From NCBI GenBank assembly GCA_964348825.1, contig CAYGDX010000001.1, positions 175,463 to 239,462 of the forward strand: a stretch of 64,000 nucleotides of DNA, written 5' to 3'. Under the pieces are notes generated by a model. It was not told the origin of the DNA. It worked only from the letters and a program-made list of their open reading frames with translations, and searched no databases. Below, piece by piece: positions 1 through 64,000 of the stretch. The DNA is from an uncultured Gammaproteobacteria bacterium. Lineage in GTDB: Bacteria; Patescibacteriota; Patescibacteriia; Veblenbacterales; UBA10138. How positions within the stretch are numbered: the stretch's first letter is position 1; the number at the start of each line of letters is the position of its first letter. The translations under genes and the position numbers were made by a program.

Positions 1-285
1 AACAAGGCAGCTGGAGTTATCTTAGATAAAGCGCAAGCTCAAGCTGAAACTGAACGACAAGCCACACTAGCACGAGTTAGAAATGAAGCTGAAAAAGTAA
101 TTGTTGAAGCTAAAGATAAATTAATGATTGAGCAAGAAGCCGCCCTGCAAGCCGTGCGTAAAGAAGCCGCCAAATTAATTACCCAGGGAGTTTTGAAAGT
201 AATTGGAAAATTGCCTAGCGATGTAGTGGATAAAAGTTTGGTAGACGAAGCGGTGGTGGAGCTAGGCAAAAAAGTGAAAAAATAA
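1..285 (+). CDS. atpF: ATP synthase Fo subunit b, C-terminal fragment (5' end lies outside the window)
   Basis: Open frame from position 1 to TAA at 283..285. The product is Ala/Lys/Glu-rich and helical (…AQAQAETERQATLARVRNEAEKVIVEAKDK…), as expected for the subunit b stalk. It sits immediately upstream of atpH-atpA-atpG-atpD-atpC. Confidence 0.65.
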   Translation, partial: NKAAGVILDKAQAQAETERQATLARVRNEAEKVIVEAKDKLMIEQEAALQAVRKEAAKLITQGVLKVIGKLPSDVVDKSLVDEAVVELGKKVKK

Positions 286-417
286 TGATTTAAAATTCGA
301 AATACGAAATTTTCGGATTTAGTGCTTCGGATTTCGGATTTTTAAAATTTATTATTGATTTATAATTTGAGTTTTAATTTTAATTTTTCAGTAGTTGTCC
401 ATTATTACTAAAATACC

Positions 418-819
418 ATGCGTCTAACTCCTACCAATTACGCTAAGCTTTATTTATCACTTACCCAAGGTGAGGCGAGTGCTCATTTATCAAATTTAAC
501 AAATAAATTTTGGGCGCTGGTGTGGCGTAAAAAACATTTTGGTTGGCGCCAGAAAATTATAGCCGAAATAATGCGCCTGTGGCATGAACAAAACGATATT
601 GTACCGGTAGCGGTTACGACCGGACGGTTACTAGGGCCAAAATTTATTACTTCGCTTCGGAGAACACTTACTACTAGTTTGAACCGTGAGGTTGATTTGC
701 AGGTAACAGTTAAACCACATTTATTAGCTGGGCTTACCGTGCAAGTGGGTGATAAAAAATATGATGCGAGTTTGAAAGGCCGGTTAGATCAGTTGTACAG
801 TAAGTTAAGTGGGGAGTAA
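418..819 (+). CDS. atpH: ATP synthase F1 delta subunit (OSCP), short form
   Basis: 133-aa ORF between atpF and atpA, the canonical atpH position. The C-terminal part (…GRLLGPKFITSLRRTL…VDLQVTVKPHLLAGLTVQVGDKKYDASLKGRL) resembles the delta/OSCP C-terminal domain. Confidence 0.7.
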   Translation: MRLTPTNYAKLYLSLTQGEASAHLSNLTNKFWALVWRKKHFGWRQKIIAEIMRLWHEQNDIVPVAVTTGRLLGPKFITSLRRTLTTSLNREVDLQVTVKPHLLAGLTVQVGDKKYDASLKGRLDQLYSKLSGE

Positions 820-957
820 TTTTAATCATTACAACACTAGAACACTTAAACATTAGAACATTATTAACAAAATTTTTGCTCTAGTGATCTAATGTTCTAA
901 TGAAACTTCTTTCTAAAAAATTCTTAATTCGTAATTCTTTATTCTAAATTCTAACAT

Positions 958-2454
958 ATGTCCACCATCACTAAAGATCATTTACTTAAAACATTGGAAG
1001 CTGAACTCAAAGGTTTCGAAGCGCGCGTTGGGGAAAGCGAAGTTGGTAATGTAATTGAAGTGGGCGATGGTATTGCCAAAGTTACCGGACTTTCCAAATG
1101 CATGGCTTCGGAAATGTTAGAATTTCAAAGTGGCGCGCGCGGCGTGGCACTTAATTTGGAAGAAACTCAAGTTGGTGTAATGATTTTGGGTGATTATTTG
1201 GCAGTTAAAGAAGGTGAAACAGTAAAAACTACTGGTAAAATTTTATCGGTGCCGGTGGGTGAAGGTGTGATTGGTCGGGTTCTTAATCCATTAGGCGAGC
1301 CAGTTGATGGACAAGGTGCCATTCGCGCATCCGATTACTATCCAGTAGAAAAAATTGCACCGCGTGTAATTGCTCGTCAGTCGGTTAACTCGCCACTCCA
1401 AACTGGTATTAAAGCAGTTGATGCCATGATTCCAATTGGTCGCGGTCAACGTGAGCTTATTATTGGCGACAGACAAACTGGTAAAACTGCGCTCGCAATT
1501 GACGCTATCATAAATCAAAAAGACCAAAATGTAATTTGTATTTATGTGGCGATCGGACAAAAGGAATCTAAAATAGCAAAAATTGTGGCCAAACTTCAAG
1601 CCGTCGGTGCAATGGAATATACTACTGTGGTACTCGCGGGCGCTTCAGAACCAGCGGCTATGTCATTTCTCGCACCGTATTCAGGTTGCGCGATGGGCGA
1701 ATATTTTATGGATAAAGGTAAAGATGTGTTGGTAATTTATGATGATCTTTCCAAACACGCGGTAGCTTACCGTCAAATTTCTTTACTCTTAAAACGTCCA
1801 CCTTCTCGTGAAGCGTACCCTGGTGATATTTTTTATTTACATTCTCGCCTGTTGGAGCGCGCTGCACGACTCAGCAAAGATTATGGCGGCGGCTCTTTAA
1901 CAGCTTTACCAATTATTGAAACACAAGCAGGCGATGTATCGGCTTATATTCCAACCAATGTAATTTCTATTACCGATGGTCAGATTTATTTGGAAAGTGA
2001 TTTGTTTTACCAAGGTATCAGGCCAGCTTTAAATATTGGTTTGTCAGTTTCGCGCGTGGGTAGTACAGCACAAATTAAAGCTATGAAAAAAGTGGCTGGA
2101 AAATTACGTTTAGATTTAGCACAATTTAGAGAACTGGCGGCCTTTGCCCAATTTGGTTCAGATTTGGACGAAGCCACTAAAAAACAAATCGAACGAGGGC
2201 GTAGGTTAACTGAAGTTTTAAAACAGGGTTTGTATGAACCAATGCCAGTGGAAAATCAAGTAGCTGTTCTTTACGCGGCAGTGAATGGTTATTTGGATGA
2301 CGTGCCAGTCGCAGAAGTTAAAGAATGGGAAAATAAATTCCATAATTATTTAAAACACCAAGCGATTTTGAAAGAGATAAAAGAAAAGAAAGAATTGACG
2401 GCTGAAGTGGAAGAAGGGTTGAAGAAAGCAATAGTAGAGTTTAAAAAAATATAA
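958..2454 (+). CDS. atpA: ATP synthase F1 alpha subunit
   Basis: 498 aa with Walker A GDRQTGKT. Strong alpha-subunit similarity throughout (…[22 protein letters not shown]…[16 protein letters not shown]…). Confidence 0.97.
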
Positions 2455-2557
2455 AATTAAAAAATAAAAAATCAAAATTATGGAGTGAAAAATTTTCAAA
2501 TTTTTCACGACATTCCTAAATTTTCCATTTTGATATTTAAATTTTAAATTATTTACC

Positions 2558-3484
2558 GTGCCTCAATCAACTCGAGAAATTAAGCGACGATTACGCTCCA
2601 TAAAAAATACGCGCCAAGTAACGCGCGCCATGGAGATGGTTTCGGCCGCCAAAATGCGGAAATCGGTACAAGCGGTGGTAGCGAGTCGCGCTTATGCGAG
2701 TTATGCTTGGGCGCTTGTTTCTGAGTTGTCGCTCCGAGTGGATCAGCGTCATCATCCGTTACTCGCTAAACGTGATAAAGTAAAAAATATTGGATTACTG
2801 GTGGTAAGTTCTAATCGCGGGCTGTGTGGCGGATTTAATTACCAATTAGCACAAAAGGTGGAAAAATATTATCAAAGTTTAGGTGAAAACGTATCAGTTA
2901 AATTAATTTCATTTGGCGTCAAAGCTCGCGACATATTGCTTCGTCAAGGTAAGGTGCTGGCAGCTGATTTCAGCAAACCTGATTTATTAAATGATGAAAC
3001 AATTATTAAGCCAATAGCCAAATTGTTGCTCGAGGAGTATTTATCTGGTAATTATGATAAAGTTGTATTGGCTTATACTGATTTTATTTCAGCGTTATCA
3101 CAAAAACCAAAAATTAAACAACTACTGCCAATTGAAAAAGTAATTGATAATGATTTGGGTGGTGTTAAGAATGCGTCAGTCGATACTACACCCTACACCC
3201 TACACCCTCACCCCTCAAACTACGAATACAAATTTGAACCAACACCTGCCACAGTATTAAATGAATTGTTGCCACGACTTTTGGGACTTCAAATTTACCA
3301 AGCGACTCTTGAATCAACTGCTTCAGAACATTCGGCACGCATGCTCGCTATGCGCAATGCTTCATCGGCCGCTCGTGATATGTTGGATGACTTAACTTTA
3401 ACTTTCAATCAAGCTCGACAAGCATCTATCACCTCGGAGCTGGCAGAAATTATTGGTGGACGAACAGCGATTGAAGCGGTTTAG
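2558..3484 (+). CDS. atpG: ATP synthase F1 gamma subunit
   Basis: 308 aa. Conserved N-terminus (MPQSTREIKRRLRSIKNTRQVTRAMEMVSAAKMRK) and C-terminus (…RQASITSELAEIIGG). Contains an in-frame tandem heptamer insertion at 3185..3219. Confidence 0.9.
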   Translation: MPQSTREIKRRLRSIKNTRQVTRAMEMVSAAKMRKSVQAVVASRAYASYAWALVSELSLRVDQRHHPLLAKRDKVKNIGLLVVSSNRGLCGGFNYQLAQKVEKYYQSLGENVSVKLISFGVKARDILLRQGKVLAADFSKPDLLNDETIIKPIAKLLLEEYLSGNYDKVVLAYTDFISALSQKPKIKQLLPIEKVIDNDLGGVKNASVDTTPYTLHPHPSNYEYKFEPTPATVLNELLPRLLGLQIYQATLESTASEHSARMLAMRNASSAARDMLDDLTLTFNQARQASITSELAEIIGGRTAIEAV

Positions 3485-3540
3485 TAAATTAAAATCCGAA
3501 ATTCGAATATCGAAATTCTAAATAAATTAATTTTATAAAA

Positions 3541-5023
<1,483 letters not shown>

Positions 5024-5261
5024 TGAGCCACTGACAACTAGTTCCTAGCCACTAATTTGTCTGCCCCGCGAAGCTTTAGCGAAGTGGGGTCATTGCGAGG
5101 TCCGCCAGCTGGCGGAGAGTGAGGCGAGCGACGTGGCAATCTATCACAAAAATCGAAATTTATTCATTAGAACACTAGAACATTTAAACATTATTGATAA
5201 AAATTTTTTGTTATTATGATCTAGTGATTTAGTGATCTAGTGATATTTCTTACTTAATCCA

Positions 5262-5720
5262 ATGTCTAAATATATTAAATTCCAAATCATCACACCAGAA
5301 CGCGTTGTATTTGAAGCGCCCGAAGTGGAAGCCGTTTCTTTGCCGACCAAAATGGGGGAGATTACAATTTTACCTGATCACTTACCACTAGTTGCTTCAC
5401 TTGTGGCTGGTGAAACGCGAGTGAAAGTTTCCGGCCAAGAAATTTTAATGGCTGTTTCGGGCGGGTTTATTGAAGTAAAGCCCGGTGAGGTTACGGTACT
5501 AGCTGATTCAGCTGAACGAGCCGAAGAAATTGATATTACGCGAGCCGAAGAAGCAAGAGCGCGAGCTGAAAAATTAATGCAGGAAAAGAAATTTGGCGAG
5601 GCCGAGGATTATACATACTTGGTGGGTAAATTAGAAAAGGAATTAGCGCGGGTGAGAGTAGCACACAAACATCGTACGCATCGGTCGCCGCTGACACACA
5701 ACAATAATAAGCCCAATTAA
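5262..5720 (+). CDS. atpC: ATP synthase F1 epsilon subunit
   Basis: 152 aa following atpD. N-terminal beta-sandwich segment (KFQIITPERVVFEAPEVEAVSLPTKMGEITILPDHLP) followed by a C-terminal helical hairpin. Confidence 0.85.
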   Translation: MSKYIKFQIITPERVVFEAPEVEAVSLPTKMGEITILPDHLPLVASLVAGETRVKVSGQEILMAVSGGFIEVKPGEVTVLADSAERAEEIDITRAEEARARAEKLMQEKKFGEAEDYTYLVGKLEKELARVRVAHKHRTHRSPLTHNNNKPN

Positions 5721-5745
5721 TTTTTATTATTAGTTAGAATTTTTT

Positions 5746-6120
5746 ATGAGTTATTTAGATTTAGTATTTTTCTTAGGCCGAGTTTTATTTGGCGGATTTT
5801 TTATTTTAAACGGCATAAATCATTTTGCTAAACATGAAATGTTAGCGGGTTATGCGGGAAGTAAAGGCGTGCCAATGGCTAGTACGGCCGTGTATTTAAC
5901 TGGCTTGCTTTTAACTTTAGGCGGCTTGGGCGTGCTACTTGGTTTTTATGTTCAATGGGCGCTAGTGCTTTTGGTAGTATTTTTAGTGCCAGTAAGCTTT
6001 ATGATGCACGCCTTCTGGAAAGTTGCAGACGCTCAAGCTAAAATGATGGACAAAATTCAATTTCAAAAAAATATGGCACTGCTCGGCGCGGTTTTGATGT
6101 TGCTGGCATTGTGGAGTTAA
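5746..6120 (+). CDS. DoxX-family membrane protein
   Basis: 124 aa with four predicted TM helices. The signature (LGRVLFGGFFILNGINHF…) is typical of DoxX/DUF417-type small membrane proteins. Confidence 0.6.
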   Translation: MSYLDLVFFLGRVLFGGFFILNGINHFAKHEMLAGYAGSKGVPMASTAVYLTGLLLTLGGLGVLLGFYVQWALVLLVVFLVPVSFMMHAFWKVADAQAKMMDKIQFQKNMALLGAVLMLLALWS

Positions 6121-6201
6121 TAAGTTTTTTGTCATTCTGAGTCATCAGACGAAGAATCTTTAAGATTATTCGTTTCATTTGGGATAACAATTATTATACT
6201 T

Positions 6202-7011
6202 ATGCCTGTTCTACAAAACTTACGTACCGATGTAAATAAGTTAAAAAGTCCAGTCAAATCCAAGATTTTGCAAAGATTTTTTAAAACAGGTAAGGGTGAA
6301 TATGGAGCAGGGGATATATTTTTAGGATTAACTGTGCCAGAATCAAGATTAATTGCTAAAAAATACGCGTCTGTAATTAAAAATAGCGAATTAGAAAAAT
6401 TATTATCATCAAAGTATCATGAGGAGCGCTTGATTGCGCTCCTTATTTTAGTACAGAAGTTTAATTTGATATCAGCTGAGAGATTCCAATTGTCATCCCC
6501 GCGGAGGCGGGGATCCAGAAAAATAAGCCAGGTTAAATCAATTCTGGATTCCCACTTTCGTGGGAATGACAAAAACGCGGCTGTTAATCAGAAAAAAGTT
6601 GTGGATTTTTATTTAGCGCATCTCTCAGCCGTTAATAATTGGGATTTAGTTGATTTGTCGGCTGATAAAATTTTTGGACGATATTTGTTAGGCAAGTCAA
6701 CTAAAATTTTATACAAATTTATAAAGTCAAAAAATTTATGGGAGAGGCGGATTGCGATTGTATCTACTTTTGCTTTTATTAAACAAAATAAATTTACTGA
6801 CGCCTTACGTCTATCCAAAATATTATTAAAAGATAAACACGATTTAATTCACAAAGCGTGCGGTTGGATGCTCCGCGAAGTCGGCAAGCGTAATGTAGGC
6901 ATACTTTTAAAATTTTTAAATAAAAATAGTTCACAAATGCCTCGCACTATGCTCCGTTATGCAATTGAGCGACTACCGAAGAATAAAAAGAAATTTTATC
7001 TAGAAAAATAA
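6202..7011 (+). CDS. DNA alkylation repair enzyme (AlkD/AlkC-like HEAT-repeat protein) carrying a ~30-aa in-frame repeat-element insertion
   Basis: The N-terminus (…KLKSPVKSKILQRFFKTGKGEYGAGDIFLGLTVPESRLIAKKYAS…) and the C-terminal half (…WDLVDLSADKIFGRYLL…RRIAIVSTFAFIKQNKF…HDLIHKACGWMLREVGKRN) match the DNA_alkylation family. The central SSPRRRGSRKISQVKSILDSHFRGNDKNAAV is encoded by two inverted copies of the short palindromic repeat (6490..6520 and 6543..6572). Confidence 0.65.
   Translation: MPVLQNLRTDVNKLKSPVKSKILQRFFKTGKGEYGAGDIFLGLTVPESRLIAKKYASVIKNSELEKLLSSKYHEERLIALLILVQKFNLISAERFQLSSPRRRGSRKISQVKSILDSHFRGNDKNAAVNQKKVVDFYLAHLSAVNNWDLVDLSADKIFGRYLLGKSTKILYKFIKSKNLWERRIAIVSTFAFIKQNKFTDALRLSKILLKDKHDLIHKACGWMLREVGKRNVGILLKFLNKNSSQMPRTMLRYAIERLPKNKKKFYLEK
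6490..6572. repeat. Two inverted copies of the ~30 bp ATTCCC-N8-GGGAAT palindromic unit inserted in-frame in the alkylation-repair gene
   Basis: 6490..6520 reads tgtcatccccgcggaggcggggatccagaa. 6543..6572 reads ttctggattcccactttcgtgggaatgaca (reverse complement of the unit). Confidence 0.8.
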
Positions 7012-7147
7012 TTTAAGTGTTATGTACCAATGTGTTAACTCAGTACTACAAATAGTACTGGGCGTAGCACATCAATACAGTAATTTGTGGCGGCAAAAAT
7101 GAAGTGGTGGTGGTTGTAAGTTGGATTAAAAATGGTAAAATAAGTTC

Positions 7148-10100
7148 ATGATAAAACCTAACCAAAAGCAAGATTTGTTAAGGGATTTAAATGAAGCCCA
7201 AAGTTCGGCGGTTACACATACCACCGGTCCGCTTTTGATTGTGGCGGGTGCGGGCACTGGTAAAACTACAGTGATTACCCGTCGGATTGTTTGGTTAATT
7301 GAGCAAGGGTTAGCTTCCCACGACGAAATTTTAGCGCTTACTTTTACGGATAAAGCGGCTGGTGAAATGGAAGAGCGGGTGGATCGTTTACTGCCACTAG
7401 GGTACGTAAATTTATGGATTTCCACTTTTCACGCTTTTGCCGAGCGCGTGCTTAAAGATTGGGCCCTAGAAATTGGGCTACCAAATGATTTTAAATTAAT
7501 TACGCCAACCGAACAATGGTTACTGGTGAGACAGAATTTAGATAAATTTGATTTGGATTATTATCGACCGCTTGGTAATCCGACTAAATTTGTGCATGCG
7601 CTCCTCAGGCATTTTTCGCGTGCGAAGGATGAGGATGTGTGGCCCGAAGATTATTTGAAATTGGCGGAAGGGAAAGTTTTGGATACGGGGCGAGGAGAGT
7701 ATTTAAAGAAAAATTCGAAAAAGTCACGTAGTCAGAAAGTCAAGAAGTCAGACAGTGATTTAATGGATTTATCTGATGAAGTTGAAACAGAGGCGGGGCG
7801 GCTTTTGGAAATTGCTAAAGCGTATCACACTTATCAACAATTACTGCTTGAGAAAGGTGTTTTAGATTTTGGTGATTTAATAAATTATACCTTAAAACTT
7901 TTTCGTACTCGCCCCAAAGTTTTGAATCAGTATCGTAATCAATTTAAATATTTGTTAGTCGATGAATTTCAAGATACTAATTACGCGCAGTATGAATTGG
8001 TAAAAATGCTCGCCGCCCCACAAAATAATGTCACCGTGGTCGGCGACGATGATCAATCGGTTTACAAATTCCGCGGCGCCTCCATTTCTAATATTTTGGA
8101 ATTTAAGCAGGATTATCGAAAAGCAGCGCAAATTATTTTAACTCAAAACTATCGTTCCACGCAAAATATTTTAGATTTATCATATAAATTTATTCAGCTT
8201 AATAATCCTTATCGTTTGGAAGTTAAATTAAAAGACGATGAACACAAAATTTCTAAGCAGTTGTCGAGCAATTCCAAACTTACCGGCGAAGTTGATTTAA
8301 GTGTTTTTCCCAATATGCACCAAGAGGCGAGTGGTGTGATTAAAAAAATTATTGAGCTTAAAAATAAAGACAAATCAGCCACTTGGAATGATTTTGCGAT
8401 TCTAGCCCGCGCCAATGCCTCGGCTGAACCGTTTTTACAAGAATTAAAAAAATCTGGGATTCCTTATGAATATGTAGCGAGTAAGGGTTTGTATCAAGAA
8501 GATATTATTTTAGATATCGTTTCGTATCTTAAACTCTTAGATAATTATCACGAATCACAAGCCGTGTATCGTGTGCTAACTACACCGTATTTGGCTTTAC
8601 CAAATAATGATTTATCTAGCTTACTTTATTTTGCCAATCGTAAGGCGATGTCGCTTTACGAGGCCTTGCGTGAAGCGCCGATAATTCCTTTAAGTGAAGC
8701 GGGGCAAAAACAAGCTACGAAAATAATTTCTTTGATAGAAACACATTCCTCATTTGCGCGCGAACATACCGTAGCAGAAGTGTATTTAAAAGTAGTGCGG
8801 GAAATTGGTTTAACTGATTGGCTGACTAAACAAGCGGATGATTATGTAACAGTTAAACAAGCCAGCTACTTAAATGCGTTTTATCGGAAAATTCAAGAAT
8901 TTGAATTAGCTAGTCGCGAGAAAAAATTAAATAATTGGTTAGAAATTTTTGCGTTAGAATTGGAAGCCGGCGAAGAAGGCGTGATGCCTAGTTCGGCCGA
9001 AGAAGGACCAGAAATGGTAAAAGTAATTACCGTGCATTCGGCCAAGGGTTTGGAATTTAAATACGTGTTTATTGTGCATTTGGTAGATCGCCGGTTTCCT
9101 TCTACTGAACGGCGCGAGGCCATAGAACTGCCAACCGAACTGACCAAAGAAATTTTACCGGAAGGCGATGTGCATTTGCAAGAAGAGCGTCGACTTTTTT
9201 ATGTGGCGATGACACGCGCGAAATACGGTTTATATTTTTCTTATGCGGAAGATTATTTTGGCAAGCAACAGCGCAAACCCTCTCGCTTTTTATATGAATT
9301 GGGTTTAGTTGAAGGTGAGCCAAGTCGCGCTAAGTCAAATTTAGTTAGCTCTAGTCAGGAAGTCGCAAAAGTTAATTCAACTTCGGTTAATTATAAAATT
9401 CCGGAATCGTTTTCATTTTCATCTATTTCTAGTTATTTAAAATGTCCACTGGAATATAAATATCGATATCTACTTAAAATTCCGGCGCCGGGTAATGCTT
9501 ATTTGAGTTTTGGTTCAAGCATGCACAAAACTTTGGAGCTTTTTATGAAATTGTGGCAGGGAAAGCTTTCTTCGCGACAACTCGGTTTATTTGGTGATGC
9601 AAAATTAAGTGGGCAAATAGAACTTCCAACTTTTAAAGAGTTGTTAAAATTTTATGATGATTCGTGGATAGATGATTGGTATGATAATAAACCGGATCGT
9701 GAAAAATATAAAGAAAGAGGTAAAGAACAGTTAAAGAATTTTTATGAGAAATTCAAAGTTGATAATCCCCAGCCAAAATATTTGGAACAATTTTTTAAAT
9801 TACGTTTTGGAGATTATAAATTTTCGGGTAAGATTGATAGAATGGATGTAGGCACTTCTGGACTTACTATAATAGATTACAAAACTAGTGAAAAGCCGCC
9901 TAAAACTTTTGCCAAAGTAGATAAAGATCAGCTTTTAATTTATCAATTGGCGGCGCAGGAATTTTTTCGTGAGAAAGTAGCGGGCTGTAAATATTATTAT
10001 TTGCATCCCAATATTACTTCTGATTTATTTTTAGGTACACCCGAGGAGTTAGAGGATTTACGCGCGCGTTATTTAGCAGTAATTAAGGATATTGTGGAAT

Positions 10101-10174
10101 CTGTAAAGACTGATAATTTCGCGACTATTCACAAAGATGGTGGACATGAGTGTGAGTATAAGGGGATGAGATAA
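7148..10174 (+). CDS. UvrD/PcrA-family ATP-dependent DNA helicase fused to a C-terminal PD-(D/E)XK (RecB/Cas4-like) nuclease domain
   Basis: The N-terminal half has helicase motifs (Walker A AGAGTGKTT, LVDEFQDTN, TQNYRST, VHSAKGLEFKYVFIV, VAMTRAK). The C-terminal ~250 aa has nuclease-like motifs (…SYLKCPLEYKYRYLL…GSSMHKTLE…IDRMDV…IIDYKTSEKP…QLLIYQLAA). Confidence 0.85.
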   Translation: MIKPNQKQDLLRDLNEAQSSAVTHTTGPLLIVAGAGTGKTTVITRRIVWLIEQGLASHDEILALTFTDKAAGEMEERVDRLLPLGYVNLWISTFHAFAERVLKDWALEIGLPNDFKLITPTEQWLLVRQNLDKFDLDYYRPLGNPTKFVHALLRHFSRAKDEDVWPEDYLKLAEGKVLDTGRGEYLKKNSKKSRSQKVKKSDSDLMDLSDEVETEAGRLLEIAKAYHTYQQLLLEKGVLDFGDLINYTLKLFRTRPKVLNQYRNQFKYLLVDEFQDTNYAQYELVKMLAAPQNNVTVVGDDDQSVYKFRGASISNILEFKQDYRKAAQIILTQNYRSTQNILDLSYKFIQLNNPYRLEVKLKDDEHKISKQLSSNSKLTGEVDLSVFPNMHQEASGVIKKIIELKNKDKSATWNDFAILARANASAEPFLQELKKSGIPYEYVASKGLYQEDIILDIVSYLKLLDNYHESQAVYRVLTTPYLALPNNDLSSLLYFANRKAMSLYEALREAPIIPLSEAGQKQATKIISLIETHSSFAREHTVAEVYLKVVREIGLTDWLTKQADDYVTVKQASYLNAFYRKIQEFELASREKKLNNWLEIFALELEAGEEGVMPSSAEEGPEMVKVITVHSAKGLEFKYVFIVHLVDRRFPSTERREAIELPTELTKEILPEGDVHLQEERRLFYVAMTRAKYGLYFSYAEDYFGKQQRKPSRFLYELGLVEGEPSRAKSNLVSSSQEVAKVNSTSVNYKIPESFSFSSISSYLKCPLEYKYRYLLKIPAPGNAYLSFGSSMHKTLELFMKLWQGKLSSRQLGLFGDAKLSGQIELPTFKELLKFYDDSWIDDWYDNKPDREKYKERGKEQLKNFYEKFKVDNPQPKYLEQFFKLRFGDYKFSGKIDRMDVGTSGLTIIDYKTSEKPPKTFAKVDKDQLLIYQLAAQEFFREKVAGCKYYYLHPNITSDLFLGTPEELEDLRARYLAVIKDIVESVKTDNFATIHKDGGHECEYKGMR

Positions 10175-10213
10175 ATTTTAGTAAGAGTAAGAGCTTGGAG
10201 TAATATTAAATTT

Positions 10214-11683
10214 ATGCGGATAACTACAAAAAATATTAATGATTGGTATTTGGCTGTAAATCGGAATATGTCTTTTTTGCATCACTCACTCAGCAAGAAA
10301 GGCCATATTAAAGGTTTGAGGTTATTTGGTTTTAAACAGCCAAGTTTATTGGAATTTTCTATTAATAAAAAATTTGAATCATTTCTTTATTATTCTCACA
10401 CATCAGCTGGTTCATTAATGAAAGAAATGAGAATATTGGTACAATCCAAAAGTTGGTTGCAAAAATTAAAAAATGATTATAAAAAATACGGTGATGAACT
10501 TCTTCAAGCTACAAAATTACTTAGTGTATCGACTGGCAATAGCGTAGTCTTAATTAAGAATTTTGATAGATATTTTAAATGTTACGCAAGCTACACCCCA
10601 GCATTAAATATTACGGCTTTAGGAGGTCGTGTTTTAACTGATGATTTATATAAATCAATTCAAAACCAGTTGGATTGTTCGTGGGATAAAGCTGGAAAAA
10701 TTATTAGTACACTAACTTTTCCAGATTTACCAACCCCTAGTCAAGCAGAGGAATTAGATTTTTTAAAAATAGTTAGTAGTCGTCATTCATTATCGAAATT
10801 TCAAATAGTTGTCCGTTTGAAACGTCATTATGAATATTATTCAGTTATCCCGGCCAACTTTGTGGGTGAACCGTGGGACTATGATTATTTTTATAATAAA
10901 CTAATAAATTATTCGGGTTCAGCCGATAAAGCAAGACAAAAAATATTAAGGCGTAGAGAAAAAATGATAAAAGAACGCGACGTTCTTTATAAAAAATTAA
11001 ATTTGGATTTAAATTCACGTCGATTAATTGTTGCCTTACGTTTAATTTCTGAATTGAACGAATATCGTAAGTTTATTTTTAGTTATGCGAGCGTGGGAGT
11101 GCGTGAAGTTTTAAACAAAATTGCTTTGGATAATAATTTTAACAGCTGGCGCGATATGCATTATTTGACAGCTGATGAAATTAAATTATTAGTAAAAAAT
11201 AAATCCGTCGCCAGGGTGAAAAAAAATTATGAACGTAGGTTTAATAGTTATTCTGGGGTAATTACCGACCTTGATTTAAATACAGAACGTGAACTAACTG
11301 GCCAAGAAATTAAACTTGTAAAAAATAATTTGGCGCCCTTTATTAAGTCCGCGTCGGTGAAGGATGATTCATTGCGGGGTTTTATTGGTAATAAAGGTTA
11401 TGCCAAAGGGCCAGTTCGGTTGGTGCTAAAAGAATCAGATTTTGCTAAAGTAAAAACCGGTGATATTTTAATAGCTAGAATGACATCGGCTGATTATATT
11501 GTGGTTATGAAAAAAGCGGCGGCATTTGTAACTGATGAAGGTGGTATAACTAGTCACCCTGCAATAGTGGCAAGGGAAATGAATAAACCTGGAATTGTAG
11601 GTACAAAATATGCTACTCAAATTTTTAAAGACGGTGATATGGTGGAGGTAGATGCTAATAAGGGTATTGTAAGGAAGATTTAA
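10214..11683 (+). CDS. Hypothetical protein with C-terminal PEP-utilizing-enzyme mobile (phosphohistidine swivel) domain
   Basis: The last ~85 aa (GDILIARMTSADYIVVMKKAAAFVTDEGGITSHPAIVAREMNKPGIVGTK…GDMVEVDANKGIV) match the PEP-utilizers mobile domain, including the conserved phospho-His context (GGxTSH). The N-terminal ~400 aa are AT-rich, unrecognised and lysine-rich. The true start is uncertain. Confidence 0.6.
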   Translation: MRITTKNINDWYLAVNRNMSFLHHSLSKKGHIKGLRLFGFKQPSLLEFSINKKFESFLYYSHTSAGSLMKEMRILVQSKSWLQKLKNDYKKYGDELLQATKLLSVSTGNSVVLIKNFDRYFKCYASYTPALNITALGGRVLTDDLYKSIQNQLDCSWDKAGKIISTLTFPDLPTPSQAEELDFLKIVSSRHSLSKFQIVVRLKRHYEYYSVIPANFVGEPWDYDYFYNKLINYSGSADKARQKILRRREKMIKERDVLYKKLNLDLNSRRLIVALRLISELNEYRKFIFSYASVGVREVLNKIALDNNFNSWRDMHYLTADEIKLLVKNKSVARVKKNYERRFNSYSGVITDLDLNTERELTGQEIKLVKNNLAPFIKSASVKDDSLRGFIGNKGYAKGPVRLVLKESDFAKVKTGDILIARMTSADYIVVMKKAAAFVTDEGGITSHPAIVAREMNKPGIVGTKYATQIFKDGDMVEVDANKGIVRKI

Positions 11684-11687
11684 AAAT

Positions 11688-12614
11688 ATGCCACCAATTT
11701 TAATCACCTGTTATGTAAACCCTGATCTTGATGGTGTGGCGGGGGCAGTTGCCTATGTCGAGTTTTTACAAAAGACAGTCAAGAATGCCGTTGCTTCCAT
11801 TATTGGCGAAATACACGACGAAACAAAATATATTTTGGATCGTTTTGGTTTTGAGTATCCCCGGATAATACTGAATGCTAATAATTTTGACGAAGTTATT
11901 TTAGTAGATTCTAGCGACCTTAATGGTTTGGAAGGAAAAATTGCGCCACAAAAAGTTATTGAAATTATTGATCACAGAAAAGTTCACGAAGCAAATAAAT
12001 TTCCAAATGCCAAAGTACAAATAGAATTGGTTGGCGCGGCCGCAACCTTGGTGGCAGAAAAGTTTATACAAAATAAAATTGAGATTTCTAAACAATCAGC
12101 TACGCTTTTGTTGGGAGCAATTATTTCCAACACTTTAAATTTTAAAGGCAGTGTTACTACAGAGCGCGATAGGGTGGCGGCTACTTGGCTTAACCAAACT
12201 GCCGAATTACCTAATGATTTTTGGAAAGATTTGTTTATTGCCAAATCTGATTTATCTGGTAATAAGTTAGCTGAAAGAATTGAAGGCGATTTTGCTTGGT
12301 TTATAATGGGTGATAAAAAAGTTGGCATTGCTCAAATTGAAATGATTGGTGCGCAAAAGTTGATTAATGAAAGGAGCGCTGAAATTATTGAAGTTTTAGC
12401 CAAAATTACCAAAGAAATGAATTTGGATTTTGTGTTTCAAAATACGATTGAGCTTGAAAATGATAAAAATTTTTTTGTGACGCAAGATTCCGCTACTCAA
12501 AAATTATTAACCAAAGTTTTTCAAGTACAATTTAATGGTGTAATAGCCGAAGGGTCAAATTTAATTATGCGTAAGCAAATTGTGCCTTTATTAAAAAGTG
12601 AGTTAGAAAAATAA
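11688..12614 (+). CDS. ppaC: Manganese-dependent inorganic pyrophosphatase (family II, DHH/DHHA2)
   Basis: 308 aa. The DHH-family N-terminus (NPDLDGVAGAVAY…ILVDSS…IDHR) and the substrate-binding C-terminal region (GAIISNTLNFKGSVTT…IAQIEMIGAQKL) are characteristic of family II PPase. Confidence 0.75.
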   Translation: MPPILITCYVNPDLDGVAGAVAYVEFLQKTVKNAVASIIGEIHDETKYILDRFGFEYPRIILNANNFDEVILVDSSDLNGLEGKIAPQKVIEIIDHRKVHEANKFPNAKVQIELVGAAATLVAEKFIQNKIEISKQSATLLLGAIISNTLNFKGSVTTERDRVAATWLNQTAELPNDFWKDLFIAKSDLSGNKLAERIEGDFAWFIMGDKKVGIAQIEMIGAQKLINERSAEIIEVLAKITKEMNLDFVFQNTIELENDKNFFVTQDSATQKLLTKVFQVQFNGVIAEGSNLIMRKQIVPLLKSELEK

Positions 12615-12625
12615 AATAATTTTTT

Positions 12626-13168
12626 ATGGTTACAATAATTTTTGAATCCCATGCCACATCTTTAGATAATGAAGCGGATTTAGCTTCGGGAATTTATGAT
12701 GTTGAATTGTCAGATTTGGGTAGGAAACAAGCACAAGAATTAGGGGAGAGGTATAAAAATGAAAATTTTGATGCTATTTTTTGTTCGGATTTAAAACGTT
12801 CTTATAATACGGGAGAAATTGCTTTTAATAATCGAGAGCTTACTATAATTAAGGATAAGCGTTTGCGTGAAGTGGATTATGGTGAGTTAACACGACAACC
12901 ATCTGGCACTTATATACAAAAAGTTCGTGGTGATTTTATAGATAAGCCATTTCCTAGTGGGCAAAGTTATCAACAAACAACTGATTTGATGAAATTATTT
13001 TTACTGGAGTTATTAGAGAAATATAATGATAAAAAAGTTATGATTATTGGTTCTCGTGCTACGCAGTATGCTTTAGAAAACTTGATTAATAAATTATCAC
13101 TTAAAGATGTGGTGATGTCGCCTTGGCACTGGCAACCAGGATGGCAGTATAATTTAATGGTCATTTAA
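12626..13168 (+). CDS. Histidine phosphatase superfamily (phosphoglycerate-mutase-like) protein, divergent catalytic motif
   Basis: Branch-1 histidine phosphatase pattern (…IIFESHATS…LSDLGRKQAQELGERY…DAIFCSDLKRSYNTGEIA…). The usual RHG appears as SHA in my alignment, so catalytic competence is uncertain. Confidence 0.55.
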   Translation: MVTIIFESHATSLDNEADLASGIYDVELSDLGRKQAQELGERYKNENFDAIFCSDLKRSYNTGEIAFNNRELTIIKDKRLREVDYGELTRQPSGTYIQKVRGDFIDKPFPSGQSYQQTTDLMKLFLLELLEKYNDKKVMIIGSRATQYALENLINKLSLKDVVMSPWHWQPGWQYNLMVI

Positions 13169-13171
13169 TAT

Positions 13172-13465
13172 ATGTTTTTTAATTTTAAAAGTCTACTCAA
13201 AGATAGATTACAACAACAAGGGATTGATTCCTCAGTTGAAGCCGCGATGGTAGCGAGTGTTTTTCGTCGTTTGGTGGCGGAAAAATTTGGTAAATCCGCG
13301 GCCGATGGTTTAAGGAGAATTGCGCTCATCAACGACGATACGATTGAAGTAGCCACGTCGTCTGCCCCATTTGCTTCCGAGCTTAAAATGAATGAATTTG
13401 ATTTTAAAGATGCCTTAGCTCAGGAATTTAAAGGCAAACAGTTTAGGTTAAGGATTTTTGGGTAA
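13172..13465 (+). CDS. DUF721-like small protein
   Basis: 97 aa. The C-terminal pattern (…DDTIEVATSSAPFASELKMNEFDFKDALAQEF) resembles DUF721 proteins, a family of predicted RNA/DNA-binding proteins often found near gyrB/dnaA regions. Confidence 0.45.
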   Translation: MFFNFKSLLKDRLQQQGIDSSVEAAMVASVFRRLVAEKFGKSAADGLRRIALINDDTIEVATSSAPFASELKMNEFDFKDALAQEFKGKQFRLRIFG

Positions 13466-13719
13466 TACCCCACCTAACCCCGCCTCATCGGCGGACAAGC
13501 TCCCTATAATGTATTTTAGGAAGAAATTTTACTAAATTTGGCTATTAGTTAGCCATTTTTTAATATGTCTTTCCAACTTGTGGAATTATCTAAAAAATGT
13601 TAAACTAATAGTAGTTTTACAGTACTATTTTGGTTGTTTTTTATTTATATCTGGATTCCCGCTTTCGCGGGAATGACGGGTGTAAATGTTAACAGTTTTG
13701 AGTTTTAACTTTTTATATT

Positions 13720-14112
13720 GTGTCCTTAAAGTATTATCTATGGTGGATGACAGCCGGTACACTCGGGGCCTGGGCTGTTTTGTGGTTGGTAATGAAGTAT
13801 TTGGATCCTCAAAGTACTGGATTTTTAGGGCTTCTACTTTTTTACGTGGCAGTTTTTTTAAGTGTTACCGGCACCTTAACCATTTTCGGGTTTACTTGGC
13901 GCATGTTCCGATTTAAAGATGAAGTATTATTTCGTCATATGACACAGGCCTTCAGACAAGGCGCAATGTTGGCTCTTGTGGTAGTAGGTGCTTTATTTTT
14001 GGAAGCACAAAAACTTTTGACTTGGTGGAATTTGGGATTACTTATTTTAGGATTAACACTTTTGGAATTTTTTTGGTTGTCGGTTAAGAGAATGCCGCCG
14101 GCAGACGTTTAG
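13720..14112 (+). CDS. Hypothetical membrane protein
   Basis: 130 aa with 3 to 4 hydrophobic helices. No recognisable family. Confidence 0.4.
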   Translation: MSLKYYLWWMTAGTLGAWAVLWLVMKYLDPQSTGFLGLLLFYVAVFLSVTGTLTIFGFTWRMFRFKDEVLFRHMTQAFRQGAMLALVVVGALFLEAQKLLTWWNLGLLILGLTLLEFFWLSVKRMPPADV

Positions 14113-14199
14113 AAACATTAGAACATTAAATCATTTGAACATTAGAGCAAATTAATTTGTTTAAATGTTCTGATGTTCTAGTGTTAAAGTGATAAAATT

Positions 14200-15222
14200 A
14201 TGTTAGACGAATTAAAACAACTCCGCACTGATGCTTTAAGTGAATTGAAAAATTTGACTGATTTGCCATCCTTAGAAATTTGGCGGGTGAAGTATTTAGG
14301 TCGGAAAGGAATGCTTTCGCAAATTAGTGACGGCATAGAAAGTGTGCCAGCTGAAAGTAAACCACAGGTCGGACAATTATTAAATGAAGTAAAACAAGAA
14401 TTAACTAAAGCGTGGCAAGAAGCTTTAACTCAAAATTCATCGGAGGGTAGTGAAGTGTCATTGGATTTTAATTTGCCTAGCATAGTAAAAAATGAGCGTG
14501 GTCATTTGCATCCTATTTCTATTATTCAAAAAGAATTAGAAGAATTATTTATTTCTTTGGGTTTTATGGTGCTCGATGGGCCGGAACTAGAAAGCGAATA
14601 TTATAATTTTGAAGCGTTAAATATTCCGTCGTGGCATCCAGCGCGCGATACCCAAGATACATTTTTTGTGAAAGGTGGCGAAGCGGATAACCGCCTTGTG
14701 CTTCGTACGCACACTTCAAATATGCAAGTAAGGGCACTAGAAAAATATGGCGCGCCGCTTCAAGCAGTTGTGCCGGGGCGAGTATTTCGCTATGAAGCGA
14801 CCGACGCTTCGCACGAACACACTTTTTGGCAAATGGAAGGGATAGTGGTAGATAAAGGAATTACAGTGGCCAATTTAATTGCTGTAATGCAGAGGCTACT
14901 TCAAGGTATTTTTAAAAAAGAAGTAGAGGTACGCCTGCGGCCTGGGTATTTTCCATTTGTGGAACCAGGGTTTGAGCTGGATATGAAATGTTTGATTTGT
15001 AAGGGTAGTGGTTGTTCAGTGTGCAAGCAAAGTGGTTGGGTGGAAATGATGCCTTGTGGTTTGGTGCATCCGAAGGTTTTAGAATACGGTGGGCTTGATC
15101 CGAAAGTGTATTCTGGTTTTGCGTTTGGGCTTGGTTTGTCGCGACTCGCAATGATGAAGTATGGAATAGATGATGTCAGATTGTTTTTGAGTGGAGATTT
15201 AAAGTTTTTAGAAAAGTTTTAG
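14200..15222 (+). CDS. pheS: Phenylalanine--tRNA ligase alpha subunit
   Basis: 340 aa. Class II aaRS core (…FRYEATDASHEHTFWQMEG…GFAFGLGLSRLAMMKYGIDDVR). Lies upstream of pheT. Confidence 0.95.
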   Translation: MLDELKQLRTDALSELKNLTDLPSLEIWRVKYLGRKGMLSQISDGIESVPAESKPQVGQLLNEVKQELTKAWQEALTQNSSEGSEVSLDFNLPSIVKNERGHLHPISIIQKELEELFISLGFMVLDGPELESEYYNFEALNIPSWHPARDTQDTFFVKGGEADNRLVLRTHTSNMQVRALEKYGAPLQAVVPGRVFRYEATDASHEHTFWQMEGIVVDKGITVANLIAVMQRLLQGIFKKEVEVRLRPGYFPFVEPGFELDMKCLICKGSGCSVCKQSGWVEMMPCGLVHPKVLEYGGLDPKVYSGFAFGLGLSRLAMMKYGIDDVRLFLSGDLKFLEKF

Positions 15223-15242
15223 TAAATTAAAAAATTTATTTT

Positions 15243-15403
15243 GTTACTTTTTATAAAGTAACACAAAATCTCCGCCTCGGTCTTCGGGTTTGAACAGTGC
15301 TCGTCAAACGAGCTGGCTCAAGCTATGCTAAGCGACCACAGACACGCTTGAGCCGGACGCTCGTTTGACTTCCGCTCTGTACAAACCCTACGACAGGGCG
15401 GCA
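15243..15403 (-). mobile_element. MITE-like repeat family 1, copy 1 (between pheS and pheT), inverted relative to the 37538 copy
   Basis: About 160 bp. The core is >80% identical to the copies at 37538, 54935 and 58508. It has ~30 bp imperfect terminal inverted repeats (cgccgccYtgtcgtagggtttgtacag … ctgttcaaacccgaagaccgaggcggcg) and a terminal palindromic hairpin (gttactttttataaagtaac). Confidence 0.65.
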
Positions 15404-15426
15404 CAACGACTAATTTAAATTACCTT

Positions 15427-17559
15427 ATGAATTTTTCCTACAACATTCTTCGCGAGATGGTTAAAGCGCCGAAAGAGGTATCGGCTGATGTTTTGGCGCG
15501 CACTTTAACAATGAGTGTGGTGGAAGTAGAAGAAATAATTTCTCAAGCCGAAAGTTTAGATAAGGTTCTGTTAGGTGAAGTGATAGCTATAAATACTCAC
15601 CCTAATGCCGATAAGTTAAAGCTCGCCACTGTAGATATTGGTAATGAAAAAGTGGAAGTGGTTTGTGGTGGGGTGAATTTGTCTGAGGGGATGAAAGTAG
15701 CGTTTGCGCAAATTGGTGCGCGAGTAAAATGGCACGGGCAAGGTGAATTAATTACTTTAGAGAAAGCAGCTATCCGCGGTGTGGAATCAAATGGTATGAT
15801 TTGTGCAGCCGAAGAATTGGGTTTGGTTGATGCAAAAGCGACAGAGCACGGAATTATGGATTTATCGGAATATCCAGATAAAATTGGCACGCCACTAGCC
15901 CAAGTTTTAAAATATAATGATTTAATAATTGCCGTAGATAATAAATCGATTACTCATCGTCCGGATTTATGGGGACATTTAGGCCTCGCTCGGGAACTGG
16001 CAGCGCTTTGGCAAACAAAATTGGTAATTCCAAAATTAGCTGATATTAAATCAACTGACGGCGCTTCATTATCAGTTAAGATTCAAGAACCTAAATTTTG
16101 TCAGCGGTATTTAGGTATAATTTTAAATAATGTAAAAGTAGGCGAGTCGCCAATATGGCTTAAGAATCGTTTGCAAGCTTTGGGGTTTAGACCAATAAAT
16201 AATGTGGTAGATGTAGCTAATTTCGTGATGGCCGAAATTGGCCAACCGCTTCATACTTTTGATTTGAAAAAATTATCATCACCTGAAATTACTGTGCGCA
16301 AAGCGACAGCGGGCGAAATAATAAAAACTTTAGATGAAATAGAAAGAATGTTAGATGCCAATACTTTAGTGATAGCGGATAAAAAACAGGCAATTGCAAT
16401 TGCTGGTATAATTGGAGGTTTAAATAGTGCGGTTGATGAGAAAACAACCAGTTTAGTAATTGAGTCAGCTAATTTTGATGCTGTGTCGGTTCGTAAAACT
16501 GCTGGAAAGCTCGGGTTTCGTACCGAAGCAAGCTCCAGATTTGAAAAAGCATTGGATCCGAATTTAGCTGAAGTAGGTATCAAACGTTTTGTTTATTTAT
16601 TGCAGGAAATTTGTCCGGAAGTCACGGTAGGCAGTAATTTGGTTGATGAATATCCAAGCGTACCCCAGACAACAACTATTAAAGTTAGCCCAACTTGGCT
16701 TAATGAAAGATTGGGTACCAAGTTAGCTAGTAAAACTATCAAAGATATTTTAGAAAGTTTAGGATTTGCGGTTAATCCCTCCTCACCTCCCCTTGAAAGA
16801 GGAGGAAGTATAGAGTGGGAAGTTGCGGTGCCATCTTTCCGCGCGACGCGTGATATATCTATTCCTGAAGATTTGATTGAAGAAGTGGCGCGAATTTATG
16901 GTTATGACAAAATTAAACCTACACTGCCAAAGTTTGATGTTAAAAATCAGGTACAAGATAAAGCGCAGGAATTAAGATGGAAAATTAGAGAAATTTTAGT
17001 TGGCGTTGGTTTTACTGAAAATTTAAGCTATTCTTTTGTAAGCAAGCAAACATTAGCTGCTTTACCCAGTGAAGTTTTGGCAGTATTACCTATACCAGTC
17101 GATAAATTATTAGAGCTTAAAAATCCGGTTAATCAAGCTGAAAGTTTTTTGCGGCCGGGTTTAATACCAAATATGGCAACACAGCTAGTGCTTAATGCTT
17201 TACATTTACCACATCAACCTATACAAATATTTGAATTAGGGCGCGTGTTCACAAATTTAGAAGGTGAGTTCAAAGCTTCCACTGCTAAAAATAATTTACC
17301 AACCCAACCTTGGCATTTGGCGCTCGCGGTGCGACTGCCTGGTAACGAAGTAGCACTTACTTATCAAACTTTGCGTGGCGCGATCGAGGCGATTGGCAAA
17401 AATTTAGGTGTTACATTTCAATTTGTGCCAGTTGGTAAAATGTCAGCTAAGATTATGGTAAGTGGTAAGCCAGTGGGAGGATTGGCAATTACACAATTTA
17501 TGAAATCAAGTTTGAAGCCGCTAGTTGCTTTGGCGGAGATTGATTTGGAGCAGTTGTAA
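15427..17559 (+). CDS. pheT: Phenylalanine--tRNA ligase beta subunit (short form)
   Basis: N-terminal tRNA-binding OB domain (GEVIAINTHPNADKLKLATVDIG…VVCGGVN), followed by B3/4 and B5-like regions. 710 aa, so it lacks the long C-terminal extension of canonical PheT. Contains a small hairpin-encoded insertion at about 16777..16808. Confidence 0.92.
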   Translation: MNFSYNILREMVKAPKEVSADVLARTLTMSVVEVEEIISQAESLDKVLLGEVIAINTHPNADKLKLATVDIGNEKVEVVCGGVNLSEGMKVAFAQIGARVKWHGQGELITLEKAAIRGVESNGMICAAEELGLVDAKATEHGIMDLSEYPDKIGTPLAQVLKYNDLIIAVDNKSITHRPDLWGHLGLARELAALWQTKLVIPKLADIKSTDGASLSVKIQEPKFCQRYLGIILNNVKVGESPIWLKNRLQALGFRPINNVVDVANFVMAEIGQPLHTFDLKKLSSPEITVRKATAGEIIKTLDEIERMLDANTLVIADKKQAIAIAGIIGGLNSAVDEKTTSLVIESANFDAVSVRKTAGKLGFRTEASSRFEKALDPNLAEVGIKRFVYLLQEICPEVTVGSNLVDEYPSVPQTTTIKVSPTWLNERLGTKLASKTIKDILESLGFAVNPSSPPLERGGSIEWEVAVPSFRATRDISIPEDLIEEVARIYGYDKIKPTLPKFDVKNQVQDKAQELRWKIREILVGVGFTENLSYSFVSKQTLAALPSEVLAVLPIPVDKLLELKNPVNQAESFLRPGLIPNMATQLVLNALHLPHQPIQIFELGRVFTNLEGEFKASTAKNNLPTQPWHLALAVRLPGNEVALTYQTLRGAIEAIGKNLGVTFQFVPVGKMSAKIMVSGKPVGGLAITQFMKSSLKPLVALAEIDLEQL

Positions 17560-17576
17560 GTTTAGTAAGAGTTTTT

Positions 17577-17665
17577 ACTAGAACATTAAATCACTAGATC
17601 ATAAAAACAAAAAATTCTTTATTAATAATGTTCTAATGTTCTAATGTTTTAGTGTTCTAGTGAAT
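17577..17665. repeat. Intergenic word repeat family A (tagaacat / cactagatcat), ~90 bp inverted-repeat element upstream of gyrB
   Basis: About 90% identical to 26627..26715 upstream of nusG. Diverged members lie at 838..905 (upstream of atpA), 5165..5250 (upstream of atpC) and 14105..14195 (upstream of pheS). Each is organised as ctagaacattaaa … tttaatgttctag inverted arms. Confidence 0.75.
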
Positions 17666-17701
17666 AAAATTTCGATATTCGGATTTTAATAAATTATTTA
17701 A

Positions 17702-19753
<2,052 letters not shown>

Positions 19754-19848
19754 AGTTCTTGTCCGCCGAAGTTTTAACGAAGGTGGAAAGAATCTTGACA
19801 TCTAATAAATTATTTGTTTTAAATTTAAATAAGTAGTAAAGTTAAAAT

Positions 19849-20214
19849 ATGGATGATAAATCAGAAAAAAATATAATCGAAGGTGATACGATGCCAATAC
19901 TACCGGAGATAAAACTTTTTCTCACCAAATTAATGGCGGAAAAAGGCGTGGTTGATTTATCAACTGATTTACAAACTGATCTTTTAGAAAGCTTGCATCA
20001 GCGCTTGCAAGCTTTTTTGCTTTTAACTTTAACTAATAAATTATCAACCGAACAAGTTAAACAAATGGATGGGTTAATGGAAAGTGGGGAAATGGATATG
20101 ATAAAATCTTATGATTTTTTCCGTGCGAGTATTAAAGATGTTGATGAGGTAGTAGCCAAGGCGATGATGGATTTTAGGCAAGTGTATTTAACTGGTAGCC
20201 CTATACTTAAATAG
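19849..20214 (+). CDS. Hypothetical protein
   Basis: 121 aa, helical, no recognisable family. Confidence 0.35.
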   Translation: MDDKSEKNIIEGDTMPILPEIKLFLTKLMAEKGVVDLSTDLQTDLLESLHQRLQAFLLLTLTNKLSTEQVKQMDGLMESGEMDMIKSYDFFRASIKDVDEVVAKAMMDFRQVYLTGSPILK

Positions 20215-20371
20215 AATTTAAATTTTTATACATACCAAAGTATTTGACAATTAATACTTGCTAAATCAAAAGTTAAAACTTAAAAGTCAAAATACGATTT
20301 ACAAATCAAAGATTTTTATTTTTTAGTTGTAGTTTTTAGTTTTTACTTTTGCGTTTTGAGTTAAGAACTAT

Positions 20372-23300
20372 ATGGAACGTGAATCTCCACCCATCAATCC
20401 ACAATATGAAAAATACCGCGTGGCGCTCGAGCGGTATTTGGCGCAGGCCTCACCCGAAGCTAAGGCCGAGGCCAAACGTTTGATTGAAGAAGAGAGAAGA
20501 TTGGAGCGGGTTGAAATTTTGCAAAAATTGCAAGATGGTCTTTTAGTGCTTAAAAATATTTCGGAAAACCAAAGAACTGATCATCAAAAATGGGTAGTTG
20601 GTGCTGTAGAAGGCGCTTTAGGTAAAATTGGTGATGATGGTAAATACGAAATAAAGGCAGGGGAAAATAGTCAACGCGAAGGCGTACCAGTGGATGGATT
20701 AATTAAAGAGTTAGAAGATTTTTGGCATCAAGCGGGCGCCCGGGCGCGCGAACTAGAAAACGAAGTACGCAGGTTAAGACAAAAACATAGTGATGTTTTA
20801 GCCAATTGGGTACGTGAGGGTGCGACCGATATTACTTCAGAGCATCAAATCAAAATGGCTTGGCAAGAGGTGGCGAGTGGTAGTTCAGTTGAAATAAAAA
20901 ATCAAGTAGATGCTACTCGCAAAACTTGGGCTACGGCGGGCGGTATAGGAGATGATTATGATCCAGCGACTGGTGAATATAAATTACAAAGCGGTGAAGC
21001 AATGCGTCAGTTGGTGGAAAATAAATTAGTTGGTGAAGTTAGGCAAGCCAAGAATAAAACTGATGCTTTAGGTGGCACGCGAGATTTTTTGATTGGTAAA
21101 AGTAAGGGATATTTTGAAGCACATCCAGAAATGAAAGGTGATAAGCAACATTGGCGCACCGAATACGAAGCTAAGTTTATTTCTCGTGACTTCCGTTCTA
21201 CTGGTGCAGTACAAACTGATTATGATAAAGCTATGGTAGAAATGTCGGCCCGGCGTGAATTAGTGCTACCGAATTTGAAAGTTGAATTACCAGAAGTTGT
21301 GCCCGTGGTAGTTGAACCAACTCCGGCGTCAGTTGAGCCAATATCACTTCAACCGGAAAAGCCAGAAGCCAAACGAGCGTATCTTATTAATGTTTCTGAA
21401 GTAGTTAAGCAGTATGCTCACCGACAAGCTGAATTACGTTTGAATGAATTACAAAAAGCTGAGGTGAAGGGTTTTTTCAAAACAATTGGCAGTGGCTTTA
21501 AGAAAATGTGGCTTAATTTAGGAGAAGAAGGGTATCGCCGTAAATTTGAGAAGGAAATTTTAACAGAAATTACAAGCAATAAAAATTTATTAGCTGAAAT
21601 TGAAGCACGTTTGGGTAAAAGTAAAAGTGCCACTACTTTAGAAAGCAAGGGATTGAATGAAAAGGTTTTAAGTGATGTAATTGATCGGTATCAAAAAGAA
21701 GTAGCCGAGGCTGAAGAAAAAGGTGAAGTAGTGGTGGATGCGCGGGTGAATCAAGAAGCCACAAAGTTATTTGTAGAATACGCCCAAGGTGCAATTACTA
21801 CGCGCGAGGAATTTGATAAACAAGTAGAAGAAAAAATTCTGCCACTGCTTGCTGGTCGTAAATTTACACTTGATTCAAATTACGCTAAGGAAGCTGAAAA
21901 AAATAAAAAAGATAAGATTGAAATGTATGCTAATAATTATTTTGAATTAGCTAAGAATTATAAAACATACATTGATAAAAAATTAGCTGAATACCCACCA
22001 GATCAGCGCGGCAAATTAATTGAACACTTGAAAGGCGAATTAGGTTTGGATTTGCAACTCGGGTTTATGCGTCGCGATTTAGAGGAAACTAAACCGCAAG
22101 AAGTTTTGAAATGGTACGACAAACTAGTTGATTTTACACAAAGTATTCCAATCATTAATAAAATTGTGGCTAATCCACTAGCTTATGGCATACTCGGCGG
22201 AGTAGCTGGTACTTTTGTGGGGCGTGGTGTTAAACGTTTTGCTGTTGGCAAGGGATTAATCGGTATTGCTGGTATGGCGCCGTGGCTCGCGCCGATAATT
22301 TTAGGTATGGGTTTTGGTGGAGCATATCTTTCGGCCCGTCGTTCACGTAATTTACAATATGATCGCGGTATGGATTTGCGTCGTAGAGCACTAGGCGCAG
22401 AAAGTGGTGGCGAGCGGACTGACAAAATGCGTGAATTTAATTATGGAATTAAACGCGCCGATGAAATTGTTTCGGCCTTGCAAGCGGTGCGAGCTAAATC
22501 TGGCTTAACTGATGCCGATAAAGAAATTTTAGGAGAAGTAATCGCCCGTTTTAAAGTAGAAAAAGAAAGATCAGTTGATTTAATTGGGGCTAATATTGAG
22601 GAAGGGTCTAAACACAAAACTAGAATTAAGAGTGTGACAGATGTTAAGTATTCATTAAAACAATCTTTAGAAAAATTTGGTTTGAAAGAATCAGATATTC
22701 AATCTTTTGTTGATAAACATTATAAAATTTTTATTGATGATATAGATAATAAAGACAAGTTGTTTAATAAATTTAGACATTGGGAAATGGGTAAAGCTGG
22801 CGTGATTGGCGCGACAATGGGTTTGGCCGGAGGTGCAGCTGGACAATATTTATGGGAACAAGGACAAGAATTATTTGGATTTACGCCAAAAACTGAAAGT
22901 GCCATTACTCATTTGATGCACTATATGAAAGGTGAGGGTAGTACCGCTTATGCTGGTGCGATGCAAGAAATTCCAATTGCGGCCTTAGGTGAAGCGGCGC
23001 ATCACCCCACTATTAAAATTCCACAAGGTTGGAGTTTATCCTCAGCGGGGGAAAGCAATCATTACGATTTAATTAATGCTGATGGTAATAAAGTTAGCGA
23101 TATAATTTTGAATTCCGACGGCACTTTGGATCAAGGAAGTTTGGATGAATTATCGGCTTCTGGTTTTAAAGTGAGTGATCAAGTGGAAACTGTTAGAACT
23201 AGTGTGCCAGATGCCACAGTACCAGCGGGCAAGGTGAATCCACTTGAGGCGTTTAAAGATCAGTTGGGTACACACCCACGAACTGATTGGCATGATGAAT

Positions 23301-26284
23301 TGGGTACGCGTTATAGTAAATTCTTTAATAAGTTGATTGAGTTTGAAGGTAAACAGCAAATGTTATATTTGGAAAAAGGTGCCGATGGCACAGTTTATAT
23401 TAATGCTGATAAAATTGCCCAGAATTTAGTAAAGAATGTTAATGAAGCGTTTGCTAAATTTGGCACTAACCCTGATGGAAGTCACGATTCTAAGTTACTA
23501 CATCTTAAAGAACAGTTAACAATGTGGGCTAGAAGTGGGGAGTTGCATAAACATTTGCAAGCCGCGATTATTCCAACCGAAAGTGCAAATCGGCAGGGCT
23601 TAAGTATGTTGGTTGATGGTGCGAGCGGTAATCATAAAATCGCTTTGCCACCGGGAATTTCTCGCCTTTTTACTACGCCAGAAAGTTTAAAGTATTTACA
23701 TCACCCTTTGCGTTATATAGAGTTGCGTCTTAATGGTCATACTTTAGCTACCAGTGTTGGCGGCGATATGCAAGCTGTAGCGCCTACGCCGATTGAAAAA
23801 ATTATAGAAACTCCGGTTCATCACACTGAAATTATCCCCACCGCGCATGACTTCGACGCACCACCAGTGTTACCATTTTATCCGAGGAAGGCGTTGGAGA
23901 GAACTCCAGAAAATCCTATTATATTGCCATATTATTTATATGGCGAAACAATGACACCAGAAAAAGAAGAACAAATAAGAAAACAATTATCAGAAACATT
24001 AAGGAGTAATCCCGACGCAAATTTGGATCATTATAAAGAAATTGAGGAGTATATTGGCAAATGGAATAGTGATTACCGTCAGGAAATAGAAAAGTTTGTG
24101 AGAGAAGTTGGCCCAATGAATGAAAAATGTCGTGTATCTGTTTGTATACCTGTAGCTGGTCACCAAGAGGGTAATAGTATTTACAAAACACTGGAAAATT
24201 ATTTAAATCAAACAATTGAGAAAGGAAATTTTGAAATAGTGTTATTTGTTAATCATCCTGAAAATGATGTAAATGGTAATAAAATTAGGCCGGATAATAC
24301 GCTGGAAGAAATAGAGCGTTTTAAAAAAGATTACCCGGGATTAAATGTTGTGACTATGTATAAATCTTTACCCTTGGAAGAGGTAAAGATTGGTTACATC
24401 AGGAAATTACTTAATGACACTGTATTAATGAGACATCATCAAAGAGGTAAGAGTGTTGAAGATTTAATAATTATTAGTAATAATGCTGATAATAAAGGTG
24501 TGGCGCCTGAATATATTAAAAATTTTGTTAATAAGTTTGATGAAAATTCTAATATTGATTCATATCTTGGTCAAGTGGATTGGGATCCAGAGGTTTATAT
24601 TAAAAATCCATTAGCTCATGTAGGGACTAGACTATTTCAATATATTAATATTCAAAATAGAAGCAAGGGTAGACACATTGAATCATCGGGTTGTAATTTT
24701 GCTCTAAGATCGAGTGTATATGCGGCAGTAGGTGGTTATGACGGTGAGGCGACACTAGGTGAAGATAATGAATTAGGTGCCGCAATTAAATATGGAAGAA
24801 AAAATGCCAGGGTTCACAAAGGTGTTGAATATGCTGGGGCAAGAGTTTCCAGAATATATTCATCCGCTAGAAGGATAGAGTATTCCCTAAAAAATGGGCT
24901 TTCACCTATAGAACAATGGGATAATGGTTTTAGTGCCTTTGATGATGAGGTTAGAAAAGTTAAATGGAATCTTAAGGGGAAGGCAATTGATTATGAAGAT
25001 GTGGATCAGGTAAAGTCTTTAATTAATGAGTTAGAAAATATTATTAATAGGACCATTAATAGAATGTCTAGTTGGGGTTTAGTATCCGACAGTCTAGTTT
25101 TTAAAAAATCTTTAGGTTGGTTGGGTATTAAATACGAAATGGTTGGCGACAAAAGAATAAAGATAATTAATGCTGATCGTTTGATTAGAGATTTAAAGGT
25201 GTATCAGAGTGATGGTTTATTGATAAGAGATTTGAAATTAGGTAAATCAGATGCCAAAGAAAAGTTGTCTAAATTGAAGAGTGAACGTAATATTGTTGAA
25301 AGTTCTGCATTAGAAAACAGATTAGTTGATTTTTACAAAAACGATCAGTTGATTTTGCATACTAATAGTGTTATTCCAAATCTAGACAAAATTAAAATCT
25401 CAGCAAATAAAAAAAAGGTGGGAGATATTTTGGTGGCTGATGATTTATCTATTTATAATGGAGATGATTCAAAAGTGTTAGCCGGTTATAAAGAGGGGGA
25501 AGATAAGGTTGTTATTCTTAAAGAAGTTGGAAGTAACACAATGATTAATCGTTTAGAAGAACAGGGCTGGTCAGGATATGGGTTAGAAGTGTCTAGTTTT
25601 GATAGTTATTTAAAGAAGAAGGGATTTTCAAATAAAAATGTTCTTTTAGCTGATGATGAGTTTTATGAAGTTAGTAAAAGTGGTTCACCTAAATTAGCAA
25701 GAATATATGAGCCGGCACTATCTGATTTACAAGGATTTTTAAATCGCGGTGGTAAATTAAGTATCAAAGAATCATTGTCAGTAATGATAAGAAGTTGTGA
25801 TGGAATCAATGGATTACATAAAAATAATATAGCTAATATAGATTTAGCACCATTAAACATTTTGGTTTTTAAAGATGGTATTAAAATTACTGATCTTGAC
25901 GGCTCCAGTATTTCTTCGGACGGTAATAAATTTATTAGAAAATCATTGGGATTAAATAGATTTATTTGTGCTCCAGAATTGTTTGGTAAGAATAATACTT
26001 TTGATAAGACAGTTGATGTATATGCGGCTGGTGCAAATTTATATTATCTTTTAACTGGTAAATGGCCTTATGATATTGATGCAGAGACAACAGGAATGAG
26101 TCGTGAAGAGGTCATGGATAAATATAAACCACTTCATATGTCTGGAAATATTGATATACCCTCTAACATACCAGTTGAATTGGGGCGTGTAATTAAAAAG
26201 GCCATGAGTCCTAATCCCACAGACAGATATCAAACTATCGAGGAATTAAATAATGAATTATTAAATATATACGAAAGTATTTAA
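20372..26284 (+). CDS. Giant multidomain membrane protein: N-terminal coiled-coil region, TM helices, GT2-family glycosyltransferase domain and C-terminal Hanks-type protein-kinase-like domain
   Basis: 1970 aa, uninterrupted.
- aa ~1-560 are Glu/Lys-rich coiled coil.
- Hydrophobic helices lie at about aa 598-653 (IVANPLAYGILGGVAGTFVG…GLIGIAGMAPWLAPIILGMGFGGAYL) and at about aa 807-826.
- aa ~1230-1520 have GT-A fold features (CRVSVCIPVAGHQEGNSI…EIVLFVNHPEND…SSGCNFALRSSVYAAVGGYDGEATLGEDNELG).
- aa ~1740-1970 carry kinase subdomains VIb to IX (NIDLAPLNIL as the catalytic loop, KITDLDGSS as a DFG-like motif, FICAPE as the APE motif, DVYAAGANLYYLLTGKWPY as subdomain IX).
- A hairpin plus T-run terminator follows at about 26371..26396. 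Confidence 0.8.
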   Translation: MERESPPINPQYEKYRVALERYLAQASPEAKAEAKRLIEEERRLERVEILQKLQDGLLVLKNISENQRTDHQKWVVGAVEGALGKIGDDGKYEIKAGENSQREGVPVDGLIKELEDFWHQAGARARELENEVRRLRQKHSDVLANWVREGATDITSEHQIKMAWQEVASGSSVEIKNQVDATRKTWATAGGIGDDYDPATGEYKLQSGEAMRQLVENKLVGEVRQAKNKTDALGGTRDFLIGKSKGYFEAHPEMKGDKQHWRTEYEAKFISRDFRSTGAVQTDYDKAMVEMSARRELVLPNLKVELPEVVPVVVEPTPASVEPISLQPEKPEAKRAYLINVSEVVKQYAHRQAELRLNELQKAEVKGFFKTIGSGFKKMWLNLGEEGYRRKFEKEILTEITSNKNLLAEIEARLGKSKSATTLESKGLNEKVLSDVIDRYQKEVAEAEEKGEVVVDARVNQEATKLFVEYAQGAITTREEFDKQVEEKILPLLAGRKFTLDSNYAKEAEKNKKDKIEMYANNYFELAKNYKTYIDKKLAEYPPDQRGKLIEHLKGELGLDLQLGFMRRDLEETKPQEVLKWYDKLVDFTQSIPIINKIVANPLAYGILGGVAGTFVGRGVKRFAVGKGLIGIAGMAPWLAPIILGMGFGGAYLSARRSRNLQYDRGMDLRRRALGAESGGERTDKMREFNYGIKRADEIVSALQAVRAKSGLTDADKEILGEVIARFKVEKERSVDLIGANIEEGSKHKTRIKSVTDVKYSLKQSLEKFGLKESDIQSFVDKHYKIFIDDIDNKDKLFNKFRHWEMGKAGVIGATMGLAGGAAGQYLWEQGQELFGFTPKTESAITHLMHYMKGEGSTAYAGAMQEIPIAALGEAAHHPTIKIPQGWSLSSAGESNHYDLINADGNKVSDIILNSDGTLDQGSLDELSASGFKVSDQVETVRTSVPDATVPAGKVNPLEAFKDQLGTHPRTDWHDELGTRYSKFFNKLIEFEGKQQMLYLEKGADGTVYINADKIAQNLVKNVNEAFAKFGTNPDGSHDSKLLHLKEQLTMWARSGELHKHLQAAIIPTESANRQGLSMLVDGASGNHKIALPPGISRLFTTPESLKYLHHPLRYIELRLNGHTLATSVGGDMQAVAPTPIEKIIETPVHHTEIIPTAHDFDAPPVLPFYPRKALERTPENPIILPYYLYGETMTPEKEEQIRKQLSETLRSNPDANLDHYKEIEEYIGKWNSDYRQEIEKFVREVGPMNEKCRVSVCIPVAGHQEGNSIYKTLENYLNQTIEKGNFEIVLFVNHPENDVNGNKIRPDNTLEEIERFKKDYPGLNVVTMYKSLPLEEVKIGYIRKLLNDTVLMRHHQRGKSVEDLIIISNNADNKGVAPEYIKNFVNKFDENSNIDSYLGQVDWDPEVYIKNPLAHVGTRLFQYINIQNRSKGRHIESSGCNFALRSSVYAAVGGYDGEATLGEDNELGAAIKYGRKNARVHKGVEYAGARVSRIYSSARRIEYSLKNGLSPIEQWDNGFSAFDDEVRKVKWNLKGKAIDYEDVDQVKSLINELENIINRTINRMSSWGLVSDSLVFKKSLGWLGIKYEMVGDKRIKIINADRLIRDLKVYQSDGLLIRDLKLGKSDAKEKLSKLKSERNIVESSALENRLVDFYKNDQLILHTNSVIPNLDKIKISANKKKVGDILVADDLSIYNGDDSKVLAGYKEGEDKVVILKEVGSNTMINRLEEQGWSGYGLEVSSFDSYLKKKGFSNKNVLLADDEFYEVSKSGSPKLARIYEPALSDLQGFLNRGGKLSIKESLSVMIRSCDGINGLHKNNIANIDLAPLNILVFKDGIKITDLDGSSISSDGNKFIRKSLGLNRFICAPELFGKNNTFDKTVDVYAAGANLYYLLTGKWPYDIDAETTGMSREEVMDKYKPLHMSGNIDIPSNIPVELGRVIKKAMSPNPTDRYQTIEELNNELLNIYESI

Positions 26285-26370
26285 CTAGGGCGATCATTAA
26301 TGGTATAATTTTATAAAATATTTTTTACCTTGCTATATTTTTATCCATCTGCTATACTAATAAAGTAATA

Positions 26371-26396
26371 AAAGGCCCACTTAAGGGCCTTTTAAA
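26371..26396 (+). terminator. Intrinsic terminator after the giant ORF
   Basis: aaaggccc-actta-agggccttt followed by T/A-rich sequence. Confidence 0.5.
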
Positions 26397-26429
26397 AGAG
26401 AAAAAATTTATCTAATATTAGCCAAATAT

Positions 26430-26618
26430 ATGACAAACTTTTTAACCACTTACTTACGTGGGGCGTGGGAAGAGATGAAAAAAGTGGCTTGGCCCACCAA
26501 GCGTGAAATTACTCAACACACTATGTTGGTGATTGGTATTTCGGTGGTAGTGGCTTTGTTTTTAGGCGCGCTCGACTATATTTTTAACTTTGGGCTGGAA
26601 CAGTTGTTGTATAAGTAA
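26430..26618 (+). CDS. secE: Preprotein translocase subunit SecE
   Basis: 62 aa with a single TM helix, directly upstream of nusG. N-terminus MTNFLTTYLRGAWEEMKKVAWPTKRE is SecE-like. Confidence 0.8.
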   Translation: MTNFLTTYLRGAWEEMKKVAWPTKREITQHTMLVIGISVVVALFLGALDYIFNFGLEQLLYK

Positions 26619-26626
26619 TTAATATC

Positions 26627-26715
26627 ACTGGAACATTAGATCACTAGATCATAAGAACAAAAAATTCTTTATTAATAATGTTCTAATGTTTAAATGTTCT
26701 AGTGTTCTAATGAAT
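26627..26715. repeat. Intergenic word repeat family A copy upstream of nusG
   Basis: See 17577..17665. Confidence 0.75.
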
Positions 26716-26744
26716 AAGATTTAGAATTTAGGATTTAAACAACT

Positions 26745-27290
26745 ATGTCTCGACAAGAAACACAAACTAATAAACGTTGGTACGCAATTCATACCTATTC
26801 AGGTTATGAAGAAAATGTGTCGCGTAATTTAAAACAGCGTATTGAATCCATGGATATGGGTGATAAGATTTTTAATGTGCTAATTCCGACTGAAAAAAAA
26901 ATTCGCATTAAAAATGGTAAGCGCAAAGTAATGGAAGAAAAAATATTCCCGGGTTACGTACTGGTAGAAATGATGGTAACTGATGATTCTTGGTACGTGG
27001 TGCGTAATACCCCCAATGTTACCGGTTTTATTGGCTCGGGTACCACACCTACACCTATCGCAGAAGAGGAAATAAAATCCATTCAAAAACGCATGGGTAT
27101 TGAAGAACCGAAATATCAAATTGATGTTACCGAAGGTACGCCAGTGCGTATTACCGATGGACCATTTAGGGACTTCGAAGGTAAGGTGGCGGAAGTAGAT
27201 GAAGCTCGTGGTAAGATTAAAGTACTGGTTTCGGTATTCGGTCGCGAAACGCCAGTGGAACTTGATTCATTGCAGATTCAGAAACTTTAA
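26745..27290 (+). CDS. nusG: Transcription termination/antitermination factor NusG
   Basis: 181 aa. NGN domain (KRWYAIHTYSGYEENV) and C-terminal KOW (GTPVRITDGPFRDFEGKVAEVD). Conserved secE-nusG-rplK-rplA order. Confidence 0.92.
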   Translation: MSRQETQTNKRWYAIHTYSGYEENVSRNLKQRIESMDMGDKIFNVLIPTEKKIRIKNGKRKVMEEKIFPGYVLVEMMVTDDSWYVVRNTPNVTGFIGSGTTPTPIAEEEIKSIQKRMGIEEPKYQIDVTEGTPVRITDGPFRDFEGKVAEVDEARGKIKVLVSVFGRETPVELDSLQIQKL

Positions 27291-27392
27291 ATTAAGCTTG
27301 AAGTTCGAAGTCATTAGTTCGTAGTTTTTTGCTTCTAAATACTATGACTTATAAGCTTTGAATTATTGACTAATAACTAATAACTAAATTTT

Positions 27393-27818
27393 ATGGCCAA
27401 GAAAATTAAAACAGTTATCAAATTACAAATCCCAGGTGGCAAAGCCAATCCGGCGCCTCCAGTGGGTCCGGCTTTAGGTCAGCACGGTTTGAACATCCAA
27501 GATTTTTGTGTGAAATTCAATGCCGCGACTAAAGATAAAATGGGTGATATTACACCAGTAGAAATCACCGTGTATGAAGATCGTACTTATACTTTTATTT
27601 TAAAAACCGCACCAGCGGCTGAATTGTTAAAGAAAGCGGCTGGTATTACCAAAGGTTCAGGTAAACCATTGCAAGATAAGGTTGGTAAAGTAACCAAAAA
27701 ACAAATCGAAGAAATTGCTAAGGTTAAAATGCCAGATTTGAATGCCAATGATATTCCAGCGGCCATGAAAATTATTGAAGGCACAGCACGGCAGATGGGC
27801 ATCACGGTTGAGGGCTAA
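27393..27818 (+). CDS. rplK: 50S ribosomal protein L11
   Basis: 141 aa ([43 protein letters not shown]…). Confidence 0.95.
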
Positions 27819-28154
27819 AGCCCGAAAGTGAGTGAATAGTTTCACTCACGTGCCGTGAGGCGGGCAAGCCGATGCCTGTGGCCGGATTGCCCCGGGACGT
27901 AAATTTGGTATTAATTTAGAGCTCATGCGCCTAATGTCATTGCGAGTCCGAGCGTCAAGCACGAGGGCGAAGGAATCTACCAAAATCACTAATGGCTAAT
28001 TTCTAATTTCTAAAAAATTCCAATCCGCCAGCTGGCGGACCAATATCCAAAATTTAGTTATTAGACATTAGTCATTTTTAGAAATTATTTATTAGAGATT
28101 AGAAATTTATAGTTTTTAGGATTTTGACATTTGAAATTTTAATATAACTTAATC

Positions 28155-28200
28155 ATTATTGGTGGGAGGTGAAAAACCGTTTGCACCACCTAAGGAAAAT
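28155..28200 (+). promoter_or_regulatory. Possible L1 autoregulatory leader hairpin immediately upstream of the rplA start
   Basis: ggtgggaggtgaaaaaccgtttgcaccacc (28161..28190) forms a stem-loop with a GGGAGGUG-type internal motif, followed by Shine-Dalgarno aagga and ATG. L1 binds a 23S-rRNA-mimicking site on rplA/rplK mRNAs in many bacteria and archaea. Confidence 0.3.
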
Positions 28201-28205
28201 ATTTT

Positions 28206-28889
28206 ATGTCTAAACGAGGTAAGAAATATGTTGAAGCTGTGAAATTGGTTCAAGTGGGCAAGGCCTATGAACCGAGTGAGGCTGTGAAGTTACTCAAGCA
28301 AATGCCAGCACGAAAGTTTGATATGTCGGTGGAAGTGCATATGAAGCTGGGGGTAGATGTAAAACAAGCTAATCAACAAGTGCGTGGTAGCACAGTATTA
28401 CCACACGGTTTGGGTAAAACCAAGCGCGTGGCAGTTTTTTGTGAAGATGCCAAAGCTTCGGAAGCCAAAGCCGCTGGAGCAACTATTGTTGGCGGTGAAG
28501 AATTAATTAAAGAAATTCAAACTACCGGCAAATGTGATTTTGATGTCGCAGTAGCCACGCCTGAAATTATGAAAAAAATGGCACCGATTGCAAAAATTTT
28601 AGGTCAAAAAGGTTTAATGCCTAATCCTAAAACTGAAACTATCACGAATGATATTGCTAAAACAGTAGAAAATTTGAACAAAGGTAAGGTGAGTTTTAAA
28701 ACCGATGCCACTGCTAATATTCACCAAATGATTGGTAAAATTTCGTTTGATGAGCAGAAAATTTTGGAAAATTTTAATGCCTTGCTTGAAGTAGTGCGCC
28801 GCGTTAAACCAGCTGGCGCTAAGGGTATTTATATTCGCAGTTGTACTTTAAATGTTTCAATGGGACCGGGGATTAGAGTGAAAGTATAG
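28206..28889 (+). CDS. rplA: 50S ribosomal protein L1
   Basis: 227 aa (…KFDMSVEVHMKLGVDVKQANQQVRGSTVLPHGLGK…). Confidence 0.95.
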   Translation: MSKRGKKYVEAVKLVQVGKAYEPSEAVKLLKQMPARKFDMSVEVHMKLGVDVKQANQQVRGSTVLPHGLGKTKRVAVFCEDAKASEAKAAGATIVGGEELIKEIQTTGKCDFDVAVATPEIMKKMAPIAKILGQKGLMPNPKTETITNDIAKTVENLNKGKVSFKTDATANIHQMIGKISFDEQKILENFNALLEVVRRVKPAGAKGIYIRSCTLNVSMGPGIRVKV

Positions 28890-28920
28890 TTGGCAAATAG
28901 CTAATAGCAAATGGCAAATA

Positions 28921-28950
28921 GATAGGCGTCATTCCCGCGTAGGCGGGAAT
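28921..28950 (+). repeat. Short palindromic unit (gtcattcccgcgtaggcgggaatctagaa) just downstream of rplA
   Basis: One of about 10 copies. Others lie at 13651..13680 (inverted), 54889..54922, 56503..56531, 57344..57375, 58213..58278 (with an internal insertion), 62143..62172, 63643..63672 (inverted) and two inside 6490..6572. The stem is ATTCCCGC/GCGGGAAT with a variable 4-5 nt loop and compensatory changes (cccac/gtggg). Confidence 0.8.
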
Positions 28951-28954
28951 CTAG

Positions 28955-29085
28955 AAACTAAAATTTCAAATGACAAATGTCAAATTTCAAATCAAATCCA
29001 AAATTATAATGTTAAAATTTTTAATCATTTAGTCATTTGACATTGATTTGTTATTTGGATTTTGACATTTGAAATTAAATACTTC
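28955..29085. repeat. Intergenic word repeat family D (atttcaaatgtcaaat / tttgacatttgaaat) upstream of dcd
   Basis: Built from ttgacatttgaaat words in both orientations. Related copies lie at 28120..28140, 62225..62285 and 63560..63600. Confidence 0.7.
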
Positions 29086-29141
29086 TAAACAGTTGAATAT
29101 TTAGTCATAGTGTAATATCATTAAAATGCTTAAATATTTTA

Positions 29142-29717
29142 TTGACTAAACAAATGATTCTCTCTGATCGTGATATTAAAGTCGCCATTGCCGATGGCAA
29201 AATAAAAATTGAACCGCTTTATGATGGTGCACTTCAACCCGCTTCAGTCGATTTACATTTGGGTACGAAATTTTTGATTTTTAGAAATTCAGAGCACGCT
29301 TTTATTGATGTTCGTGAGCCAATTGCTAATTTAATGGAAGAAGTGGAAATCTCGGGTGATAAGCCATTTATTATTCATCCCGGTGAATTTGCTTTAGGTG
29401 TAACTGTAGAAAAAGTTACCTTATCAGCCGATATGGTGGGGCGACTAGAAGGTAAATCTTCGCTTGGCCGAATTGGTATTATTATTCATGCCACCGCTGG
29501 GTTTATTGACCCAGGTAATTCACTTAAGCCAACTTTAGAACTTCACAATATTGGGAGTTTACCAGTGAAGCTTTATGCAGATATGCCGATTGCGCAAATT
29601 GCTTTTATGCCGCTATCCTCACCAGCCGAAAATACTTATGGTAAGGGGCGAAAATATTTTGGCGCGGAAATTCCGCAGGCCAGTAAAATGCACGAGAATT
29701 TTAAAAAACCTAGCTAG
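29142..29717 (+). CDS. dcd: dCTP deaminase
   Basis: 191 aa (MILSDRDIKVAIADGKIKIEPLYDGALQPASVDLHLG…). Dcd/Dut superfamily with a Dcd-type N-terminus. Confidence 0.88.
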   Translation: MTKQMILSDRDIKVAIADGKIKIEPLYDGALQPASVDLHLGTKFLIFRNSEHAFIDVREPIANLMEEVEISGDKPFIIHPGEFALGVTVEKVTLSADMVGRLEGKSSLGRIGIIIHATAGFIDPGNSLKPTLELHNIGSLPVKLYADMPIAQIAFMPLSSPAENTYGKGRKYFGAEIPQASKMHENFKKPS

Positions 29718-29737
29718 TTACTAGGTTTTATTTTATT

Positions 29738-30295
29738 ATGAAAGGTGGAATGAAAATTATTAGTATAATTGGTGAACCGCTCTCGGGAAAAAAGACCGTT
29801 ACTGATTTTTTGGTAAAGAAATATGGATATAAACAGTTTACTTATTCTGATTTATTGACTAGTATTTTAAAGATTTTGAATTTACCGTTAATTCGTCCCA
29901 ATTATGCCAATTTAGCAATAGCACTAAGGGAAAGATTTGGCGGTAGTATTTTATCTCAAGTATTGTTAGATAAGGCTAAGAGTAAAAAATTGAAAAAGAT
30001 TATTTTAGATGGGGCTAGGCATCGAGCAGAGGTTGATTATCTAAGAAAGATGCCGGGTTTTATTTTAATTTATGTTACCGCCTCAACGAAGGTTAGGTAT
30101 TTGAGATCAATTAAGCGCAGGGAGAAATCGAATGAGGGTAAGATGACTTTTAAAGAATTTAAAAAGGAAGGCCGTTTGGCTACTGAACTAGAATTTAAAC
30201 ATATGAGTAAGGGAGCAATTAAAATTGTTAACAACGGCACATTGCGCGATTTAGAAAAACTGCTCAATCAAAAAATGTTAAATAATTTAAGATGA
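29738..30295 (+). CDS. P-loop nucleoside/(deoxy)nucleoside monophosphate kinase-like protein
   Basis: 185 aa. Walker A at the N-terminus (IISIIGEPLSGKKTVTDFLVKKYGYKQFTYSDL) and a later DGARH segment, reminiscent of dNMP-kinase/adenylate-kinase-like folds. Placed between dcd and dut. Ends in TGA. Confidence 0.5.
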   Translation: MKGGMKIISIIGEPLSGKKTVTDFLVKKYGYKQFTYSDLLTSILKILNLPLIRPNYANLAIALRERFGGSILSQVLLDKAKSKKLKKIILDGARHRAEVDYLRKMPGFILIYVTASTKVRYLRSIKRREKSNEGKMTFKEFKKEGRLATELEFKHMSKGAIKIVNNGTLRDLEKLLNQKMLNNLR

Positions 30296-30347
30296 TTAAT
30301 AAAACATAAGTAAAAAATTAGATCTAAAAAATCAAATTACTAAAATT

Positions 30348-30785
30348 ATGCTAGAAGCAATTGTTCTTGAAGTCAAAAAACTTGACCCCCGCGCCAAATT
30401 ACCCGCCTACGTTTACGAGGGTGATGCAGGGTTGGATTTTTTTTGCTTAGATGATTGTACTGTGCCGGCGGGCAAGCGTTTGGCCGGAATTCGCACTGGC
30501 ATGGCCATTGCCATTCCGGAAGGGTATGTAGGCCTATTTTGGGATAAATCAGGCCTAGCGGCTAATTTTGGGCTTAAGGTAATGGCTGGCGTGATAGATG
30601 CAGGTTACAGAGGTGAAATTAAGCTAACGTTATTTAATACTAGTACCGAGGATTACAATTTCAAAGCCGGTGATAAAGTAATGCAAATGTTGGTGCAAGC
30701 TGTGGAAAGAGTGGAAGTAGAAGAAGTAAAAGTGTTATCTCCCTCAATCCGTGGCGAGGGTGGTTTTGGGAGTACTGGAAAATAA
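30348..30785 (+). CDS. dut: dUTP diphosphatase
   Basis: 145 aa with the five Dut motifs (AGLDFF…, GLFWDKSGLA, VIDAGYRGEI, C-terminal GGFGSTG). Confidence 0.9.
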   Translation: MLEAIVLEVKKLDPRAKLPAYVYEGDAGLDFFCLDDCTVPAGKRLAGIRTGMAIAIPEGYVGLFWDKSGLAANFGLKVMAGVIDAGYRGEIKLTLFNTSTEDYNFKAGDKVMQMLVQAVERVEVEEVKVLSPSIRGEGGFGSTGK

Positions 30786-30838
30786 AAATCCCCTCTGACG
30801 TTAAAAGGGGATTTGTTGTTTTTAATGATTCAACAATT

Positions 30839-31735
30839 TTATGATGGAGATACAAGATCTTTATAACAAAGAAACCGTTGGATAATTTTAGCCAAATTTA
30901 ACCCGACTTTTTCCGCTTCTTCAGTGACTTCGTTTTCGGTTGCCGGATTTAATTTTCCACTATTTGATAAGATATTAGTGATTATAGAAAATCCAACTAC
31001 TGGTATTTTGAAACTGGCAGCAACCTTGGCTTCTGGTATGACTGACATTCCAACTGCGTCGCAACCACTTTGTTTCAAGAATTCTATTTCGGTTTGATTT
31101 TCATAGCATGGTCCGGTTACAGCGACTAAGATACCTTGTTGAAGTATAAATCCTAGTTCTTTAGCAGATATGTAAGCAATACCGCTTAGGTGATAGTTAT
31201 ACAGATTTGAAGTATCAGGGAACCTTACAGTGTTGGGAAAAAGAGGGCCAATTAATGGGTCGGGTATGAAAAATGAATTATGGTTACGGACCAACATTAT
31301 ATCGCCGACTTTGTAGTTAGGGTTGATACCACCAGTGGCATTAGTGGTTACGACAAGTTTGACGCCCAACCAAAGTAGTGTTCGGAGTAAAAAGGTAACT
31401 TCAAACATTGAGTAACCTTCGTAACAATGAAACCGTCCGACCATGGCCACCACATTTTTTTCACCCAATTGACCGAAAACTAATTTTCCATTTTCGTGTT
31501 GTGGTGCGGTTGGTGTAGGGCAGTGTGGGATATCTTTATAAAAGATTTCCAGTGGATTTTTAATTTCATTAGCTAATACACTTAATCCTGTGCCACAGAT
31601 GATGACTATATTAGGCAGAGGAAGTGCCACTCTTAATTCACAGTGGGTTTCAAGTTCAGGATCAAGCTGTTTTTTTATAAATAAACCCGCTTCTCCAACC
31701 TTTGTTAATTGTTCTTTAGAAGATAAATATTGCAT
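30839..31735 (-). CDS. Purine nucleoside phosphorylase / MTA phosphorylase family (trimeric PNP-I type)
   Basis: 298 aa. Trimeric-PNP signature GRFHCYEGY, plus VTTNATGGIN and AVGMSVIPEA. Confidence 0.8.
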   Translation of the reverse strand: MQYLSSKEQLTKVGEAGLFIKKQLDPELETHCELRVALPLPNIVIICGTGLSVLANEIKNPLEIFYKDIPHCPTPTAPQHENGKLVFGQLGEKNVVAMVGRFHCYEGYSMFEVTFLLRTLLWLGVKLVVTTNATGGINPNYKVGDIMLVRNHNSFFIPDPLIGPLFPNTVRFPDTSNLYNYHLSGIAYISAKELGFILQQGILVAVTGPCYENQTEIEFLKQSGCDAVGMSVIPEAKVAASFKIPVVGFSIITNILSNSGKLNPATENEVTEEAEKVGLNLAKIIQRFLCYKDLVSPS

Positions 31736-31832
31736 TGTTAAGTTCCTATATTGTGATTTGTGGTTTTATTGATTTTTTAGTATCTTATAACTAGCTGGTT
31801 TAATTGTCAATCTTTCAATTTACGAAGCTAAT

Positions 31833-32705
31833 ATGAAAACCTATTTAGATATTGTAAAAAACGTTTTGGAAAATGGAGAAAAAGTTGCCACACGGCAAGG
31901 TACTCCCGCCTATACCATTGCTGGTGCTATGTTTGAACACGACATGTCAAAAGGTTTTCCACTACTCACCACAAAAAAAGTGCCGTTTCGTTTGATTGCC
32001 ACAGAATTAGAATTTTTTATAAATGGTATTACTGATAAAAAATGGCTTATCGATCGTAATAATCATATCTGGGATGAATGGGCTAGTCCTACCAAAGCGC
32101 CTTATGGACATGATGAAATTTCAAAACAGAGAATGCTTGCCGAGCGCGACTTAGGGCCGATTTATGGTTTTCAGTGGCGACATTTTAATGCGCCTTACGA
32201 AAATTATGATTCAGATTATACAGGTAAGGGAATAGATCAATTAAAAAAAATAGTTGAAACATTAAAAACAAATCCACGCGATAGGCGAATGATTGTAAAT
32301 GCTTGGAACCCTCTACAGCTAGCAGAAATGGGTTTGCCACCATGCCATTACTCTTTTCAAATTACAACCATAGGCAATAAACTTAATTTAATGTGGAACC
32401 AGCGTTCAGTGGATACTATGCTCGGACTACCTTTTAATATAGCAAGCTATGCTTTGCTCCTGCATCTTCTAGCCAAAGAAACTGGTTTTGAAGAAGGTAA
32501 GTTGGTTGGCTTTTTGGCTGATGTGCATATTTTTGAAAATCATACAGATGGTGCCAAAGAACAGCTATCTCGGGATCCTGTCAAATACCCATTACCAAAA
32601 ATAGAAACTACTAATTGGGAATCAATTTATAATTGGAAGGCCGAGAATACAAAACTTTTAGATTACCAAAGTTATGATAAAATTCCATTTCAAATAGCTA
32701 TTTAG
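31833..32705 (+). CDS. thyA: Thymidylate synthase (ThyA-type)
   Basis: 290 aa. R…TGT motif, DLGPIYGFQWRHF, catalytic PPCHYSFQ and LGLPFNIASYALL (Asn at the dUMP-specificity position). Carries an insertion relative to E. coli ThyA. Confidence 0.9.
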   Translation: MKTYLDIVKNVLENGEKVATRQGTPAYTIAGAMFEHDMSKGFPLLTTKKVPFRLIATELEFFINGITDKKWLIDRNNHIWDEWASPTKAPYGHDEISKQRMLAERDLGPIYGFQWRHFNAPYENYDSDYTGKGIDQLKKIVETLKTNPRDRRMIVNAWNPLQLAEMGLPPCHYSFQITTIGNKLNLMWNQRSVDTMLGLPFNIASYALLLHLLAKETGFEEGKLVGFLADVHIFENHTDGAKEQLSRDPVKYPLPKIETTNWESIYNWKAENTKLLDYQSYDKIPFQIAI

Positions 32706-32713
32706 CCATTACT

Positions 32714-33235
32714 ATGACTTTTTCAATTATTGCCGCGGTGGATAAGAATATGGGGATTGGGCTTAAAAATGCTCTGCCGTGGCGCCTAAAGGGCGATATG
32801 GATCATTTTAAGCAGATTACGGTAAATACTGCCTCGGGTAAGCAAAACGCGGTTATAATGGGGAGCAATACTTGGGCTTCATTACCGGAAAAATTTAGAC
32901 CACTGCCCGAACGTTTAAATTTAGTATTAAGCTTCCAACCACTTGATTTACCAGCGGGAGTTTTGTTTGGTAGTTCGCTTGATAATGCGCTTGAACAATT
33001 AAGTAGTCGCTCTGATATTAATGAAATTTTTGTGATTGGTGGTGCTCGAGTTTATGCCGAAGCAATTAATCATCCAGCTTGCGTAAAAATTTATTTAACT
33101 GAGATTGATAAGGTCTTTGAATGTGATACTTTTTTTTCAAAATTGCCTGATAAATTTAAATTAGTGGAATCATCTGCGTTAGTAAAAGAGGGTGATATAT
33201 CATACTTATTTAATCGTTACGATTTGATTAATTAA
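32714..33235 (+). CDS. folA: Dihydrofolate reductase
   Basis: 173 aa (IIAAVDKNMGIGLKNALPWRLKGDMDHFKQIT…VIMGSNTWASLP…VIGGARVY). Confidence 0.88.
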   Translation: MTFSIIAAVDKNMGIGLKNALPWRLKGDMDHFKQITVNTASGKQNAVIMGSNTWASLPEKFRPLPERLNLVLSFQPLDLPAGVLFGSSLDNALEQLSSRSDINEIFVIGGARVYAEAINHPACVKIYLTEIDKVFECDTFFSKLPDKFKLVESSALVKEGDISYLFNRYDLIN

Positions 33236-33384
33236 AAATATTTAATGTTAAGTCCACCGTTGGGCTTTTTTTGTTATGTTGACAGAAAAAATTAGAATTG
33301 CTAACATCCGTTTATAATTAAAATTGTACAAAAAAATAAACATAAATTCAAGATATTTAACAATCAAAATAAAGGATAAAAACA

Positions 33385-33915
33385 ATGGATGTTTTAACTA
33401 ATGTTCACGCTGTATCAGTCACGAGTGTTGGCTCAGCAAGCAAAACACAACACGCGCTTGATTTGTTATTTGAATATCAAAAAAGAGAAGAGAAAATTGA
33501 AATTATGGTTTTTGATATTTCTCCCCAAAAAGAAATCCCTTCTGATTTATTAGATTATGAACAAAAGCCATTTTTTAAATCAGTGCCAAGTTTAGCCGAT
33601 GTATTAGTACACGTTGAGGAAATTCAACCCTCAGGTATTGTGATTAATAATATTCACTTTGCTTGTAAAAAAGAAAATTCGTATCAAAAGGTTATGCGTC
33701 AGCTTTATGCAATTGCCGAAAAATTAGATGCGTTTGGTTTTTTGCGGGCGAATTTTTCATTGATGATTATTACCGGTCGCGAAGAAACAGAAGACGCTCA
33801 CAACAACGAAGCCACTCAAGCCGTGATTGGTTTTTGTGGGAAAAGAATAACCTTGGGCTCTGATTTTCCGAGAACATTTTTAGTGCCGGAGGAATTTAAA
33901 ATACCAAAAAAATAA
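33385..33915 (+). CDS. Hypothetical protein
   Basis: 176 aa, no recognisable family. Followed by a hairpin plus T-run terminator (33942..33976). Confidence 0.4.
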   Translation: MDVLTNVHAVSVTSVGSASKTQHALDLLFEYQKREEKIEIMVFDISPQKEIPSDLLDYEQKPFFKSVPSLADVLVHVEEIQPSGIVINNIHFACKKENSYQKVMRQLYAIAEKLDAFGFLRANFSLMIITGREETEDAHNNEATQAVIGFCGKRITLGSDFPRTFLVPEEFKIPKK

Positions 33916-33941
33916 ATGATCAAATAATTTTTTAATATACC

Positions 33942-33976
33942 GAAGTCCGCAAAAATCAAGTGGACTTCTTTTTTTA
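33942..33976 (+). terminator. Intrinsic terminator
   Basis: gaagtcc-gcaaaaatcaagt-ggacttc followed by T7. Confidence 0.6.
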
Positions 33977-34000
33977 TTATTTTTTTGCTATTATCAAGCT

Positions 34001-34687
34001 ATGCTAAAATCAAGTAAATTTATCTTAATTGAAGGTACCGACGGTTCGGGTAAGGGTACACAGGTGGGATTATTGCGTAGGGCCTTGAAGCGCCAAGGTT
34101 ATAAAGTGGAAGTGATTGATTTTCCACAATACAATAAACCATCAGCTTATTTTGTGGCTAAGTATTTAAATGGTGGTTACGGTACGTCGGTTGAGGTGGG
34201 TGCTTACCGTGCGTCATTATTTTATGCTTTAGATAGATACGACGTTGTGCCACAAATAAAAAAATATTTAACTGAAGGTAAAATTGTAATTGCTAATCGT
34301 TTAACTTTGTCTAGCGCAGCGCATCAAGGTGGTAAAATAAAATCAAGTCGTGAACGTAAAAATTTTTGGCGATGGTTATTTGATTTAGAGTATAATTTAC
34401 TAGGCATTCCACGCCCTAACTTAACAATTGTTTTGCATATGCCGGCGAAAGTAGCTCAAAAATTAGTAGATAAAAAAGCTGCGCGGCGGTATTTAAAAAA
34501 AGGTAAACGTGATATTCACGAAGCGGATATCAAGCATCTTAAAGCGGCTGAGAAAACTTATTTAGAGTTAGCTAAATTACAAAAGGCGCAGCTAGTGGAG
34601 TGTGTGGAAAAGGGGCAACTATTGACACCAAATGAAATTCATAATAAAATAATAAAAATAATTCACAAAAATAAAATCATAAAATAA
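34001..34687 (+). CDS. tmk: Thymidylate kinase
   Basis: 228 aa. P-loop FILIEGTDGSGKGTQ, a DRY motif (LDRYDVV) and a lid region. Confidence 0.88.
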   Translation: MLKSSKFILIEGTDGSGKGTQVGLLRRALKRQGYKVEVIDFPQYNKPSAYFVAKYLNGGYGTSVEVGAYRASLFYALDRYDVVPQIKKYLTEGKIVIANRLTLSSAAHQGGKIKSSRERKNFWRWLFDLEYNLLGIPRPNLTIVLHMPAKVAQKLVDKKAARRYLKKGKRDIHEADIKHLKAAEKTYLELAKLQKAQLVECVEKGQLLTPNEIHNKIIKIIHKNKIIK

Positions 34688-34698
34688 AGGGTCACAAC

Positions 34699-35052
34699 AT
34701 GCAAGAATCTATTAACTCACTATTTTCTTTGTTAAAAGAAGGCAATATTGATGGTTTTAAAGATCATCTAAGAAATATGTTTAGTTGTGAAGAGTTGGAC
34801 GACAATGAAAGACATTTTACAGTTTTTCGCGAGGAATGTAAAAAATTGTTTTCCAAAAAAAACCACACTACTTGTCAGGAGATTAAAAACGTACTTCAAA
34901 AGATTAATACTAAATTTTCTGAATTTACCAGCAACAGATTTGCCAAGTGTTTTATTCGTACTTTGGTAGAGCATGTTAACTCTGGTTGTAGGAATGGGTG
35001 CTACACTGCAGTACATTCCGCAGCATTCAATGCTGGGATATTTAGTAATTAA
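34699..35052 (+). CDS. Hypothetical protein
   Basis: 117 aa, Cys-containing, no recognisable family. A terminator-like hairpin follows (about 35080..35115). Confidence 0.3.
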   Translation: MQESINSLFSLLKEGNIDGFKDHLRNMFSCEELDDNERHFTVFREECKKLFSKKNHTTCQEIKNVLQKINTKFSEFTSNRFAKCFIRTLVEHVNSGCRNGCYTAVHSAAFNAGIFSN

Positions 35053-35152
35053 TGAATCAAATTCAGGATGGTGTTTAACCGGTCGTTTCATACAAACGTC
35101 CGGTTTTTTATCCAACTGTATTTTTAGCTTAATTTTGCTATAATATTAAGGT

Positions 35153-36604
35153 ATGAAGCTTACACCAGTAATCGGGCTGGAAATACATGTTCAGCTCAAA
35201 ACCAAATCCAAAATGTTTTGCACCTGTGATAATGCGGGTGAGAACCAACCAGCAAATACTACTATTTGTCCGGTGTGTTTGGCGCACCCCGGTACTTTGC
35301 CAGTGCCCAACCGTGCGGCCATTGAACTAGGGGTTAAAGCGGCTTTGGCTTTGAATTTACAAATTAATTTACATTCTAAATTTGATCGCAAAAATTATTT
35401 TTATCCTGATTTACCAAAAGGGTATCAAATATCACAATACGATGAGCCCTTGGCGCAGAATGGTTATTTGGATATTCAAGTGGGTGATGAAGCTAGGCGA
35501 GTTGGTTTGGAGCGGTTGCATTTAGAAGAAGATACTGCCAAATTACTTCACGTGGCAGGGAAGTCGCTGGTAGATTTTAATCGAGCTGGCACACCACTGG
35601 CTGAAATTGTTACTAAGCCGGAAATTAAAAGTCCAACTGAGGCCAAAGTATTTTTACAAGAATTACGTTTAATAATGCGCACTTTGGGGGTAAGCGACGC
35701 TGATATGGAAAAAGGTCATTTGCGCTGTGATGCTAATATCTCATTGCGACCTGAAGGTGATAATAAATTTTATCCTAAAACTGAAATTAAAAATTTAAAT
35801 TCTTTCCGGAGTGTGGAAAAAGCTTTGCATTATGAAATTGAGCGACAAACAAAATTATGGGCCGAGGGCGGTGCGCCACAAATTACTTCCACGCGTGGTT
35901 TTGATGATAAAAAAGGTATAACAGTTTTACAACGTACCAAAGAAGCAATTCATGATTATCGTTATTTTCCCGAGCCCGATATTCCACCGCTTGAAATAAC
36001 ATCCGAGCAAATTGAAGAGTGGCGCGCTTCCTTACCAGAATTACCAAGCGTAAAACGTTTACGTTTGGTTAATGATTTTGGATTATCTCCCAAAGAAGCT
36101 GAATTATTACTTGATGATGAGAGTTTGGGATGTTTAGTAGGAAAAGTGTCAGCCGAACTTGCGCCTGAATTGGAAGGTGATGTAAAAGCGGCTTCAAAAT
36201 TAACTTTTAATTGGTTGGCTAATAAATTGACCGCGATTTTGCGAGAGAAAAATTTGAGTTTAGAACAAGTTGATTTTGATACTAAAAAATTAGTAAGTTT
36301 TTTACTTTTGATTGCACGGCGCCAAGTGAATTCTACTAACGGGCAAGTGCTCTTACGTAAAATGATTGAAACGGGTAAAGAACCGTTGCAAATTATAGCG
36401 GATGACGATTTGGGGCAGAATGAAACAGGGGATTTGGAAACAGTAGTTTCTGACGTGATTGTCCAATTCCCAGATCAAGTGGCGCAATTTAAAGCCGGTA
36501 AAGAACCAGTGATAAAATTTTTACTCGGTGCGGTAATAAAGGCCACGCGTGGTAAAGCCGATCCAATTTCAGCGGAAGAAGTTTTGCGTAAAATGTTGAA
36601 GTAA
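35153..36604 (+). CDS. gatB: Aspartyl/glutamyl-tRNA(Asn/Gln) amidotransferase subunit B
   Basis: 483 aa (MKLTPVIGLEIHVQLKTKSKMFCTCDN…CDANISLRP…) with a C-terminal YqeY-like tail. Confidence 0.95.
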   Translation: MKLTPVIGLEIHVQLKTKSKMFCTCDNAGENQPANTTICPVCLAHPGTLPVPNRAAIELGVKAALALNLQINLHSKFDRKNYFYPDLPKGYQISQYDEPLAQNGYLDIQVGDEARRVGLERLHLEEDTAKLLHVAGKSLVDFNRAGTPLAEIVTKPEIKSPTEAKVFLQELRLIMRTLGVSDADMEKGHLRCDANISLRPEGDNKFYPKTEIKNLNSFRSVEKALHYEIERQTKLWAEGGAPQITSTRGFDDKKGITVLQRTKEAIHDYRYFPEPDIPPLEITSEQIEEWRASLPELPSVKRLRLVNDFGLSPKEAELLLDDESLGCLVGKVSAELAPELEGDVKAASKLTFNWLANKLTAILREKNLSLEQVDFDTKKLVSFLLLIARRQVNSTNGQVLLRKMIETGKEPLQIIADDDLGQNETGDLETVVSDVIVQFPDQVAQFKAGKEPVIKFLLGAVIKATRGKADPISAEEVLRKMLK

Positions 36605-36768
36605 TTTAAAGTATTAGTATCATTTATATTTTTATTTTTGTACTAATGTGCCGCGCCCAGTACTCTCTGTAGTGCTGGGTTAACACGTTGATACAAAGAA
36701 AATTGACAATTTTACTAGTGGTGGTAGAATGGGTGAAATTGTTATTTAGAAAAAATGTATATTAAAAA

Positions 36769-37437
36769 ATGAAAAGGTGGTGTAATGAAATGAAATGTTA
36801 TATATATGAAAATAAAGAATTAAGAAATTATATTTGTAAATGTGATGGCACTTCTAATATTTTATTGTATTTAGTTGTAAATGCCAAAATAGTGAGTGTT
36901 TGTCGAAACTGTGCGGTGGGCAATAATTACTATTGCGATAAACACGAATGTGTGACGCATGACTTAGACGATGGGAAAATTTGCCCACAGTGTGTATCTA
37001 ATTTAGCGGAACGTGAATACAATCAAGTAATAATTCGTCGCGTTTATCGGTTAATGAAAAGAATTCTTTCAGTTGATCAATTTGAATCTTTATCTAGTTG
37101 GGTGCAACTTGCTTGTGGAATTGAGCCACGTTCTACATCTTGGGCTATTTGGTGGATTTTTCAAGCTAAAGTACTACGTAGTGGACTTGAATTGCAGATA
37201 GTAATAGATAAATTTAAAATCAATCGTTCACTTTTATATCTTATTCCATTTAATGATAATATTTCCCCACAAGATTTATTGGAGTTAAAAGCTTTTATTT
37301 TTGGAAGAGCTTTGCATGATGAACCGATATCGCTAACTGAAGCAAAATGGCGTTTGACAATATCGCAGTTGAAACGAAATAAAATTACAATAGCTGAAAT
37401 TGCGCATGAATTTTCAAGCGCTAAAATAACAGATTAA
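36769..37437 (+). CDS. Cys-rich hypothetical protein (putative zinc-binding N-terminus)
   Basis: 222 aa. The N-terminal 80 aa contain about 12 Cys in CxC / CxxC arrangements (…YICKCDG…CRNCAVGNNYYCDKHECVTHDLDDGKICPQCV…). The block is conspicuously AT-rich, bounded by a terminator (37440..37477) and a MITE copy. Confidence 0.45.
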   Translation: MKRWCNEMKCYIYENKELRNYICKCDGTSNILLYLVVNAKIVSVCRNCAVGNNYYCDKHECVTHDLDDGKICPQCVSNLAEREYNQVIIRRVYRLMKRILSVDQFESLSSWVQLACGIEPRSTSWAIWWIFQAKVLRSGLELQIVIDKFKINRSLLYLIPFNDNISPQDLLELKAFIFGRALHDEPISLTEAKWRLTISQLKRNKITIAEIAHEFSSAKITD

Positions 37438-37537
37438 TACCCAGTTTTTTGCGAGGCAAAACTGGGTTTATTTTTATTTTGTCATTTCCATGTCATTCGA
37501 CATCAAGCTCATAACCTAGAGGAAAACGGGGAACCGT

Positions 37538-37698
37538 GCCGCCCTGTCGTAGGGTTTGTACAGAGCGCAAGGCAGACGAACGTCCGACTCGCCCGTGTTT
37601 GTGGTCGCTTGGCATAGGGCGAGTCAGTTCGTCTGACGAGCACTGTTCAAACCTGGAGACCGAGGCGGCGATTTTGTGTTACTTTATAAAAAGTAACA
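37538..37698 (+). mobile_element. MITE-like repeat family 1, copy 2 (between the Cys-rich ORF and miaA)
   Basis: Same element. It generates the spurious ORF 37536..37781, whose translation MPPCRRVCTERKA… recurs in the 58508 copy. Confidence 0.65.
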
Positions 37699-37806
37699 AA
37701 ATAAAAAATAATCTTAATTCCCACCATAGCGGGGCAAGTTGGATTCTCGTTTCTCTCCTTCGTTATAAAGTTACGGAGTGACAAGTTGTGAATACGGCAG
37801 TGCAGT

Positions 37807-38700
37807 TCACTTTAAGAAGTTATTAGCGTATTTTTGTGCTTTGCTGGCATTATCACACCAATTAACATTTGACATTTTTTTAAACCAAGTCATTTGTCTT
37901 TTGGCATAATGCCAACTAGCTATACTTAATTCATTAATCATTTCATCTTTAGTTAATTTGCCTTGCAGATATTTAGCAATAAAACGATATTCCAAACCAA
38001 AATTTTCAAGTCGTCTCCAAGACAATCCATTGCGATGTAAGCCGGCTACTTCTTTAATCATACCTTGGTGCAGGCGCTTTAAGATTCGTTTTTTAATAAG
38101 CTGTTTAAGTTTATTATCGTTGGGTTTTAAACCGATGATTAAAATGTTGGCCGCGAGTGGATTAGTTTTTACTTCCGGTACTTTACCCAGTTTGTGAATA
38201 ATTTCTAAAGCGCGAATTAATCGGCGTTTGTTTTCTTTTTGAATTGTAGTAGCACGTTTGGGATCAAGTTTTTTTAATTTATTAAATAATTGTTCGGCTG
38301 TGAGTTTTTCTAAAGCACGTCGCAATTTTAAATTTGGTTTGACCGACGGATAGCTTGTGCCACTAAGCACAGCTTGCACGTAAAAACCAGTACCACCACA
38401 AAGAATTGGCAATTTCTTTTTCTGCCAAATTTTACTAAGTGCGATGCTGGCTAATTTTTGATATTGGGTTACGGTAAATGTTTTTTTAGGCGAAGCAACG
38501 TCAAGCAAATAATGTGGCACGTTTTTCATTTCTCGTTTAGTAATTTTTCCACTGCCAATATCAAGGCCTTTATAAACTTGCCTTGAATCAGCGGAAATTA
38601 CTTCGCCTTGGTATTTTTGAGCAAGTTTAACCGCTAGCGCACTTTTCCCGCTTCCCGTGGGGCCAATGATAACTATTAATGGTGGATTGACAAAATTCAT
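37807..38700 (-). CDS. miaA: tRNA dimethylallyltransferase
   Basis: 297 aa. P-loop (IVIIGPTGSGKSALAVKLAQ), ISADSRQVYKGLDIGSGK. Confidence 0.92.
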   Translation of the reverse strand: MNFVNPPLIVIIGPTGSGKSALAVKLAQKYQGEVISADSRQVYKGLDIGSGKITKREMKNVPHYLLDVASPKKTFTVTQYQKLASIALSKIWQKKKLPILCGGTGFYVQAVLSGTSYPSVKPNLKLRRALEKLTAEQLFNKLKKLDPKRATTIQKENKRRLIRALEIIHKLGKVPEVKTNPLAANILIIGLKPNDNKLKQLIKKRILKRLHQGMIKEVAGLHRNGLSWRRLENFGLEYRFIAKYLQGKLTKDEMINELSIASWHYAKRQMTWFKKMSNVNWCDNASKAQKYANNFLK

Positions 38701-38773
38701 ATTTTTTGTTAGGATTCAGCCAGTTAAAAAATAAATGAATTAAAACAAAAACAAGAAAAGAGAAAAATAAAAA

Positions 38774-39265
38774 ATGAATCTTTTACAAATTATCAAGTTT
38801 TTACTAGAGTTTTTAACTGTGATTGAGCTTACACCTAGCGCTTGGTTTGAACAAGGTTTAAATTTGTTTGAGGTCTTGTTTATTTCTTGGGGTTTAACTT
38901 TCCTGCGGGTGATGATTGAAATTGGTTTGGTGCGTTTAGGTTTTGGCGTTGGTGAATTAATTTTAGGGTGGTTGATGAAATTAATAAAGTTAATGTCACC
39001 TAATTTAGCCGAAAGATTAAATAATTTTTATGAACGAGGCGATGGTAAACGAACGAGATTTATGAGTTGGCTTAAAAGTTTAGGTAATGTTGGGTTATTT
39101 ATGCTTGGTTTATTACCCTTGCCATATTCTGGCGCTTTGGGGGCAATTATCTACAATCTAGAGCAGATTCACAAACCTTGGTACAATATTGCGAATTTAA
39201 GTTTTGTATGTTTACTTGGTGGTTGGTTGGTTAAAATGACCGTGTTTGTTTGGTTGGCTTCATAA
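38774..39265 (+). CDS. Hypothetical integral membrane protein
   Basis: 163 aa, four hydrophobic helices. Confidence 0.45.
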   Translation: MNLLQIIKFLLEFLTVIELTPSAWFEQGLNLFEVLFISWGLTFLRVMIEIGLVRLGFGVGELILGWLMKLIKLMSPNLAERLNNFYERGDGKRTRFMSWLKSLGNVGLFMLGLLPLPYSGALGAIIYNLEQIHKPWYNIANLSFVCLLGGWLVKMTVFVWLAS

Positions 39266-39333
39266 GTTGCAGTAAAAATTTAGTAAGAAAAAAAGTTTAA
39301 AAAACAAAAATAATTATTTTAAGGAATTTTGAG

Positions 39334-39744
39334 ATGGAAACAGAAGAAAAGAAAACAGTACTTTTAGTTGATGACGAAGAGTCAATATTGAATTTATTGG
39401 CGCAGCTTTTAGAAATGTTTGGTCATAAGGTTATTACGGCAATAGATGGGGCAAATGGGATTCAAATTTTGAAGGAGAATCTTTCTAAATCAAATTCAAT
39501 AGATTTGGTAATTACTGATCTTAAAATGCCTATAATCGATGGCATCACAATGGCTCAAAAAATAAAATCGGTTGTGCCTGACATGCAAATTATTTTTATG
39601 TCGGGTATGATTGACCAAAAAACAAAAGCATCTTTGCAAAATTTAGGGTTTGATTTATTTTTAAACAAACCAGTCAATCTTAAAGAATTAGAAGATATGG
39701 TTAATTTGGCATTGAGTCGCCCTAGGTTTATAGCACAGGAGTAA
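39334..39744 (+). CDS. Standalone response regulator receiver (CheY-like) protein
   Basis: 136 aa. LLVDDEES, phospho-acceptor context (LVITDLKMP) and the conserved Lys region (IIFMSGMIDQK). No output domain. A terminator hairpin follows (39763..39800). Confidence 0.8.
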   Translation: METEEKKTVLLVDDEESILNLLAQLLEMFGHKVITAIDGANGIQILKENLSKSNSIDLVITDLKMPIIDGITMAQKIKSVVPDMQIIFMSGMIDQKTKASLQNLGFDLFLNKPVNLKELEDMVNLALSRPRFIAQE

Positions 39745-39858
39745 TAGTTTAATATTTTTTGTCAAACGCATTTCTACAATTGAAGTGCGTTTTTTATTTT
39801 TACAATTTGTCCATCACAAACATTCCGCGGCCGCTGACACTTTGTGATGTTGTGTTTT

Positions 39859-41604
39859 TTAATTATGTTTGTTGGTTATTTCTTCTAGAATATTGGTTAT
39901 AAATTCAGCTTTATTAATATTTACAATTTCTCTTTGTCCGCGCTTGCGTACGGCTAGGTCGCCACTGGCTATTTCTTTATCACCCACCACCAACATATAG
40001 GGTACTTTTTCTTGCTCCGCAGTCCGGATTTTTTTACCAATTGATTCATTTGCGCTATCTACTTCCAAGCGGATATTTTGGGCTTTAAGTTCTACGCCAA
40101 GTTTATAACAATATTCTTGATGAGCTTCACCAACGGGTAAGATTTTTATTTGCACTGGTGCGAGCCAAGTTGGAAAAGCCCCGGCGAAATGCTCAATGAT
40201 TACCGACATAAATCTTTCAATTGATCCGGTGATAGCCGCGTGAATCATAACAATTCTTTCTTTTTCACCTTTTTCATTTATGCAGGTGAGATCGAATCGT
40301 TCGGGCATATTTACATCAAGCTGAATGGTTGCTACTTGCCATTCGCGTCCAATTGAGTCTTTGGCAATAAAATCAAGTTTTGGTGCGTAAAAAGCTGCTT
40401 CGCCCAAAGCTTCATGGTATTCAGTTTTATTTTCTTTTGCCACTTCTCTTAAAATTTGTTCAGCCTTGTCCCAATGGTCTTTGTTGCCAAGATATTTTTC
40501 AGGATGTTTTGGATCTCTTAAAGACAATCTTAACTTCAACGGAAAATTGAAAGCTTTGTAAAATATATGAACTATTTCCCAAATTTTTTGTATTTCTTCT
40601 TTGGTTTGAGAAATACGACAAAAATCATGAGCGTCATCTTGTGTAATACACAACACTCGAGATAAGCCAGAAAGTTCGCCTGATTGTTCATCGCGATAAA
40701 CCATGGTTGTATTAGCGTAACATTGAGGCATTTCTTTATAACTATGAGGTTTGCGTGTAAATATTTGCGTATGGTGCGGACAATTCATTGGTTTCATAGC
40801 ATATTCATGCCCTTCGCGAGTTGTTATTTTAAATAAATCGTCTTTATACTTATCCCAATGACCGCTTGTTATATAAAGTTCTTTTTTGGTGATGTGCGGG
40901 ATTTCAACTTTAACGTAACCACGTTCGCTTCGTAATTTCCACACAAATTCATCAATTAAATTGCGCATCAAAGTTCCTTTGGGTGTCCAAAGTGGAAGCC
41001 CACTTCCAACTAATTCAGAAAATACAAAAAGATCCAACTCTTTACCTAATTTTTTATGATCTCTTTTTTTTGCCTCCTCTCGTATTTTTAAATAATCAGC
41101 TAGTTCAACTTTAGTATCAAAAGCCAAACCATAAATACGTGTGAGCATTTTATTTTTTTCATTACCGCGCCAATATGCACCGGCGATTCGATCTAGTTGC
41201 CACGAACCAGTTTCAATCTCTTTCATATTTTCAATATGCCCACCACGACAAAGATCGGTAAATTCGCCAGAAGTGTAAGTGGTAAGATTTTGTCCGTCGC
41301 TGGCAAATTCAGAAATTAGTTCCAATTTGTATTCATTATCAGCGAACATTTTTTTGGCACTTTCGGCAGGTATTTCTTGACGCTCAAAAGTTGTCCAAGT
41401 TTTAAAAATCTCACGCATTTTTTGTTCTATTTTAGATAAGTCGCTGTCAGAAATTTTTACTGCGCCAAAATCAAAATCATAATAAAAACCATCATCAATA
41501 CTTGGGCCAATGGTGCGTTTAGCATCAGGCCAAATGGCAAGTACCGCGGCGGCGAGTAAATGGGCGAGAGAATGACGCTTGGCGTCGAGAGTAGGAGTAG
41601 ACAT
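39859..41604 (-). CDS. thrS: Threonine--tRNA ligase (N-terminally short form)
   Basis: 581 aa. Starts at the second additional domain (HSLAHLLAAAV), then the class II catalytic core (…HRD…FMSVIIEHFAGAFP…) and anticodon-binding domain. Lacks the TGS/N1 region. Confidence 0.95.
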   Translation of the reverse strand: MSTPTLDAKRHSLAHLLAAAVLAIWPDAKRTIGPSIDDGFYYDFDFGAVKISDSDLSKIEQKMREIFKTWTTFERQEIPAESAKKMFADNEYKLELISEFASDGQNLTTYTSGEFTDLCRGGHIENMKEIETGSWQLDRIAGAYWRGNEKNKMLTRIYGLAFDTKVELADYLKIREEAKKRDHKKLGKELDLFVFSELVGSGLPLWTPKGTLMRNLIDEFVWKLRSERGYVKVEIPHITKKELYITSGHWDKYKDDLFKITTREGHEYAMKPMNCPHHTQIFTRKPHSYKEMPQCYANTTMVYRDEQSGELSGLSRVLCITQDDAHDFCRISQTKEEIQKIWEIVHIFYKAFNFPLKLRLSLRDPKHPEKYLGNKDHWDKAEQILREVAKENKTEYHEALGEAAFYAPKLDFIAKDSIGREWQVATIQLDVNMPERFDLTCINEKGEKERIVMIHAAITGSIERFMSVIIEHFAGAFPTWLAPVQIKILPVGEAHQEYCYKLGVELKAQNIRLEVDSANESIGKKIRTAEQEKVPYMLVVGDKEIASGDLAVRKRGQREIVNINKAEFITNILEEITNKHN

Positions 41605-41708
41605 AGTGGTAAAATTAAAATTTAAATATCAAAAATAAAAATGAGAATGAATGCTTGGCTTTCACCCCGCTTAGCGGGGTAATTGCTAAAACAATTAAAA
41701 TGTAAAAT

Positions 41709-42293
41709 TTAGGAGGTTTTATTTGGTAACGCATCCCATTCGTTCCAATTGATTTCTATTCCCGGGTATCCGATTTTTGAAAATGGCCACGAATTAGTAA
41801 GCCAATCGTTTATGTTTTTATATAAATCTTGCGTTGTTAAAATTCCATTTGAATTGACCCATAAAAAAACCATAGCGCTGTACTCTTTTTTGTCAGAGGG
41901 GAAAATGTATACACAGCCTAAACATTGTAGGTTATCTAAACTTAGTACAGTGTAAGCAAAAGAAGTTCGCCGTTCAAATTCTTGGTAGTGCCAGTTTAAA
42001 TCGAACAAATCGTCCTCTAGGGTTAAATCGTTTGATGGCCAATTTGGTTCATAAGAGCCAAAAACGCCTTTGATTTTTTTAATGCTTTCCATTACCGCTT
42101 TATAATCTAGTAGTAGATGATTTTTATTCAATATTTCTAATTTAAAGTTATCGAAATTTTTTGATGTGGATACGATAAAATTATCGGGTACAATTGGCAA
42201 GGTATTTTGTGTTAAATTTTTGAGCATAAAAATAAAAAAACCAAACAATCTAAAATGATCGTTTGGGGTCCGATGAACATCGGACGGTTCCAC
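41709..42293 (-). CDS. Hypothetical protein (first codon is GTG; an internal ATG at about 42229 is an alternative start)
   Basis: 194 aa, no recognisable family. Confidence 0.35.
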   Translation of the reverse strand: MEPSDVHRTPNDHFRLFGFFIFMLKNLTQNTLPIVPDNFIVSTSKNFDNFKLEILNKNHLLLDYKAVMESIKKIKGVFGSYEPNWPSNDLTLEDDLFDLNWHYQEFERRTSFAYTVLSLDNLQCLGCVYIFPSDKKEYSAMVFLWVNSNGILTTQDLYKNINDWLTNSWPFSKIGYPGIEINWNEWDALPNKTS

Positions 42294-42478
42294 CCAAGTT
42301 TCCAGCCTTCGCTTTAGAGCTATGGCGGACTCTTAAAATTGTCTGTACGTTTAGGTTTGCCTAAGCAAACTTCGCTTATTATAGCGATTAATGGTTGGTA
42401 GTCATTACGATAGCGTACGTTATTAGATTATATTTAAAGAGAATATTTGTCAATTTTTAGAAGCTGGAAGATAGAATA

Positions 42479-42594
42479 CCCGCCTGCCGAAGCTATTTAA
42501 CTTAGTTACGGCAAGGTGATTATTAAGCTTAAGTTAATTATTGAAAGTTATAAAATTAAGTTGCGGCTAGCGGCGGGCAGGTAGAAACTAGAAT
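42479..42594 (+). mobile_element. MITE-like repeat family 2, standalone copy
   Basis: About 115 bp, AT-rich interior, GC-rich imperfectly inverted termini (cccgcctgccgaagct … gctagcggcgggcaggtag). A second copy is nested at 60205..60312. Confidence 0.5.
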
Positions 42595-42696
42595 TTGAAC
42601 TGTACCTAATCTAGATTCTATATTCTAAATTCTAGATTCAAAACAATTTTTATTTCACTGAATACAAAGTATTTACTTATAAATTAAATTAGTAAA

Positions 42697-43860
42697 TTAT
42701 TCCTTCACCTTAATCGTAATATACTTTTCAATTTGTGGAACTGTCTTAACCCAAAATGGCGAAAGTGTGGTTTCGGCACTTTTAACACCCGGCATACTTT
42801 CGAAGTATTGCTTAACTTCTTCTGGGCTGCGGCCGATTAGCTCCACTTTATTGATAGCTTGATCGGGGTCAGCTAGTACTACTTGGGCTAGGGCTTTAAC
42901 TTTAATTTGTACATTACTGAGGTCGTTCGCTACAGTATCCAAAGTTAATGACAAACTCTCATCTTCTAATTTTAATACTTGACGGCCAAGTGGTGTTTCG
43001 TCAGTTAATTTATTAAGCACAAATTCTCGCAAAGTGTCGGCTTGATAAAATACAGCAGTCACTTTGATTTTTATACTTTCCGTAAATTCTGGTACGGCCG
43101 TGCCCGCTTCCACACTGGATTTATCTTCGGTTACCTCAGTTTTGTAAATTACCGCTTGGCTTTTTAAATCAGCGGGTAGCGATTCTCGTAATTTAGATAG
43201 AGCTTGTGGCGTAAGTGAGTCACTTAAATTTTTTCGCGCCGCTTCAATATCAAGTTGCCGTACTAAATTGCCAGATTTTTCAGCTTGTTTCATTGGCTCA
43301 CTTGATTCTGCATAAACCTTTTTTTGTTGTGCTGGTTTAAGACCGGGGATTGAAAATTTACTAGCAGGTATAGCACTAGCTTCGCCAGTTTGGTCAGCTA
43401 TTACATCAGCGGTGATTTTACCACTTGCCGGAATGGTGGTAGTTTTTTTTAAACGAAATAAAATATTATCGGACGATAATAGGCGAGTAGTGGCGATTAA
43501 AGTTTGTGAAGTGTTTTGATTATTAAATAATGTTACCTGACCCGAGGCACGATCTTCTTTGTCACCTGAAGGCGAGGCCGGAAATTTTTTTTCACCCGCG
43601 AGTTCAGTTTGGAGAATTTTACCAATCATGCCGCCAAGTGGTGCTGGATCACCCATATTTAATTCGGTTTCAACCACAGTATTGGTTGGCGCAGTTTCTA
43701 AAATAATTTCCGCGCGTTGCAAAGCGTAGTAGCTAACTAAAGCAGTTATAGCGACCACTGCAACTAAGAAACTCAAAACTACCCGCCGCACAGGCGAAGA
43801 GCCGGGTTCAAAGGGTTCATCAAGACGGGTGGGATTGGAAGGATAGTGAGTGCGAGGCAT
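42697..43860 (-). CDS. Hypothetical membrane-anchored protein
   Basis: 387 aa with an N-terminal TM anchor (VVLSFLVAVVAITALVSYYAL) and a large extracytoplasmic domain. Unrecognised. Adjacent to dnaE. Confidence 0.45.
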   Translation of the reverse strand: MPRTHYPSNPTRLDEPFEPGSSPVRRVVLSFLVAVVAITALVSYYALQRAEIILETAPTNTVVETELNMGDPAPLGGMIGKILQTELAGEKKFPASPSGDKEDRASGQVTLFNNQNTSQTLIATTRLLSSDNILFRLKKTTTIPASGKITADVIADQTGEASAIPASKFSIPGLKPAQQKKVYAESSEPMKQAEKSGNLVRQLDIEAARKNLSDSLTPQALSKLRESLPADLKSQAVIYKTEVTEDKSSVEAGTAVPEFTESIKIKVTAVFYQADTLREFVLNKLTDETPLGRQVLKLEDESLSLTLDTVANDLSNVQIKVKALAQVVLADPDQAINKVELIGRSPEEVKQYFESMPGVKSAETTLSPFWVKTVPQIEKYITIKVKE

Positions 43861-44004
43861 AAAATTTAAAATCCTAAATTCTAATATCTAAATCCTAAAA
43901 AATTATAAACCATAATGATCAAAAATTCTTATAGACTAGGTATTAGATATTTTTAGAAATTAGTGATTAGATATTATTAATTTTATCACACTTAGTATTT
44001 TTCG

Positions 44005-47000
44005 TCACATTGTTGATTTATTTAATAATTCATTGATCTCAATTTTCAACTCTGCTATGTCCGTCACTTTATATGGTGTGAGGATTTTTTTAATCAAGCC
44101 ATTCTGGTTAAATTCACACACCACTGAATTTTCGCCGGGATATTTTTGAATAATAATTTTTAATTTATCCATTATTTCTGGCGCAATACCAATTGGTAGT
44201 TTAATAATAAAATTGGCGCTGGTAGTCGTGTTCGTTACTGTATTTGTCTTAACTTCCGGCTGAGGTGTAGCTGGTGTGGAAGTTTTTGGTGGATTGTTTT
44301 TAGTACGGAATTTTGACCAATCTTTTTTAAAACTATCAGCCCGTGAGTTTTTTGAAATTATGGGTTGTAAATTTTGCCAAGCATCGCTCGGTGAATTTAA
44401 AGTACACGCTCCTTCCATAATTAAACTGTAACTATCATTGCGTGCGGTCCACTTCCCACACAAGCCAATAATAGTATCCGAATTCAAAATATTTTTATAG
44501 GTACGATAGGTTTCGGGGAAAATTACCACTTCAATATTTGAGGTTGTATCTTCTAAGGTTAAAAAAGCCATGGCCTCACCTTTTTTAGTGTTGATTTGTT
44601 TTATTTGAGTGACGTAACCTGCCACCACAATATTTTTATTAACTTGTTCAGCCGATAATAGATTAAGTGGAGTAATTTTGTTAATTAAAGCTTGGGCGTA
44701 TTCACTAAAAGGATGGGCGGTAACATAAAGCCCGAGCAATTCTTTTTCCCAGAGTAATTTTTCTGCTTGATTAATTGAAGCGGTACTTACCTCTGGTAAT
44801 TTTAATTTTAATTCTGGTGCACCTAAAATGCCACCAAATAAACTAGATTGATTAGTGGTGCGTTCGGAAGCTCCACGCCGCGCAAAATTAAGCAAGGTTT
44901 CTATACTATCAACTAGTTGTCTACGTTCATAACCAAAACTATCTAAAGCACCAGTTTTAATCAAGCTTTCTAAAGATTTTTTATTTAATTCATGGCCAGC
45001 CACACGTTTTATAAAATTTTCCAAATTAGCAAACAAGCCACTCTTTTTTCGTTCGCGAATAATAACTTCAATAGTATTCTCACCTAAGTTTTTTATCGCT
45101 CCCATGCCAAAACGAATTCGGGCATCATCTACCACCGTGAAAGTCGACAAACTTTCATTGATATCAGGTGGCAAAACTTGAATACCAAGACGAGTACATT
45201 CGGCCACGGCTTGAGCAATTGTTTCCAAATTAGCTGATTCAGCGGTCATTAAGGCCGCCATAAATTCCGTGGGGTAACTAGCTTTTAGATATGCAGTTTG
45301 ATAAGCCACCATGCCGTACGAGGCGGCGTGAGCTTTACCAAAGCCATAAGCCGCGAATGGTTCAATAAGTTCCCATAGTTCGCGCGCCTTGTCTTCTGAC
45401 AATCCATTAGTAATACAACCAGAAATAAATTTTTCTTTTTGTCTGGCCATCTCTTTAACAATTTTTTTACCCATAGCTTTGCGCAATTTATCGGCCTCTT
45501 CCCAAGAATAACCAGCGAGCTCAATGGCAATCAAAAGTACATCATCTTGATAGGTAATAATGCCATAGGAAGATTTCAAAATTCCTTTCAAGCGTGGATC
45601 AAGATAAGTAATGGTTTTTGGGTTGTGCTTTCGTTTAATAAATTCTGGAATAGAATTCATTGGGCCGGGTCGAAAAAGTGCCACCATCGCCATAATGTCG
45701 GTGATAGCGGCAGGTTTTAATTCTTTTAAATACCGAGTCATGCCACTGCCACCAAGTTGGAACATGCCCATTGTTTCACCACGCGCCATTAATTCAAAAG
45801 TTGGTGCATCCTCAAGTGGTAAATTATTTAAATCAATGGTGATGTTTTTGGTTTTTTGAATAATTTTAATAGCACTGCCCATAATTGATAAGTTGCGAAT
45901 GCCCAAAAAATCCATTTTTACAAGGCCCGCTTCTTCGCAAGAAAACATATCATACTGAGTAATGACCGCTTTGCCATCACTATCGTATTGTAGTGGTACG
46001 TAATTGGTTAATGGTTCGGGGGAGATAACAATACCGGCGGCATGCACCGAAGCGTGGCGGGCGCAACCTTCTACTTTGCGTGCTAAATCTAATAATTTTT
46101 TAACTTGTGGATCAGTGTTGGTTAAATCTTTAAGTTCAGCATTTTCATTAAGTGCGCGATCAATTGTCATATGAAAACCTTGACTGCCGATTGGAATCAT
46201 TTTAGCCACCTTATCGCACAAACTATATGGATAGCCCAAGGCCCGGCCCACATCGCGAATGGCGGCGCGGGCTTGCATCGTACCGAAAGTAACAATTTGG
46301 GCCACACGATCTAAACCGTATTTGGCAGTCACATAGGCAATTACATCATCGCGTCGGTCATCAGCAAAATCCATATCAATATCAGGGGGCGAGGGACGTT
46401 CTGGATTTAAAAATCTTTCAAATGGTAAGCCGTATTCAAGTGGATTTAAATTAGTAATACCAATTAAATAAGAAACCAAACTGCCGGCCGCACTGCCACG
46501 AGTAGTAGCAATAATAGCTTGTTCTTTGGACCAATTTACAAAATCAGCTACTACTAAAAAGTAGCTAGCATAACCTTTTTTCATAATAATGCCGAGCTCG
46601 TATTCTAGTCGTTCGCGCACAGTATCGGGCACGCCGGTTGTGTAATGTTTAGTTAACCCCTGTTCAGTCAGTAATCGTAAATAGGCCTCTGGGGTTTCGT
46701 TTTCCGGCGTAGGGAAGCCAGGGAAAAATCTTTGTCCCAAAGGCAATTCCACATTTAATTCTGCCGCAAGTTTTTCAGTATTTTCAATTGCTTCAGTAAA
46801 ATCGGGTAAGTCGCGACGCATTTCAACTTCATTTTTTAGTGACGTATCTACACCGCGCATATCCAAGCGTTTGGCGTCGTTCACAGTTTTACCAGTTTGT
46901 ACGCAAACTAAAATATCTTGTGCTTCAGCATCTTCACTGCGCAAATAATGGCTGTCATTGGTCGCAACCAATGGTAGATAAAATTCCTTGCTTAAAATTT

Positions 47001-47571
47001 TAAGTTCATCATTAACTTTAATTTGGTCAGGTAGTTCAGGATGCGATTGCACTTCCAAATAAAAATTATCCGGTCCAAAAATAGTTTGATATTTTTTAAT
47101 TAGTTCGCGAGCAGATTTTGCATCTCCTTTTAAAATGGCTTGTGGAATTTCACCTTTGAGACAAGCGGAAAGGGCTACGATTCCTTCGTGATACTGAAGT
47201 AGTGCTTCGTGATCCACTCGCGGTTTGTAATAAAAACCTTGCAGATGAGCCAGCGAAATTAATTTAAGTAAATTTTTATAACCAGCGAGATTTCTAGCCA
47301 GTAAAATTAAATGACAATTTTGATCATCAATTTTAGTTTGTTTATCAGTTAATTTGCGTGGCGCCACATATGTTTCTACACCTAAAATTGGTTTAATACC
47401 TTGTGCTGTACACTCTTTATAAAATTCAATAGCACCATGCATTATGCCATGATCAGTTAGAGCGAGTGCGGGGAAACCTTGATTTTTCGCAAACCCAACC
47501 AAATCCGGAATTTTAGGTAGTCCGTCTAATAATGAATAGTGAGAATGGACGTGAAGAGGGACGAATGACAT
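44005..47571 (-). CDS. dnaE: DNA polymerase III alpha subunit
   Basis: 1188 aa. PHP domain (FVPLHVHSHYSLLDG), polymerase core, and OB fold. Confidence 0.97.
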   Translation of the reverse strand: MSFVPLHVHSHYSLLDGLPKIPDLVGFAKNQGFPALALTDHGIMHGAIEFYKECTAQGIKPILGVETYVAPRKLTDKQTKIDDQNCHLILLARNLAGYKNLLKLISLAHLQGFYYKPRVDHEALLQYHEGIVALSACLKGEIPQAILKGDAKSARELIKKYQTIFGPDNFYLEVQSHPELPDQIKVNDELKILSKEFYLPLVATNDSHYLRSEDAEAQDILVCVQTGKTVNDAKRLDMRGVDTSLKNEVEMRRDLPDFTEAIENTEKLAAELNVELPLGQRFFPGFPTPENETPEAYLRLLTEQGLTKHYTTGVPDTVRERLEYELGIIMKKGYASYFLVVADFVNWSKEQAIIATTRGSAAGSLVSYLIGITNLNPLEYGLPFERFLNPERPSPPDIDMDFADDRRDDVIAYVTAKYGLDRVAQIVTFGTMQARAAIRDVGRALGYPYSLCDKVAKMIPIGSQGFHMTIDRALNENAELKDLTNTDPQVKKLLDLARKVEGCARHASVHAAGIVISPEPLTNYVPLQYDSDGKAVITQYDMFSCEEAGLVKMDFLGIRNLSIMGSAIKIIQKTKNITIDLNNLPLEDAPTFELMARGETMGMFQLGGSGMTRYLKELKPAAITDIMAMVALFRPGPMNSIPEFIKRKHNPKTITYLDPRLKGILKSSYGIITYQDDVLLIAIELAGYSWEEADKLRKAMGKKIVKEMARQKEKFISGCITNGLSEDKARELWELIEPFAAYGFGKAHAASYGMVAYQTAYLKASYPTEFMAALMTAESANLETIAQAVAECTRLGIQVLPPDINESLSTFTVVDDARIRFGMGAIKNLGENTIEVIIRERKKSGLFANLENFIKRVAGHELNKKSLESLIKTGALDSFGYERRQLVDSIETLLNFARRGASERTTNQSSLFGGILGAPELKLKLPEVSTASINQAEKLLWEKELLGLYVTAHPFSEYAQALINKITPLNLLSAEQVNKNIVVAGYVTQIKQINTKKGEAMAFLTLEDTTSNIEVVIFPETYRTYKNILNSDTIIGLCGKWTARNDSYSLIMEGACTLNSPSDAWQNLQPIISKNSRADSFKKDWSKFRTKNNPPKTSTPATPQPEVKTNTVTNTTTSANFIIKLPIGIAPEIMDKLKIIIQKYPGENSVVCEFNQNGLIKKILTPYKVTDIAELKIEINELLNKSTM

Positions 47572-47702
47572 TGGTTTGAGTAAATAGTTTATAATTATTC
47601 CGCCTTTACTTTAGCATTTGTTTTAAGTATTGACAAAATTGTTATAAAGGGTAAGATAGACTAAATAATAGTAACAAAGTTTTTTAAAAAAGGAGATAAA
47701 AA

Positions 47703-48110
47703 GTGAAAAAAGAAAATAGTAAAATTGTATTGTGGGTAGTACACCAAAATATTGATATAGTAAACAATACGAATGAAATAATTAAGCCAGCCGGTTTGGA
47801 AGTCATAGCACTTAAGAGTTTTAGGGTTTTGTTTAATAGATACAATCGACAGAGATATGATTATACTAAAGTCGATGTGATTTTGATAGATTACCCTATA
47901 ATTAAAACTCGAAAAAATAACATAAGAAGGTTAATTCAATGTGCACCCCAAGCTAAAATAATTTTATTATCCGATTATAATGATGTAAGTTTTGTAGCTA
48001 ATGAATTAGGTGTGGATTATATGTATCGAGGATTGGCAGCATTAAATGATTTTTTGAAAATATTCTACACACATTCCAGTTATATTAAAGAGAAGCATAG
48101 TAATTGTTAA
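47703..48110 (+). CDS. Hypothetical protein with degenerate receiver-like fold
   Basis: 135 aa, very AT-rich. Its pattern (KIVLWVVHQN…VDVILIDYPI…AKIILLSDYND) resembles a receiver domain that lacks the acidic pocket. GTG start. Confidence 0.3.
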   Translation: MKKENSKIVLWVVHQNIDIVNNTNEIIKPAGLEVIALKSFRVLFNRYNRQRYDYTKVDVILIDYPIIKTRKNNIRRLIQCAPQAKIILLSDYNDVSFVANELGVDYMYRGLAALNDFLKIFYTHSSYIKEKHSNC

Positions 48111-48176
48111 CAATAATGACAAAATTTTGATGCTGAAAAAGTATTTTAAGTTTTGTCATTTTTTATTTGATGATTT

Positions 48177-48212
48177 AAAAACACCCTTCGGTAAACTCAG
48201 GGTGTTTTTAAG
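48177..48212. terminator. Bidirectional intrinsic terminator between convergent genes
   Basis: aaaacaccct-tcggtaaactc-agggtgttttt: a 7-bp stem flanked by A-run and T-run on either side. Confidence 0.55.
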
Positions 48213-48223
48213 TGTTGGTAAAA

Positions 48224-48553
48224 TTACATAACATTTTTCTTTATTGGTGGTGGACGTTTTGATTTTTGATTGTTAGTAGCTTTAGTTTTATTAGTGAAAA
48301 AGCTGATTAATTCTTTGGCGCCGGAGGCAAGTACCGAAAGATAAGTGGCGGAATGAGTTAGTTTTTCTTTAACGATGGTAAAAAAATTATTCAAACTTTC
48401 TAACGTTGCTTCAATTTTATTCATAATTTTTACCATTCGCCGTACAATTAATATAAAATAGATAAGTAGCCAACCTAAAAGAAAAGCCAACCCTAAAGCG
48501 GATAGGGCAAGAGATAAGTTTAAAACATCTTGGCTAGTTTGAAGTAGAGGCAT
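48224..48553 (-). CDS. Small membrane-anchored protein (DUF948-like)
   Basis: 109 aa with an N-terminal TM helix followed by a helical region. Confidence 0.4.
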   Translation of the reverse strand: MPLLQTSQDVLNLSLALSALGLAFLLGWLLIYFILIVRRMVKIMNKIEATLESLNNFFTIVKEKLTHSATYLSVLASGAKELISFFTNKTKATNNQKSKRPPPIKKNVM

Positions 48554-48689
48554 AGTAGTTAAATATAATCTATAGTTTAGAATAGCATATTTTTATAAAA
48601 GAGGCGAGGGTGGTATAATATAGTTAGTAAAAATTCGAATATCGAAATTCGAAATACTAAAGTTTCGGATTTAGGATTTTAATTTTATT

Positions 48690-49559
48690 ATGTTATTCAA
48701 CAGCTCTCCAATTTTAGATGCTCCAACACCACCCGGTGAATTAACCGGTCAGGAGTTGGAACTCGGGTATTGGTATTTTATTCACAAGCCTTTGTTTCGT
48801 AAAATTATTACGATTAGTTTAATCGTGGTTACAGTGGCGGTATGGGGAAATTTGGTTTGGCGGTTGACTGATTATTTAATGTCCACGAAACAGTATGAAG
48901 AAATGTTAAGTCGCCTAGCTACTGACCCAGTTGATTTGGGTGGGCGAGAAAATTATAAACCACAGGCCATGGAAATTGGTACGGTACAAATTGCCCAAGC
49001 TTCAGCTGACACTTATGATTTAACAGTATTAATAAAAAATCCCAATACCAAATGGGGACTATCGGAATTTGGTTATAAATTTATAGTTGATGGTGAAGAA
49101 TTTACTGGGCAGAGTTTTTTATTGCCAGAAGAAAGTAAATACATTTCAGTTTATGGTGTAAGACAAAATAGTGTGCCAACTAGTAGTTCTTTAGTGATTG
49201 ATAATTCAGCTTGGGTTAAGGTTTTACCATCCGATATTGTGGTGCGCGTACCGGAGTTTAAAATTAATCAGGAGGAGGTGGAGTCAGTTGTAATTGGTAA
49301 TGCGCAAGGTTTACGACTGCGAGCTAATTTAGAAAACAATAGTCCGTATAATTTTTGGGAAGTAAAAACCACAGCTTTGCTTTTCCGCGCCGGCAAACTT
49401 GTGGCGGTAGCTGATCAAAAAATCAAGCAGATGAACGCTGGGAGTAGTAGAGTGGTAGAGTTTACTTGGTTAAATAGTTTCGGCGTACCCGATGCTATGA
49501 AAATTGTAGCTGAGGCAAATACTTTTGAGCCATCAAATATTAGTGCGAAGAGGTTTTAG
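48690..49559 (+). CDS. Hypothetical membrane-anchored protein
   Basis: 289 aa with one TM helix near aa 40-60, then a beta-rich domain. Confidence 0.45.
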   Translation: MLFNSSPILDAPTPPGELTGQELELGYWYFIHKPLFRKIITISLIVVTVAVWGNLVWRLTDYLMSTKQYEEMLSRLATDPVDLGGRENYKPQAMEIGTVQIAQASADTYDLTVLIKNPNTKWGLSEFGYKFIVDGEEFTGQSFLLPEESKYISVYGVRQNSVPTSSSLVIDNSAWVKVLPSDIVVRVPEFKINQEEVESVVIGNAQGLRLRANLENNSPYNFWEVKTTALLFRAGKLVAVADQKIKQMNAGSSRVVEFTWLNSFGVPDAMKIVAEANTFEPSNISAKRF

Positions 49560-49560
49560 T

Positions 49561-49638
49561 GATGATTAGCCACTAGTAACTAGTTCCTAGCCACTAGATA
49601 AAACTAGTGGCTATTGGCTAGGAACTAATGGGTAAATT
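49561..49638. repeat. Long palindromic element (agccactagtaactagttcctagccactag … ctagtggctattggctaggaactaat) between the 48690 ORF and ftsW/rodA
   Basis: A near-perfect ~30 bp inverted repeat. A half copy (agccactgacaactagttcctagccactaat) lies at 5030..5060, downstream of atpD. Confidence 0.6.
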
Positions 49639-49678
49639 GGAATCGTTTTGTAATTCGGATTTAGAATTTTGAATAACC

Positions 49679-50797
49679 ATGTTGAAACGTTTATTTTTAA
49701 ACCTAAGAACCTGGGACGGAGCCCTACTTACCATCACTTTATGCTTACTTGGGTTGGGGTTGGCTGAGATTTTATCAAGCGGGCTTGCGCAAGGCACGGG
49801 CTTGGGTTTATTTTGGCGGCAACTTTTGGGGGCTATTTTGGGATTAATTGCTTTATTTTTTACAGCCAGTATTGATTATAGAATACTGCGGTCATGGTCG
49901 CGTTTGGTTTATTTTGGGGGAATTTTATTATTGATTTTGGTATTAATTTTTGGTGTGACTATTCGAGGAACTACCGGCTGGTTTAATTTTGGCTTACTAA
50001 CTTTTCAACCAGTAGAATTAGTAAAAATTGCCTGGATTATTACTTTAGCGGCTTATTTAACAATGGTGGGGCCGCCGCTCACTTGGCTTAAAACTGCAAA
50101 TGCTACTTTTTTACTTTTACCGCTTGTGGGTTTGATTTTGTGGCAACCTGATTTTGGTTCGGCTTTTTTATTGATTGCGGTTTGGGGGGCAATGCTTTGC
50201 GCTATGCCTAAACCAAAAAAATGGTGGTTGGTGATGGCTTCGCTCGCGGTAGTAGTTGTATTGGTGGGGGCTTTGTTTTTAAAGCCCTATCAAAAAGATC
50301 GTTTAATGGTATTTTTAAATCCCCAAGCTGATCCTTTGGGTAGTGGTTATAATGTTCGTCAATCAATTATTGCAGTTGGTGCAGGGAAAATTTTAGGGCG
50401 GGGCTTAGGGCTTGGCACACAAAGTCAACTACGGTTTTTACCCGAGCAGCATTCGGATTTTATATTTGCTTCAATTACTGAAGAGCTTGGGTTAGTCGGT
50501 GGTATTTTAATACTTGGCCTGTGGTTTGGATTTTTTTATAGAATATATTTTTTAATGCGACGCGCACGTGATGATTTTGCGGTGCTCTTGGCGCTTGGAA
50601 TTTTTAGTTTATTCGCGGTGCAAGTGGTTTTAAATATTGGAATGAATTTAGGACTCGCCCCAGTGGTTGGTATTACTTTACCGTTTATGAGCTCGGGCAG
50701 TTCATCACTTTTTGTTAGCTTATTAATGGTTGGGGTACTGCAGAATTTAGCCAAACATTACGGTAAACGCGCCCCGGCGATAGAAGTGGAGAGTTAG
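49679..50797 (+). CDS. SEDS-family peptidoglycan glycosyltransferase (FtsW/RodA)
   Basis: 372 aa and multi-TM. Conserved motifs (…WQPDFGSAFLL…, …SGYNVRQSIIAVGAGKILGRGLGLGTQSQLRFLPEQHSDFIFASITEELGLVGG…). Confidence 0.88.
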   Translation: MLKRLFLNLRTWDGALLTITLCLLGLGLAEILSSGLAQGTGLGLFWRQLLGAILGLIALFFTASIDYRILRSWSRLVYFGGILLLILVLIFGVTIRGTTGWFNFGLLTFQPVELVKIAWIITLAAYLTMVGPPLTWLKTANATFLLLPLVGLILWQPDFGSAFLLIAVWGAMLCAMPKPKKWWLVMASLAVVVVLVGALFLKPYQKDRLMVFLNPQADPLGSGYNVRQSIIAVGAGKILGRGLGLGTQSQLRFLPEQHSDFIFASITEELGLVGGILILGLWFGFFYRIYFLMRRARDDFAVLLALGIFSLFAVQVVLNIGMNLGLAPVVGITLPFMSSGSSSLFVSLLMVGVLQNLAKHYGKRAPAIEVES

Positions 50798-50960
50798 TTT
50801 TAAAATCCGAAATCCGAATATCGAAATCAAAAATTTAAAAATTTTAATATTTAAATTAGTGATAGACATCATTGCTTGACATTTGTGGATAACCGGGTGT
50901 AAGCTGTAGCCAAATAAAATAAATACAAATTACAAATCACAAACTATTTTGGAGTAACGA

Positions 50961-51464
50961 ATGAAACAGTTTTTTAATAAAATCAATCCTTTTTACTGGA
51001 AAAATAAAGATAATTTCCTAGATTATCAGTTACCAGTGTTGGTAATAGCATTTGCAATTATTGGTGTTGGAATTTGGTTAACAAGCGCTTATTTCCAAGA
51101 AAAGAAAATTTACGACGAGCAACAATTATCCGGATTGGTCGTTAATAATTTTCAAGTGATAGACGGTGCCGTTGCTTCCATTTTTAGTGAAGCATTGCAT
51201 GAACAATTTACTAAAGCTGGTGCTATTTTTAACAAAGATGAAGTGAACGCTGTTGCTGTAATAGGTATAGTTAAAAAAGCTGGTGGCGGGCACTCTATTT
51301 CCGTTACAGTATTGTCTGATGGCAAAACAATGATTTTAGAATCAATTGACGCTGATCCAGATGGCACTGATGATATAAAAACAAATGCTCAACATGTGGT
51401 CAGCGGAATTACATCACAGTTAGCCAAATGGCATCAACAAAACAAACAAAAAGAATTTTTATAA
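50961..51464 (+). CDS. Hypothetical membrane-anchored protein
   Basis: 167 aa with an N-terminal TM helix. A terminator follows (51489..51518: ggcaag-tg-cttgcc plus T6). Confidence 0.4.
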   Translation: MKQFFNKINPFYWKNKDNFLDYQLPVLVIAFAIIGVGIWLTSAYFQEKKIYDEQQLSGLVVNNFQVIDGAVASIFSEALHEQFTKAGAIFNKDEVNAVAVIGIVKKAGGGHSISVTVLSDGKTMILESIDADPDGTDDIKTNAQHVVSGITSQLAKWHQQNKQKEFL

Positions 51465-51562
51465 TTCAATTGGTATTTTCTTTTATGTGGGGTAGGCAAG
51501 TGCTTGCCCTTTTTTATTTCCAGTCAGGTTGACCAAAGCATTATATTTGCTACAATAATAAT

Positions 51563-51913
51563 ATGAACTCCAAACGTAAATCACAATCATTGCCTCATGA
51601 AAGTTTACGTCTTATTGCGTATTGTCCTTTGTGCGAGGCACCATTCAACCCATTGCGCGCGCGATTATTAGAAGAACAAGATGGCGCGCAACTCATGCAC
51701 ATTGAATGTGCTAAGTGTTCTGGCGCTATGGTAGCACTAATTATGAGCTCTCCACTTGGAATTACTTCCTTTAGTTTACTTACCGACCTTACTTCTGAAG
51801 ATGTAATTCATTTTAAAGATGAAACAGCTTTATCAGCTGACGAGGTATTGGCTTTTCATGGGCTCTTGCACAAAAACAGTATTTCCGCTAAGATAAACAG
51901 AGCCGAAGTTTAA
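51563..51913 (+). CDS. Hypothetical protein (possible zinc ribbon: CPLC…CAKC)
   Basis: 116 aa containing two CxxC pairs. Confidence 0.35.
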   Translation: MNSKRKSQSLPHESLRLIAYCPLCEAPFNPLRARLLEEQDGAQLMHIECAKCSGAMVALIMSSPLGITSFSLLTDLTSEDVIHFKDETALSADEVLAFHGLLHKNSISAKINRAEV

Positions 51914-51972
51914 TCTTAATTTTTTATGTAAAAACGGCTTAATTAGACGTTTTTTTAATTACAAATTATCGT

Positions 51973-52647
51973 ATGGAAATATTAAATGCTACAACTCGTT
52001 TAACTGAGCAAACTACCAATAATTTGCGTTCTAGCGGTCAAATTCCAGGAGTACTTTATGGGCATGGTATAAAACCAGTTTCACTTGCAGTTGAAAAAAT
52101 TATTTTTGGTAAAATTTGGCGTAGCGCTGGCGAAAGTACTTTAGTTGATTTAATGCTTGATAATAAAGAAGCGGTTAAAGTATTAATTCAAAGTGTGCAG
52201 AAAGATCCAGTTAAAGGTACGATTGATCATGTTGATTTTCATCAAATTAGAATGGATGAAAAGTTAACTACTGAAATTCCTTTGAAATTTATTGGTGAAG
52301 CGCCAGCCGTCAAAGAATTTGGTGGTATTTTGGTACGCAATTTAGATCACTTGAAGGTAGAATGTTTACCTAAAGATTTGGTGCATGAAATTGAGGTAGA
52401 TACCGCGCTACTTAAAGAATTGAATCACAACTTGCTTGTAAAAGATATTAAATTACCAGCCGGTATTAAAGTTTTAATGAAAGACGATGAAATGATAGCC
52501 ACTGTAATTCCACCGCGTACTGAAGCAGAACTTGATTCTATTAAGTCAGAAGTTAAGGAAGATGTTAGCCAAATTCAGAAAGTAGAAACCAAGAAAGCCG
52601 ATGAAGAAGCGGGGGCTGATGACAAAAAATCAGAAGCTAAAAAATAA
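51973..52647 (+). CDS. rplY: 50S ribosomal protein L25 / general stress protein Ctc (long form)
   Basis: 224 aa. N-terminal L25 domain (…RSSGQIPGVLYGHG…) and an acidic C-terminal tail. A bidirectional terminator lies at 52661..52695. Confidence 0.85.
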   Translation: MEILNATTRLTEQTTNNLRSSGQIPGVLYGHGIKPVSLAVEKIIFGKIWRSAGESTLVDLMLDNKEAVKVLIQSVQKDPVKGTIDHVDFHQIRMDEKLTTEIPLKFIGEAPAVKEFGGILVRNLDHLKVECLPKDLVHEIEVDTALLKELNHNLLVKDIKLPAGIKVLMKDDEMIATVIPPRTEAELDSIKSEVKEDVSQIQKVETKKADEEAGADDKKSEAKK

Positions 52648-52660
52648 TATATATTTTTAA

Positions 52661-52695
52661 AAACTCTCTCGCTATACGGCGAGGGAGTTTTTAGT
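52661..52695. terminator. Bidirectional intrinsic terminator between rplY(+) and prmC(-)
   Basis: aaactctctcgc-tatac-ggcgagggagttttt with an A-run upstream and a T-run downstream. Confidence 0.6.
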
Positions 52696-52715
52696 TTGCA
52701 AATTTTTGTAGTACG

Positions 52716-53564
52716 TTATGATAATTCAAGTCTTAAAACTCTGGGGCGGCCTGTGAGGTCGTTTATTATCTCAATTCGGCTGTTAGGAAATAATTCAGTA
52801 GCGTGGTTTTTTAATTGTTCAGCTGTAGGTGGATGTAGTTCTAGGAATATAGCTTGAGGTTTAACTGGATAATTCTTGATTTGTTTAAGCAGTTTTTGGT
52901 AGTGATAAAGACCGTCTACCCCGCTCACTAAGGCCGCATGAGGTTCGTGTTTTATATTGGGTGTAATATCATCAGGCCTTAAGTAGGGTAGGTTGGCTAT
53001 AATTATAGAATTTATAATTTCATTAGGCCATAATGGTTCTAACAAATCGCCTTGGAGTAGTTGTACTTGTTTATTCACTTTGTGTTTTTTAGAATTTTGA
53101 CTGGCTACCTTGAGGGCGCGTTTGGAAATATCACTGGCTAAAATTTTAAGTTTTGGAAATTCTAAAGCTAGGGTGATAGCAATACAGCCACTGCCTGTGC
53201 CAATATCGATCGCTGTAGTTATGGTACTATTCGCGCGAATAGTGCTCATAGCGATTTCAATAAGCAGTTCAGTTTCGGGGCGGGGGATTAATACATTTTT
53301 GTTAACTAAAAAATTATGACCATAAAATTCTTGATTGCCAGTTAAATAAGCAATTGGAATATGGTGGCGACGTTTAAAAATTAACCACCAAAATCGACCA
53401 GAAGTTAAATAAGAAATTATTTTGTTGGTTTGGGCAAATAGGGAAGCGCGATTGATTTTTAAAATATATGATAATAAAATTTCAGCGTCGAGTTCTGGCG
53501 AATTCGACGCTTTATGTAGTGATTTAGCTCCTAGTTTAAGAAGATTTTGAACAGTAAATAGCAT
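52716..53564 (-). CDS. prmC: Release factor glutamine N5-methyltransferase (HemK/PrmC)
   Basis: 282 aa. SAM motif (IDIGTGSGCIAITLA) and NPPY-type motif (IIANLPY). Lies downstream of prfA on the same strand. Confidence 0.88.
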   Translation of the reverse strand: MLFTVQNLLKLGAKSLHKASNSPELDAEILLSYILKINRASLFAQTNKIISYLTSGRFWWLIFKRRHHIPIAYLTGNQEFYGHNFLVNKNVLIPRPETELLIEIAMSTIRANSTITTAIDIGTGSGCIAITLALEFPKLKILASDISKRALKVASQNSKKHKVNKQVQLLQGDLLEPLWPNEIINSIIIANLPYLRPDDITPNIKHEPHAALVSGVDGLYHYQKLLKQIKNYPVKPQAIFLELHPPTAEQLKNHATELFPNSRIEIINDLTGRPRVLRLELS

Positions 53565-53620
53565 AATAATCTAGATTTTAACTTATAATCAGAGTTAATA
53601 TCAAATTAGTGCCGCCCTTG

Positions 53621-53813
53621 TCTCCGGGTTTGTACAGAGCGCCTGCCTACCGGTAGGCAGGCAAGGCAAATGAGCGTTCGGTCAGGCCGTGCTGTGGTCG
53701 CTGTGCATAGGCCGAGCCAGCTCGTTTGACGAGCACTGTTCAAACCCGAAGACCGACCTGCCTACCGGCAGGCAGGGGCGGCGACTCTTGCACCACTTCT
53801 CTAGAGAAGTGGT
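53621..53813 (+). mobile_element. MITE-like repeat family 1, copy 3 (prmC-prfA spacer), subfamily with a ...cttctctagagaagtggt terminal hairpin and two cctgcctaccggtaggcagg palindromes
   Basis: Terminal inverted repeats and core shared with the other copies. It carries the 20-bp palindrome cctgcctaccggtaggcagg at about 53648 and 53760. That palindrome also occurs alone at about 56640. Confidence 0.6.
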
Positions 53814-53827
53814 AAAATAAATTAAAA

Positions 53828-54892
53828 TTAATGATTCTCTTTTTTTAGCTCTTCAATCACAAGCTCTAAACCACCTTCCATAATATTCGGTAAATTGTGG
53901 AAGTTTTGATTTATTCGATGATCAGTTAGGCGGTCTTGCGGGAAGTTGTAAGTGCGGATTTTTTCAGAGCGCTCACCACTGCCAATTTGAGAGCGGCGTG
54001 AGGCGTCGCGTGCACTATGTAATTGCTCTTGCTTGAGCGCGAGTAATCGTGAACGTAGAACAATCATAGCTTTTTCTTTATTTTGTTTTTGGGAACGTTC
54101 GTCTTGACATTGTACTGTTAAACCAGTTGGCAAGTGTACAATACGAATGGCCGAGTAAGTAGTATTAACTGATTGTCCGCCGTGTCCTGAAGCAGTGTTG
54201 GCTTCAATTTTTAAATCTTCTGGTTTAATTTCCATATCTATTTCATCGGCTTCGGGGAGTACTGCCACCGTCACAGTTGAAGTGTGTACTCGACCATTTT
54301 TTTCAGTATCAGGCACACGTTGTACGCGGTGCACGCCGCTTTCGTATTTTAAATCAGAGTATACGCGGCGTCCGGTTATTTCCAAAGTAATATCTTTAAA
54401 ACCGCCGACATCATTACGGCTGGAATCAATAATTTGCACTTGCCATTTTTTACTTTCAGCGTACCGTGTATACATACGATACAAATCAGCCGCGAAAAGC
54501 GCGGCTTCGTCGCCACCAGTGCCACCGCGTATTTCCATAATGATATTTTTACCGTCCATTGGATCAGATGGTTCAAGGAGCTCCCTTAACTCGGCGTTTA
54601 TTTTGGCTAAATGAGTGGTGGTTTTTATATTTTCTTCAACAATCATATTTTTCATTTCAGCTTCAGTTTCGTTTTTAGCAGATGATTCCAAATGTTCAAG
54701 CTCTTGCATTAAATTTTTTCTTTTTTCTGCCAAATCCAAAATCTCCCGTACCGAGGTGTACTCGCGGTTTAGTTGGGTCAGCAAGGGTTGGTTGGTAAGC
54801 GTATCGGCTTGTGCAAGTTTGGCTTCTAGTTCAGCTTGCCTTTCCTCTAGGGTGATAAGTTTTTGGTCGATATTGGTCATAATCGTTGTCAT
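53828..54892 (-). CDS. prfA: Peptide chain release factor 1
   Basis: 354 aa. GGQ motif ([11 protein letters not shown]) plus RF1-type domains. Confidence 0.95.
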
Positions 54893-54922
54893 TCCCGCGT
54901 AGGCGGGAATCCAGAAAATTAA
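54889..54922 (+). repeat. Short palindromic unit immediately upstream of the prfA start
   Basis: ttgtcattcccgcgtaggcgggaatccagaaaat. Confidence 0.8.
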
Positions 54923-54934
54923 ATTTATTTGTTA

Positions 54935-55101
54935 TTTTGTCACTTCTTTAATAGAAGTAACCAAGAATCGCCGCCTCGGTCTTCGGGTTTGAACAGTGCT
55001 CGTCAAACGAGCTGGTTCGGGCTATGCACAACTACCACAGACACGCCCGAACCGGACGCTCATTTGCCTTGCGCTCTGTACAAACCCTACGACAGGGCGG
55101 C
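54935..55101 (-). mobile_element. MITE-like repeat family 1, copy 4 (upstream of prfA)
   Basis: Inverted orientation. Preceded by an acttct-ttaat-agaagt hairpin. Generates the spurious ORF 54929..55111. Confidence 0.6.
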
Positions 55102-55300
55102 ACTGTTTTAGGAATTGGGATTTTTAATAATTTGGATTTATTTAGGATTTAGGGTTTTAGATTTAGGATTTTTAGAAACAAAACTCTTTCTAAACCCTTG
55201 TCCTTACTAATTAACTCTACCATATTTATAGTGATAAAAGCGAAACCAAATACAATACTCCCGCTCGCAATTAAAAAAAGGAGCGGGAGTAGAATAGTGC

Positions 55301-55561
55301 TTAATTGTCAGCTTTAACAACTTCAGCTTTGGACTTTATTTTCTTGGCTGTGGTTACCGAGGTTTTTGTAGCGCGCTTTTTGAAGCGATCCACGCGACCA
55401 GCGGCGTCAAGCACTTTTTGTTTGCCTGTGAAAAATGGGTGACAAGCAGCACAAATTTCCACATGGAGTTCCTTGACGGTAGAGCCAGTGGTAAAGCTAT
55501 TACCGCAGGCACAAGTGACTACGGCATCGGAATAATATTTTGGATGGGTATCTTTTTTCAT
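55301..55561 (-). CDS. rpmE: 50S ribosomal protein L31 (Zn-binding type)
   Basis: 86 aa. [10 protein letters not shown]…CACGNSF…[10 protein letters not shown]. Confidence 0.9.
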
Positions 55562-55774
55562 ACAGAATGATTGTAGTATACTATGGGATTTTTGGCAAGG
55601 GGCTTGCCAATTTTATTAATTTAATATATACTATATTCACTTATTATTTATCAATCCTACTGTAGTTTTGGCTGTTTCCTTGTCCGCCGATGAGGCGAGA
55701 TTTTCAGCCGTTAAGAGCTATGGTAGCAGGTCTTATCAAAATATCTGATAAGGCGTAAAGGAAGGTATTTTTTT

Positions 55775-56491
55775 ATGTCTAAAATCCAAATTCCATCTCT
55801 ACTCGAGATGTTAAAGTCAGGTGTACATTTTGGCCATCAAACTGCCAAATGGCATCCTAAAATGAAAGAGTTTATTTATGGCTCACGCGCTGGCGTGCAT
55901 ATTATTGATTTAGAAAAAACTCGCGCTTCACTGGAAAAGGCGTTAGGGTTTATTAAAGAAATTGCGGCCGCAGGTGGCGTAGTTTTATTTGTAAGCTTGA
56001 AAGAACAAAGTCATACCATTGTGCGTGAAGCCGCTATAAGTTGCAGTATGCCTTATATTACCGAACGTTGGTTGGGCGGAGTGTTCACTAATTTTTCTGT
56101 GATAGTAAAATTATTGCGCCGACTTGATCAATTAGAAGGTGAAAAAACTAGAGGTGAATGGGAAAAATATTCCAAGAAAGAGCAATTGGATAAACAAAAA
56201 GATTTTGATAAACTTAATGACAGTGTAGGTGGTATTCGAACATTAACCAAATTACCCCAAGTAGTTTTCTTAATTGGTACACGTGAAGGCAAACACGCTA
56301 TTCGTGAATCAGTGAAAGCCAAAGTGCCGGTGGTAGCGGTAGTAGATTCAAATACCAACCCTAAAATGGTTGATTACATAATTCCCGCCAACGATGATGC
56401 TTTGCATTCTATTCAAATGATTGTTGGTTTGGTGGCCGAGGCGGTGAAAGAAGGAAAAGATGTAGCTAGCGCGCCAGTGGTTAAGGCCTAG
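55775..56491 (+). CDS. rpsB: 30S ribosomal protein S2
   Basis: 238 aa (…LLEMLKSGVHFGHQTAKWHPKM…). Confidence 0.95.
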   Translation: MSKIQIPSLLEMLKSGVHFGHQTAKWHPKMKEFIYGSRAGVHIIDLEKTRASLEKALGFIKEIAAAGGVVLFVSLKEQSHTIVREAAISCSMPYITERWLGGVFTNFSVIVKLLRRLDQLEGEKTRGEWEKYSKKEQLDKQKDFDKLNDSVGGIRTLTKLPQVVFLIGTREGKHAIRESVKAKVPVVAVVDSNTNPKMVDYIIPANDDALHSIQMIVGLVAEAVKEGKDVASAPVVKA

Positions 56492-56502
56492 TTTTATAAC
56501 TG

Positions 56503-56531
56503 TCATTCCCGCGGAGGCGGGAATCCAGAAA
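56503..56531 (+). repeat. Short palindromic unit downstream of rpsB
   Basis: tgtcattcccgcggaggcgggaatccagaa. Confidence 0.8.
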
Positions 56532-56710
56532 CATAAATCCTAAATCCTAATATCTAAACTCTAAATAAATCCCAATAACTAAAATCCAAAAAAGTTTTAA
56601 ACATTTGAATTTTAGATTTATTTCGGATTTCGCCTGCCTGCCGGTAGGCAGGGATTTAGTGCTTCGGATTTAAACACCATTGATTTAAAATTATAAATTT
56701 AAAATTTAAT

Positions 56711-57325
56711 ATGAGTATTTCTATCAACGATATCCAAAATCTAAGGAATATTACCGGTGCTGGCATGATGTCAGCCAAGCGTGCATTAGAAGAAGCGGGT
56801 GGTGATGTGCAAAAAGCCGTTGATTTATTGCGTCAAAAGGGGGTAAAAGTAGCGGCCGGCAAAAGCGATCGTACCACTAGCCAAGGTTTGATTGAATCAT
56901 ATATTCACGGCGAGGGAACACTTGGTGTTTTAGTGGAAGTGGCTTGTGAAACAGATTTTGTGGCGCGCACCGATAATTTTAAAAATTTGGCGCATGATTT
57001 AGCTATGCAAATTGCGGCTTCCGCGCCGCAGTATATTCAAGCGGAAGATGTGCCAGCCGAAGTAGTTGAGCGTGAAAAGGCGGTTTATGTGGCGCAACTC
57101 GCTGAACAAGGCAAGAGCGGTGAAATGGCCGAAAAAATAATTATCGGCAAGCTGGAAAAGTTTTACGCCGAAGTTTGTTTGCTAAAACAACCGTTTTTTA
57201 AAGATGATAAAAAAACCGTGGGTGATGTAGTTACTGAAATGATTGCGACTTTAGGGGAAAATATTAAAGTAAAGAGGTTTGCGAGGTTTGGTTTGAGTGG
57301 AGGTGCGAGTGTTTGTAGTAAGTAA
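56711..57325 (+). CDS. tsf: Elongation factor Ts (short form)
   Basis: 204 aa. N-terminal UBA-like region (IQNLRNITGAGMMSAKRALEEAGGDVQKAVDLLRQKG) and dimerisation core. Confidence 0.9.
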   Translation: MSISINDIQNLRNITGAGMMSAKRALEEAGGDVQKAVDLLRQKGVKVAAGKSDRTTSQGLIESYIHGEGTLGVLVEVACETDFVARTDNFKNLAHDLAMQIAASAPQYIQAEDVPAEVVEREKAVYVAQLAEQGKSGEMAEKIIIGKLEKFYAEVCLLKQPFFKDDKKTVGDVVTEMIATLGENIKVKRFARFGLSGGASVCSK

Positions 57326-57478
57326 GAGTCTAGAGTAAGAGTATTGTGTCATTCCCGCGTAGGTGGGAAGCTATTAATTTAAAAATTAAAAATCAAAATG
57401 GAAAATGACAATGTAAAATGAAAAATTTTAAATTTTAATTTGTCATTTTTATTTTTGATATTTACATTTTGATTTTTT

Positions 57479-58186
57479 ATGCCAATCAAACCACACTACC
57501 GTCGTATCCTATTAAAGTTATCCGGCGAGTCACTTGGTAATTCCGGTACCGGTATTGATTTAAGTAAATTAAAAGAAGTAGTTGATGTTATTCGAGCTCT
57601 ACGCGCTTTACGCGTTGAGCTCGCTATTGTAATTGGCGGCGGAAATATTTGGCGGAAGCGCAATCAAGGCGGGGGAATGGACGAAGTTACCGCTGATTTT
57701 ATGGGCATGGTGGCCACAGTGATAAATGCTTTAGCTTTACGGCAAGGATTGTTTAAAAGTAAAATTAAAGTAGTTGTGCAATCGCCAATTTGTTTTGATT
57801 TGCCCGGAGTTGATAAATTAAATCCCAGTCAAGCACAAAAGTTTTTGAAATCAGGAGTGGTTATTTTTGCGGGCGGTACAGGCAAGCCATTTTTTACCAC
57901 TGATACCTCAGCCGTAAATCGCGCTTTGGATATTAAGGCCGATTTAATTATTAAAGCTGGCCCAGCTGATGGCGTGTACACTGCTGATCCAAAAATAAAT
58001 AAATCAGCTGTCAAATATTCAGTGCTTAGTTTTAAAGAGGCGATTAATAAAAAATTAGGTGTAATGGATATGTCCGCCCTTAAATTCTGCCAAAAACACG
58101 GCCTTAAAGTTCTAGTTTGCAAATGGAATAAGGCCAACGTTTTGAGCGCCGCCACTGGTCAAAAAGTCGGAACATTGGTGAGTTAA
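57479..58186 (+). CDS. pyrH: UMP kinase
   Basis: 235 aa. RILLKLSGESL…IVIGGGNIWR. The rpsB-tsf-pyrH order is conserved. Confidence 0.93.
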   Translation: MPIKPHYRRILLKLSGESLGNSGTGIDLSKLKEVVDVIRALRALRVELAIVIGGGNIWRKRNQGGGMDEVTADFMGMVATVINALALRQGLFKSKIKVVVQSPICFDLPGVDKLNPSQAQKFLKSGVVIFAGGTGKPFFTTDTSAVNRALDIKADLIIKAGPADGVYTADPKINKSAVKYSVLSFKEAINKKLGVMDMSALKFCQKHGLKVLVCKWNKANVLSAATGQKVGTLVS

Positions 58187-58212
58187 TTTTTGATAAATTG
58201 TTACATTATAAA

Positions 58213-58278
58213 TGTCATCCTCGCGGCTTGTCCTGCCGTAGCTTGTAGCGAAGGAGGAAGGCGGGAATCCAGAAGACT
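58213..58278 (+). repeat. Short palindromic unit variant with a ~30 bp internal insertion, downstream of pyrH
   Basis: tgtcatcctcgcgg…[cttgtcctgccgtagcttgtagcgaaggaggaa]…ggcgggaatccagaag. Confidence 0.6.
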
Positions 58279-58507
58279 AAGCGATTTTTGTTATTAAATT
58301 ATTTTCTTAAAAGCGTTCATTTTGAACCGCTTTGTTTTTTATGTTATTATTAAACCATAATATAAAATAAATTGCCCTTTTAGTTAAAATCGGTCCGGAA
58401 GACCAAACCCTGCCTTAAGCATATTTGCCAATCTTACAACGTCGTAGTGGATTAGTTGATTGAGCATTTTTGTTACCTCGCAGGGTTTTTTATTTAACCA
58501 AAAGTTT

Positions 58508-58669
58508 TGCCGCCCTGTCGTAGGGTTTGTACAGAGCGCAAGGCAAATGAGCGTCCGGCTTGGGCGTGTCTGTGGTCGCTTCGCATAGCCCAAGCCAGCT
58601 CGTTTGACGAGCACTGTTCAAATCCGAAGACCGAGGCGGCGATTTTATGTTACTTTATAAAAAGTAACA
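58508..58669 (+). mobile_element. MITE-like repeat family 1, copy 5 (downstream of pyrH)
   Basis: About 90% identical to copy 2, including the gttactttataaaaagtaac terminal hairpin. Generates the spurious ORFs 58507..58734 and 58384..58614. Confidence 0.65.
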
Positions 58670-58834
58670 AAAGAAGAGTTATCCACACCCTTGACATAAA
58701 AAACAGCCGGAGTATATTATGTATTATCCACTAAAGTTAGGAAAAAGAACGACCTATCTGAAACATTTACAAATAATCGTAATGAGTGGAATAATCAACA
58801 ATCGTTCTTTAACAAATAATATAGGAGATTTGTT

Positions 58835-59698
58835 ATGAAGAAATTCATAGCCCTTATTCTTTGTTTATTCGTCGCGGTGGTATTTGCAAAGCCACCAACA
58901 ACCACAATCGGTATTGTTGTTGCGTCTGAGCCGGCGATAGTTGTTAGTAACGTCAATTCACAACCAAGCGAGAAATGTTTGGATCAAGCAGTGAATTGCG
59001 GCGTTAGTAATTCAAGCGTTATTCAGGATAATTTAAATGTATCAAACACAGCCGGAGGTCTGACGCAAAATAGCATCAAGCTCGGTTTAGTTGATAATTT
59101 AAAAATTTCCCATTATCCTACCCAAAACAATACAGGAGGTATGGCGATTTTCGCCCCGATTGTAGGTTTTGGTGGTAATAATTTTAATGAAGTTATTCAA
59201 TTGCAAACGTCGGTTAACATAGCCGAAGGTATATTGCGCAATGGTGTTGGTGTGGTTTCCACAAAAACAAACGCACCCATGATGGTTATAAATAGCTTAA
59301 AAATCAGCGGACTAATGAACGACGTAACCTATGCATCCAATTACAACAACTCGTTTGACGGTGGGTATGTTGCTACTGCGGTCGGAGTGAAAATAAGAAG
59401 TCACACATCCACTATGGCCAGCTCTTGCAATTATTTAACTGCAGCGGCGGTGACCAATTCGACGAAAATGGCGGTCACCCAACAAGATAAAGCGGATAAC
59501 ACAACAACGGCGACCATTTCCGGGTCCACAGTGATGAATTCAACAACCAACGAACAAATGAGCATGGAAGTTTACAATTCAATCACCGGCAATAACTCGT
59601 ATTATTCCAATCCAATCGTAATCAACAGTCGTAGCGGTAAATTTGAAACGTCACTTTCGTACCTCAATTCAACCGCAGGAACAACAAATCCGTGCTAA
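58835..59698 (+). CDS. Secreted hypothetical protein, Ser/Thr/Asn-rich
   Basis: 287 aa. N-terminal signal peptide (MKKFIALILCLFVAVVFA). The mature part is about 40% S/T/N/G with no recognisable domain. Sits in the MITE-bracketed island. Confidence 0.5.
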   Translation: MKKFIALILCLFVAVVFAKPPTTTIGIVVASEPAIVVSNVNSQPSEKCLDQAVNCGVSNSSVIQDNLNVSNTAGGLTQNSIKLGLVDNLKISHYPTQNNTGGMAIFAPIVGFGGNNFNEVIQLQTSVNIAEGILRNGVGVVSTKTNAPMMVINSLKISGLMNDVTYASNYNNSFDGGYVATAVGVKIRSHTSTMASSCNYLTAAAVTNSTKMAVTQQDKADNTTTATISGSTVMNSTTNEQMSMEVYNSITGNNSYYSNPIVINSRSGKFETSLSYLNSTAGTTNPC

Positions 59699-60066
59699 AA
59701 TCATTTCGGTGACTTTACCATTAAGCGCGGTTTAAAATTTTTTATAGGGTAAAGTCAAATTGCTGGCTCGGGATGTGTTGGTTGTCGTTATATTTAAAAT
59801 TCTACACAGTCAAAACGACATATGACGTTAGTTAATTAATAACGCATTCCGGGCTGGTCTTATTAAATCACAAACAAAAATTACACATCACATTGTGAAG
59901 GGAACAAAAATTATGATTTTTTCTTCATTACTACTGTCATTAGTTCCTTATCATCCGGCGTCTGCAAAAAATTCTGCCAGTAGTCGGTCACCCTAAATAT
60001 TTTTCACCATTTAGATGTGTGATAGATTAGCGATAGCGGTATCTCCAAAATTTTCTAAAACATATC

Positions 60067-60105
60067 AGCGGGTGTTGTTCACAAAGAACCACCCGTCTTT
60101 TTTTA
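60067..60105 (+). terminator. Intrinsic terminator-like hairpin upstream of MITE copy 6
   Basis: gcgggtg…cacccgt followed by T7. Confidence 0.45.
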
Positions 60106-60124
60106 CTTAAAATAATTCAAACAA

Positions 60125-60390
60125 CTGCCGCCTTGTCGTAGGGTTTGTACAGAGCGCAAGTCAAACGAGCGTCCGGCTTGGACGTGTCTGTGGTCGCTCG
60201 GCACCCGCCTGCCGAAGCTGTTTCCCCAAGTTAACGTACGATGATTAGTATACTTTAGTTCATTATTAGAAATACTGAAACCAAGTTGGGCTAGCGGCGG
60301 GCAGGTAGTCCAAGCCAGCTCATTTGACGAGCACTGTTCAAACCCTATACCCGCGCGGCGACTCTTGCACAACTTCTCTAGAGAAGTGGT
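60125..60390 (+). mobile_element. MITE-like repeat family 1, copy 6, carrying a nested family-2 element
   Basis: The family-1 left arm (60125..60204) and right arm (60313..60390) are interrupted by about 108 bp. The interrupting piece runs cccgcctgccgaagct … gctagcggcgggcaggtag, the same termini as the standalone element at 42479..42594. Confidence 0.6.
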
Positions 60391-60796
60391 AAAAATACTA
60401 TTTTGACCAATTTTTACTTTAGTGTTAAGTTTAAATCAAATTGCACCTAAATAAAATGAGCTTAAATTGATATCAACTCCCACCTCAAAAACATCTCTAA
60501 AAATGTTACGATGGATTTTATCGTACACATTAATTGCTATGGTAATGGATTAGTACGTGCTTTCTCCTTAGGAGATTGTTGACTCGGCCTGCCTATATCA
60601 CAATATAGTGAAAATTATCACGGCAATTTGTCAATTTTTGTTCAAACGAACCCAGCTACTAAGAGTTTAATTATATTTGTTAGCAAGATTAGAATTAGTT
60701 AGAGTAAGATACTTGGGGGAGGTGAAGCCCGGTACTGTGCTATCAAGCTCTAGTACTGGGCGAAGCCAAAATGCTCTTTCAAATTAAATTTATTTT

Positions 60797-60838
60797 CAAG
60801 CCAATTTGTAAGTTCTGCAAATTGGCTTCGTTTTTTAA
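60797..60838 (+). terminator. Intrinsic terminator in the non-coding island, possible 3' end of a small RNA
   Basis: aagccaatttg-taagttctg-caaattggctt followed by cgtttttt. Confidence 0.5.
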
Positions 60839-61103
60839 AATTATTACAAAATGTAACGATCGTTACATTTTGTAATAATTTAAAATTAATAATGACTATA
60901 AATTTGTTTAGCTTAAACAAAGACGGCAATTAATTTATCTCATCATTTCTAGTGTGTCGTAGCAGTTGGGATTTGCCCCTAGCACTTAACTACCGGTAAC
61001 CCCTTGAGTTTAGTCTATCTAGATAGGCAAAATTTTGAGGGTCTTTTTTTATTCTGTAGAAATAGTATAATTAGATTGTATTTACCCTTAATTTCACTAG
61101 CTT

Positions 61104-62120
61104 ATGTCAGTTAAAATAGCAATCAATGGGTTTGGTCGAATTGGCCGCGCCGCTTTTCGCGTTGCCCTAACTAAATCAAATGTAAAAGTCGTGGCGATTA
61201 ACGATTTAATGCCACCAGATGTACTAGCTCATCTACTTCAATATGATACGGTTTATGGTGTTTTTAATGGCAAAGTTTCATTTGATGATAAAAATTTAAT
61301 TGTGAATGGTAAAAAATATCCGGTGTTAGCAGAAAAAGAACCGGAGTTACTACCGTGGAAAAAGTTAGGTGTAGAAGTGGTGCTGGAATGTACTGGTCGT
61401 TTTACTAAAAAAGAAGAGGCGGCCTTACATATTAAAGCCGGCGCTAAAAAAGTTGTTTTGTCAGCACCAGCTAAGGGTGGTGGCGTGGCTACCAATATTT
61501 TAGGTGTGAGTGATTCAAGTAAAATAAAGGATAATGTAATTTCTAATGCTTCGTGTACAACTAATTGTATTTCACCAATCGCACAAGTAATGGTGAGTGC
61601 TTTTGGCGTAAAAAAAGCCATGATGACAACTATTCATTCTTATACAGCGGAGCAGAATTTAGTAGATGGCCCACCACCATCACTCCATAAAGATTTGCGT
61701 CGTGCTCGAGCCGCGGCACAAAATATTGTACCAACTACTACTGGCGCCGCCATTGCTACAGCTGAAGTTATCCCCGAACTTAAAGGTTTGTTTGATGGTT
61801 TAGCAATTCGCGTGCCCACGATTTGTGTATCGCTATCGGATTTTACTTTTGTACTTAAAAAATCAGTAAACAAAGAAGAGGTAAATAAGGTTTTTATTAA
61901 AGCGTCACAGAGTCCGCGTTATAAAGGAATTATGGCAGTGACGAACGAACCGCTAGTATCATCAGATTTTATTGGCAATCCACATTCAGTGATTGTTGAT
62001 TTATCGTTAACGCAAGTGGTTAGCGGCGATTTAGTGAAAGTTGTTGGTTGGTATGATAATGAATGGGGTTATGCCAATCGGTTGGTGGAGATGGCGGGTA
62101 TGGTGGCAAGTAGCAAATAG
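61104..62120 (+). CDS. gap: Glyceraldehyde-3-phosphate dehydrogenase (type I)
   Basis: 338 aa. NGFGRIGR, catalytic SNASCTTNC, and WYDNEWGY. Confidence 0.95.
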   Translation: MSVKIAINGFGRIGRAAFRVALTKSNVKVVAINDLMPPDVLAHLLQYDTVYGVFNGKVSFDDKNLIVNGKKYPVLAEKEPELLPWKKLGVEVVLECTGRFTKKEEAALHIKAGAKKVVLSAPAKGGGVATNILGVSDSSKIKDNVISNASCTTNCISPIAQVMVSAFGVKKAMMTTIHSYTAEQNLVDGPPPSLHKDLRRARAAAQNIVPTTTGAAIATAEVIPELKGLFDGLAIRVPTICVSLSDFTFVLKKSVNKEEVNKVFIKASQSPRYKGIMAVTNEPLVSSDFIGNPHSVIVDLSLTQVVSGDLVKVVGWYDNEWGYANRLVEMAGMVASSK

Positions 62121-62142
62121 CGAATGGCAAATAGCACGATTG

Positions 62143-62172
62143 TCATTCCCGCGAAAGTGGGAATCTAGAAAT
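62143..62172 (+). repeat. Short palindromic unit downstream of gap
   Basis: ttgtcattcccgcgaaagtgggaatctagaaa. Confidence 0.8.
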
Positions 62173-62294
62173 AAATCGTTTAAATCCTAAATCCGAATAT
62201 CGAAATCCGAAATAAATCACAAATTCTAAAATTTAGTCATTTGGATTTGATTTGACATTTGGATTTTGAAATTTGAAATTATACAACTCAGGTT

Positions 62295-63467
62295 ATGTCA
62301 AATAAATTCAAATCCATTGCTGAACATTATAATATCAAAGGCAAAACCGCCTTGGTTCGCATTGGTTGCGACGTGCCGATGCAAGGTAAAAAAATTGTCG
62401 ACGATAGTCGTCTGCGAGAAATTTTACCGACTATAAGATTTTTAGAAAAGCATGGCGCATATATTATTTTAGTAGGTCATTTAGGTCGACCGGGTGGAAA
62501 AGTTGTGTCGTCGCTATCATTAAAACCAATTGGTTATCATTTAGGAAAATTATTGCGTCAACCAGTAAAAGTAATACCAATTAATTATGGTTATAAAAAA
62601 ATAATCAGTGAAGCCAAAAGTGGCGTGGTGCTACTTGAAAATATTCGTTTCGAAGTCGGGGAAGATTCTAATGATAATAATTTAGCTAAAAATTTAGCGC
62701 GACTAGCTGATTTTTTTGTAAACGAGGCCTTCTCTGTTTCCCATCGCGAGTCAGCTTCTTTGTGTGGTGTGGCTAAATATTTACCGTCGTTTGCGGGGCT
62801 GACTTTATACCATGAAATCACGACGCTTAAAAAATTTATGTCGCCGCGTAGAAAAATTAAGTCAGTAGCGATTATTGGTGGTGCAAAAGTAGCTGATAAA
62901 TTGCCAGTGATAAAGTCACTGCTTAAAAAAGTAGATTATGTTTTAACTGGTGGTGCAGTAGCCAATACTTTACTTAAAGCTAAAGGTAGGGAAGTTGGCG
63001 TATCGTTAATTGATAAAGATGATTTGTCAATTGCTCGTGTTTTGGTTCGAGGTTCAGCCCGCGTTTTGGTTTTACCTAAAGATGTTGTAGTATCTAAGGG
63101 CGCGCGAGGCCTAATTAAATTCGCCACAAAATTATCGGTTCGTGATAAAATTATTGATTTAGGACCACTTACCACCGCTTTATATTTAAAGTATTTAAAA
63201 ACAGCTCGTATTATTTTTTGGGCTGGTAGTTTAGGAATTACCGAACATAAAGTTGGTAGTCAAAGCACTTTAGCAATTGGTAAGTTTTTATCTAAAATGT
63301 CGCATGGCAGTACCCAAGTGTTGGTAGGTGGCGGCGATACTGGTAGTTTTTTAATAAATCAAGGTTTAAAAGTCACTCATATTTCAACCGCTGGTGGAGC
63401 ACTGCTTGAATTTTTAGCGGGACATAAACTTCCAGCATTAATGGCGTTAGGTTATTACGAAAGGTAA
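62295..63467 (+). CDS. pgk: Phosphoglycerate kinase
   Basis: 390 aa (…ILVGHLGRPGG…, FVNEAFSVSHR, GGGDTGSF). Confidence 0.93.
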   Translation: MSNKFKSIAEHYNIKGKTALVRIGCDVPMQGKKIVDDSRLREILPTIRFLEKHGAYIILVGHLGRPGGKVVSSLSLKPIGYHLGKLLRQPVKVIPINYGYKKIISEAKSGVVLLENIRFEVGEDSNDNNLAKNLARLADFFVNEAFSVSHRESASLCGVAKYLPSFAGLTLYHEITTLKKFMSPRRKIKSVAIIGGAKVADKLPVIKSLLKKVDYVLTGGAVANTLLKAKGREVGVSLIDKDDLSIARVLVRGSARVLVLPKDVVVSKGARGLIKFATKLSVRDKIIDLGPLTTALYLKYLKTARIIFWAGSLGITEHKVGSQSTLAIGKFLSKMSHGSTQVLVGGGDTGSFLINQGLKVTHISTAGGALLEFLAGHKLPALMALGYYER

Positions 63468-63629
63468 AATTAAATATTAATTTATATTTAAATCCATAAT
63501 GTCTAAATCCTAATATCTAATTTCTAAACTCTAAATAAATTCAAAATATATAAATCAGAAAAGTTTAAATTTTAGTCATTTGGATTTTAAAATTTATTTA
63601 GGATTTAGTGCTTCGGATTTCGGATTTAA

Positions 63630-64000
<371 letters not shown>

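Follow-up and report, generated by a model that had tools for sequence, protein, structure and literature searches.

The closest described relatives of the element analysed here are the CGTC REPs, which are dispersed in bacterial genomes, lie mostly just downstream of ORFs and often form inverted pairs, according to the survey passages that describe them (Di Nocera et al. 2013, PMC3733652). These passages define the CGTC-1 type by a CGTC or TGTC head, an 8-bp stem starting with AT, a 4-nt loop and a CCA tail, and state that the Rickettsia element RPE-6 is a CGTC-1 element. They also describe intragenic dimers encoding 20-30 aa, many of them in genes for DNA synthesis and repair, report hosts in five phyla (mostly Alphaproteobacteria), give Xanthomonas recB as their only case of REPs at the same site, and report no dedicated transposase (PMC3733652). 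Researchers have found that NTS units of Neisseria are cleaved by SsnA in ssDNA and reduce how much transforming DNA becomes integrated, and Ssn homologues have been described as abundant in Pseudomonadati (PMC11893778). A third related case is provided by the Rickettsia palindromic elements (RPEs), which, in the passages concerned, lie in frame in housekeeping genes and are translated without destroying the protein (Ogata et al. 2000, 2002, as reviewed in PMC10969869).

In this study, a repeat dimer of this kind was found within an AlkD-family DNA glycosylase gene in a 64-kb window, by which we mean the whole stretch of DNA that was analysed. The host gene (6202..7011, + strand) is an intact ORF of 269 aa for a HEAT-like repeat protein, and Pfam PF08713 (DNA_alkylation) matches it in two stretches with the insert between them (E 5.7e-57). 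The earlier note had described an inverted pair of palindromic units here, and we recovered this pair as arms at 6490-6520 and 6542-6572, 31 nt each and 81% complementary. Unit 1 (6491..6518, + strand) reads TGTC-ATCCCCGC-GGAG-GCGGGGAT-CCAG, with its head TGTC at 6491-6494, stem at 6495-6502/6507-6514, loop GGAG at 6503-6506 and tail CCAG at 6515-6518. Unit 2 (6544..6571, - strand) reads TGTC-ATTCCCAC-GAAA-GTGGGAAT-CCAG, with its tail at 6544-6547, stem at 6548-6555/6560-6567, loop at 6556-6559 and head at 6568-6571. Both have a perfect 8-bp stem and a 4-nt loop, and their TGTC ends face outward. The spacer, previously given as 22 bp, measures 21 nt from one 31-nt arm to the other, or 25 nt if the CCAG/CTGG tails are taken as its limits (6519..6543); it is A/T-rich, and six-frame translation of 6490-6572 showed that it carries stops in every frame save the coding frame and its antisense counterpart.

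The dimer of 28-nt units alone takes up 83 nt (6490-6572), and about 26 nt flanking it belong to neither the units nor the normal loop. By loop comparison with insert-free orthologues, the extra segment (6466..6585, + strand, boundaries +/- ~9 nt) is about 105-108 nt or 35-36 aa and encodes LISAERFQLSSPRRRGSRKISQVKSILDSHFRGNDKNAAV. The insertion reported before is real, the reading frame is kept and the quoted translation was correct, but its size of about 90 bp and 30 aa has to be raised to about 105-108 nt and about 35 aa. The 5' flank encodes LISAERFQL, which may be what is left of an earlier RHPEL/RHFEL-type unit like those of L211 and L007; we counted a codon-wise DNA identity of only about 40%, no better than the AT-rich expectation. 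The cruciform or stem-loop of about 90 nt that had been envisaged is consistent with RNA folding of the segment, which gave -45.4 kcal/mol (z = -6.96, with 0/200 shuffles as stable), and the insert, as mRNA or ssDNA, folds either as one long stem-loop or as two hairpins. A terminator role was rejected, because a terminator scan found neither a T-run after the units nor a terminator-like site in the insert.

Judged by its sequence, the unit is a CGTC-1-type REP and belongs to the family that goes under the names of Neisseria dRS3/NTS, Rickettsia RPE-6 and "Ssn-related motif" (SRM). Stems of 8 bp starting with AT, 4-nt loops and CCA tails are present in both alkD units, and the unpaired head directly 5' of the stem is TGTC in both (6491-6494 and, on the - strand, 6571-6568) and CGTC or TGTC in other copies. 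The window holds 10 copies, 8 of them intergenic and every copy outside alkD intergenic, which is the multi-copy, dispersed, mostly intergenic or downstream-of-ORF distribution of CGTC-1, NTS and dRS3 repeats. Against the 28-nt NTS motif CGTCATTCCCGCGMAVGCGGGAATCYRG, seven of the units in the window have 0-3 mismatches (0.00 such matches expected by chance); unit 2 has 3 mismatches, and unit 1, with 4 counted by eye, falls just outside the seven. The published degenerate SRM expression, applied literally, recovers just 4 window units. Most of the intergenic copies follow housekeeping genes at 10-40 nt. Five copies lie 10-40 nt after rplA, rpsB, tsf or gap, or downstream of pgk: the unit at 28927..28954 (+) follows the gene for ribosomal protein L1 by 38 nt, that at 56501..56528 (+) is 10 nt after rpsB, a degenerate unit at 57347..57371 (+) is 22 nt after tsf, that at 62141..62168 (+) is 21 nt after gap and has a G:T pair in its stem, and that at 63642..63669 (-) is downstream of pgk. 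The remaining intergenic units are at 13651..13678 (-), at 54887..54914 (+), where it adjoins the start of a release-factor gene on the minus strand, and at 6131..6158 (+) in the spacer just upstream of alkD; the last belongs to a second head-GTCAT family (GTCATTCTGAGTCATCAGACGAAGAATC). Compared with the window consensus stem ATTCCCGC/GCGGGAAT, unit 1 differs at one stem pair, where T>C is compensated by A>G, and unit 2 at another, where G>A is compensated by C>T; for the latter, the G:T intermediate is seen in the unit at 62141.

The alkD dimer shares with the CGTC-1 REPs of the survey passages the head, stem, loop, tail, dispersal, inverted pairing and location in a repair gene. It differs from them in its host, a member of the Candidate Phyla Radiation (CPR; Patescibacteria), which is absent from these passages, in that the intragenic host gene is an AlkD-family glycosylase, and in that several unit families occupy the same loop in many orthologues, whereas the passages mention same-site REPs for Xanthomonas recB only (PMC3733652). 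With Neisseria dRS3/NTS the likeness extends to the sequence itself, as the unit at 13651-13678 is 28/28 identical to the motif and six more units have 1-3 mismatches. However, the Neisseria function was shown on transforming ssDNA and not on units within coding sequence (PMC11893778), and a gene for a small Ssn-like GIY-YIG nuclease (cd10448), which in the NTS-Ssn system is often flanked by the repeats, was not found in the 64-kb window by motif scan and tblastn with an approximate YhbQ-like query. A small GIY-YIG ORF 1.1 kb upstream of alkD in the metagenome locus L166 was considered as a partner and rejected, because it has no flanking GTCAT units; its NCBIfam match is a weak one to group I intron endonucleases only.

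Like the Rickettsia palindromic elements, the alkD dimer is in frame and stop-free and lies between helices in a segment of low pLDDT, in a gene with a dN/dS of 0.12. The link to RPE-6 is taken from the statement in the survey passages (PMC3733652). The first-described RPEs are about 150 bp long with a conserved peptide, whereas in alkD two 28-nt units make up a dimer of 83 nt, the encoded peptides differ between orthologues, and instead of Rickettsia the host is a CPR lineage from groundwater, free-living or episymbiotic. Rfam RF02625 (WsnRNA46, Wolbachia sRNA 46) aligns with the element over its full length in the identical layout, head-unit-CCAGAAAAA...CTGG-unit-head, with near-identical termini and junctions (UGUCAU...GGGAUCCAGAAAAAU ... 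CUGGAUUCC...AUGACA); the score of 32 bits (E 5.8e-5) is below the 65.3-bit gathering threshold. The stems differ, the spacer is 18 nt versus 45 nt, and an sRNA role is not implied by this match. As in a MITE, the 31-nt arms form terminal inverted repeats (TTGTCAT...ATGACAA); no target-site duplication or other flanking direct repeat was found in the window or in 8 orthologues, and neither a transposase gene in the window nor a transposase-like gene next to any unit, as expected of a related autonomous IS, was seen. Coxiella QMITE1 and QMITE2 are not of the same family, QMITE2 carrying a GTAG REP (PMC5896051).

The composite mini-element that the earlier note had suspected was borne out, since the same outward-facing dimer is present in more than 120 scanned genomes, in many phyla, and at the same alkD loop in orthologues. 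In-frame dimers were found inside further verified genes, often between Pfam domain matches, as for example in those for a GT4 glycosyltransferase, an SLT/TPR protein and an ABC ATPase; the genes for a Mur ligase and TruB contain such dimers too. There were 19 dimers in long stop-free frames, and Pfam supported 5 of the 10 frames tested; several frames without such support belong to genomes of high GC content, in which a long frame can lack stops by chance.

Both sequence and model place the host protein in the AlkD/PF08713 family, with a predicted HEAT-like solenoid fold and a putative catalytic Trp-x3-Asp plus second Trp. The AlphaFold2 model of the whole protein has a pLDDT of 88.7, and its best Foldseek matches are structures of Bacillus cereus AlkD (5uuf/5cl3/3jx7, probability 1.00 each; target-normalised TM 0.77-0.82). 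In the alignment, NNW147DLVD151 and GW222MLRE fall on the AlkD motifs WWDSVD and GWVLRE, by which the catalytic residues W147, D151 and W222 are kept, as are all invariant family residues. Core pLDDT is above 90 and that of the insert 48-58, residues 90-125 being the only low-confidence region. The inserted segment sits between a native helix that ends near residue 88 and the helix 126-139, so the proposed structural check placed it between helices, and in the model the predicted loop leaves the solenoid fold and the catalytic residues untouched. By homology, its counterpart in B. cereus AlkD is the alphaE-alphaF loop.

Comparison of orthologues, which had been proposed as a check, identified the segment as an insertion and not conserved native sequence, because its residues are shared by the 89%-identical sister proteins only. 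The loop is 53 aa long here, whereas its modal length among 120 homologues, about 85% of which lack the insert, is 18 aa; the distance from GDxFxG to NxWDLVD is 324 nt here against a modal 216 nt at 76 metagenome loci. Even without an insert, the loop varies from 14 to 19 aa and its consensus is "x" throughout. The empty site of one orthologue (L009) is 57 nt of AT-rich DNA without a hairpin. The insert itself was found in independent assemblies (the window, the sister lineage L001 from Hainich groundwater, the long-read contig L010 and the protein P0121). P0122, a 63-aa cluster member that might have been taken for a pseudogene, was set aside; it stems from L010, a contig that belongs to the L001 lineage, shows frameshifts at homopolymers and has the same insert, and is not an independent data point.

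The whole gene is 88.1% identical to that of the sister lineage, which shares the insert. Measured against an insert-sharing lineage, the host part has a dN/dS of 0.12 at a dS of 0.54, and substitutions by codon position are 26/14/56. The host gene has therefore been under continued purifying selection after the insertion. Of the two alternatives in the earlier note, a tolerated loop is supported and inactivation without a frameshift is not, given this ratio since the split from the insert-bearing lineage and the retention of the catalytic residues.

We consider it very probable that the alkD segment is a dimer of the genome's own dispersed CGTC-1 hairpin repeat, lying in a variable surface-exposed loop, translated and tolerated. 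The identity of the repeat, its status as an insertion relative to orthologues and its position between two helices are shown by the data. That the peptide is translated and merely tolerated is our inference, and translation as a loop follows from a length that is a multiple of three and from the stop-free frame. A dimer would have been copied into the DNA of the long, variable, surface-exposed AlkD loop, and, with its length a multiple of three and no stop in the frame used, it would be read as a 35-residue Arg/Ser-rich, poorly ordered excursion. Such events have precedents in other bacteria, and many related genes carry inserts in the same loop. Across orthologues, the inserted peptides range in net charge from -3 to +7, and no protein-level property common to them is visible. 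The assignment to a described repeat family and the repeated hits on one loop go beyond the earlier note, as do the sequence identity of the insert between the two lineages and the compensated stem pairs of its units. The loop has probably been hit repeatedly mainly because it is the sole long unconstrained loop, so that only insertions there survive.

The recurrence could, as an alternative to survivorship, reflect a target preference, the loop being a true integration hotspot whose DNA sequence or structure the copying mechanism prefers; we regard this as unlikely, although several observations favour it. Hairpin or loop expansions (at least 25 aa) occur in 18 of the 120 homologues, often with other unit families, and all 18 are in this one of about 15 loops, while no insert at any other site exceeds 7 aa. 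In a neighbour-joining tree, the sequences with inserts turn up at 9 or more places, and in 7 orthologues, with different unit families among them, the heads fall within about 6 nt (22, 25 or 28 nt past the anchor codon). However, this is the only long, length-variable and unconserved loop of the protein, the empty sites have no conserved motif apart from AT-richness, and the dimers found elsewhere between Pfam domains fit a permissive-site filter. The tree is also a rough one with long terminal branches, and inserts in 7 of the 8 members of one clade indicate that part of the pattern is inheritance.

Somewhat less probable is that selection acting on the nucleic acid, beyond mere tolerance, maintains the dimer within the coding sequence, possibly as a recognition site for an Ssn-type ssDNA nuclease that restricts recombination or transformation in the repair gene, or possibly as a stem-loop in the mRNA that determines how stable the transcript is or how fast it is translated. 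Compared with the sister lineage, there are 0 differences in the 99 nt of the block at 6478..6576 against 96 in the other 711 nt of the gene, and 5 differences crowd into the 6 nt directly after it (6577-6582); dS is 0.08 in the insert versus 0.54 in the host part, about 7-fold lower. The perfect 8-bp stems were kept through compensated changes with the G:T intermediate at 62141, the fold z-score is about -7, and, by analogy, Neisseria units of the same sequence, cut by SsnA in ssDNA, reduce the integration of transforming DNA (PMC11893778). A low insert dS together with compensated stem changes would not be expected for a purely neutral passenger. Nevertheless, only two lineages are available for this comparison, and neighbouring doxX, which is similarly diverged, contains an identical stretch of 84 nt. 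The compensated variants may predate the insertion among family members, gene conversion from other copies would yield the same pattern, and no GIY-YIG gene was found in the window. Inserts in orthologues moreover vary in unit family and length (that of L003 is built from the same second family as the unit at 6131..6158). Both ideas can be joined, with the alphaE-alphaF loop as a preferred landing site for NTS/SRM-type dimers across CPR lineages and subsequent nucleotide-level selection on them as ssDNA or RNA signals and not as junk, a speculation to which we give a rather low probability. If it were true, coding sequence would double as a repeat-encoded control element, for example as Ssn-like nuclease sites that gate recombination at a repair gene.

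A pseudogene that chanced to keep its reading frame is very improbable: a 35-aa insertion one helix upstream of a catalytic motif and its low AlphaFold2 confidence would fit, but the post-insertion dN/dS, the codon-position pattern and the retention of all invariant residues speak against it, and the ORF is intact in short-read assemblies, the sole broken copy being the long-read contig with homopolymer errors. Candidate Phyla Radiation bacteria carry intervening sequences in rRNA genes, and the long terminal stem would bring the two ends of the element together, yet removal of the segment after transcription or translation, like an intron or intein, is hardly credible, because all expansions, including the 5-6 among the 76 AlkD loci of the DNA-based sample, are in frame and stop-free, which removal would not need, 35 aa is too short for an intein, and no Rfam intron family matched.

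A dimer of a known repeat in a loop that tolerates it therefore remains our preferred reading. For annotation, Arg/Ser/Gly-rich "loops" such as DSRFRGND, as encoded in metagenome-assembled genomes, derive from repeats. With this case, the well-described writing of palindromic repeats into proteins, as in the RPEs of Rickettsia and in REPs inside genes, is extended to a CPR genome, and the 28-nt Neisseria NTS/dRS3 sequence occurs nearly unchanged in Patescibacteria. One loop of one small enzyme, colonised repeatedly, is a natural series of insertion variants for questions about permissive sites, and the same series can also be used to ask whether such repeats are selected as nucleic-acid elements.

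The feature in alkD (window ORF 6202..7011, + strand) is a CGTC-1/NTS-type REP dimer, set in frame in a permissive loop of the encoded AlkD-family glycosylase. The genome is of Candidate Phyla Radiation type, with relatives annotated as Patescibacteria, and the window has 37% G+C. The ORF is intact and encodes 269 aa that match PF08713 (DNA_alkylation) in two stretches (E 5.7e-57). Two arms of 31 nt each, at 6490-6520 and 6542-6572, are 81% complementary and lie 21 nt apart, and each arm is a hairpin unit in itself. Unit 1 (6491-6518, + strand) reads TGTC-ATCCCCGC-GGAG-GCGGGGAT-CCAG and unit 2 (6571-6544, - strand) reads TGTC-ATTCCCAC-GAAA-GTGGGAAT-CCAG, with the heads facing outward and the tails toward a 25-nt A/T-rich spacer. 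In six-frame translation of the 83-nt dimer, four frames are interrupted by stops in the spacer; the two left open are the one in use and its antisense counterpart. As RNA, 6478-6576 folds into a single long stem-loop (-45.4 kcal/mol, z = -6.96, 0 of 200 shuffles equal), and as DNA into two hairpins closed by a terminal stem (-22.1 kcal/mol, z = -5.5). The in-frame inverted pair that the earlier note described in an AlkD-like gene is confirmed, and the predicted fold supports the stem-loop that it thought possible in the mRNA.

The repeat is a CGTC-1/NTS-type REP. Of its ten copies in the window, the two in alkD are the only ones within a gene; the other eight lie between genes, typically 10-40 nt past rplA, rpsB, tsf or gap, or downstream of pgk. 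The unit is built exactly like the CGTC-1 tagged REP of PMC3733652, with a CGTC head that is often TGTC, a stem of 8 bp that begins with AT, a loop of 4 nt, and a CCA tail; the same paper equates CGTC-1 with Neisseria dRS3 and Rickettsia RPE-6. The Neisseria 'NTS' was defined in 2025 as CGTCATTCCCGCGMAVGCGGGAATCYRG, and SsnA, a GIY-YIG ssDNA nuclease, cuts next to it and lowers the integration of transforming DNA (PMC11893778). Seven window units fit the NTS motif at 0-3 mismatches (0 expected by chance), the one at 13651-13678 at 28/28 positions. Each alkD unit has a single stem pair that departs from the window consensus, with full compensation, and the copy at 62141 shows the G:T intermediate in its stem. 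Rfam WsnRNA46 of Wolbachia gives a sub-threshold, full-length match to the insert (32 bits, E 6e-5), with layout and junction sequences alike, and the Francisella FtrB model in Rfam contains the unit itself.

Around these units, tsf lies between two copies in direct orientation (56501-57371) and pgk between two in inverted orientation (62141-63669), which resembles the repeat-gene-repeat layout discussed for ssnA, although the flanked genes here are ordinary housekeeping genes. After the intergenic units (at 56529-56710, 62169-62294, 63500-63641, 28955-29141, and 57372-57478) comes first an A-rich low-complexity arm containing AAATCC(T/G)AAATCC repeats and then a T-rich mirror arm (GGATTTnGGATTT), so that entire spacers between housekeeping genes resemble long AT-rich imperfect palindromes. 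In the rpsB-tsf spacer there is, in addition, a GC hairpin, CCTGCCTGCCGGTAGGCAGG. A second, GTCAT-headed unit family (GTCATTCTGAGTCATCAGACGAAGAATC) occurs at 6131-6158, just upstream of alkD, with tandem G.A/A.G mismatches in the stem; this family and the related GTCATCCTGAAC...GTGAAGGATC family make up the alkD-loop inserts of four orthologues (L003, L005, L006, and L007).

The segment is an insertion. Among the best 120 of at least 8000 homologues, the 269-aa architecture is common to only the identical protein and one 89%-identical protein. The distance between the invariant L83 and Y137 has a modal length of 18 aa (72/120 homologues; 14-19 aa in about 99/120) against 53 aa in the window protein, and the GDxFxG-to-NxWDLVD distance is 216 nt in 47 of 76 metagenome loci sampled at the DNA level against 324 nt in the window. 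These differences put the added stretch at about 35-36 aa (105-108 nt). The two units and spacer make up 83 nt, and about 26 nt in the flanks belong to neither the dimer nor the normal loop. In orthologue L009 the empty site consists of 57 nt, AT-rich and without a hairpin, and no target-site duplication was found at the insert.

An AlphaFold2 model built on 25 homologues (mean pLDDT 88.7, pTM 0.85) places the segment between the native helix starting at residue 73 and helix 126-139. Ten-residue pLDDT means fall to 58, 48, 53, and 76 over residues 91-130, against mostly >90 elsewhere apart from a second dip (69-79) at residues 21-40, and the model, at low confidence, has the insert prolong the first helix and then form a short one at 106-118. 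The top Foldseek matches are B. cereus AlkD structures (TM 0.77-0.82, normalised to target). In sequence alignment, NNW147DLVD151 corresponds to AlkD WWDSVD and GW222MLRE to GWVLRE; in AlkD these motifs contain the catalytic residues Trp109, Asp113, and Trp187. The insert probably occupies the alphaE-alphaF loop, judging by homology of HEERLIALLILVQKF to AlkD EREFQAAALDIMQKY, where the alignment is fuzzy, and antiparallel helix topology would put this loop on the solenoid edge opposite the N-terminus of the catalytic helix. The inserted peptide would be made and tolerated as a disordered excursion. With a net charge of +6 in the window and of -3 to +7 across orthologues, the inserts give no sign of a shared role at the protein level.

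Loops of 25-53 aa occur in 18 of the 120 homologues, all at this site, and no insert >7 aa was found at any other site of the protein in that sample. DNA comparison of eight insert-bearing orthologues revealed a common plan, (T/C)GTCAT-hairpin ... hairpin-ATGAC(A/G), spanning 58-116 nt, with differing stem families; the metagenome sample adds L171, with a further CGTC dimer, and L157 and L161, with other palindromes. A further GC-rich hairpin inside the left unit's loop (L005 277-405, L007 1136-1255, and L211) looks like an insertion nested within the insertion. Insert-bearing sequences fall in at least nine places of a rough neighbour-joining tree, and one clade has inserts in 7/8 members, so both inheritance and repeated gain are likely. 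In the orthologues, 22, 25, or 28 nt separate the anchor codon from the start of the head, which is always in codon phase 1; in the window the distance is 41 nt and the head is in phase 2. Such recurrence might be put down to a target preference for the alkD loop; we read it mainly as a permissive-site filter, because the protein has no other loop that is long, variable in length, and unconserved, and because dimers elsewhere are often found between the domain matches of their proteins. At another metagenome AlkD locus (L155 1605-1821), an in-frame stop within a loop region of normal length could reflect a pseudogene, a sequencing error, or an alternative genetic code.

The gene carrying the insert still works as a gene and has remained under selection. 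A groundwater contig (L001) has alkD with the same insert at 88.1% DNA identity, and the differences fall 26/14/56 by codon position; for the host part, dN = 0.065, dS = 0.54, and dN/dS = 0.12, indicating purifying selection since insertion because that lineage shares the insert. All family-invariant residues are kept in the window protein. Between the alternatives in the earlier note, a tolerated loop or silent inactivation, these results support the former.

The insert itself is unusually conserved at the nucleotide level. Block 6478-6576 shows 0 differences from L001 in 99 nt, against 96 in 711 nt for the rest of the gene (P = 1.6e-6 for a pre-specified block, 1e-4 for an identical run this long anywhere in the gene under a uniform model, and 2.7e-4 for the block's third codon positions alone), and dS is 0.08 for the insert against 0.54 for the host part, with only two independent lineages compared. 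Such a pattern might arise by gene conversion or from variation that already existed among units. The neighbouring doxX also has an 84-nt run identical to L001. Directly 3' of the invariant block, 6577-6582 is a local hypervariable junction, differing from L001 2910-2915 at 5/6 nt (GCGGCT vs ATTGAG; AA vs IE in the protein). L001 has three extra genes around alkD (1363-2511 and 3435-4672), absent from window 6120-7148, namely a 382-aa Flg_new_2/PKD protein upstream and a 161-aa ORF and an NYN-domain protein downstream, so local synteny around the repeat-bearing gene is fluid.

No transposase or GIY-YIG gene was found within the 64-kb window, and CGTC REPs have no dedicated transposase according to PMC3733652. 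The NTS-ssnA-NTS arrangement in Neisseria (PMC11893778) would be an obvious lead for how the dimer was copied in. On a 404-kb metagenome contig, a small GIY-YIG-type ORF (83-86 aa; L166 133-390) is found 1.1 kb upstream of alkD, with a perfect hairpin after it; no flanking GTCAT units were found, and in NCBIfam it has only a weak group I intron endonuclease match.

A scan for outward-facing dimers, one genome per species, gave at least 120 matches, and those listed come from Alpha-, Beta-, and Gammaproteobacteria, Planctomycetes, Gemmatimonadetes, Nitrospirae, Chloroflexi, Poribacteria, Falkowbacteria, Roizmanbacteria, and one bin labelled Bathyarchaeota. The last (L064 1741-1817) has the same CGTC-1 dimer; unless the bin is contaminated, the repeat family extends to Archaea. 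Long stop-free frames contain 19 of 126 dimers at the scanned loci among the matches listed, and five of ten tested had a Pfam-verified host gene (GT4 glycosyltransferase, SLT/TPR protein, Mur ligase, ABC ATPase, and TruB). In-frame REP dimers in genes, often those of DNA synthesis and repair but also TruB, were already reported in PMC3733652, and in-gene Rickettsia RPE are the classic precedent (PMC10969869). The alkD REP dimer is therefore a known kind of event, here in a new host and a new gene; what is modestly surprising is that one loop is used recurrently across many orthologues and that the nucleotide sequence of the insert is so well conserved.

Follow-up and report, generated by a model that had tools for sequence, protein, structure and literature searches.

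Palindromic heptamer arrays at the operon junctions of a patescibacterial genome: probably a dispersed and decaying repeat family

The gene spacers in the analysed stretch of patescibacterial DNA (64,000 nucleotides, hereafter the window) harbour short AT-rich elements, or cassettes, that show periodicity, occur essentially only between genes, and belong to families with several copies each. With a probability of roughly 60%, we regard them as a MITE/REP-like family of heptamer-array palindromes that spread by duplication and slippage and then decayed, and not as promoters. Each element is a quasi-palindrome of 60–150 bp with a GC content of 17–31%, the 5′ arm of which is built from three to five tandem, slightly degenerate units (i.e., heptamers in families B to F and octamers in family A) and the 3′ arm of which carries the inverted array. 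Most arrays are part of such an architecture, in which an A/C-rich array, a loop, and an inverted T/G-rich array together yield an imperfect hairpin, and in the paired cassettes of the window the A/C-rich arm is always the 5′ one and the T/G-rich arm always the 3′ one.

Self-identity of the intergenic DNA in the window peaked at lags of 7, 8, 14, and 21 nt (reaching 0.48 at lag 7 inside the cassettes), with no array excess at lags 4–6 and 9–12. The 9.7 kb of intergenic DNA contained 27 periodic arrays vs. 0.33 expected from shuffles (shuffle maximum of 2), and only three were found in the 54 kb of coding DNA; in array-rich genomes, 19 arrays were counted in 258 kb of coding DNA. The word AATCCGAA occurred 16 times between genes (0.36 expected) vs. 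seven times within them, with about five of these seven coding copies belonging to one array in gyrB. These counts bear out the preliminary description of this DNA in that the words are not random low-complexity sequence, but a structured multi-copy vocabulary in inverted pairs. That description had named equal word frequencies in coding DNA as the outcome pointing to plain slippage; since the words are not equally frequent there, plain slippage everywhere is not the answer, and slippage filtered by selection in coding DNA is still conceivable. Within genes, the (AAATCCG)5 array of gyrB, which is the only perfect array in the window, and the (CTACACC)3 array of atpG indicate that slippage-type expansion is active.

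At least six word families were distinguished in the window, and those listed earlier do recur, each lying exactly at, or a few bases away from, its assigned position; the gene names given were also correct. Units differ even inside one array. Loops and unit order recur among family members, the B and C arrays having the order AAATCCN-AAATYCN-AATATCN in common. Family A is represented by five copies, families B/C by at least nine arrays, and a composite element by four copies, their arms being inverted repeats. Altogether, the cassettes amount to 2762 bp or 27% of the intergenic DNA, so that the claim that intergenic regions consist almost entirely of these words was overstated; the remainder comprises ordinary promoters, terminators, and GC-rich repeats. 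Their assignment to gene starts holds insofar as cassettes precede many ATGs, but it is not specific, since they span the entire spacer from stop to start between co-directional genes and thus lie equally at gene ends, at distances varying from 6 to 140 nt to the stop codon and from 0 to 98 nt to the ATG.

Near the left end of the window, a family B cassette (unit AAATYCG) is located upstream of atpH (285–345), a lone heptamer array (ATTCTTA/ATTCGTA...) ends at the atpA ATG (917–955), and a weak A-rich/T-rich palindrome lies between atpA and atpG (2441–2557). Directly after the atpG stop, a lone family B array of the left type (AAATCCG AAATTCG AATATCG AAATTCT; 3485–3545) is followed by a family E cassette (unit CAAAANN; 3545–3655) that ends 8 nt before the atpD ATG, and another family E cassette is situated upstream of the giant ORF (20255–20371). 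The nusG–rplK spacer holds a cassette with AAGYTCG and TAACTAA units (27291–27392), and the rplK–rplA spacer one with CTAATTT units and the GC palindrome CCGCCAGCTGGCGG at its centre (27975–28145). Minus-strand genes flank both an array of TTCTAGA/TTCTAAA units (42590–42660) and, downstream of dnaE, a family C cassette (43861–44004). A family B cassette (48620–48689) is located between a strong promoter-like site (48592–48619) and an ATG at 48690, and would therefore lie in a 5′ UTR. The rodA gene is preceded by a cassette of TAGCCAC/TAGTAAC units with a B-type right-arm remnant (49560–49678) and its stop codon is directly followed by a lone family B left-type array (50798–50870), while C-type T/G-rich arrays (atttaggattt; 55105–55190) adjoin a copy of a 150-nt GC-rich repeat. 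Between pgk and eno (63468–63700), a C left arm and a B right arm are accompanied by an inverted GC hairpin.

Four junctions share a composite layout, in which a GC hairpin (GC elements at 28928, 56502, 57348, and 62142) accompanies an array hairpin. Between rplA and dcd (28885–29085), a family F array, a GTCATTCCCGCG...GGGAATC hairpin, and a family D hairpin are found; between rpsB and tsf (56492–56710), a GC hairpin and a C/B hairpin with a 20-nt GC palindrome in its right arm at 56633; between tsf and pyrH (57326–57478), a GC hairpin and a hairpin of AAAATCA/AAATGAC units; and between gap and pgk (62100–62294), a family F array overlapping the gap stop, a GC hairpin, a B left arm, and a D right arm. 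Such nested insertions of GC palindromes within cassettes support the idea of dispersed repeats.

The focal cassette (family A, 17570–17670, octamer units CTAGAACA/TTAAATCA) is located between the pheT stop (17559) and the gyrB ATG (17717), and forms an imperfect hairpin of which the arms (17574–17609 and 17629–17664) are 81% complementary. The RNA fold of 17560–17716 reaches –29.7 kcal/mol on the plus strand (z of –3.1) and –30.3 kcal/mol on the minus strand (z of –4.05). A lone T-rich B-type array (atttcgatattcggattt; 17665–17692), i.e., a right-arm remnant, separates this cassette from gyrB. A similar family A cassette lies between secE and nusG (26615–26720), where a lone C-type right-arm array (atttagaatttaggattt; 26715–26744) immediately precedes the nusG ATG. 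Both copies had been estimated to be about 90% identical, and indeed 82 of 89 positions (92%) agree in a gapless alignment of 17577–17665 with 26627–26715; the similarity reaches about 147 nt at 83%. Further family A cassettes are situated between atpH and atpA (826–905), upstream of atpC (5160–5250), and in the spacer before pheS, which is occupied by the element (14105–14199).

The family A consensus is a palindrome with 90% Watson–Crick pairing, whereas the individual copies reach 66–75%. Moreover, the left arms score on average 33 against their own right arm, but 42 against the right arms of other copies. It looks as if the copies decayed independently from a palindromic ancestor that was close to perfect; the consensus test is clear for family A only, the alignments of families B/C and E being too ambiguous to read. 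The sequences flanking the five copies of family A had no direct repeat in common that would indicate a target-site duplication, which is a weak negative as the element boundaries are uncertain.

Since the cassettes are located inside operons, they must be transcribed, and they might have been selected as intercistronic RNA hairpins that serve as RNase III processing sites, cistron stabilisers, or translation coupling switches in polycistronic mRNA. The atpHA mRNA structure of E. coli offers a precedent for intercistronic RNA structure, and the filling of stop-to-start spacers within operons suits such a role. In addition, most cassettes fold more stably than shuffles (z of –2 to –6), their stems span 30–55 aligned positions (which would be long enough for RNase III), and several unrelated word families share one architecture. 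Nevertheless, no strand-specific or copy-specific maintenance of pairing was observed. Across 162 hairpins, the sense strand contained 290 G·U vs. 299 A·C oppositions, and in 6 of 16 cassettes the fold of the antisense strand was at least as good. The lower own-arm than cross-copy score of family A, and the poorer palindromes of its copies compared to their consensus, equally argue against selection for pairing, signs of which (i.e., G·U over A·C, or compensatory change within family A copies) were not seen. Moreover, the cassettes lie at variable distances from the stop and start codons, and close relatives carry no cassettes at the junctions compared, leaving selected RNA hairpins an unlikely explanation.

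Searches against Rfam returned no matches at gathering thresholds and only spurious weak ones at E<1, and no tRNAs were found. The cassette stems are almost devoid of G–C pairs and do not correspond to intrinsic terminators (i.e., a GC-rich stem of 5–12 bp followed by a U run). The only terminator-like matches near cassettes were embedded GC palindromes (28043 and 57352), and further terminator-like sites were located at convergent gene ends and in other spacers (30786, 39764, 51489, and 52668).

For the TAACTGA heptamer repeats of Beggiatoaceae, MacGregor proposed that arrays act as single-stranded RNA platforms (PMC4679880). Applied to the window, arrays near start codons would be bound by S1, cold-shock proteins, or a CsrA-like factor, with the inverted array as anti-sequence. 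T-rich arrays do end 0–20 nt before many ATGs, some relatives (L088, L090, and L094) carry a T-rich array alone before the ATG, and Shine–Dalgarno sites are rare in this genome (14/56), which is also the case in Beggiatoaceae (PMC4679880). The arrays of the relatives, however, display no sense-strand composition bias (A>T in 37, T>A in 31), the diversity of words is too great for a specific binder, and the hairpin would sequester most arrays. The absence of Shine–Dalgarno sites is, moreover, unlinked to arrays (Fisher p = 1), and as these sites are rare everywhere, the notion of the cassette as a Shine–Dalgarno replacement was rejected. The chance that the arrays serve as protein platforms is therefore slim.

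The cassettes occupy the junctions of conserved operons (i.e., atpHAGDC, secE-nusG-rplKA, rpsB-tsf-pyrH, and gap-pgk-eno), and the junctions compared with relatives (secE–nusG, nusG–rplK, and atp) are often short there. Specifically, secE–nusG spans 5–12 nt in most relatives, nusG–rplK 5–15 nt in many, and the atp junctions roughly 10–60 nt in the operons of several, vs. 103–238 nt for these junctions in the window. The elements have thus been added to junctions that are short in relatives, and they represent lineage-specific insertions into transcription units and not ancestral control regions.

This weighs on the view taken in the preliminary description, i.e., that the words are modular promoter/operator cassettes giving each gene its own control region, or arrays bound by an abundant nucleoid protein or regulator. 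The elements are indeed palindromic, repeated, AT-rich like UP elements, and located before many start codons, and a binding site could explain why family B strings are conserved across genomes. However, sigma-70-like sites (at least a 10/12 match, with –35 and –10 hexamers 16–18 nt apart) occurred at 0.37/kb in cassettes vs. 2.2/kb in other intergenic DNA and 0.28/kb in coding DNA, so that the cassette rate equals the coding background, and the single cassette site lies on the antisense strand. The –35 hexamer TTGACA reported for family D is present (28124, 29062, and 62252), but has no sense-strand –10 partner reaching 10/12 at 16–18 nt, the best promoter-like sites of this family scoring 9/12. 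Divergent spacers of array-rich genomes carried arrays least often (1/17, vs. 2/15 convergent and 41/158 co-directional ones), a trend that speaks against a promoter element but is not statistically significant. For the cassettes as sigma-70 regions, neither a sense-strand –35/–10 pair at 16–18 nt nor enrichment in divergent spacers was therefore found. The arrays of about 160 loci yielded 123 different canonical units, which argues against one sequence-specific binder, and with a period of 7–8 bp neighbouring sites would face different sides of the helix. Being operon-internal, poor in promoter-like sites, not enriched in divergent spacers, and this diverse in their units, the cassettes are thus not upheld as promoters, operators, or binding-site arrays, the chance of which is likewise slim.

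The distribution of comparable arrays among other Patescibacteria is patchy. Some patescibacterial loci (L022, L010, L123, L143, and L151) are rich in arrays, at lags 7 and 8 only, and most non-CPR loci have few or none; array abundance is a property of the genome and not of the gene. Family B words were found at the nusG–rplK junction of locus L115, and the TAGCCAC family, which is located upstream of rodA in the window, occupies nusG–rplK in locus L083.

In a dispersed and decaying repeat family, replication slippage would create the units and change their number, whole palindromes would be copied to new junctions in a MITE/REP-like manner, and small GC hairpin elements would insert into or beside them. 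The palindromes may then persist where they are tolerated, i.e., between the cistrons of a genome that makes little use of Shine–Dalgarno sites. Once transcribed, cassettes would form long AU-rich hairpins in polycistronic mRNA, and any effect on processing or translation would be a side effect and not the cause of their existence.

Against this dispersed-repeat reading stands the observation that family B strings of 24–41 nt are 88–100% identical between genomes with only ca. 78% NusG identity, which needs either recent transfer, continued transposition, or sequence constraint. The invariant A/C-rich 5′ and T/G-rich 3′ arms could also reflect function. Common descent can, however, explain fixed polarity just as well, because reverse-complementing a palindrome keeps it, and the rule was set aside as a sign of function since relatives show other polarities. 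Conceivably, the cassettes are a Patescibacteria-wide intercistronic element with a host function that spreads without a recognisable transposase, in which case family B retention and arm polarity would reflect constraint and not descent. Such an element might provide RNase III-type punctuation of operon transcripts, or recruit an RNA- or DNA-binding factor in genomes with hardly any use of Shine–Dalgarno sites, and it might spread, for instance, by slippage and template switching between arms. We consider a host function of this kind decidedly unlikely, and the evidence favours neutral or selfish DNA.

Like MITEs and REP/BIME elements (PMC3184786), the elements of the window are small, non-coding, palindromic, multi-copy, and intergenic or intercistronic, are co-transcribed with operons, contain nested insertions, and decay from a consensus. 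As in MITEs, a short non-coding element with inverted-repeat ends exists in many dispersed copies. Unlike in MITEs and REPs, neither a target-site duplication nor a cognate transposase or RAYT was found (64-kb window, Pfam scans), and the absence of a transposase or RAYT gene among the ORFs scanned counts against a dispersed repeat. REPs are GC-rich hairpins of 20–40 nt (PMC3184786), whereas the window elements are AT-rich, longer, and made of tandem units; a GC-rich palindrome of this size with the conserved head and RAYT link of REP/BIMEs does not describe them, with no RAYT in the window. The GTCATTCCCGCG hairpin, which is separate from the cassettes, is nearer to REP in form. Elhai et al. 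reportedly described small dispersed repeats nested in the heptamer arrays of Nostoc (2008, Genome Research), and short GC-rich palindromes likewise lie in or beside heptamer arrays in the window (56633, 28928, 56502, 57348, and 62142), although the phylum differs and the sequences are unrelated.

Heptamers are over-represented among bacterial simple-sequence repeats, for which polymerase slippage has been proposed (PMC4679880, PMC4692102), the slippage behind their origin being tied to the DNA polymerase footprint (PMC4692102, PMC4679880, citing Mrazek 2007). The cyanobacterial STRR/GGGGAYT and Xanthomonas GGGAATC repeats (PMC4692102) resemble those of the window in their tandem 7-nt units and intergenic enrichment; they vary between close relatives and sometimes occur as inverted pairs able to form stem-loops. 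The general LSSR/STRR features of tandem 5–11-nt units (typically 7) and non-coding enrichment were found in the window, but one or few dominant units in near-perfect arrays were not. Indeed, the cyanobacterial and Xanthomonas genomes have one or few dominant units, often in long near-perfect arrays, whereas the reduced CPR genome of the window has at least 6–8 word families, in short (three to five units) and degenerate arrays that are mostly paired in 60–150-nt palindromes recurring as a whole. The TAACTGA repeats of Beggiatoaceae (MacGregor 2015, PMC4679880), which are also present in some Cyanobacteria and Bacteroidetes, likewise form heptamer arrays near start codons (ribosomal-protein genes included), with rare Shine–Dalgarno sites downstream and no functional pattern among the downstream genes. 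They differ in being a single conserved heptamer in 169 direct sets and one indirect set (PMC4679880), while the window has many words, inverted pairing as the rule, and no sense-strand bias. No description of such repeats in Patescibacteria/CPR was found in the literature searched.

Guide-RNA arrays of the TIGR-Tas or CRISPR type were also considered, given the short repeats, the patescibacterial host, and the fact that TIGR arrays are hard to recognise and have been reported in CPR bacteria (PMC12045711). TIGR arrays consist of two alternating 8–12-nt repeats and 9-nt spacers, in 36-nt units repeated 5–15 times beside a Nop-domain Tas gene (PMC12045711). The window arrays, however, have a period of 7/8 nt with no peak at lag 36 (self-identity of 0.311), are single, dispersed, and self-complementary, and no Nop-domain protein was found among the ca. 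55 ORFs scanned (Pfam/NCBIfam). Within the window, the missing 36-nt period and Tas gene refute TIGR/CRISPR-like arrays, which retain virtually no probability. A LexA (Cheo box) interpretation of family A (GAAC...GTTC) was rejected since the motif lacks the 4-nt spacing that a Cheo box requires and none of the genes downstream is an SOS gene. The DNA uptake sequences of Neisseria are likewise found in inverted pairs, but a single dominant word is needed for uptake, and this explanation was dismissed as well because the arrays contain many words.

CPR/Patescibacteria genomes are usually described as streamlined and repeat-poor, yet about a quarter of the intergenic DNA examined here is occupied by one kind of repeat, which is found at almost all junctions within the atp, nusG-rplKA, rpsB-tsf-pyrH, and gap-pgk-eno clusters. 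Methods that predict operons from the distance between genes would erroneously break these operons up. Heptameric repeats are in poorly understood excess in bacteria, and the elements extend this phenomenon to a new lineage and to a new form that is paired and multi-family. They also provide a compact setting in which to ask whether there is a mechanistic link between 7-nt slippage and the growth of palindromes. Should the elements turn out to influence the processing or translation of mRNA, they would be relevant to the organisation of expression in organisms with few regulators. Finally, the contigs of other assemblies compared via exact-protein look-ups were 100% identical to the window, with no presence/absence difference among them; two of these contigs end within cassettes, as expected for genome-wide repeats, which probably fragment metagenome assemblies.

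All AT-rich word families listed in the preliminary description (A to F) were found where it had placed them, and the copies upstream of gyrB and nusG, described as about 90% identical, matched at 82 of 89 positions, with the similarity reaching 147 nt at 83% identity. What had been missed is that each "word" is the unit of a short tandem array, with a 7-nt period in families B to F (e.g., AAATCCG-AAATTCG-AATATCG-AAATTCT) and an 8-nt period in family A (i.e., CTAGAACA-TTAAATCA-CTAGATCA). Self-identity in intergenic DNA peaked at lags of 7, 8, 14, and 21 nt (0.48 at lag 7 within the array elements, hereafter cassettes), and coding DNA displayed a 3-nt period only. With a simple detector, the 9.7 kb of intergenic DNA yielded 27 periodic arrays (vs. 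0.33 in shuffles) and the 54 kb of coding DNA yielded three. The inverted-pair layout was likewise confirmed: most arrays form pairs, in which an A/C-rich member is followed by a 10–35-nt loop and an inverted T/G-rich array, with arms of 28–54 nt that are 70–83% complementary. Most cassettes fold more stably than shuffles, and the two strands of the family A copy upstream of gyrB (17577–17665) fold equally well (–29.7 and –30.3 kcal/mol). The feature is real and non-random; that intergenic regions consist almost entirely of such words was overstated, as cassettes account for 27% of intergenic DNA. The remainder holds canonical TTGACA-N16–18-TAnAAT sites, GC-hairpin/T-run terminators, and several GC-rich repeat families. 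A further word, TAGTAAGAG / GTAAGAG, recurs directly after stop codons (10175–10213, 17560–17575, and 57326–57345) and forms a heptamer array at the nusG-rplK junction of one relative (L085).

The window is a gene-dense piece of a Patescibacteria (CPR) genome with 37% GC, and its AtpD is 84–75% identical to proteins of Patescibacteria, Magasanikbacteria, and "Saccharibacteria" MAGs. The gene names assigned earlier (atpH, atpA, atpG, atpD, atpC, pheS, pheT, gyrB, nusG, rplK, rplA, dcd, pgk) were right, and rpsB, tsf, pyrH, gap, rodA, dnaE, thrS, and prfA are also present; no tRNAs or Rfam matches were found across the 64 kb. A 1970-aa ORF (20372–26284) has a C-terminal Ser/Thr protein kinase (residues 1784–1959) as its sole recognizable domain.

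The cassettes occupy stop-to-start spacers of co-directional genes in the atpH-A-G-D-C, secE-nusG-rplK-rplA, rpsB-tsf-pyrH, and gap-pgk-eno clusters, which are operons in most bacteria. The junctions around nusG were compared with 80 metagenomic loci whose NusG is 71–92% identical, using junction lengths from those inspected. Most inspected loci have 5–12 nt between secE and nusG (vs. 127 nt in the window) and 5–15 nt between nusG and rplK (vs. 102 nt). The atp junctions of several relatives measure roughly 10–60 nt (vs. 103–238 nt). Since the junctions are short in relatives and long here, the cassettes are lineage-specific additions to transcription units. Several relatives carry nusG-rplK cassettes of other units, i.e., CTAGCNA (L083), GCTGATA (L108), or C-rich/G-rich (L105); L108 also has a GCGGATG cassette between secE and nusG, and three loci (L088, L090, and L094) have a T-rich heptamer array only.

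The cassettes had been proposed to be promoter/operator modules, with family D repeatedly containing the –35 hexamer TTGACA. This hexamer is indeed present, but lacks a –10 partner that would reach 10/12 at 16–18 nt. Sites with at least 10 of 12 matches to the sigma-70 consensus occur at 2.2 per kb in non-cassette intergenic DNA, 0.37 per kb in cassettes, and 0.28 per kb in coding DNA; the cassette value reflects one antisense site and is indistinguishable from that of coding DNA. The sole divergent spacer with a cassette (48554–48689) has a strong promoter-like site upstream of it, which would put the cassette in the 5′UTR. In array-rich genomes, arrays were found in 41 of 158 co-directional, 2 of 15 convergent, and 1 of 17 divergent spacers; these differences are not statistically significant, and the trend runs against a promoter element. 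Promoter signals are thus absent from the cassettes, and the promoter interpretation is not supported. Shine-Dalgarno-like sequences, rare throughout the window, are unrelated to the arrays; even under a lax definition they precede only 14 of 56 genes, some being chance matches within "aggattt" repeat words.

Nor do the hairpins display the pattern of pairing maintained by selection. Among 162 intergenic hairpins oriented by gene strand, G·U mismatches in the mRNA (290) equal A·C mismatches (299), as in the AT-rich subset (159 vs. 165). Complementarity between left and right arms tracks the family rather than the copy: family A left arms score on average 33 against their own right arm vs. 42 against those of other copies. 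A majority consensus built from the five family A copies forms a 39-pair hairpin that is 90% Watson-Crick (single copies, 66–75%), and on reading the alignment, the two youngest copies differ without compensation. These results are what would be expected if an ancestor that was a near-perfect palindrome had given rise to copies decaying independently. The distance of stems to stop and start codons is not fixed. The cassettes must be transcribed, so an RNA-level consequence is plausible, with RNase III cleavage or uncoupling of translation as candidates.

Within a genome, the elements form families: in the window, the five family A copies have homologous loops, B/C arrays have variant units in common order, and a composite, in which an array hairpin comes after a GTCATTCCCGCG...GGGAATC hairpin, stands at four junctions. 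Elsewhere, family B occurs at nusG-rplK in L115, and the TAGCCAC family at nusG-rplK in L083 as well as upstream of rodA and downstream of atpD in the window. B-family strings are 88–100% identical over 24–41 nt in genomes whose NusG is about 78% identical, which requires continued spreading, transfer, or constraint. In each of two contigs from other assemblies, both identical to the window, the contig end falls within a cassette. A survey of 80 AtpD loci from all bacteria revealed frequent arrays at lags 7 and 8 (not 4–6 or 9–12) only in some Patescibacteria (AtpD loci L022, L010, L026, L017, and L032); in most remaining AtpD loci arrays were absent or rare. Array-rich NusG loci were L123, L143, L151, and L140. 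The units are very diverse, the arrays of about 160 loci comprising 123 canonical ones, and array abundance is a genome-level property.

We consider it reasonably probable (roughly 0.6) that units arise and vary through replication slippage, that entire palindromes are subsequently duplicated into other junctions, where small GC palindromes insert into them, and that copies decay in place, being tolerated between cistrons but eliminated from coding DNA. Of this scheme, the slippage origin, the way of copying, and the neutrality of the elements are inferred, and periodicity, confinement to intergenic DNA, family structure, insertion as judged against relatives, and the lack of promoter signals and of selection for pairing are shown by the results above. 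Slippage is taken to be active from arrays within gyrB and atpG. The former (17717–19753) carries a perfect in-frame (AAATCCG)5 at 19411–19467, in a variable part, that has the intergenic family B word and encodes a 14-residue stretch, GyrB being about 37 residues longer than its family profile overall; the latter carries a C-rich heptamer array with (CTACACC)3 (3178–3220) encoding TPYTLHPHPS, AtpG being about 18 residues longer than its profile. Likewise, a T-rich array of 40 nt in L088 corresponds to 5 nt in the related locus L086. Heptamers are an over-represented class of simple sequence repeats, for which a polymerase-footprint explanation has been proposed (PMC4679880; PMC4692102). Neither a transposase in the window nor any target-site duplication was found.

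The closest known systems are heptameric repeats in the intergenic DNA of Nostoc and Calothrix (STRR, GGGGAYT) and of Xanthomonas (GGGAATC, some as inverted pairs) (PMC4692102), together with the TAACTGA repeats that precede start codons in Beggiatoaceae (PMC4679880); in dispersal and position, MITE/REP elements are similar. The cassettes are best filed as a variant of these known classes, the differences lying in their many word families, in short, degenerate arrays that as a rule pair into about 100-bp palindromes recurring whole, and in their reduced CPR host, for which no report of such repeats was found in the literature searched. TIGR arrays are known from CPR bacteria but are defined by a 36-nt unit and a Tas gene, which excludes them here.

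The window also contains GC-rich repeats. A repeat of about 150 nt, usually adjoining a GTTACTTTnTAAAGTAAC hairpin, has six copies in 64 kb, on the forward strand (15256–15404 and 54955–55103) or in opposite orientation (37537–37704, 53600–53790, 58508–58675, and 60126–60354). Its flanks are highly conserved and an internal 9-bp helix varies among copies through compensatory changes (six pairs changed on both sides). The repeat matched no Rfam family and might represent either a multi-copy structured RNA or a palindromic MITE. A REP-like hairpin element (GTCATTCCCGCGnnGGCGGGAATCyAGAA, about 30 nt) is present about nine times, forward at 6488, 28928, 54888, 56502, 57348, and 62142 and inverted at 6536, 13643, and 63634, often fused to the 5′ side of a cassette; one pair lies inside an ORF (6202–7011). 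It also occurs in L010, L132, L133, L143, and L154, with 93–97% identity to other Patescibacteria contigs. Two shorter GC palindromes are very small elements inserted in nested fashion: one copy of the 150-nt repeat is flanked by CCTGCCTRCCGGyAGGCAGG (53642 and 53757), a palindrome also inserted within the right arm of the rpsB-tsf cassette (56633), and CCGCCAGCTGGCGG forms the centre of the rplK-rplA cassette (28025) and recurs downstream of atpD (5102). An 86-nt repeat (42478–42563 and 60203–60288, 73% identity) has its second copy inserted within a 150-nt repeat copy. The 1.4 kb at 59699–61103, without any ORF above 90 aa, holds repeat copies and a perfect 26-nt palindrome (60834–60885), and together with 58187–58834 constitutes a non-coding tract unusually large for a CPR genome. 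Among the promoter-like sites of the window, the best (TTGACA-16-TATATT, 58691) lies upstream of an ORF of unknown function (58835), with DnaA-box-like TTATCCAC motifs on either side (58679 and 58724).

Follow-up and report, generated by a model that had tools for sequence, protein, structure and literature searches.

A putatively mosaic giant protein joins a divergent GT-A-fold glycosyltransferase to a Hanks-type kinase in a family from CPR/Patescibacteria

Sequence comparison places the 1970-residue product of a gene at positions 20372..26284 (plus strand, stop codon included) of the window, the whole 64,000-nucleotide stretch of DNA analysed, in a large uncharacterised family of giant proteins whose named sources are CPR/Patescibacteria, and indicates that it is an evolutionary mosaic of a backbone, a glycosyltransferase (GT) and a kinase from different clades. 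Shared family traits are a DUF5663-like gene upstream, a backbone with three Gly-rich hydrophobic segments and a mid domain, a conserved Pro-rich linker (PPVLPFxxRKALE, present in this protein) and an exchangeable C-terminal cassette. Most members have a divergent GT-A (GT2-like) glycosyltransferase as their cassette; in a subfamily and in the protein studied here, a Hanks-type kinase follows the GT, either fused to it or encoded by the next gene; P0003 carries a GT9 cassette and P0002 a degenerate one. The sequence-only reading had placed a divergent Hanks-type kinase domain after a GT-A-fold module, both behind a membrane-associated scaffold, and this order of modules is borne out. Since the GT and the kinase are fused in some genomes and encoded by adjacent genes in others, the fusion/fission pattern provides strong genomic evidence that the two act in one pathway. 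The explanation we favour, and hold to be reasonably probable, is that of a membrane scaffold family with an exchangeable GT(-kinase) cassette, in which the present protein is a mosaic and the kinase would tune glycosylation.

The gene is a single unbroken open reading frame from ATG to stop, and its sequence is well attested. Two independent Logan assemblies (L001/L002) match it, together with both flanks, over 7.2 kb without a mismatch, and the exact protein is also encoded on a 469 kb NCBI contig, so that three assemblies carry the same sequence; the earlier view of one gene free of artefact is upheld. All of the peptide motifs quoted in that reading are found in the protein, the GT-side motifs starting at residues 1255 (VSVCIPVAGHQ), 1288 (EIVLFVNHPEND), 1438 (SSGCNFALRS) and 1463 (GEDNELG), and the kinase-side motifs at 1713 (VVILKEV), 1822 (NIDLAPLNIL), 1838 (KITDLDG), 1864 (FICAPE) and 1882 (DVYAAG).

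The glycosyltransferase module spans aa 1246-1640 (24107..25291, +), including a C-terminal helical/beta-hairpin subdomain (aa ~1544-1640), and shows the single Rossmann-like alpha/beta/alpha arrangement of the GT-A fold. Profile search did not confirm the proposed GT2 assignment, as the protein has no Pfam GT match at E<=1-5, neither Glycos_transf_2 nor Glyco_tranf_2_3 rising above threshold; its sole GT-type match is to NCBIfam EpsD (E 0.0038; score 16.7 bits, cut-off 370), and the relatives P0004/5 reach Pfam Glyco_trans_2_3 at E 0.05-0.16 only. Family conservation is high, with 37 of 38 conserved GT columns retained, D1373 and E1464-D1465 among them. The motif equivalent to DxD, N1371-A1372-D1373 (24482..24490, +), ends a beta-strand in the model and belongs to a near-invariant family motif S-N-D-A-D-N, here S-N-N-A-D-N; only this protein reads NAD, against about 120 family sequences with DAD, the second Asp being kept and the N1371 codon AAT lying a single transition from GAT. 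The candidate catalytic base motif, E1464-D1465, stands at the start of a helix and is conserved in at least 90% of 149 sequences. The nearest known enzymes are of the GT2-type GT-A kind (PcManGT 6yv7, TarP 6h1j, SpsA 1h7l and the catalytic domains of hyaluronan and cellulose synthases), with which the module would share a DxD-like motif ending a beta-strand and a conserved acidic 'ED' starting a helix. Unlike them, the module is too divergent in sequence for the Pfam GT2 models, bears the additional C-terminal subdomain, and follows its family's own signature (CIPVAGHQEG, SNDADNKG, SSGAN, GGY, (G/A)ED and SRRA).

A Hanks-type protein-kinase domain of the non-RD class follows at aa ~1690-1970 (25439..26281, +). 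The assignment is well supported by profile search: Pfam Pkinase (PF00069) matches at E 2e-18 (67.2 bits against a cut-off of 31.7), the match covering profile positions 83-258 only, that is, the C-lobe, and 31 of 31 subfamily members match the same model (best E about 1e-31; 1.2e-31). Superposition on PknB, which had been suggested as a check, succeeds, PknB being the top match both with Foldseek (E 6.5e-15, target-normalised TM 0.70-0.77 over ~300 columns) and among PDB entries by sequence (E 1.6e-14), and the closest structures are the protein kinases PknB, AMPK and Stk1. In the AF2 model (pLDDT 67.6) strands and helices are present for both lobes, the N-lobe being of low confidence (pLDDT 53-70; input alignment of 8 sequences). 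With PknB of M. tuberculosis and Stk1/StkP the domain has in common the bilobal fold, the beta3 Lys, the catalytic Asp and Asn, the Mg-binding Asp, the APE motif, the alphaF Asp and the subdomain-XI Arg. Unlike these kinases it has no PASTA or sensor domains, is non-RD ([H/N]xD) with Ala/Ser for the catalytic-loop Lys and DLD(G) for DFG, and is C-terminal on a giant GT-bearing scaffold, whereas bacterial Hanks kinases are N-terminal on a receptor; the NCBIfam PknB_PASTA_kin model scores 70 bits, far under its 450-bit cut-off. Matches to the anti-phage defence kinases PD-T4-6 and MADS Mad6 are confined to the generic C-lobe (aa 1785-1968), NCBIfam MAD6 scoring 41 bits against a cut-off of 460, and these identities were rejected.

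The key kinase residues are K1717, D1744, N1822-I-D1824, N1829, D1841-L-D1843, the APE of 1867-1869 and R1952. The sequence-only reading had allowed for a pseudokinase, under which the domain would serve structure or regulation, binding without phosphotransfer, and several features speak for such a role: the Gly-loop, as that reading had noticed, is degenerate, YNGDDSKV having one Gly and two Asp in place of GxGxxG; NID replaces HRD, A1826 the catalytic-loop Lys, DLD the DFG motif and Asp the alphaC Glu; and GC3 of the module is 0.19, the lowest in the window and compatible with relaxed constraint. Activity could be weak or altered on account of these substitutions. However, K1717, D1824, N1829 and D1841 do not vary across the 26-31 family sequences compared; APE and R1952 are, like the catalytic residues, invariant in 31 sequences of 25-46% identity, as are P1868, E1869, D1882 and R1952 of the protein-kinase C-lobe core; and the protein departs from just one of 26 conserved columns, conservatively, with Asp1744 at the putative alphaC column where 25 of 26 sequences have Glu (alphaC being placed from the helix at model residues 94-110). 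Moreover, NID, [A/S]P and DLD mark the clade or the family and are not private degenerations: the catalytic loop reads N-I-D-L-A-P-L-N here and [H/N]-x-D-x-[A/S]-P-x-N in the family, a consensus that marks the whole family as non-RD and lacking the catalytic-loop Lys. The Gly-loop of Hanks kinases was lost in the clade of this protein, and the deep-branching members P0043, P0045, P0048, P0057 and P0061 retain LGSGxMG, which argues for descent from canonical Hanks kinases. Because the whole subfamily keeps the catalytic Lys, Asp, Asn and Asp unchanged, we favour an active non-RD kinase over a pseudokinase, which we regard as rather improbable. The 'compressed' spacing between the VAIK Lys and the catalytic loop was not found, K1717 and D1824 being 107 residues apart, and alignment with seven Hanks kinases reveals insertions and no deletions. 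Retention of the APE motif, the alphaF Asp and the subdomain-XI Arg, which characterise ePKs acting on proteins, points to a protein rather than a small-molecule kinase.

Ahead of the cassette, the N-terminal region (aa 1-597; 20372..22162, +) is Glu/Lys-rich in composition as described (E 12-14%, K 8-13%) and contains the conserved island GDKQHWRTEYEAK (aa ~255-268). It is 46-52% identical to P0002/P0003, the HWRTEYEAK island being 61-65% identical to P0004/5, and a Pfam search of the region returned no domain. The coiled coil proposed for aa 1-560 is not supported by a crude heptad test on hydrophobic residues, in which periodicity exceeds the 95% null in 10-12% of windows (5% expected) and the 99% shuffle threshold in 3% of 42-residue windows. 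Three hydrophobic segments are located where the helices had been predicted, and exactly three are conserved in the family; there is no signal peptide. Segment 1 (aa 598-617; 22163..22222, +; Gly-rich, KD19 1.51) is kept in the family-averaged hydropathy profile. Segment 2 (aa 629-653; 22256..22330, +; Gly-rich) is the strongest of the protein (KD19 1.73) and precedes a stretch rich in K/R (7 K+R in 27 aa). Segment 3 (aa 807-826; 22790..22849, +) is a Gly/Ala-rich GxxxG zipper with KD19 1.02 in this protein and 1.26 in the family average, where it ranks top, and A4/A5 show no variation at its G813, G817 and Q825; hydrophobicity is only marginal in segments 1 and 3. The conserved mid region (aa 831-1163; 22862..23860, +), poor in K/R and rich in P/T/S, is 44-47% identical to P0002/P0003/P0170 and has no match in Pfam or, by sequence, in the PDB.

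The boundary between backbone and cassette is marked by the conserved linker motif PPVLPFYPRKALER (aa 1164-1177; 23861..23902, +), also present in P0002 and P0004, and the GC drop that had been placed at about 23.9 kb falls on this module boundary. GC declines from 0.404 to 0.318, with the best change-point after codon 1179 (nt 23909; p<=0.002) and that of GC3 after codon 1176 (p<=0.008; both p values by codon shuffling), and the 2.3 kb beyond the break has the lowest GC of any such stretch in the window. The drop is 3-8 times that at the same boundary in relatives, which, with the mosaic nature of the protein, favours the suggestion that the 3' module was fused recently; against it, the relative L014 also has a low-GC kinase module, and codon usage of the 3' part is only a marginal outlier. 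The coincidence of an abrupt GC shift with a conserved motif might also be taken to mean that a chimeric assembly was joined at the linker or that a sequencing error merged two genes, the more so because the backbone and GT of the relatives L005/L006 and L007 lie in different frames from a point equivalent to the linker (the alignment of L007 stops at Q1176). Against such an artefact, which we consider extremely improbable, stand the three identical assemblies and the many relatives that share a continuous backbone-GT(-kinase) reading frame; with family identity at just 25-57% at the amino-acid level, long exact k-mers at the linker would be unlikely; and the genes upstream and downstream are indistinguishable in GC, GC3 and codon usage, which argues that the contig is not chimeric.

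An exhaustive HMMER search with the GT and kinase modules matched 332 representative clusters at E<=1e-30, and wherever the source organism is named it is a CPR/Patescibacteria metagenome-assembled genome (Komeilibacteria, Buchananbacteria, Magasanikbacteria or 'Patescibacteria group'). The architecture, described in the sequence-only reading as not standard, is not unique: about 24 representative clusters of giants hold GT and kinase in one stretch (35-46% identity), and other genomes have the kinase as an adjacent gene. Homologues with the parts encoded separately, which the reading had proposed to look for, do exist: in L015/L016 and L017 the kinase is its own gene directly downstream of a GT giant, and L015 is syntenic with L014, where the kinase is fused. 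These fused and adjacent arrangements indicate that the GT-kinase association is old and recurrent in CPR bacteria. The closest relatives of the backbone are the kinase-less, Komeilibacteria-like P0002/P0003 (41-53% identity over aa ~37-1296; many others match more weakly); the GT falls inside a kinase-less GT clade with a bootstrap of 100/100, and the kinase groups with the kinase-bearing clade (simple NJ module trees on a subset of the family). These per-module identities and trees, together with a linker change-point larger than that of relatives, argue for the mosaic. CPR giants auto-annotated as 'glycosyltransferase' (e.g. MBP6942470.1, Candidatus Buchananbacteria) or as 'serine/threonine protein kinase' (JGI) belong to the same family, having in common the backbone, linker, GT module and upstream DUF5663 gene and, in a subset, the kinase; unlike them, the present protein joins a kinase to a GT of an otherwise kinase-less clade.

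In the scaffold reading that we favour, the hydrophobic segments would tether the giant to the cytoplasmic membrane such that GT and kinase face the cytoplasm, with its supply of NDP-sugars and ATP. The GT would hand a sugar to a membrane-proximal acceptor, whether lipid-linked, polymeric or protein, and the kinase, as a constitutively competent non-RD protein kinase, would probably phosphorylate either its own giant or another protein, whether partner or acceptor, and thereby tune or license the glycosylation step; phosphorylation of the glycan product seems less likely. Wzc-type co-polymerase/BY-kinases, in which a C-terminal cytoplasmic kinase on a membrane-anchored scaffold controls envelope glycan assembly, offer a functional analogy only, as they are P-loop (Walker A/B) enzymes of unrelated fold with no GT domain and no sequence similarity. 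A glycan or small-molecule kinase, acting on the sugar installed by the adjacent GT or on its acceptor, is an unlikely yet still credible alternative. The kinase is obligatorily tied to the GT, fused or adjoining; the Lys usual in Ser/Thr protein kinases is missing from the family loop HxDx[A/S]PxN; the kinase family has no conserved activation-loop Ser/Thr; and the Pfam Kdo/WaaP sugar-kinase model cross-matches 12 of 31 members. The Kdo matches (best E 1.7e-6) are, however, far weaker than those to Pkinase (best E 1e-31), the nearest structures are bona fide protein kinases, and the invariant APE, alphaF Asp and subdomain-XI Arg likewise tell against a glycan substrate. Such a cassette would by analogy 'glycosylate then phosphorylate' in two steps, as Fam20B/POMK do with glycosyltransferases and WaaP does in the LPS core. 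The precedent is Fam20B, a kinase-fold enzyme whose phosphorylation of xylose controls GalT-II, sugar phosphorylation in that system controlling the next GT step (PMC7948968). The likeness of Fam20B/POMK to the present protein, a kinase-fold enzyme coupled to glycosyltransferases, is one of function only, these being eukaryotic secretory-pathway enzymes of other kinase families that are not fused to a GT.

The orientation of the cassette bears on two further readings. Should all three segments span the membrane, GT and kinase would lie outside the cell; a CPR-specific envelope or host-interface machine of this kind, with the mid domain and the GT-kinase cassette displayed outside or delivered into the host and the kinase acting as a glycan kinase on the sugar that the GT has installed, seems to us improbable. 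If it were nevertheless correct, the family would be a fused bacterial counterpart of the Fam20B/POMK logic whose cassettes are exchanged between lineages by recombination at the linker. Still less probable, in our judgement, is a host- or competitor-directed platform akin to polymorphic or large glucosylating toxins, in which the Gly-zipper helices would insert into or cross a membrane and an exchangeable C-terminal GT/kinase 'warhead' would hit targets inside the cell on which the episymbiont lives. In favour of it, CPR bacteria in cultivation live as episymbionts, GT-A and Hanks-kinase domains are frequent among effectors, the odd number of conserved Gly-zipper segments would put the C-terminus outside, cassettes (GT2-like, GT2-like with kinase, GT9 or degenerate) are swapped past the conserved linker, and the compositional break comes immediately after it. 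Cassette exchange at the linker is, however, all that the family has in common with such toxin systems: the GT is 35-57% identical across hundreds of clusters rather than hypervariable like toxin tips, Pfam, NCBIfam, PHROGs and PADLOC searches found no secretion-related domain and no trafficking domain is recognised, the missing signal peptide points the same way, the locus sits amid core housekeeping genes, and no conserved immunity-like gene follows (secE in the window, RecG or SBP genes at other loci). Membership of the known polymorphic or large glucosylating toxin systems was rejected on the lack of a secretion domain, the conserved C-terminal GT and the variable downstream genes.

CPR/Patescibacteria account for much of bacterial diversity, and to our knowledge little is known of how their envelopes are built and regulated or how they interact with hosts. 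We found no literature on any member of the giant family. The protein opens onto a widespread, completely uncharacterised gene pair, a DUF5663-like gene and a giant membrane protein, whose conserved catalytic head represents a glycosyltransferase family that Pfam does not detect and that has repeatedly been coupled to a distinctive non-RD Hanks kinase. The linkage of GT and kinase offers a concrete handle on glycan-linked phosphorylation in CPR bacteria, and the module exchange is an example of the evolution of large multidomain proteins in reduced genomes. As GT-A enzymes and Hanks kinases are components of known kinds, the finding is a solid lead rather than a paradigm shift.

In the window, the giant gene has as its conserved upstream partner a small DUF5663-like gene of 121 aa (19849..20214, +), recognised with a local HMM and by comparison with homologues. 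Its product has no match in Pfam itself and shares 34% identity with the DUF5663 (PF18908) proteins encoded upstream of the giant's homologues. By the local HMM, the window and 11 of 13 other distinct loci have a DUF5663-like gene as the immediate upstream neighbour of the giant gene, in the same orientation and with a gap of at most 182 nt; at the remaining two it is nearby, divergent in L004 and, in L010, just past the giant on its downstream side. Downstream of the giant gene, secE (Pfam) occupies 26430..26618, and a consensus scan places a terminator-like palindromic hairpin with a 10-bp stem at 26369..26394, about 85 nt past the stop and before secE.

The open reading frame at 20372..26284 (+) is single and unbroken and encodes 1970 aa, as the sequence-only reading had stated, and all the peptide motifs cited in that reading were found in the protein. 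An identical protein is recorded on a 469 kb NCBI contig and in two Logan assemblies from different runs, whose 7.2 kb contigs each extend past the gene into parts of both flanks and match the window with 0 mismatches. GC, GC3 and codon usage do not differ between the genes on one side of the ORF and those on the other, and a chimeric-contig origin was rejected on the basis of flank composition and the identical independent assemblies. The gene is genuine, and its domain call, a GT-A glycosyltransferase with a Hanks kinase, is correct. It lies in a core housekeeping neighbourhood, in the order PheS, PheT, GyrB, a 121-aa ORF, the giant, SecE, NusG, L11 and L1. Between its stop codon and secE, a perfect 10-bp palindromic hairpin (TAAAAGGCCC...GGGCCTTTTA, 26369..26394) may serve as a bidirectional terminator. 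A promoter scan around the gene returned 26 matches versus 26.1 expected from shuffled sequence, that is, no enrichment.

The C-terminal module matches the Pfam Pkinase profile at aa 1784-1959 (E 2e-18, 67 bits versus a cut-off of 31.7) over profile positions 83-258 only, which correspond to the C-lobe, and its best solved relative by sequence is PknB of M. tuberculosis (E 1.6e-14). In a moderate AlphaFold2 (AF2) model of aa 1640-1970 (pLDDT 67.6, pTM 0.70; N-lobe pLDDT 53-70), an N-lobe sheet and helix precede the C-lobe. Foldseek searches with this model rank PknB kinase domains first (E 6.5e-15), and because the alignment extends over ~300 columns with a target-normalised TM of 0.70-0.77, the region is a complete bilobal kinase domain. 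The N-lobe, earlier described as compressed, is not shortened: 107 residues separate K1717 from D1824, and an alignment with seven Hanks kinases shows insertions in the protein and no deletions.

Several canonical motifs are altered, with a degenerate Gly-loop (YNGDDSKV), NID for HRD, Ala for the catalytic-loop Lys and DLD for DFG. The earlier reading had suggested an atypical kinase or a pseudokinase from the glycine loop and the seemingly compressed spacing. The conservation pattern argues against a pseudokinase. Among 31 sequences of the GT+kinase type, K1717, D1824, N1829, D1841, P1868, E1869, D1882 and R1952 are invariant, and the protein departs at just one of 26 kinase columns conserved in at least 90% of sequences (E1744D, probably the alphaC Glu position). 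Moreover, NID, [A/S]P and DLD are signatures of the clade or family, not private lesions of this protein. For these reasons we regard it as probably an active non-RD kinase. Deep-branching family members retain the canonical LGSGxMG loop, which points to descent of the family kinases from ordinary Hanks kinases.

The APE motif, the alphaF Asp and the subdomain-XI Arg are traits of eukaryotic protein kinases acting on protein substrates, and since all three are kept here, we favour proteins as the likely substrates. A role as a glycan kinase is a less probable alternative: the catalytic-loop Lys is absent, 12 of the 31 members cross-match the Kdo/WaaP model, and Fam20B offers a documented precedent for a glycan kinase (PMC7948968). 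Two further ideas, a defence system and a tape-measure-like protein, were rejected when PADLOC and PHROGs searches, respectively, gave generic kinase C-lobe matches only.

The assignment of the preceding module to GT2 was not borne out by profile searches: Pfam glycosyltransferase models gave no match at E<=1-5, and among NCBIfam models only EpsD matched, at E 0.0038. The glycosyltransferase call rests therefore on the AF2 structure model of aa 1206-1690, built with 15 homologues, which is confident (pLDDT 80.8, pTM 0.80) and supports the GT-A fold that had been proposed. The sequence family, which is absent from Pfam, carries the signature CIPVAGHQEG, SNDADNKG, SSGAN, GGY, (G/A)ED and SRRA. 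Over 149 sequences the protein departs at one of 38 conserved columns, D1371N, the first Asp of the DxD motif, where it is the sole NAD versus ~120 DAD; the N1371 codon, AAT, is one transition from GAT.

Word-index searches had recovered just four relatives of full length and, for the kinase, none that was close, suggesting an orphan kinase (best E 7e-4) in a unique recent fusion, a picture overturned by an exhaustive HMMER search with aa 1200-1970, which found 332 representative clusters at E<=1e-30. Within the best 150 of these 332, ~24 proteins match glycosyltransferase and kinase in one stretch (query position ~4 to ~770) at 35-46% identity, so that the architecture, previously taken for a one-off, is recurrent; most of the remaining matches are to the glycosyltransferase alone and end there. 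The ~24 proteins are mostly giants of 1,600-2,900 aa with a few shorter fragments, and by alignment they share the backbone as well (aa ~321-1200). A metagenome scan with the kinase module recovered one locus only, at 26% identity, by a pattern method that picks up close relatives only. Short glycosyltransferase-like proteins (P0015-P0027) were considered as free-standing genes and rejected, several being C-terminal fragments of giants on short contigs and P0016 being the 3' portion of a gene interrupted by a frame change.

The sources that carry an organism name are MAGs of Candidatus Komeilibacteria, Buchananbacteria, Magasanikbacteria and "Patescibacteria group". Family and DUF5663 genes are also present in two MAGs titled "uncultured Gammaproteobacteria bacterium" (L009, CAZEEW010000021.1; L011, CAZRZQ010000030.1); apart from these, the family was seen only in Patescibacteria, and the two contigs are probably misbinned. 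Automated names of members are just "glycosyltransferase" or "serine/threonine protein kinase", a literature search found no description of the giant family or of DUF5663, and the "giant Patescibacteria proteins" of the lipocone paper proved to be different proteins. The giants are a widespread, unstudied CPR family paired with DUF5663. The closest relative found (L008, JBBTZY010000155.1) is 84% identical over residues 2-534 and is likewise preceded by a DUF5663 gene; its giant is cut off by the contig end ahead of the point where any cassette would lie.

In the window the partner is the 121-aa gene at 19849..20214 (+), whose product shares 34% identity with the DUF5663 (PF18908) proteins encoded ahead of homologues. 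By a local HMM, the window and 11 of 13 other distinct loci have such a gene directly upstream on the same strand, with a gap of <=182 nt (noted for L003, L005-L012, L014, L015 and L017 besides the window); the exceptions are a divergently oriented copy in L004 and one just downstream of the giant in L010. The gap is often 4 nt only, or the genes overlap, and the arrangement resembles a conserved operon of two genes. Other neighbours vary: after the giant P0004, L004 has a run of five T4SS_pilin-like genes together with one for a solute-binding protein (14532-16802), and the opposite strand of L003 has adjacent type IV pilus genes (PilM/PilO-like, N_methyl), a weak and inconsistent association with surface-appendage genes.

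Homologues with separately encoded parts, which the sequence-only reading had proposed to seek, do exist. L015/L016 and L017 carry, in this order, DUF5663, a giant of backbone plus glycosyltransferase (43-44% identical to residues 1121-1640), and a separate kinase gene 12-70 nt downstream (38-42% identical to residues 1643-1968); L015 is syntenic (FtsH ... RecG) with L014, the kinase being split in the former and fused in the latter. In L005 (5359-9281), L006 and L007 (5905-10123), backbone and glycosyltransferase lie in different overlapping frames at the conserved linker, equivalent to residues ~1176-1184, and for L005/L006 two assemblies show this; the arrangement could reflect gene fission, programmed frameshifting or a pseudogene. 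These Rosetta-stone patterns of fusion and fission tie backbone, glycosyltransferase and kinase into one functional unit. A tandem in L017 (3177-15296) comprises DUF5663, a giant (1502 aa), P0101 (634 aa; a kinase followed by the N-terminal half of a glycosyltransferase module), a 144-aa gene, another giant (1445 aa), DUF5663 and the next gene's start, a pattern suggestive of cassettes duplicated and rearranged locally. Downstream of the split locus in L015, at a distance of a few kb (12804-15765), are a resolvase/recombinase, an HTH_17 gene and a phage-integrase gene, and a mobile element may lie near that cassette.

The three modules of the protein have different closest relatives. Its backbone is closest to P0002 and P0003 (41-53%), both without a kinase, P0003 ending in a GT9 (heptosyltransferase-family) domain (aa ~1300-1656, Pfam E 5e-12) and P0002 in a truncated, degenerate GT2-like stub (aa ~1290-1416) in which KDVKD replaces SNDAD. 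Its glycosyltransferase is closest to kinase-less proteins (54-57%), and in a neighbour-joining tree all 14 kinase-bearing glycosyltransferases form a clade without it (bootstrap 100/100), while its kinase groups with P0032 and P0033 of that kinase-bearing clade. Because these histories are incongruent, module exchange is supported independently, and we infer from the comparisons that the glycosyltransferase-kinase association is ancient and that this protein is a module mosaic whose combination was assembled by cassette exchange. The suggestion of a recently fused 3' module thus holds in part: the cassette exchange agrees with it, but the association itself would be old and the fusion is not unique.

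The sharp GC drop noted earlier was confirmed, from 0.404 to 0.318 with the best change-point after codon 1179 (nt 23909, p<=0.002) and, for GC3, after codon 1176 (p<=0.008); it coincides with the conserved linker PPVLPFYPRKALER (aa 1164-1177). No other 2.3 kb of the window is as poor in GC as the 3' part, and the kinase GC3 (0.19) is lower than that of all 52 other ORFs. Amino-acid composition was rejected as the sole cause, as relatives drop by 0.01-0.03 only at the same boundary. The kinase module itself accounts for part of the effect, since in L014 only the kinase is shifted towards AT (0.341 versus 0.406 for the backbone and 0.393 for the glycosyltransferase). In codon usage the 3' half is only a marginal outlier, at 0.116 versus a 95th percentile of 0.111 and a maximum of 0.131.

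No homology to known domains was detected for the backbone; its profile found nothing meaningful among PDB sequences (best E 0.14), and Pfam scans of the distant members L009-L012 returned no domain. The N-terminal 590 aa are Glu/Lys-rich, and a crude heptad test lent no support to the long coiled coil proposed there. By hydropathy, the protein has three and only three conserved hydrophobic segments, all rich in Gly, and it lacks a signal peptide. Were all three to span the membrane, glycosyltransferase and kinase would be extracytoplasmic, a placement that fits poorly with their requirement for NDP-sugar and ATP; for this reason we favour a hairpin anchor with a non-spanning third segment and a cytoplasmic C-terminus. 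The protein would be a membrane-anchored glycosyltransferase whose output may be controlled or complemented by its own kinase.

Elsewhere in the 64 kb window, ARAGORN detected no tRNA or tmRNA gene. A 489-aa ORF at 10214..11683 (+; low GC, 0.326) has a Pfam match, to the PEP-utilizers mobile domain, in its last ~70 residues only, the first ~410 aa being without one. The lowest-GC ORF of the window (0.284) is at 47703..48110 (+) and encodes 135 aa from a GTG start.

Follow-up and report, generated by a model that had tools for sequence, protein, structure and literature searches.

Dispersed hairpin units in a genome from the candidate phyla are, by their sequence, copies of the NTS/dRS3 repeat (Ssn-related motif)

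A short palindromic unit recurs at about ten positions in a 64-kb stretch of DNA (the window) from a contig of 469 kb, and the question is whether these hairpins arose locally, to serve the mRNAs in which they lie, or whether they belong to a repeat family that is already known. The original prediction favoured the former. It described the units as REP-like hairpins of the mRNA-stabilising or insulating kind, with a likeness to the Neisseria dRS3 repeat at the level of the pattern only. Judged by their sequence, the units are instead copies of the NTS/dRS3 repeat (Ssn-related motif, SRM) that is known across many bacterial groups, here found in a groundwater bacterium of the candidate phyla, and they are not hairpins that arose locally for mRNA stabilisation. 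Among the proteins encoded in the window, Tsf is 95% identical to a protein of a "Patescibacteria group bacterium" and 74% identical to one from Kerfeldbacteria, and the close relatives come from Hainich groundwater. It is likely, in our judgement, that the units are DNA-level NTS/SRM elements of uncultured Patescibacteria (CPR) with SsnA-type recognition, dispersal and turnover.

When read together with their flanks, all ten positions cited in the original prediction hold a repeat unit. Nine of the units are clear and one is expanded. They have the form TGTC-ATTCCCGCGNAGGCGGGAAT-CYAGAA, for which the chance expectation is none, and the consensus of the asymmetric unit is TGTC-ATTCCCGCG-N-AGGCGGGAAT-CYAGAA. 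Seven units lie on the plus strand and three on the minus strand, as follows.

6491-6518 (+) and 6544-6571 (-): unit pair, an inverted tail-to-tail doublet with a 25-nt spacer, in frame in the AlkD-like gene 6202-7011
13651-13678 (-): single unit with the exact NTS consensus, about 40 nt upstream of the ORF 13720-14112
28927-28954 (+): single unit, the copy flagged in the original prediction, 38 nt past the rplA stop, with one mismatch to NTS
54887-54914 (+): single unit, 9 nt upstream of the true start of prfA, which is on the minus strand
56501-56528 (+): single unit, 10 nt past the rpsB stop
57347-57374 (+): single unit, 22 nt past the tsf stop, with a G-T wobble and a degenerate 3' flank
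58213-58274 (+): expanded unit, 27 nt past the pyrH stop, consisting of GTCATCCTCGCG, a 32-nt loop insertion and AAGGCGGGAATCCAGAA
62141-62168 (+): single unit, 21 nt past the gap stop, with a G-T wobble
63642-63669 (-): single unit between pgk and eno, 175 nt beyond the stop of the former and about 40 nt ahead of the start of the latter

The core pattern ATTCCC-N8-GGGAAT is present in seven exact copies in the window, against 0.00 expected from dinucleotide-preserving shuffles, and in eight copies with at most one mismatch, against 0.14 expected. The published SRM search pattern has four matches, against 0.02 expected from shuffles. Eight of the nine independent loci are intergenic (p = 3e-6, with 84% of the window coding). 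The identities of the neighbouring genes rplA, prfA, rpsB, tsf, pyrH, gap and pgk were confirmed, and most of the unit-bearing intergenic regions border translation, glycolysis or ATP-synthase genes (rplA, rplK, rpsB, tsf, gap, pgk/eno, atpD, prfA). The earlier statement that eight of the ten copies lie within about 30 bp of gene ends can be upheld in part. The distance to the preceding stop codon is 10-38 nt for five units (rplA, rpsB, tsf, pyrH, gap), and one more unit lies 9 nt before the true prfA start, but the unit ascribed to pgk is 175 nt away, and those at 6491 and 6544 lie inside an ORF. An in-frame ATG at 54892, upstream of prfA, is spurious and comes from the GTCAT of the unit 54887-54914; the prfA ORF of a closely related sister genome has 350 aa.

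The NTS (Neisseria Transformation Sequence) was described by Chenal et al. (Nat Commun 2025, PMC11893778) as a longer, oriented repeat that is behind about half of the dRS3 copies, and the degenerate Ssn-related motif was found to be present in many phyla. That work was based on RefSeq reference genomes, and Patescibacteria are absent from its text (PMC11893778). We assigned sequences to the NTS/SRM family if they had at most one mismatch to the 28-nt NTS consensus CGTCATTCCCGCGMAVGCGGGAATCYRG or matched the degenerate SRM pattern. With respect to this consensus, one unit of the window is exact (13651-13678), one has a single mismatch (28927-28954), four have two mismatches and one has three. 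The exact 29-mer GTCATTCCCGCGNAGGCGGGAATCYAGAA is found in at least 120 stretches of species-representative genomes of 30-73% GC, among them Neisseria, Rickettsia, Pseudomonas, Sphingomonas, Desulfobacterales, Dehalococcoidia, Planctomycetes, Omnitrophota and at least 13 metagenome-assembled Patescibacteria genomes, and also in 31 viral-contig stretches. The sequence around the 29-mer is unrelated among these loci. Since a 29-mer that includes the flanks is common to unrelated genomes, the resemblance to dRS3 reflects membership of one sequence family. The description of a likeness at pattern level only was thus too cautious, as the identity to NTS/SRM extends to the non-palindromic flanks.

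The window units share with NTS/SRM the same oriented sequence of 28-30 nt, the hairpin, the invariant GTC and 3' C, and the occurrence as dispersed or clustered units and doublets. They differ from it in several respects. They reside in a Patescibacteria (CPR) bacterium with a small genome, their loops read GTAG, GGAG, GAAA and AAAA as against the consensus GMAV, a second GTCAT-anchored family is present alongside and replaces the first at orthologous sites, one doublet lies in frame inside a gene, and ssnA was not found in the 64 kb of the window. The dRS3 (or NIME) repeat of Neisseria, reportedly described by Parkhill in 2000, has the form ATTCCC-N8-GGGAAT. This 20-bp core is identical in seven window units, and the mosaic intergenic regions with other repeat families are a further likeness. 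However, the window units do not flank RS repeats of 50-150 bp in arrays, and they belong to a host of another phylum with a genome of 37% GC. In the window, an architecture like that of the RS arrays is limited to one pair (6491-6571) with a unique 25-nt spacer, and all other units are single. The single units adjoin AT-rich repeats that also occur without units.

Two further occurrences of the family are recorded here as observations. The exact 29-mer, together with an inverted partner, is present in a metagenome-assembled 3.8-kb contig that is binned as a Nanoarchaeota (DPANN) archaeon (L037), which reflects either spread across domains or a binning error. Moreover, related IMG/VR phage contigs (L004/L020, L013, L021, L024, L026/L029, L028, L033) carry several exact SRM units between structural genes.

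The units all form hairpins of 8 bp, with folding energies of about -11 to -16 kcal/mol. In an alignment of the nine units of the window, 98.6% of the stem cells pair, compared to 15-57% in slid-register controls, in agreement with the predicted conservation of the stem. The compensatory substitutions to which this conservation had been attributed are present in two pairs, with one compensated change each, but five of the eight pairs are invariant and two cells are G-T wobbles. The loop had been thought to vary freely. In oriented units it is GTAG (three times), GGAG (twice), GAAA (three times) or AAAA (once), and thus follows a GNAR-like pattern; the loops "ctttc" and "cttttg" reported earlier are GAAAG and CAAAAG in reverse, because three of the copies lie in reverse-complement orientation. 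In nine of the nine aligned units, no variation is seen in the unpaired GTCAT or in the C directly 3' of the stem.

These unpaired bases acquire a meaning from the biochemistry of the Neisseria enzyme SsnA, a single-domain GIY-YIG protein of 94 aa (PMC11893778). SsnA binds NTS as single-stranded DNA only, and only one of the strands, and cuts a few nucleotides upstream, whereas double-stranded DNA and RNA are not acted upon. For binding, the C that directly follows the palindrome matters most, and for cleavage the three bases upstream of the palindrome. Alteration of the stem sequence with retention of the hairpin abolishes the activity. The strand-specific binding and cleavage of single-stranded DNA have been demonstrated for the Neisseria and Wolbachia enzymes only (PMC11893778). 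The determinants of SsnA cleavage and binding, GTC and the 3' C, are the same non-pairing positions that are invariant in the window units. The proposal that selection acts on the hairpin and not on the sequence is therefore difficult to maintain, in view of the identical 29-mers in unrelated phyla, the unpaired GTC and 3' C among the invariant bases, and the loss of SsnA activity in the Neisseria stem variants that retain a hairpin.

With respect to other classes of structured repeats, the earlier statement that no T-run follows the units holds, apart from one weak pattern match at 57352. A reading as Rho-independent terminators was rejected, since there is no U-tract and the units are followed by CYAGAA(A). 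A CRISPR-like reading was rejected as well, because the copies, which resemble type I-E repeats in size and shape, are dispersed and often inverted and do not form a spacer array. A search of the whole window against Rfam at gathering thresholds identified no family, and no tRNAs were found either. The term REP-like is apt as a description, in the sense that the units are dispersed palindromes, located for the most part outside genes, with a real hairpin but without the character of intrinsic terminators.

The architecture of the family was assessed in 251 units from 120 loci elsewhere. Tail-to-tail doublets with the GTCAT outward and a median gap of 30 nt account for 128 of the units, and 30 are in head-to-head pairs; there are seven same-strand tandem pairs, and 92 units are single. 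In 384 units anchored by GTC...C, the stem variants are mostly fully compensated. The compensated variants ATTCCCAC/GTGGGAAT and ATCCCCGC/GCGGGGAT were each found 12 times, and it is these two variants that form the doublet in the window. As they recur throughout the family, the "compensatory substitutions" of the window are widespread subfamily variants instead of local repairs. Mispairs of the G-T and A-C kinds occur in the family in similar numbers (21 versus 16, p = 0.5), and this lack of strand asymmetry fits a DNA palindrome and not an RNA-only hairpin.

REPINs are inverted doublets of a repeat. Such doublets dominate across the family, and in the window they are represented by one case among the nine loci. 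A reading of the units as REP or REPIN elements, mobilised by a REP-associated tyrosine transposase (RAYT), would follow the proposal of Bertels and Rainey for the same 21-mer in Neisseria, where the REPIN master sequence ATTCCCGCGCAGGCGGGAATC, which is this motif, has a link to a Group 2 RAYT. In general, the REP/BIME and REPIN-RAYT systems (Nunvar 2010; Ton-Hoang 2012; Bertels and Rainey) are similar in their short extragenic palindromes, often in inverted pairs and usually downstream of genes, and in the repeat-flanked single-copy gene for a protein that is specific to single-stranded DNA hairpins. However, the protein that is associated with SRM units is a GIY-YIG nuclease and not a Y1 transposase of the HUH type. 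No Y1 transposase (Y1_Tnp) is present among the scanned ORFs of the window, no RAYT-like cluster was found among the unit-adjacent ORFs of about 150 loci, and a tblastn search with a RAYT query gave no match, which is a weak test. We know of no experiments on a RAYT that acts on this motif, whereas for SsnA they exist. Altogether, mobilisation by a RAYT appears quite unlikely.

The link to a GIY-YIG nuclease was drawn from the neighbourhood of the units in other genomes. When the ORFs within 200 nt of a unit, from about 150 loci, were clustered without bias, GIY-YIG proteins were the sole recurrent non-phage family besides a generic ABC-type ATPase. In three loci (L040, L070, L119) from genomes with the identical 29-mer, a gene with a Pfam GIY-YIG match is bordered by units on either side. 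An SsnA-like protein (37% identity, E = 7e-21) is also encoded in a locus from a metagenome-assembled Patescibacteria genome (L092), and its gene is flanked by hairpins of the second family (GTCGTTGCGAG...GCAAC; L092:60-130 and 440-480). A gene for a GIY-YIG protein or SsnA was not found in the 64-kb window, either by tblastn or by a Pfam scan of the ORFs of at least 80 aa (minus a few already identified as ATP-synthase, ribosomal and nucleotide-metabolism genes), nor was it found in about 36 kb of sister-genome loci. The 64 kb contain no ssnA, RAYT or IS110 gene, so that the partner enzyme of this genome, a cognate Ssn protein that would be encoded by it and would act on these copies, is inferred. 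If the Ssn link is true, an ssnA homolog that is flanked by GTCATTCCCGCG or GTCATTGCGAG units is expected in the genome.

The phage context of some units might suggest a different kind of partner. As dRS3 does for the Nf prophages of Neisseria, the units would then serve as attachment or target sites of IS110/Piv-type recombinases, which would belong to filamentous phages or to IS1111-like insertion sequences. The citation of dRS3 as a phage recombinase target (PMC11893778) is consistent with this, and so are five provirus calls of 43-50% GC (L007, L008, L014, L023, L032) with a unit at most about 200 nt from a contig end. Among the scanned ORFs of the window, however, there is no integrase, IS110 or phage gene, and a recombinase would account for the use of existing copies, but not for their origin or spread. 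As an explanation for the units, it is very improbable.

The behaviour of the units over short evolutionary distances can be followed in a sister genome (GCA_964360795.1; loci L235 and L236) that was reached through protein searches and is about 90% identical to the window (86-93% in coding DNA). The unit upstream of prfA is not present in the sister, where an adjacent GC-rich element of 149 nt is missing too, and the sister also lacks the unit after gap. At the sites that follow rpsB and tsf, a GTCATTGCGAGG...GCAATC (GTCATTGCGAGG...GCAATCTC) hairpin takes the place of the unit in the sister, with the same GTCATT and AATC anchors around a different interior. After pyrH, the sister unit is uninterrupted (GTCATCCTCGCGAAGGCGGGGCTC), as opposed to the 32-nt loop insertion in the window. 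The unit between pgk and eno is kept, with the loop AAAA in the window and GAAA in the sister, and the doublet in the AlkD-like gene is kept as well. Only the sister has an NTS-type unit with a 24-nt loop insertion between atpC and the DoxX gene, where the window has no unit. In a relative whose Tsf is 72% identical, intergenic DNA is almost lacking, and units are absent. In a metagenome scan, no units were found in 670 kb of loci around RpsB relatives of at most 52% identity, which are too distant for a test of insertion polymorphism. The gain, loss and replacement between the window and its sister indicate that the units are repeats at the DNA level that turn over.

The hairpins that stand in place of NTS-type units at orthologous sites of the sister are members of a second family with the GTCAT anchor (GTCATTGCGAGG...GCGACGWRGCAATCTC), in which the interior varies. 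This family had not been listed in the original prediction. Its members, and a related hairpin, are located as follows.

5089-5141 (+): second-family unit, GTCATTGCGAGG...GCAATC, after atpD
6131-6158 (+): hairpin GTCATTCTGAGTCATCAGACGAAGAATC, related and likewise anchored by GTCAT, 11 nt past the DoxX stop
27936-27977 (+): second-family unit, degenerate, after rplK
L236:9447, 10459 and 17580, L235:146 and 7827, and L092:60-130 and 440-480: second-family units elsewhere

The doublet at 6491-6571 is exceptional in that it is part of a coding sequence. The ORF 6202-7011 encodes a DNA alkylation repair protein of the AlkD type, whose match to Pfam DNA_alkylation falls into two parts. The doublet has a folding energy of -45.4 kcal/mol (z = -7) and is translated as ...QLSSPRRRGSRK...SHFRGNDK.... 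AlkD homologs of about 230 aa do not have roughly residues 91-129, which correspond to the site of the doublet. In the sister (L235), the doublet and its near flanks are 100% identical over 99 nt, whereas the whole gene is 87.8% identical, and the chance of 99 identical nucleotides at 12% divergence is about 3e-6. The identity over 99 nt, compared to a divergence of about 12% in the flanking coding sequence, points to a constraint beyond passive insertion. Two AlkD homologs (P0017 and P0005, 54-57% identical) have different GTCAT-anchored tail-to-tail doublets at the same codon position, and another indel is common to both of them and to the AlkD protein of the window. The insert is either one old insertion with later replacement of the stem, or the result of recurrent insertion at a hot spot.

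Different GTCAT-anchored palindromic doublets, in frame and at the same loop position, were noted in AlkD-like genes of several lineages (window 6202-7011; L240:887-1678; L241:1454-2257). In-frame insertion of palindromes has a precedent in the Rickettsia palindromic elements (RPE), which have a length of 100-150 bp and insert in frame into coding genes without destroying them. The doublet in the AlkD-like gene is similar in being an in-frame palindromic repeat within a gene. The RPE are of other sequence and, with 100-150 bp, of other size than the window insert, which is an 81-nt doublet of SRM units.

The position of the units relative to the neighbouring genes also has to be considered in the light of a function in RNA. 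The units could be RNA elements, selected by the host in the 3' UTRs or between the cistrons of highly expressed genes, which block 3'-to-5' exonucleases or insulate the cistrons, in the manner of E. coli REP. The five units at 10-38 nt past a stop codon are all in the sense orientation (5/5), and inclusion of the second family raises the count to 8/8. Elsewhere, 10 of 11 stop-proximal single units are in the sense orientation and start-proximal units have no bias, with the reservation that the count outside the window rests on crude ORF calls and may be subject to ascertainment bias. The stability of the hairpins, the proximity of most unit-bearing intergenic regions to translation, glycolysis and ATP-synthase genes, and the presence of a hairpin, though a different one, after rpsB and tsf in the sister all agree with a role in RNA. 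However, local selection on RNA cannot account for an identical 29-mer in unrelated phyla or for the invariance of the unpaired flanking bases. The prfA and gap sites are without a unit in a genome of about 90% identity, three units are antisense to the neighbouring gene, and two are inside a coding sequence. The sense strand has no excess of wobbles of the G-U type, and a 100-130-nt AT-rich hairpin is already present in every intergenic region, regardless of the unit. The same pattern of sense orientation would result from a mechanism for single-stranded DNA if it acted, in heavily transcribed genes, on the non-template strand that is displaced. In view of these data, it is unlikely that the units are RNA elements in the first place.

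The replacement of units by hairpins of the second family may suggest a more specific scenario, in which the GTCAT-anchored hairpins of this CPR lineage would be exchangeable cassettes at fixed sites. An undescribed, Ssn-driven copying would home into existing hairpin sites, and some copies would have been co-opted. The GTCAT...ATC anchors would stay, and the stem-loop between them would be swapped, as after rpsB and after tsf, or diversified; the loop would be interrupted, as after pyrH and at L235:779. The different doublets at one codon position of the AlkD homologs of 54-57% identity would belong here too. The homing would be driven by an Ssn-type nuclease for single-stranded DNA, possibly on the displaced non-template strand of highly transcribed genes, and action on this strand would explain the bias for the sense orientation. 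The doublet in the AlkD-like gene, unchanged over 99 nt, would be an example of co-option by the host. We regard the exchange of cassettes as possible, but doubtful.

For the preferred reading, as NTS/SRM elements with SsnA-type recognition, the following course of events can be envisaged. The unit strand, when present as single-stranded DNA, would fold into the 8-bp hairpin, which, together with the GTC upstream of it and the C that follows the stem, would be recognised by a small GIY-YIG nuclease with a single domain (SsnA, family cd10448). By analogy with the Neisseria and Wolbachia enzymes, the nuclease would bind the hairpin and cut a few nucleotides upstream. Copies, many of them in inverted doublets, would build up at sites of little harm to the host, namely in intergenic regions just after stop codons or before start codons, and in one permissive loop of AlkD. 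Their turnover over short evolutionary distances would consist of gain, loss, insertions into the loop, and replacement at the same site by a different hairpin with the GTCAT anchor. An effect of the transcribed hairpin on mRNA 3' ends is possible, but would be secondary, either as a by-product or as a later co-option.

The window contains other repeats and features that deserve mention. A GC-rich repeat of about 140 nt is present in six copies (15256-15404 on the minus strand, 37537-37704, 53616-53756, 54955-55103 on the minus strand, 58508-58675 and 60126-60354). It folds as one long rod, with 57 consensus pairs, eight of which have compensated changes among four copies. An AT-rich hairpin comes next after four of the six copies, and the copy at 60126 is interrupted. 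Comparison to Rfam gave no match at threshold for this repeat, the sole match being to COG2908 RNA with 13 bits. It may be a MITE or a multicopy structured RNA. Nearly every intergenic region, with or without an SRM unit, has an AT-rich imperfect inverted repeat of 100-130 nt (for example 3485-3655, 20215-20371, 28955-29141, 56530-56710, 62170-62294 and 63468-63640). These inverted repeats are built of words with a period of about 7 nt, such as AAATCCG, AAATCCT, TAGAACA and similar ones, and may be generic terminators or insulators of this genome. The ORF 20372-26284 encodes a protein of 1970 aa, for which a C-terminal Ser/Thr protein kinase domain (residues 1784-1959) is the sole Pfam match. 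In the region 28206-33235, rplA is not followed by rplJ, but by a nucleotide-metabolism block with dcd, a dNMP-kinase-like gene, dut, a PNP/UDP-type phosphorylase gene (on the minus strand), thyA and folA.

The identification of the units as Ssn-related motifs replaces a plausible guess, that of locally evolved REP-like mRNA hairpins. With the partner protein of SRM, a family of site-specific nucleases restricted to single-stranded DNA has been described for the first time. The abundance and fast turnover of SRM in Patescibacteria, which have minimal genomes and depend on DNA uptake, widen the known range of the system. The window and its sister, at about 90% identity, are a natural comparison in which gain, loss, loop insertion and replacement in place are all visible, and which bears directly on the question of how these repeats multiply. 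Finally, the doublet in the AlkD-like gene, which is more conserved than the gene around it, shows that such repeats can become fixed parts of proteins.
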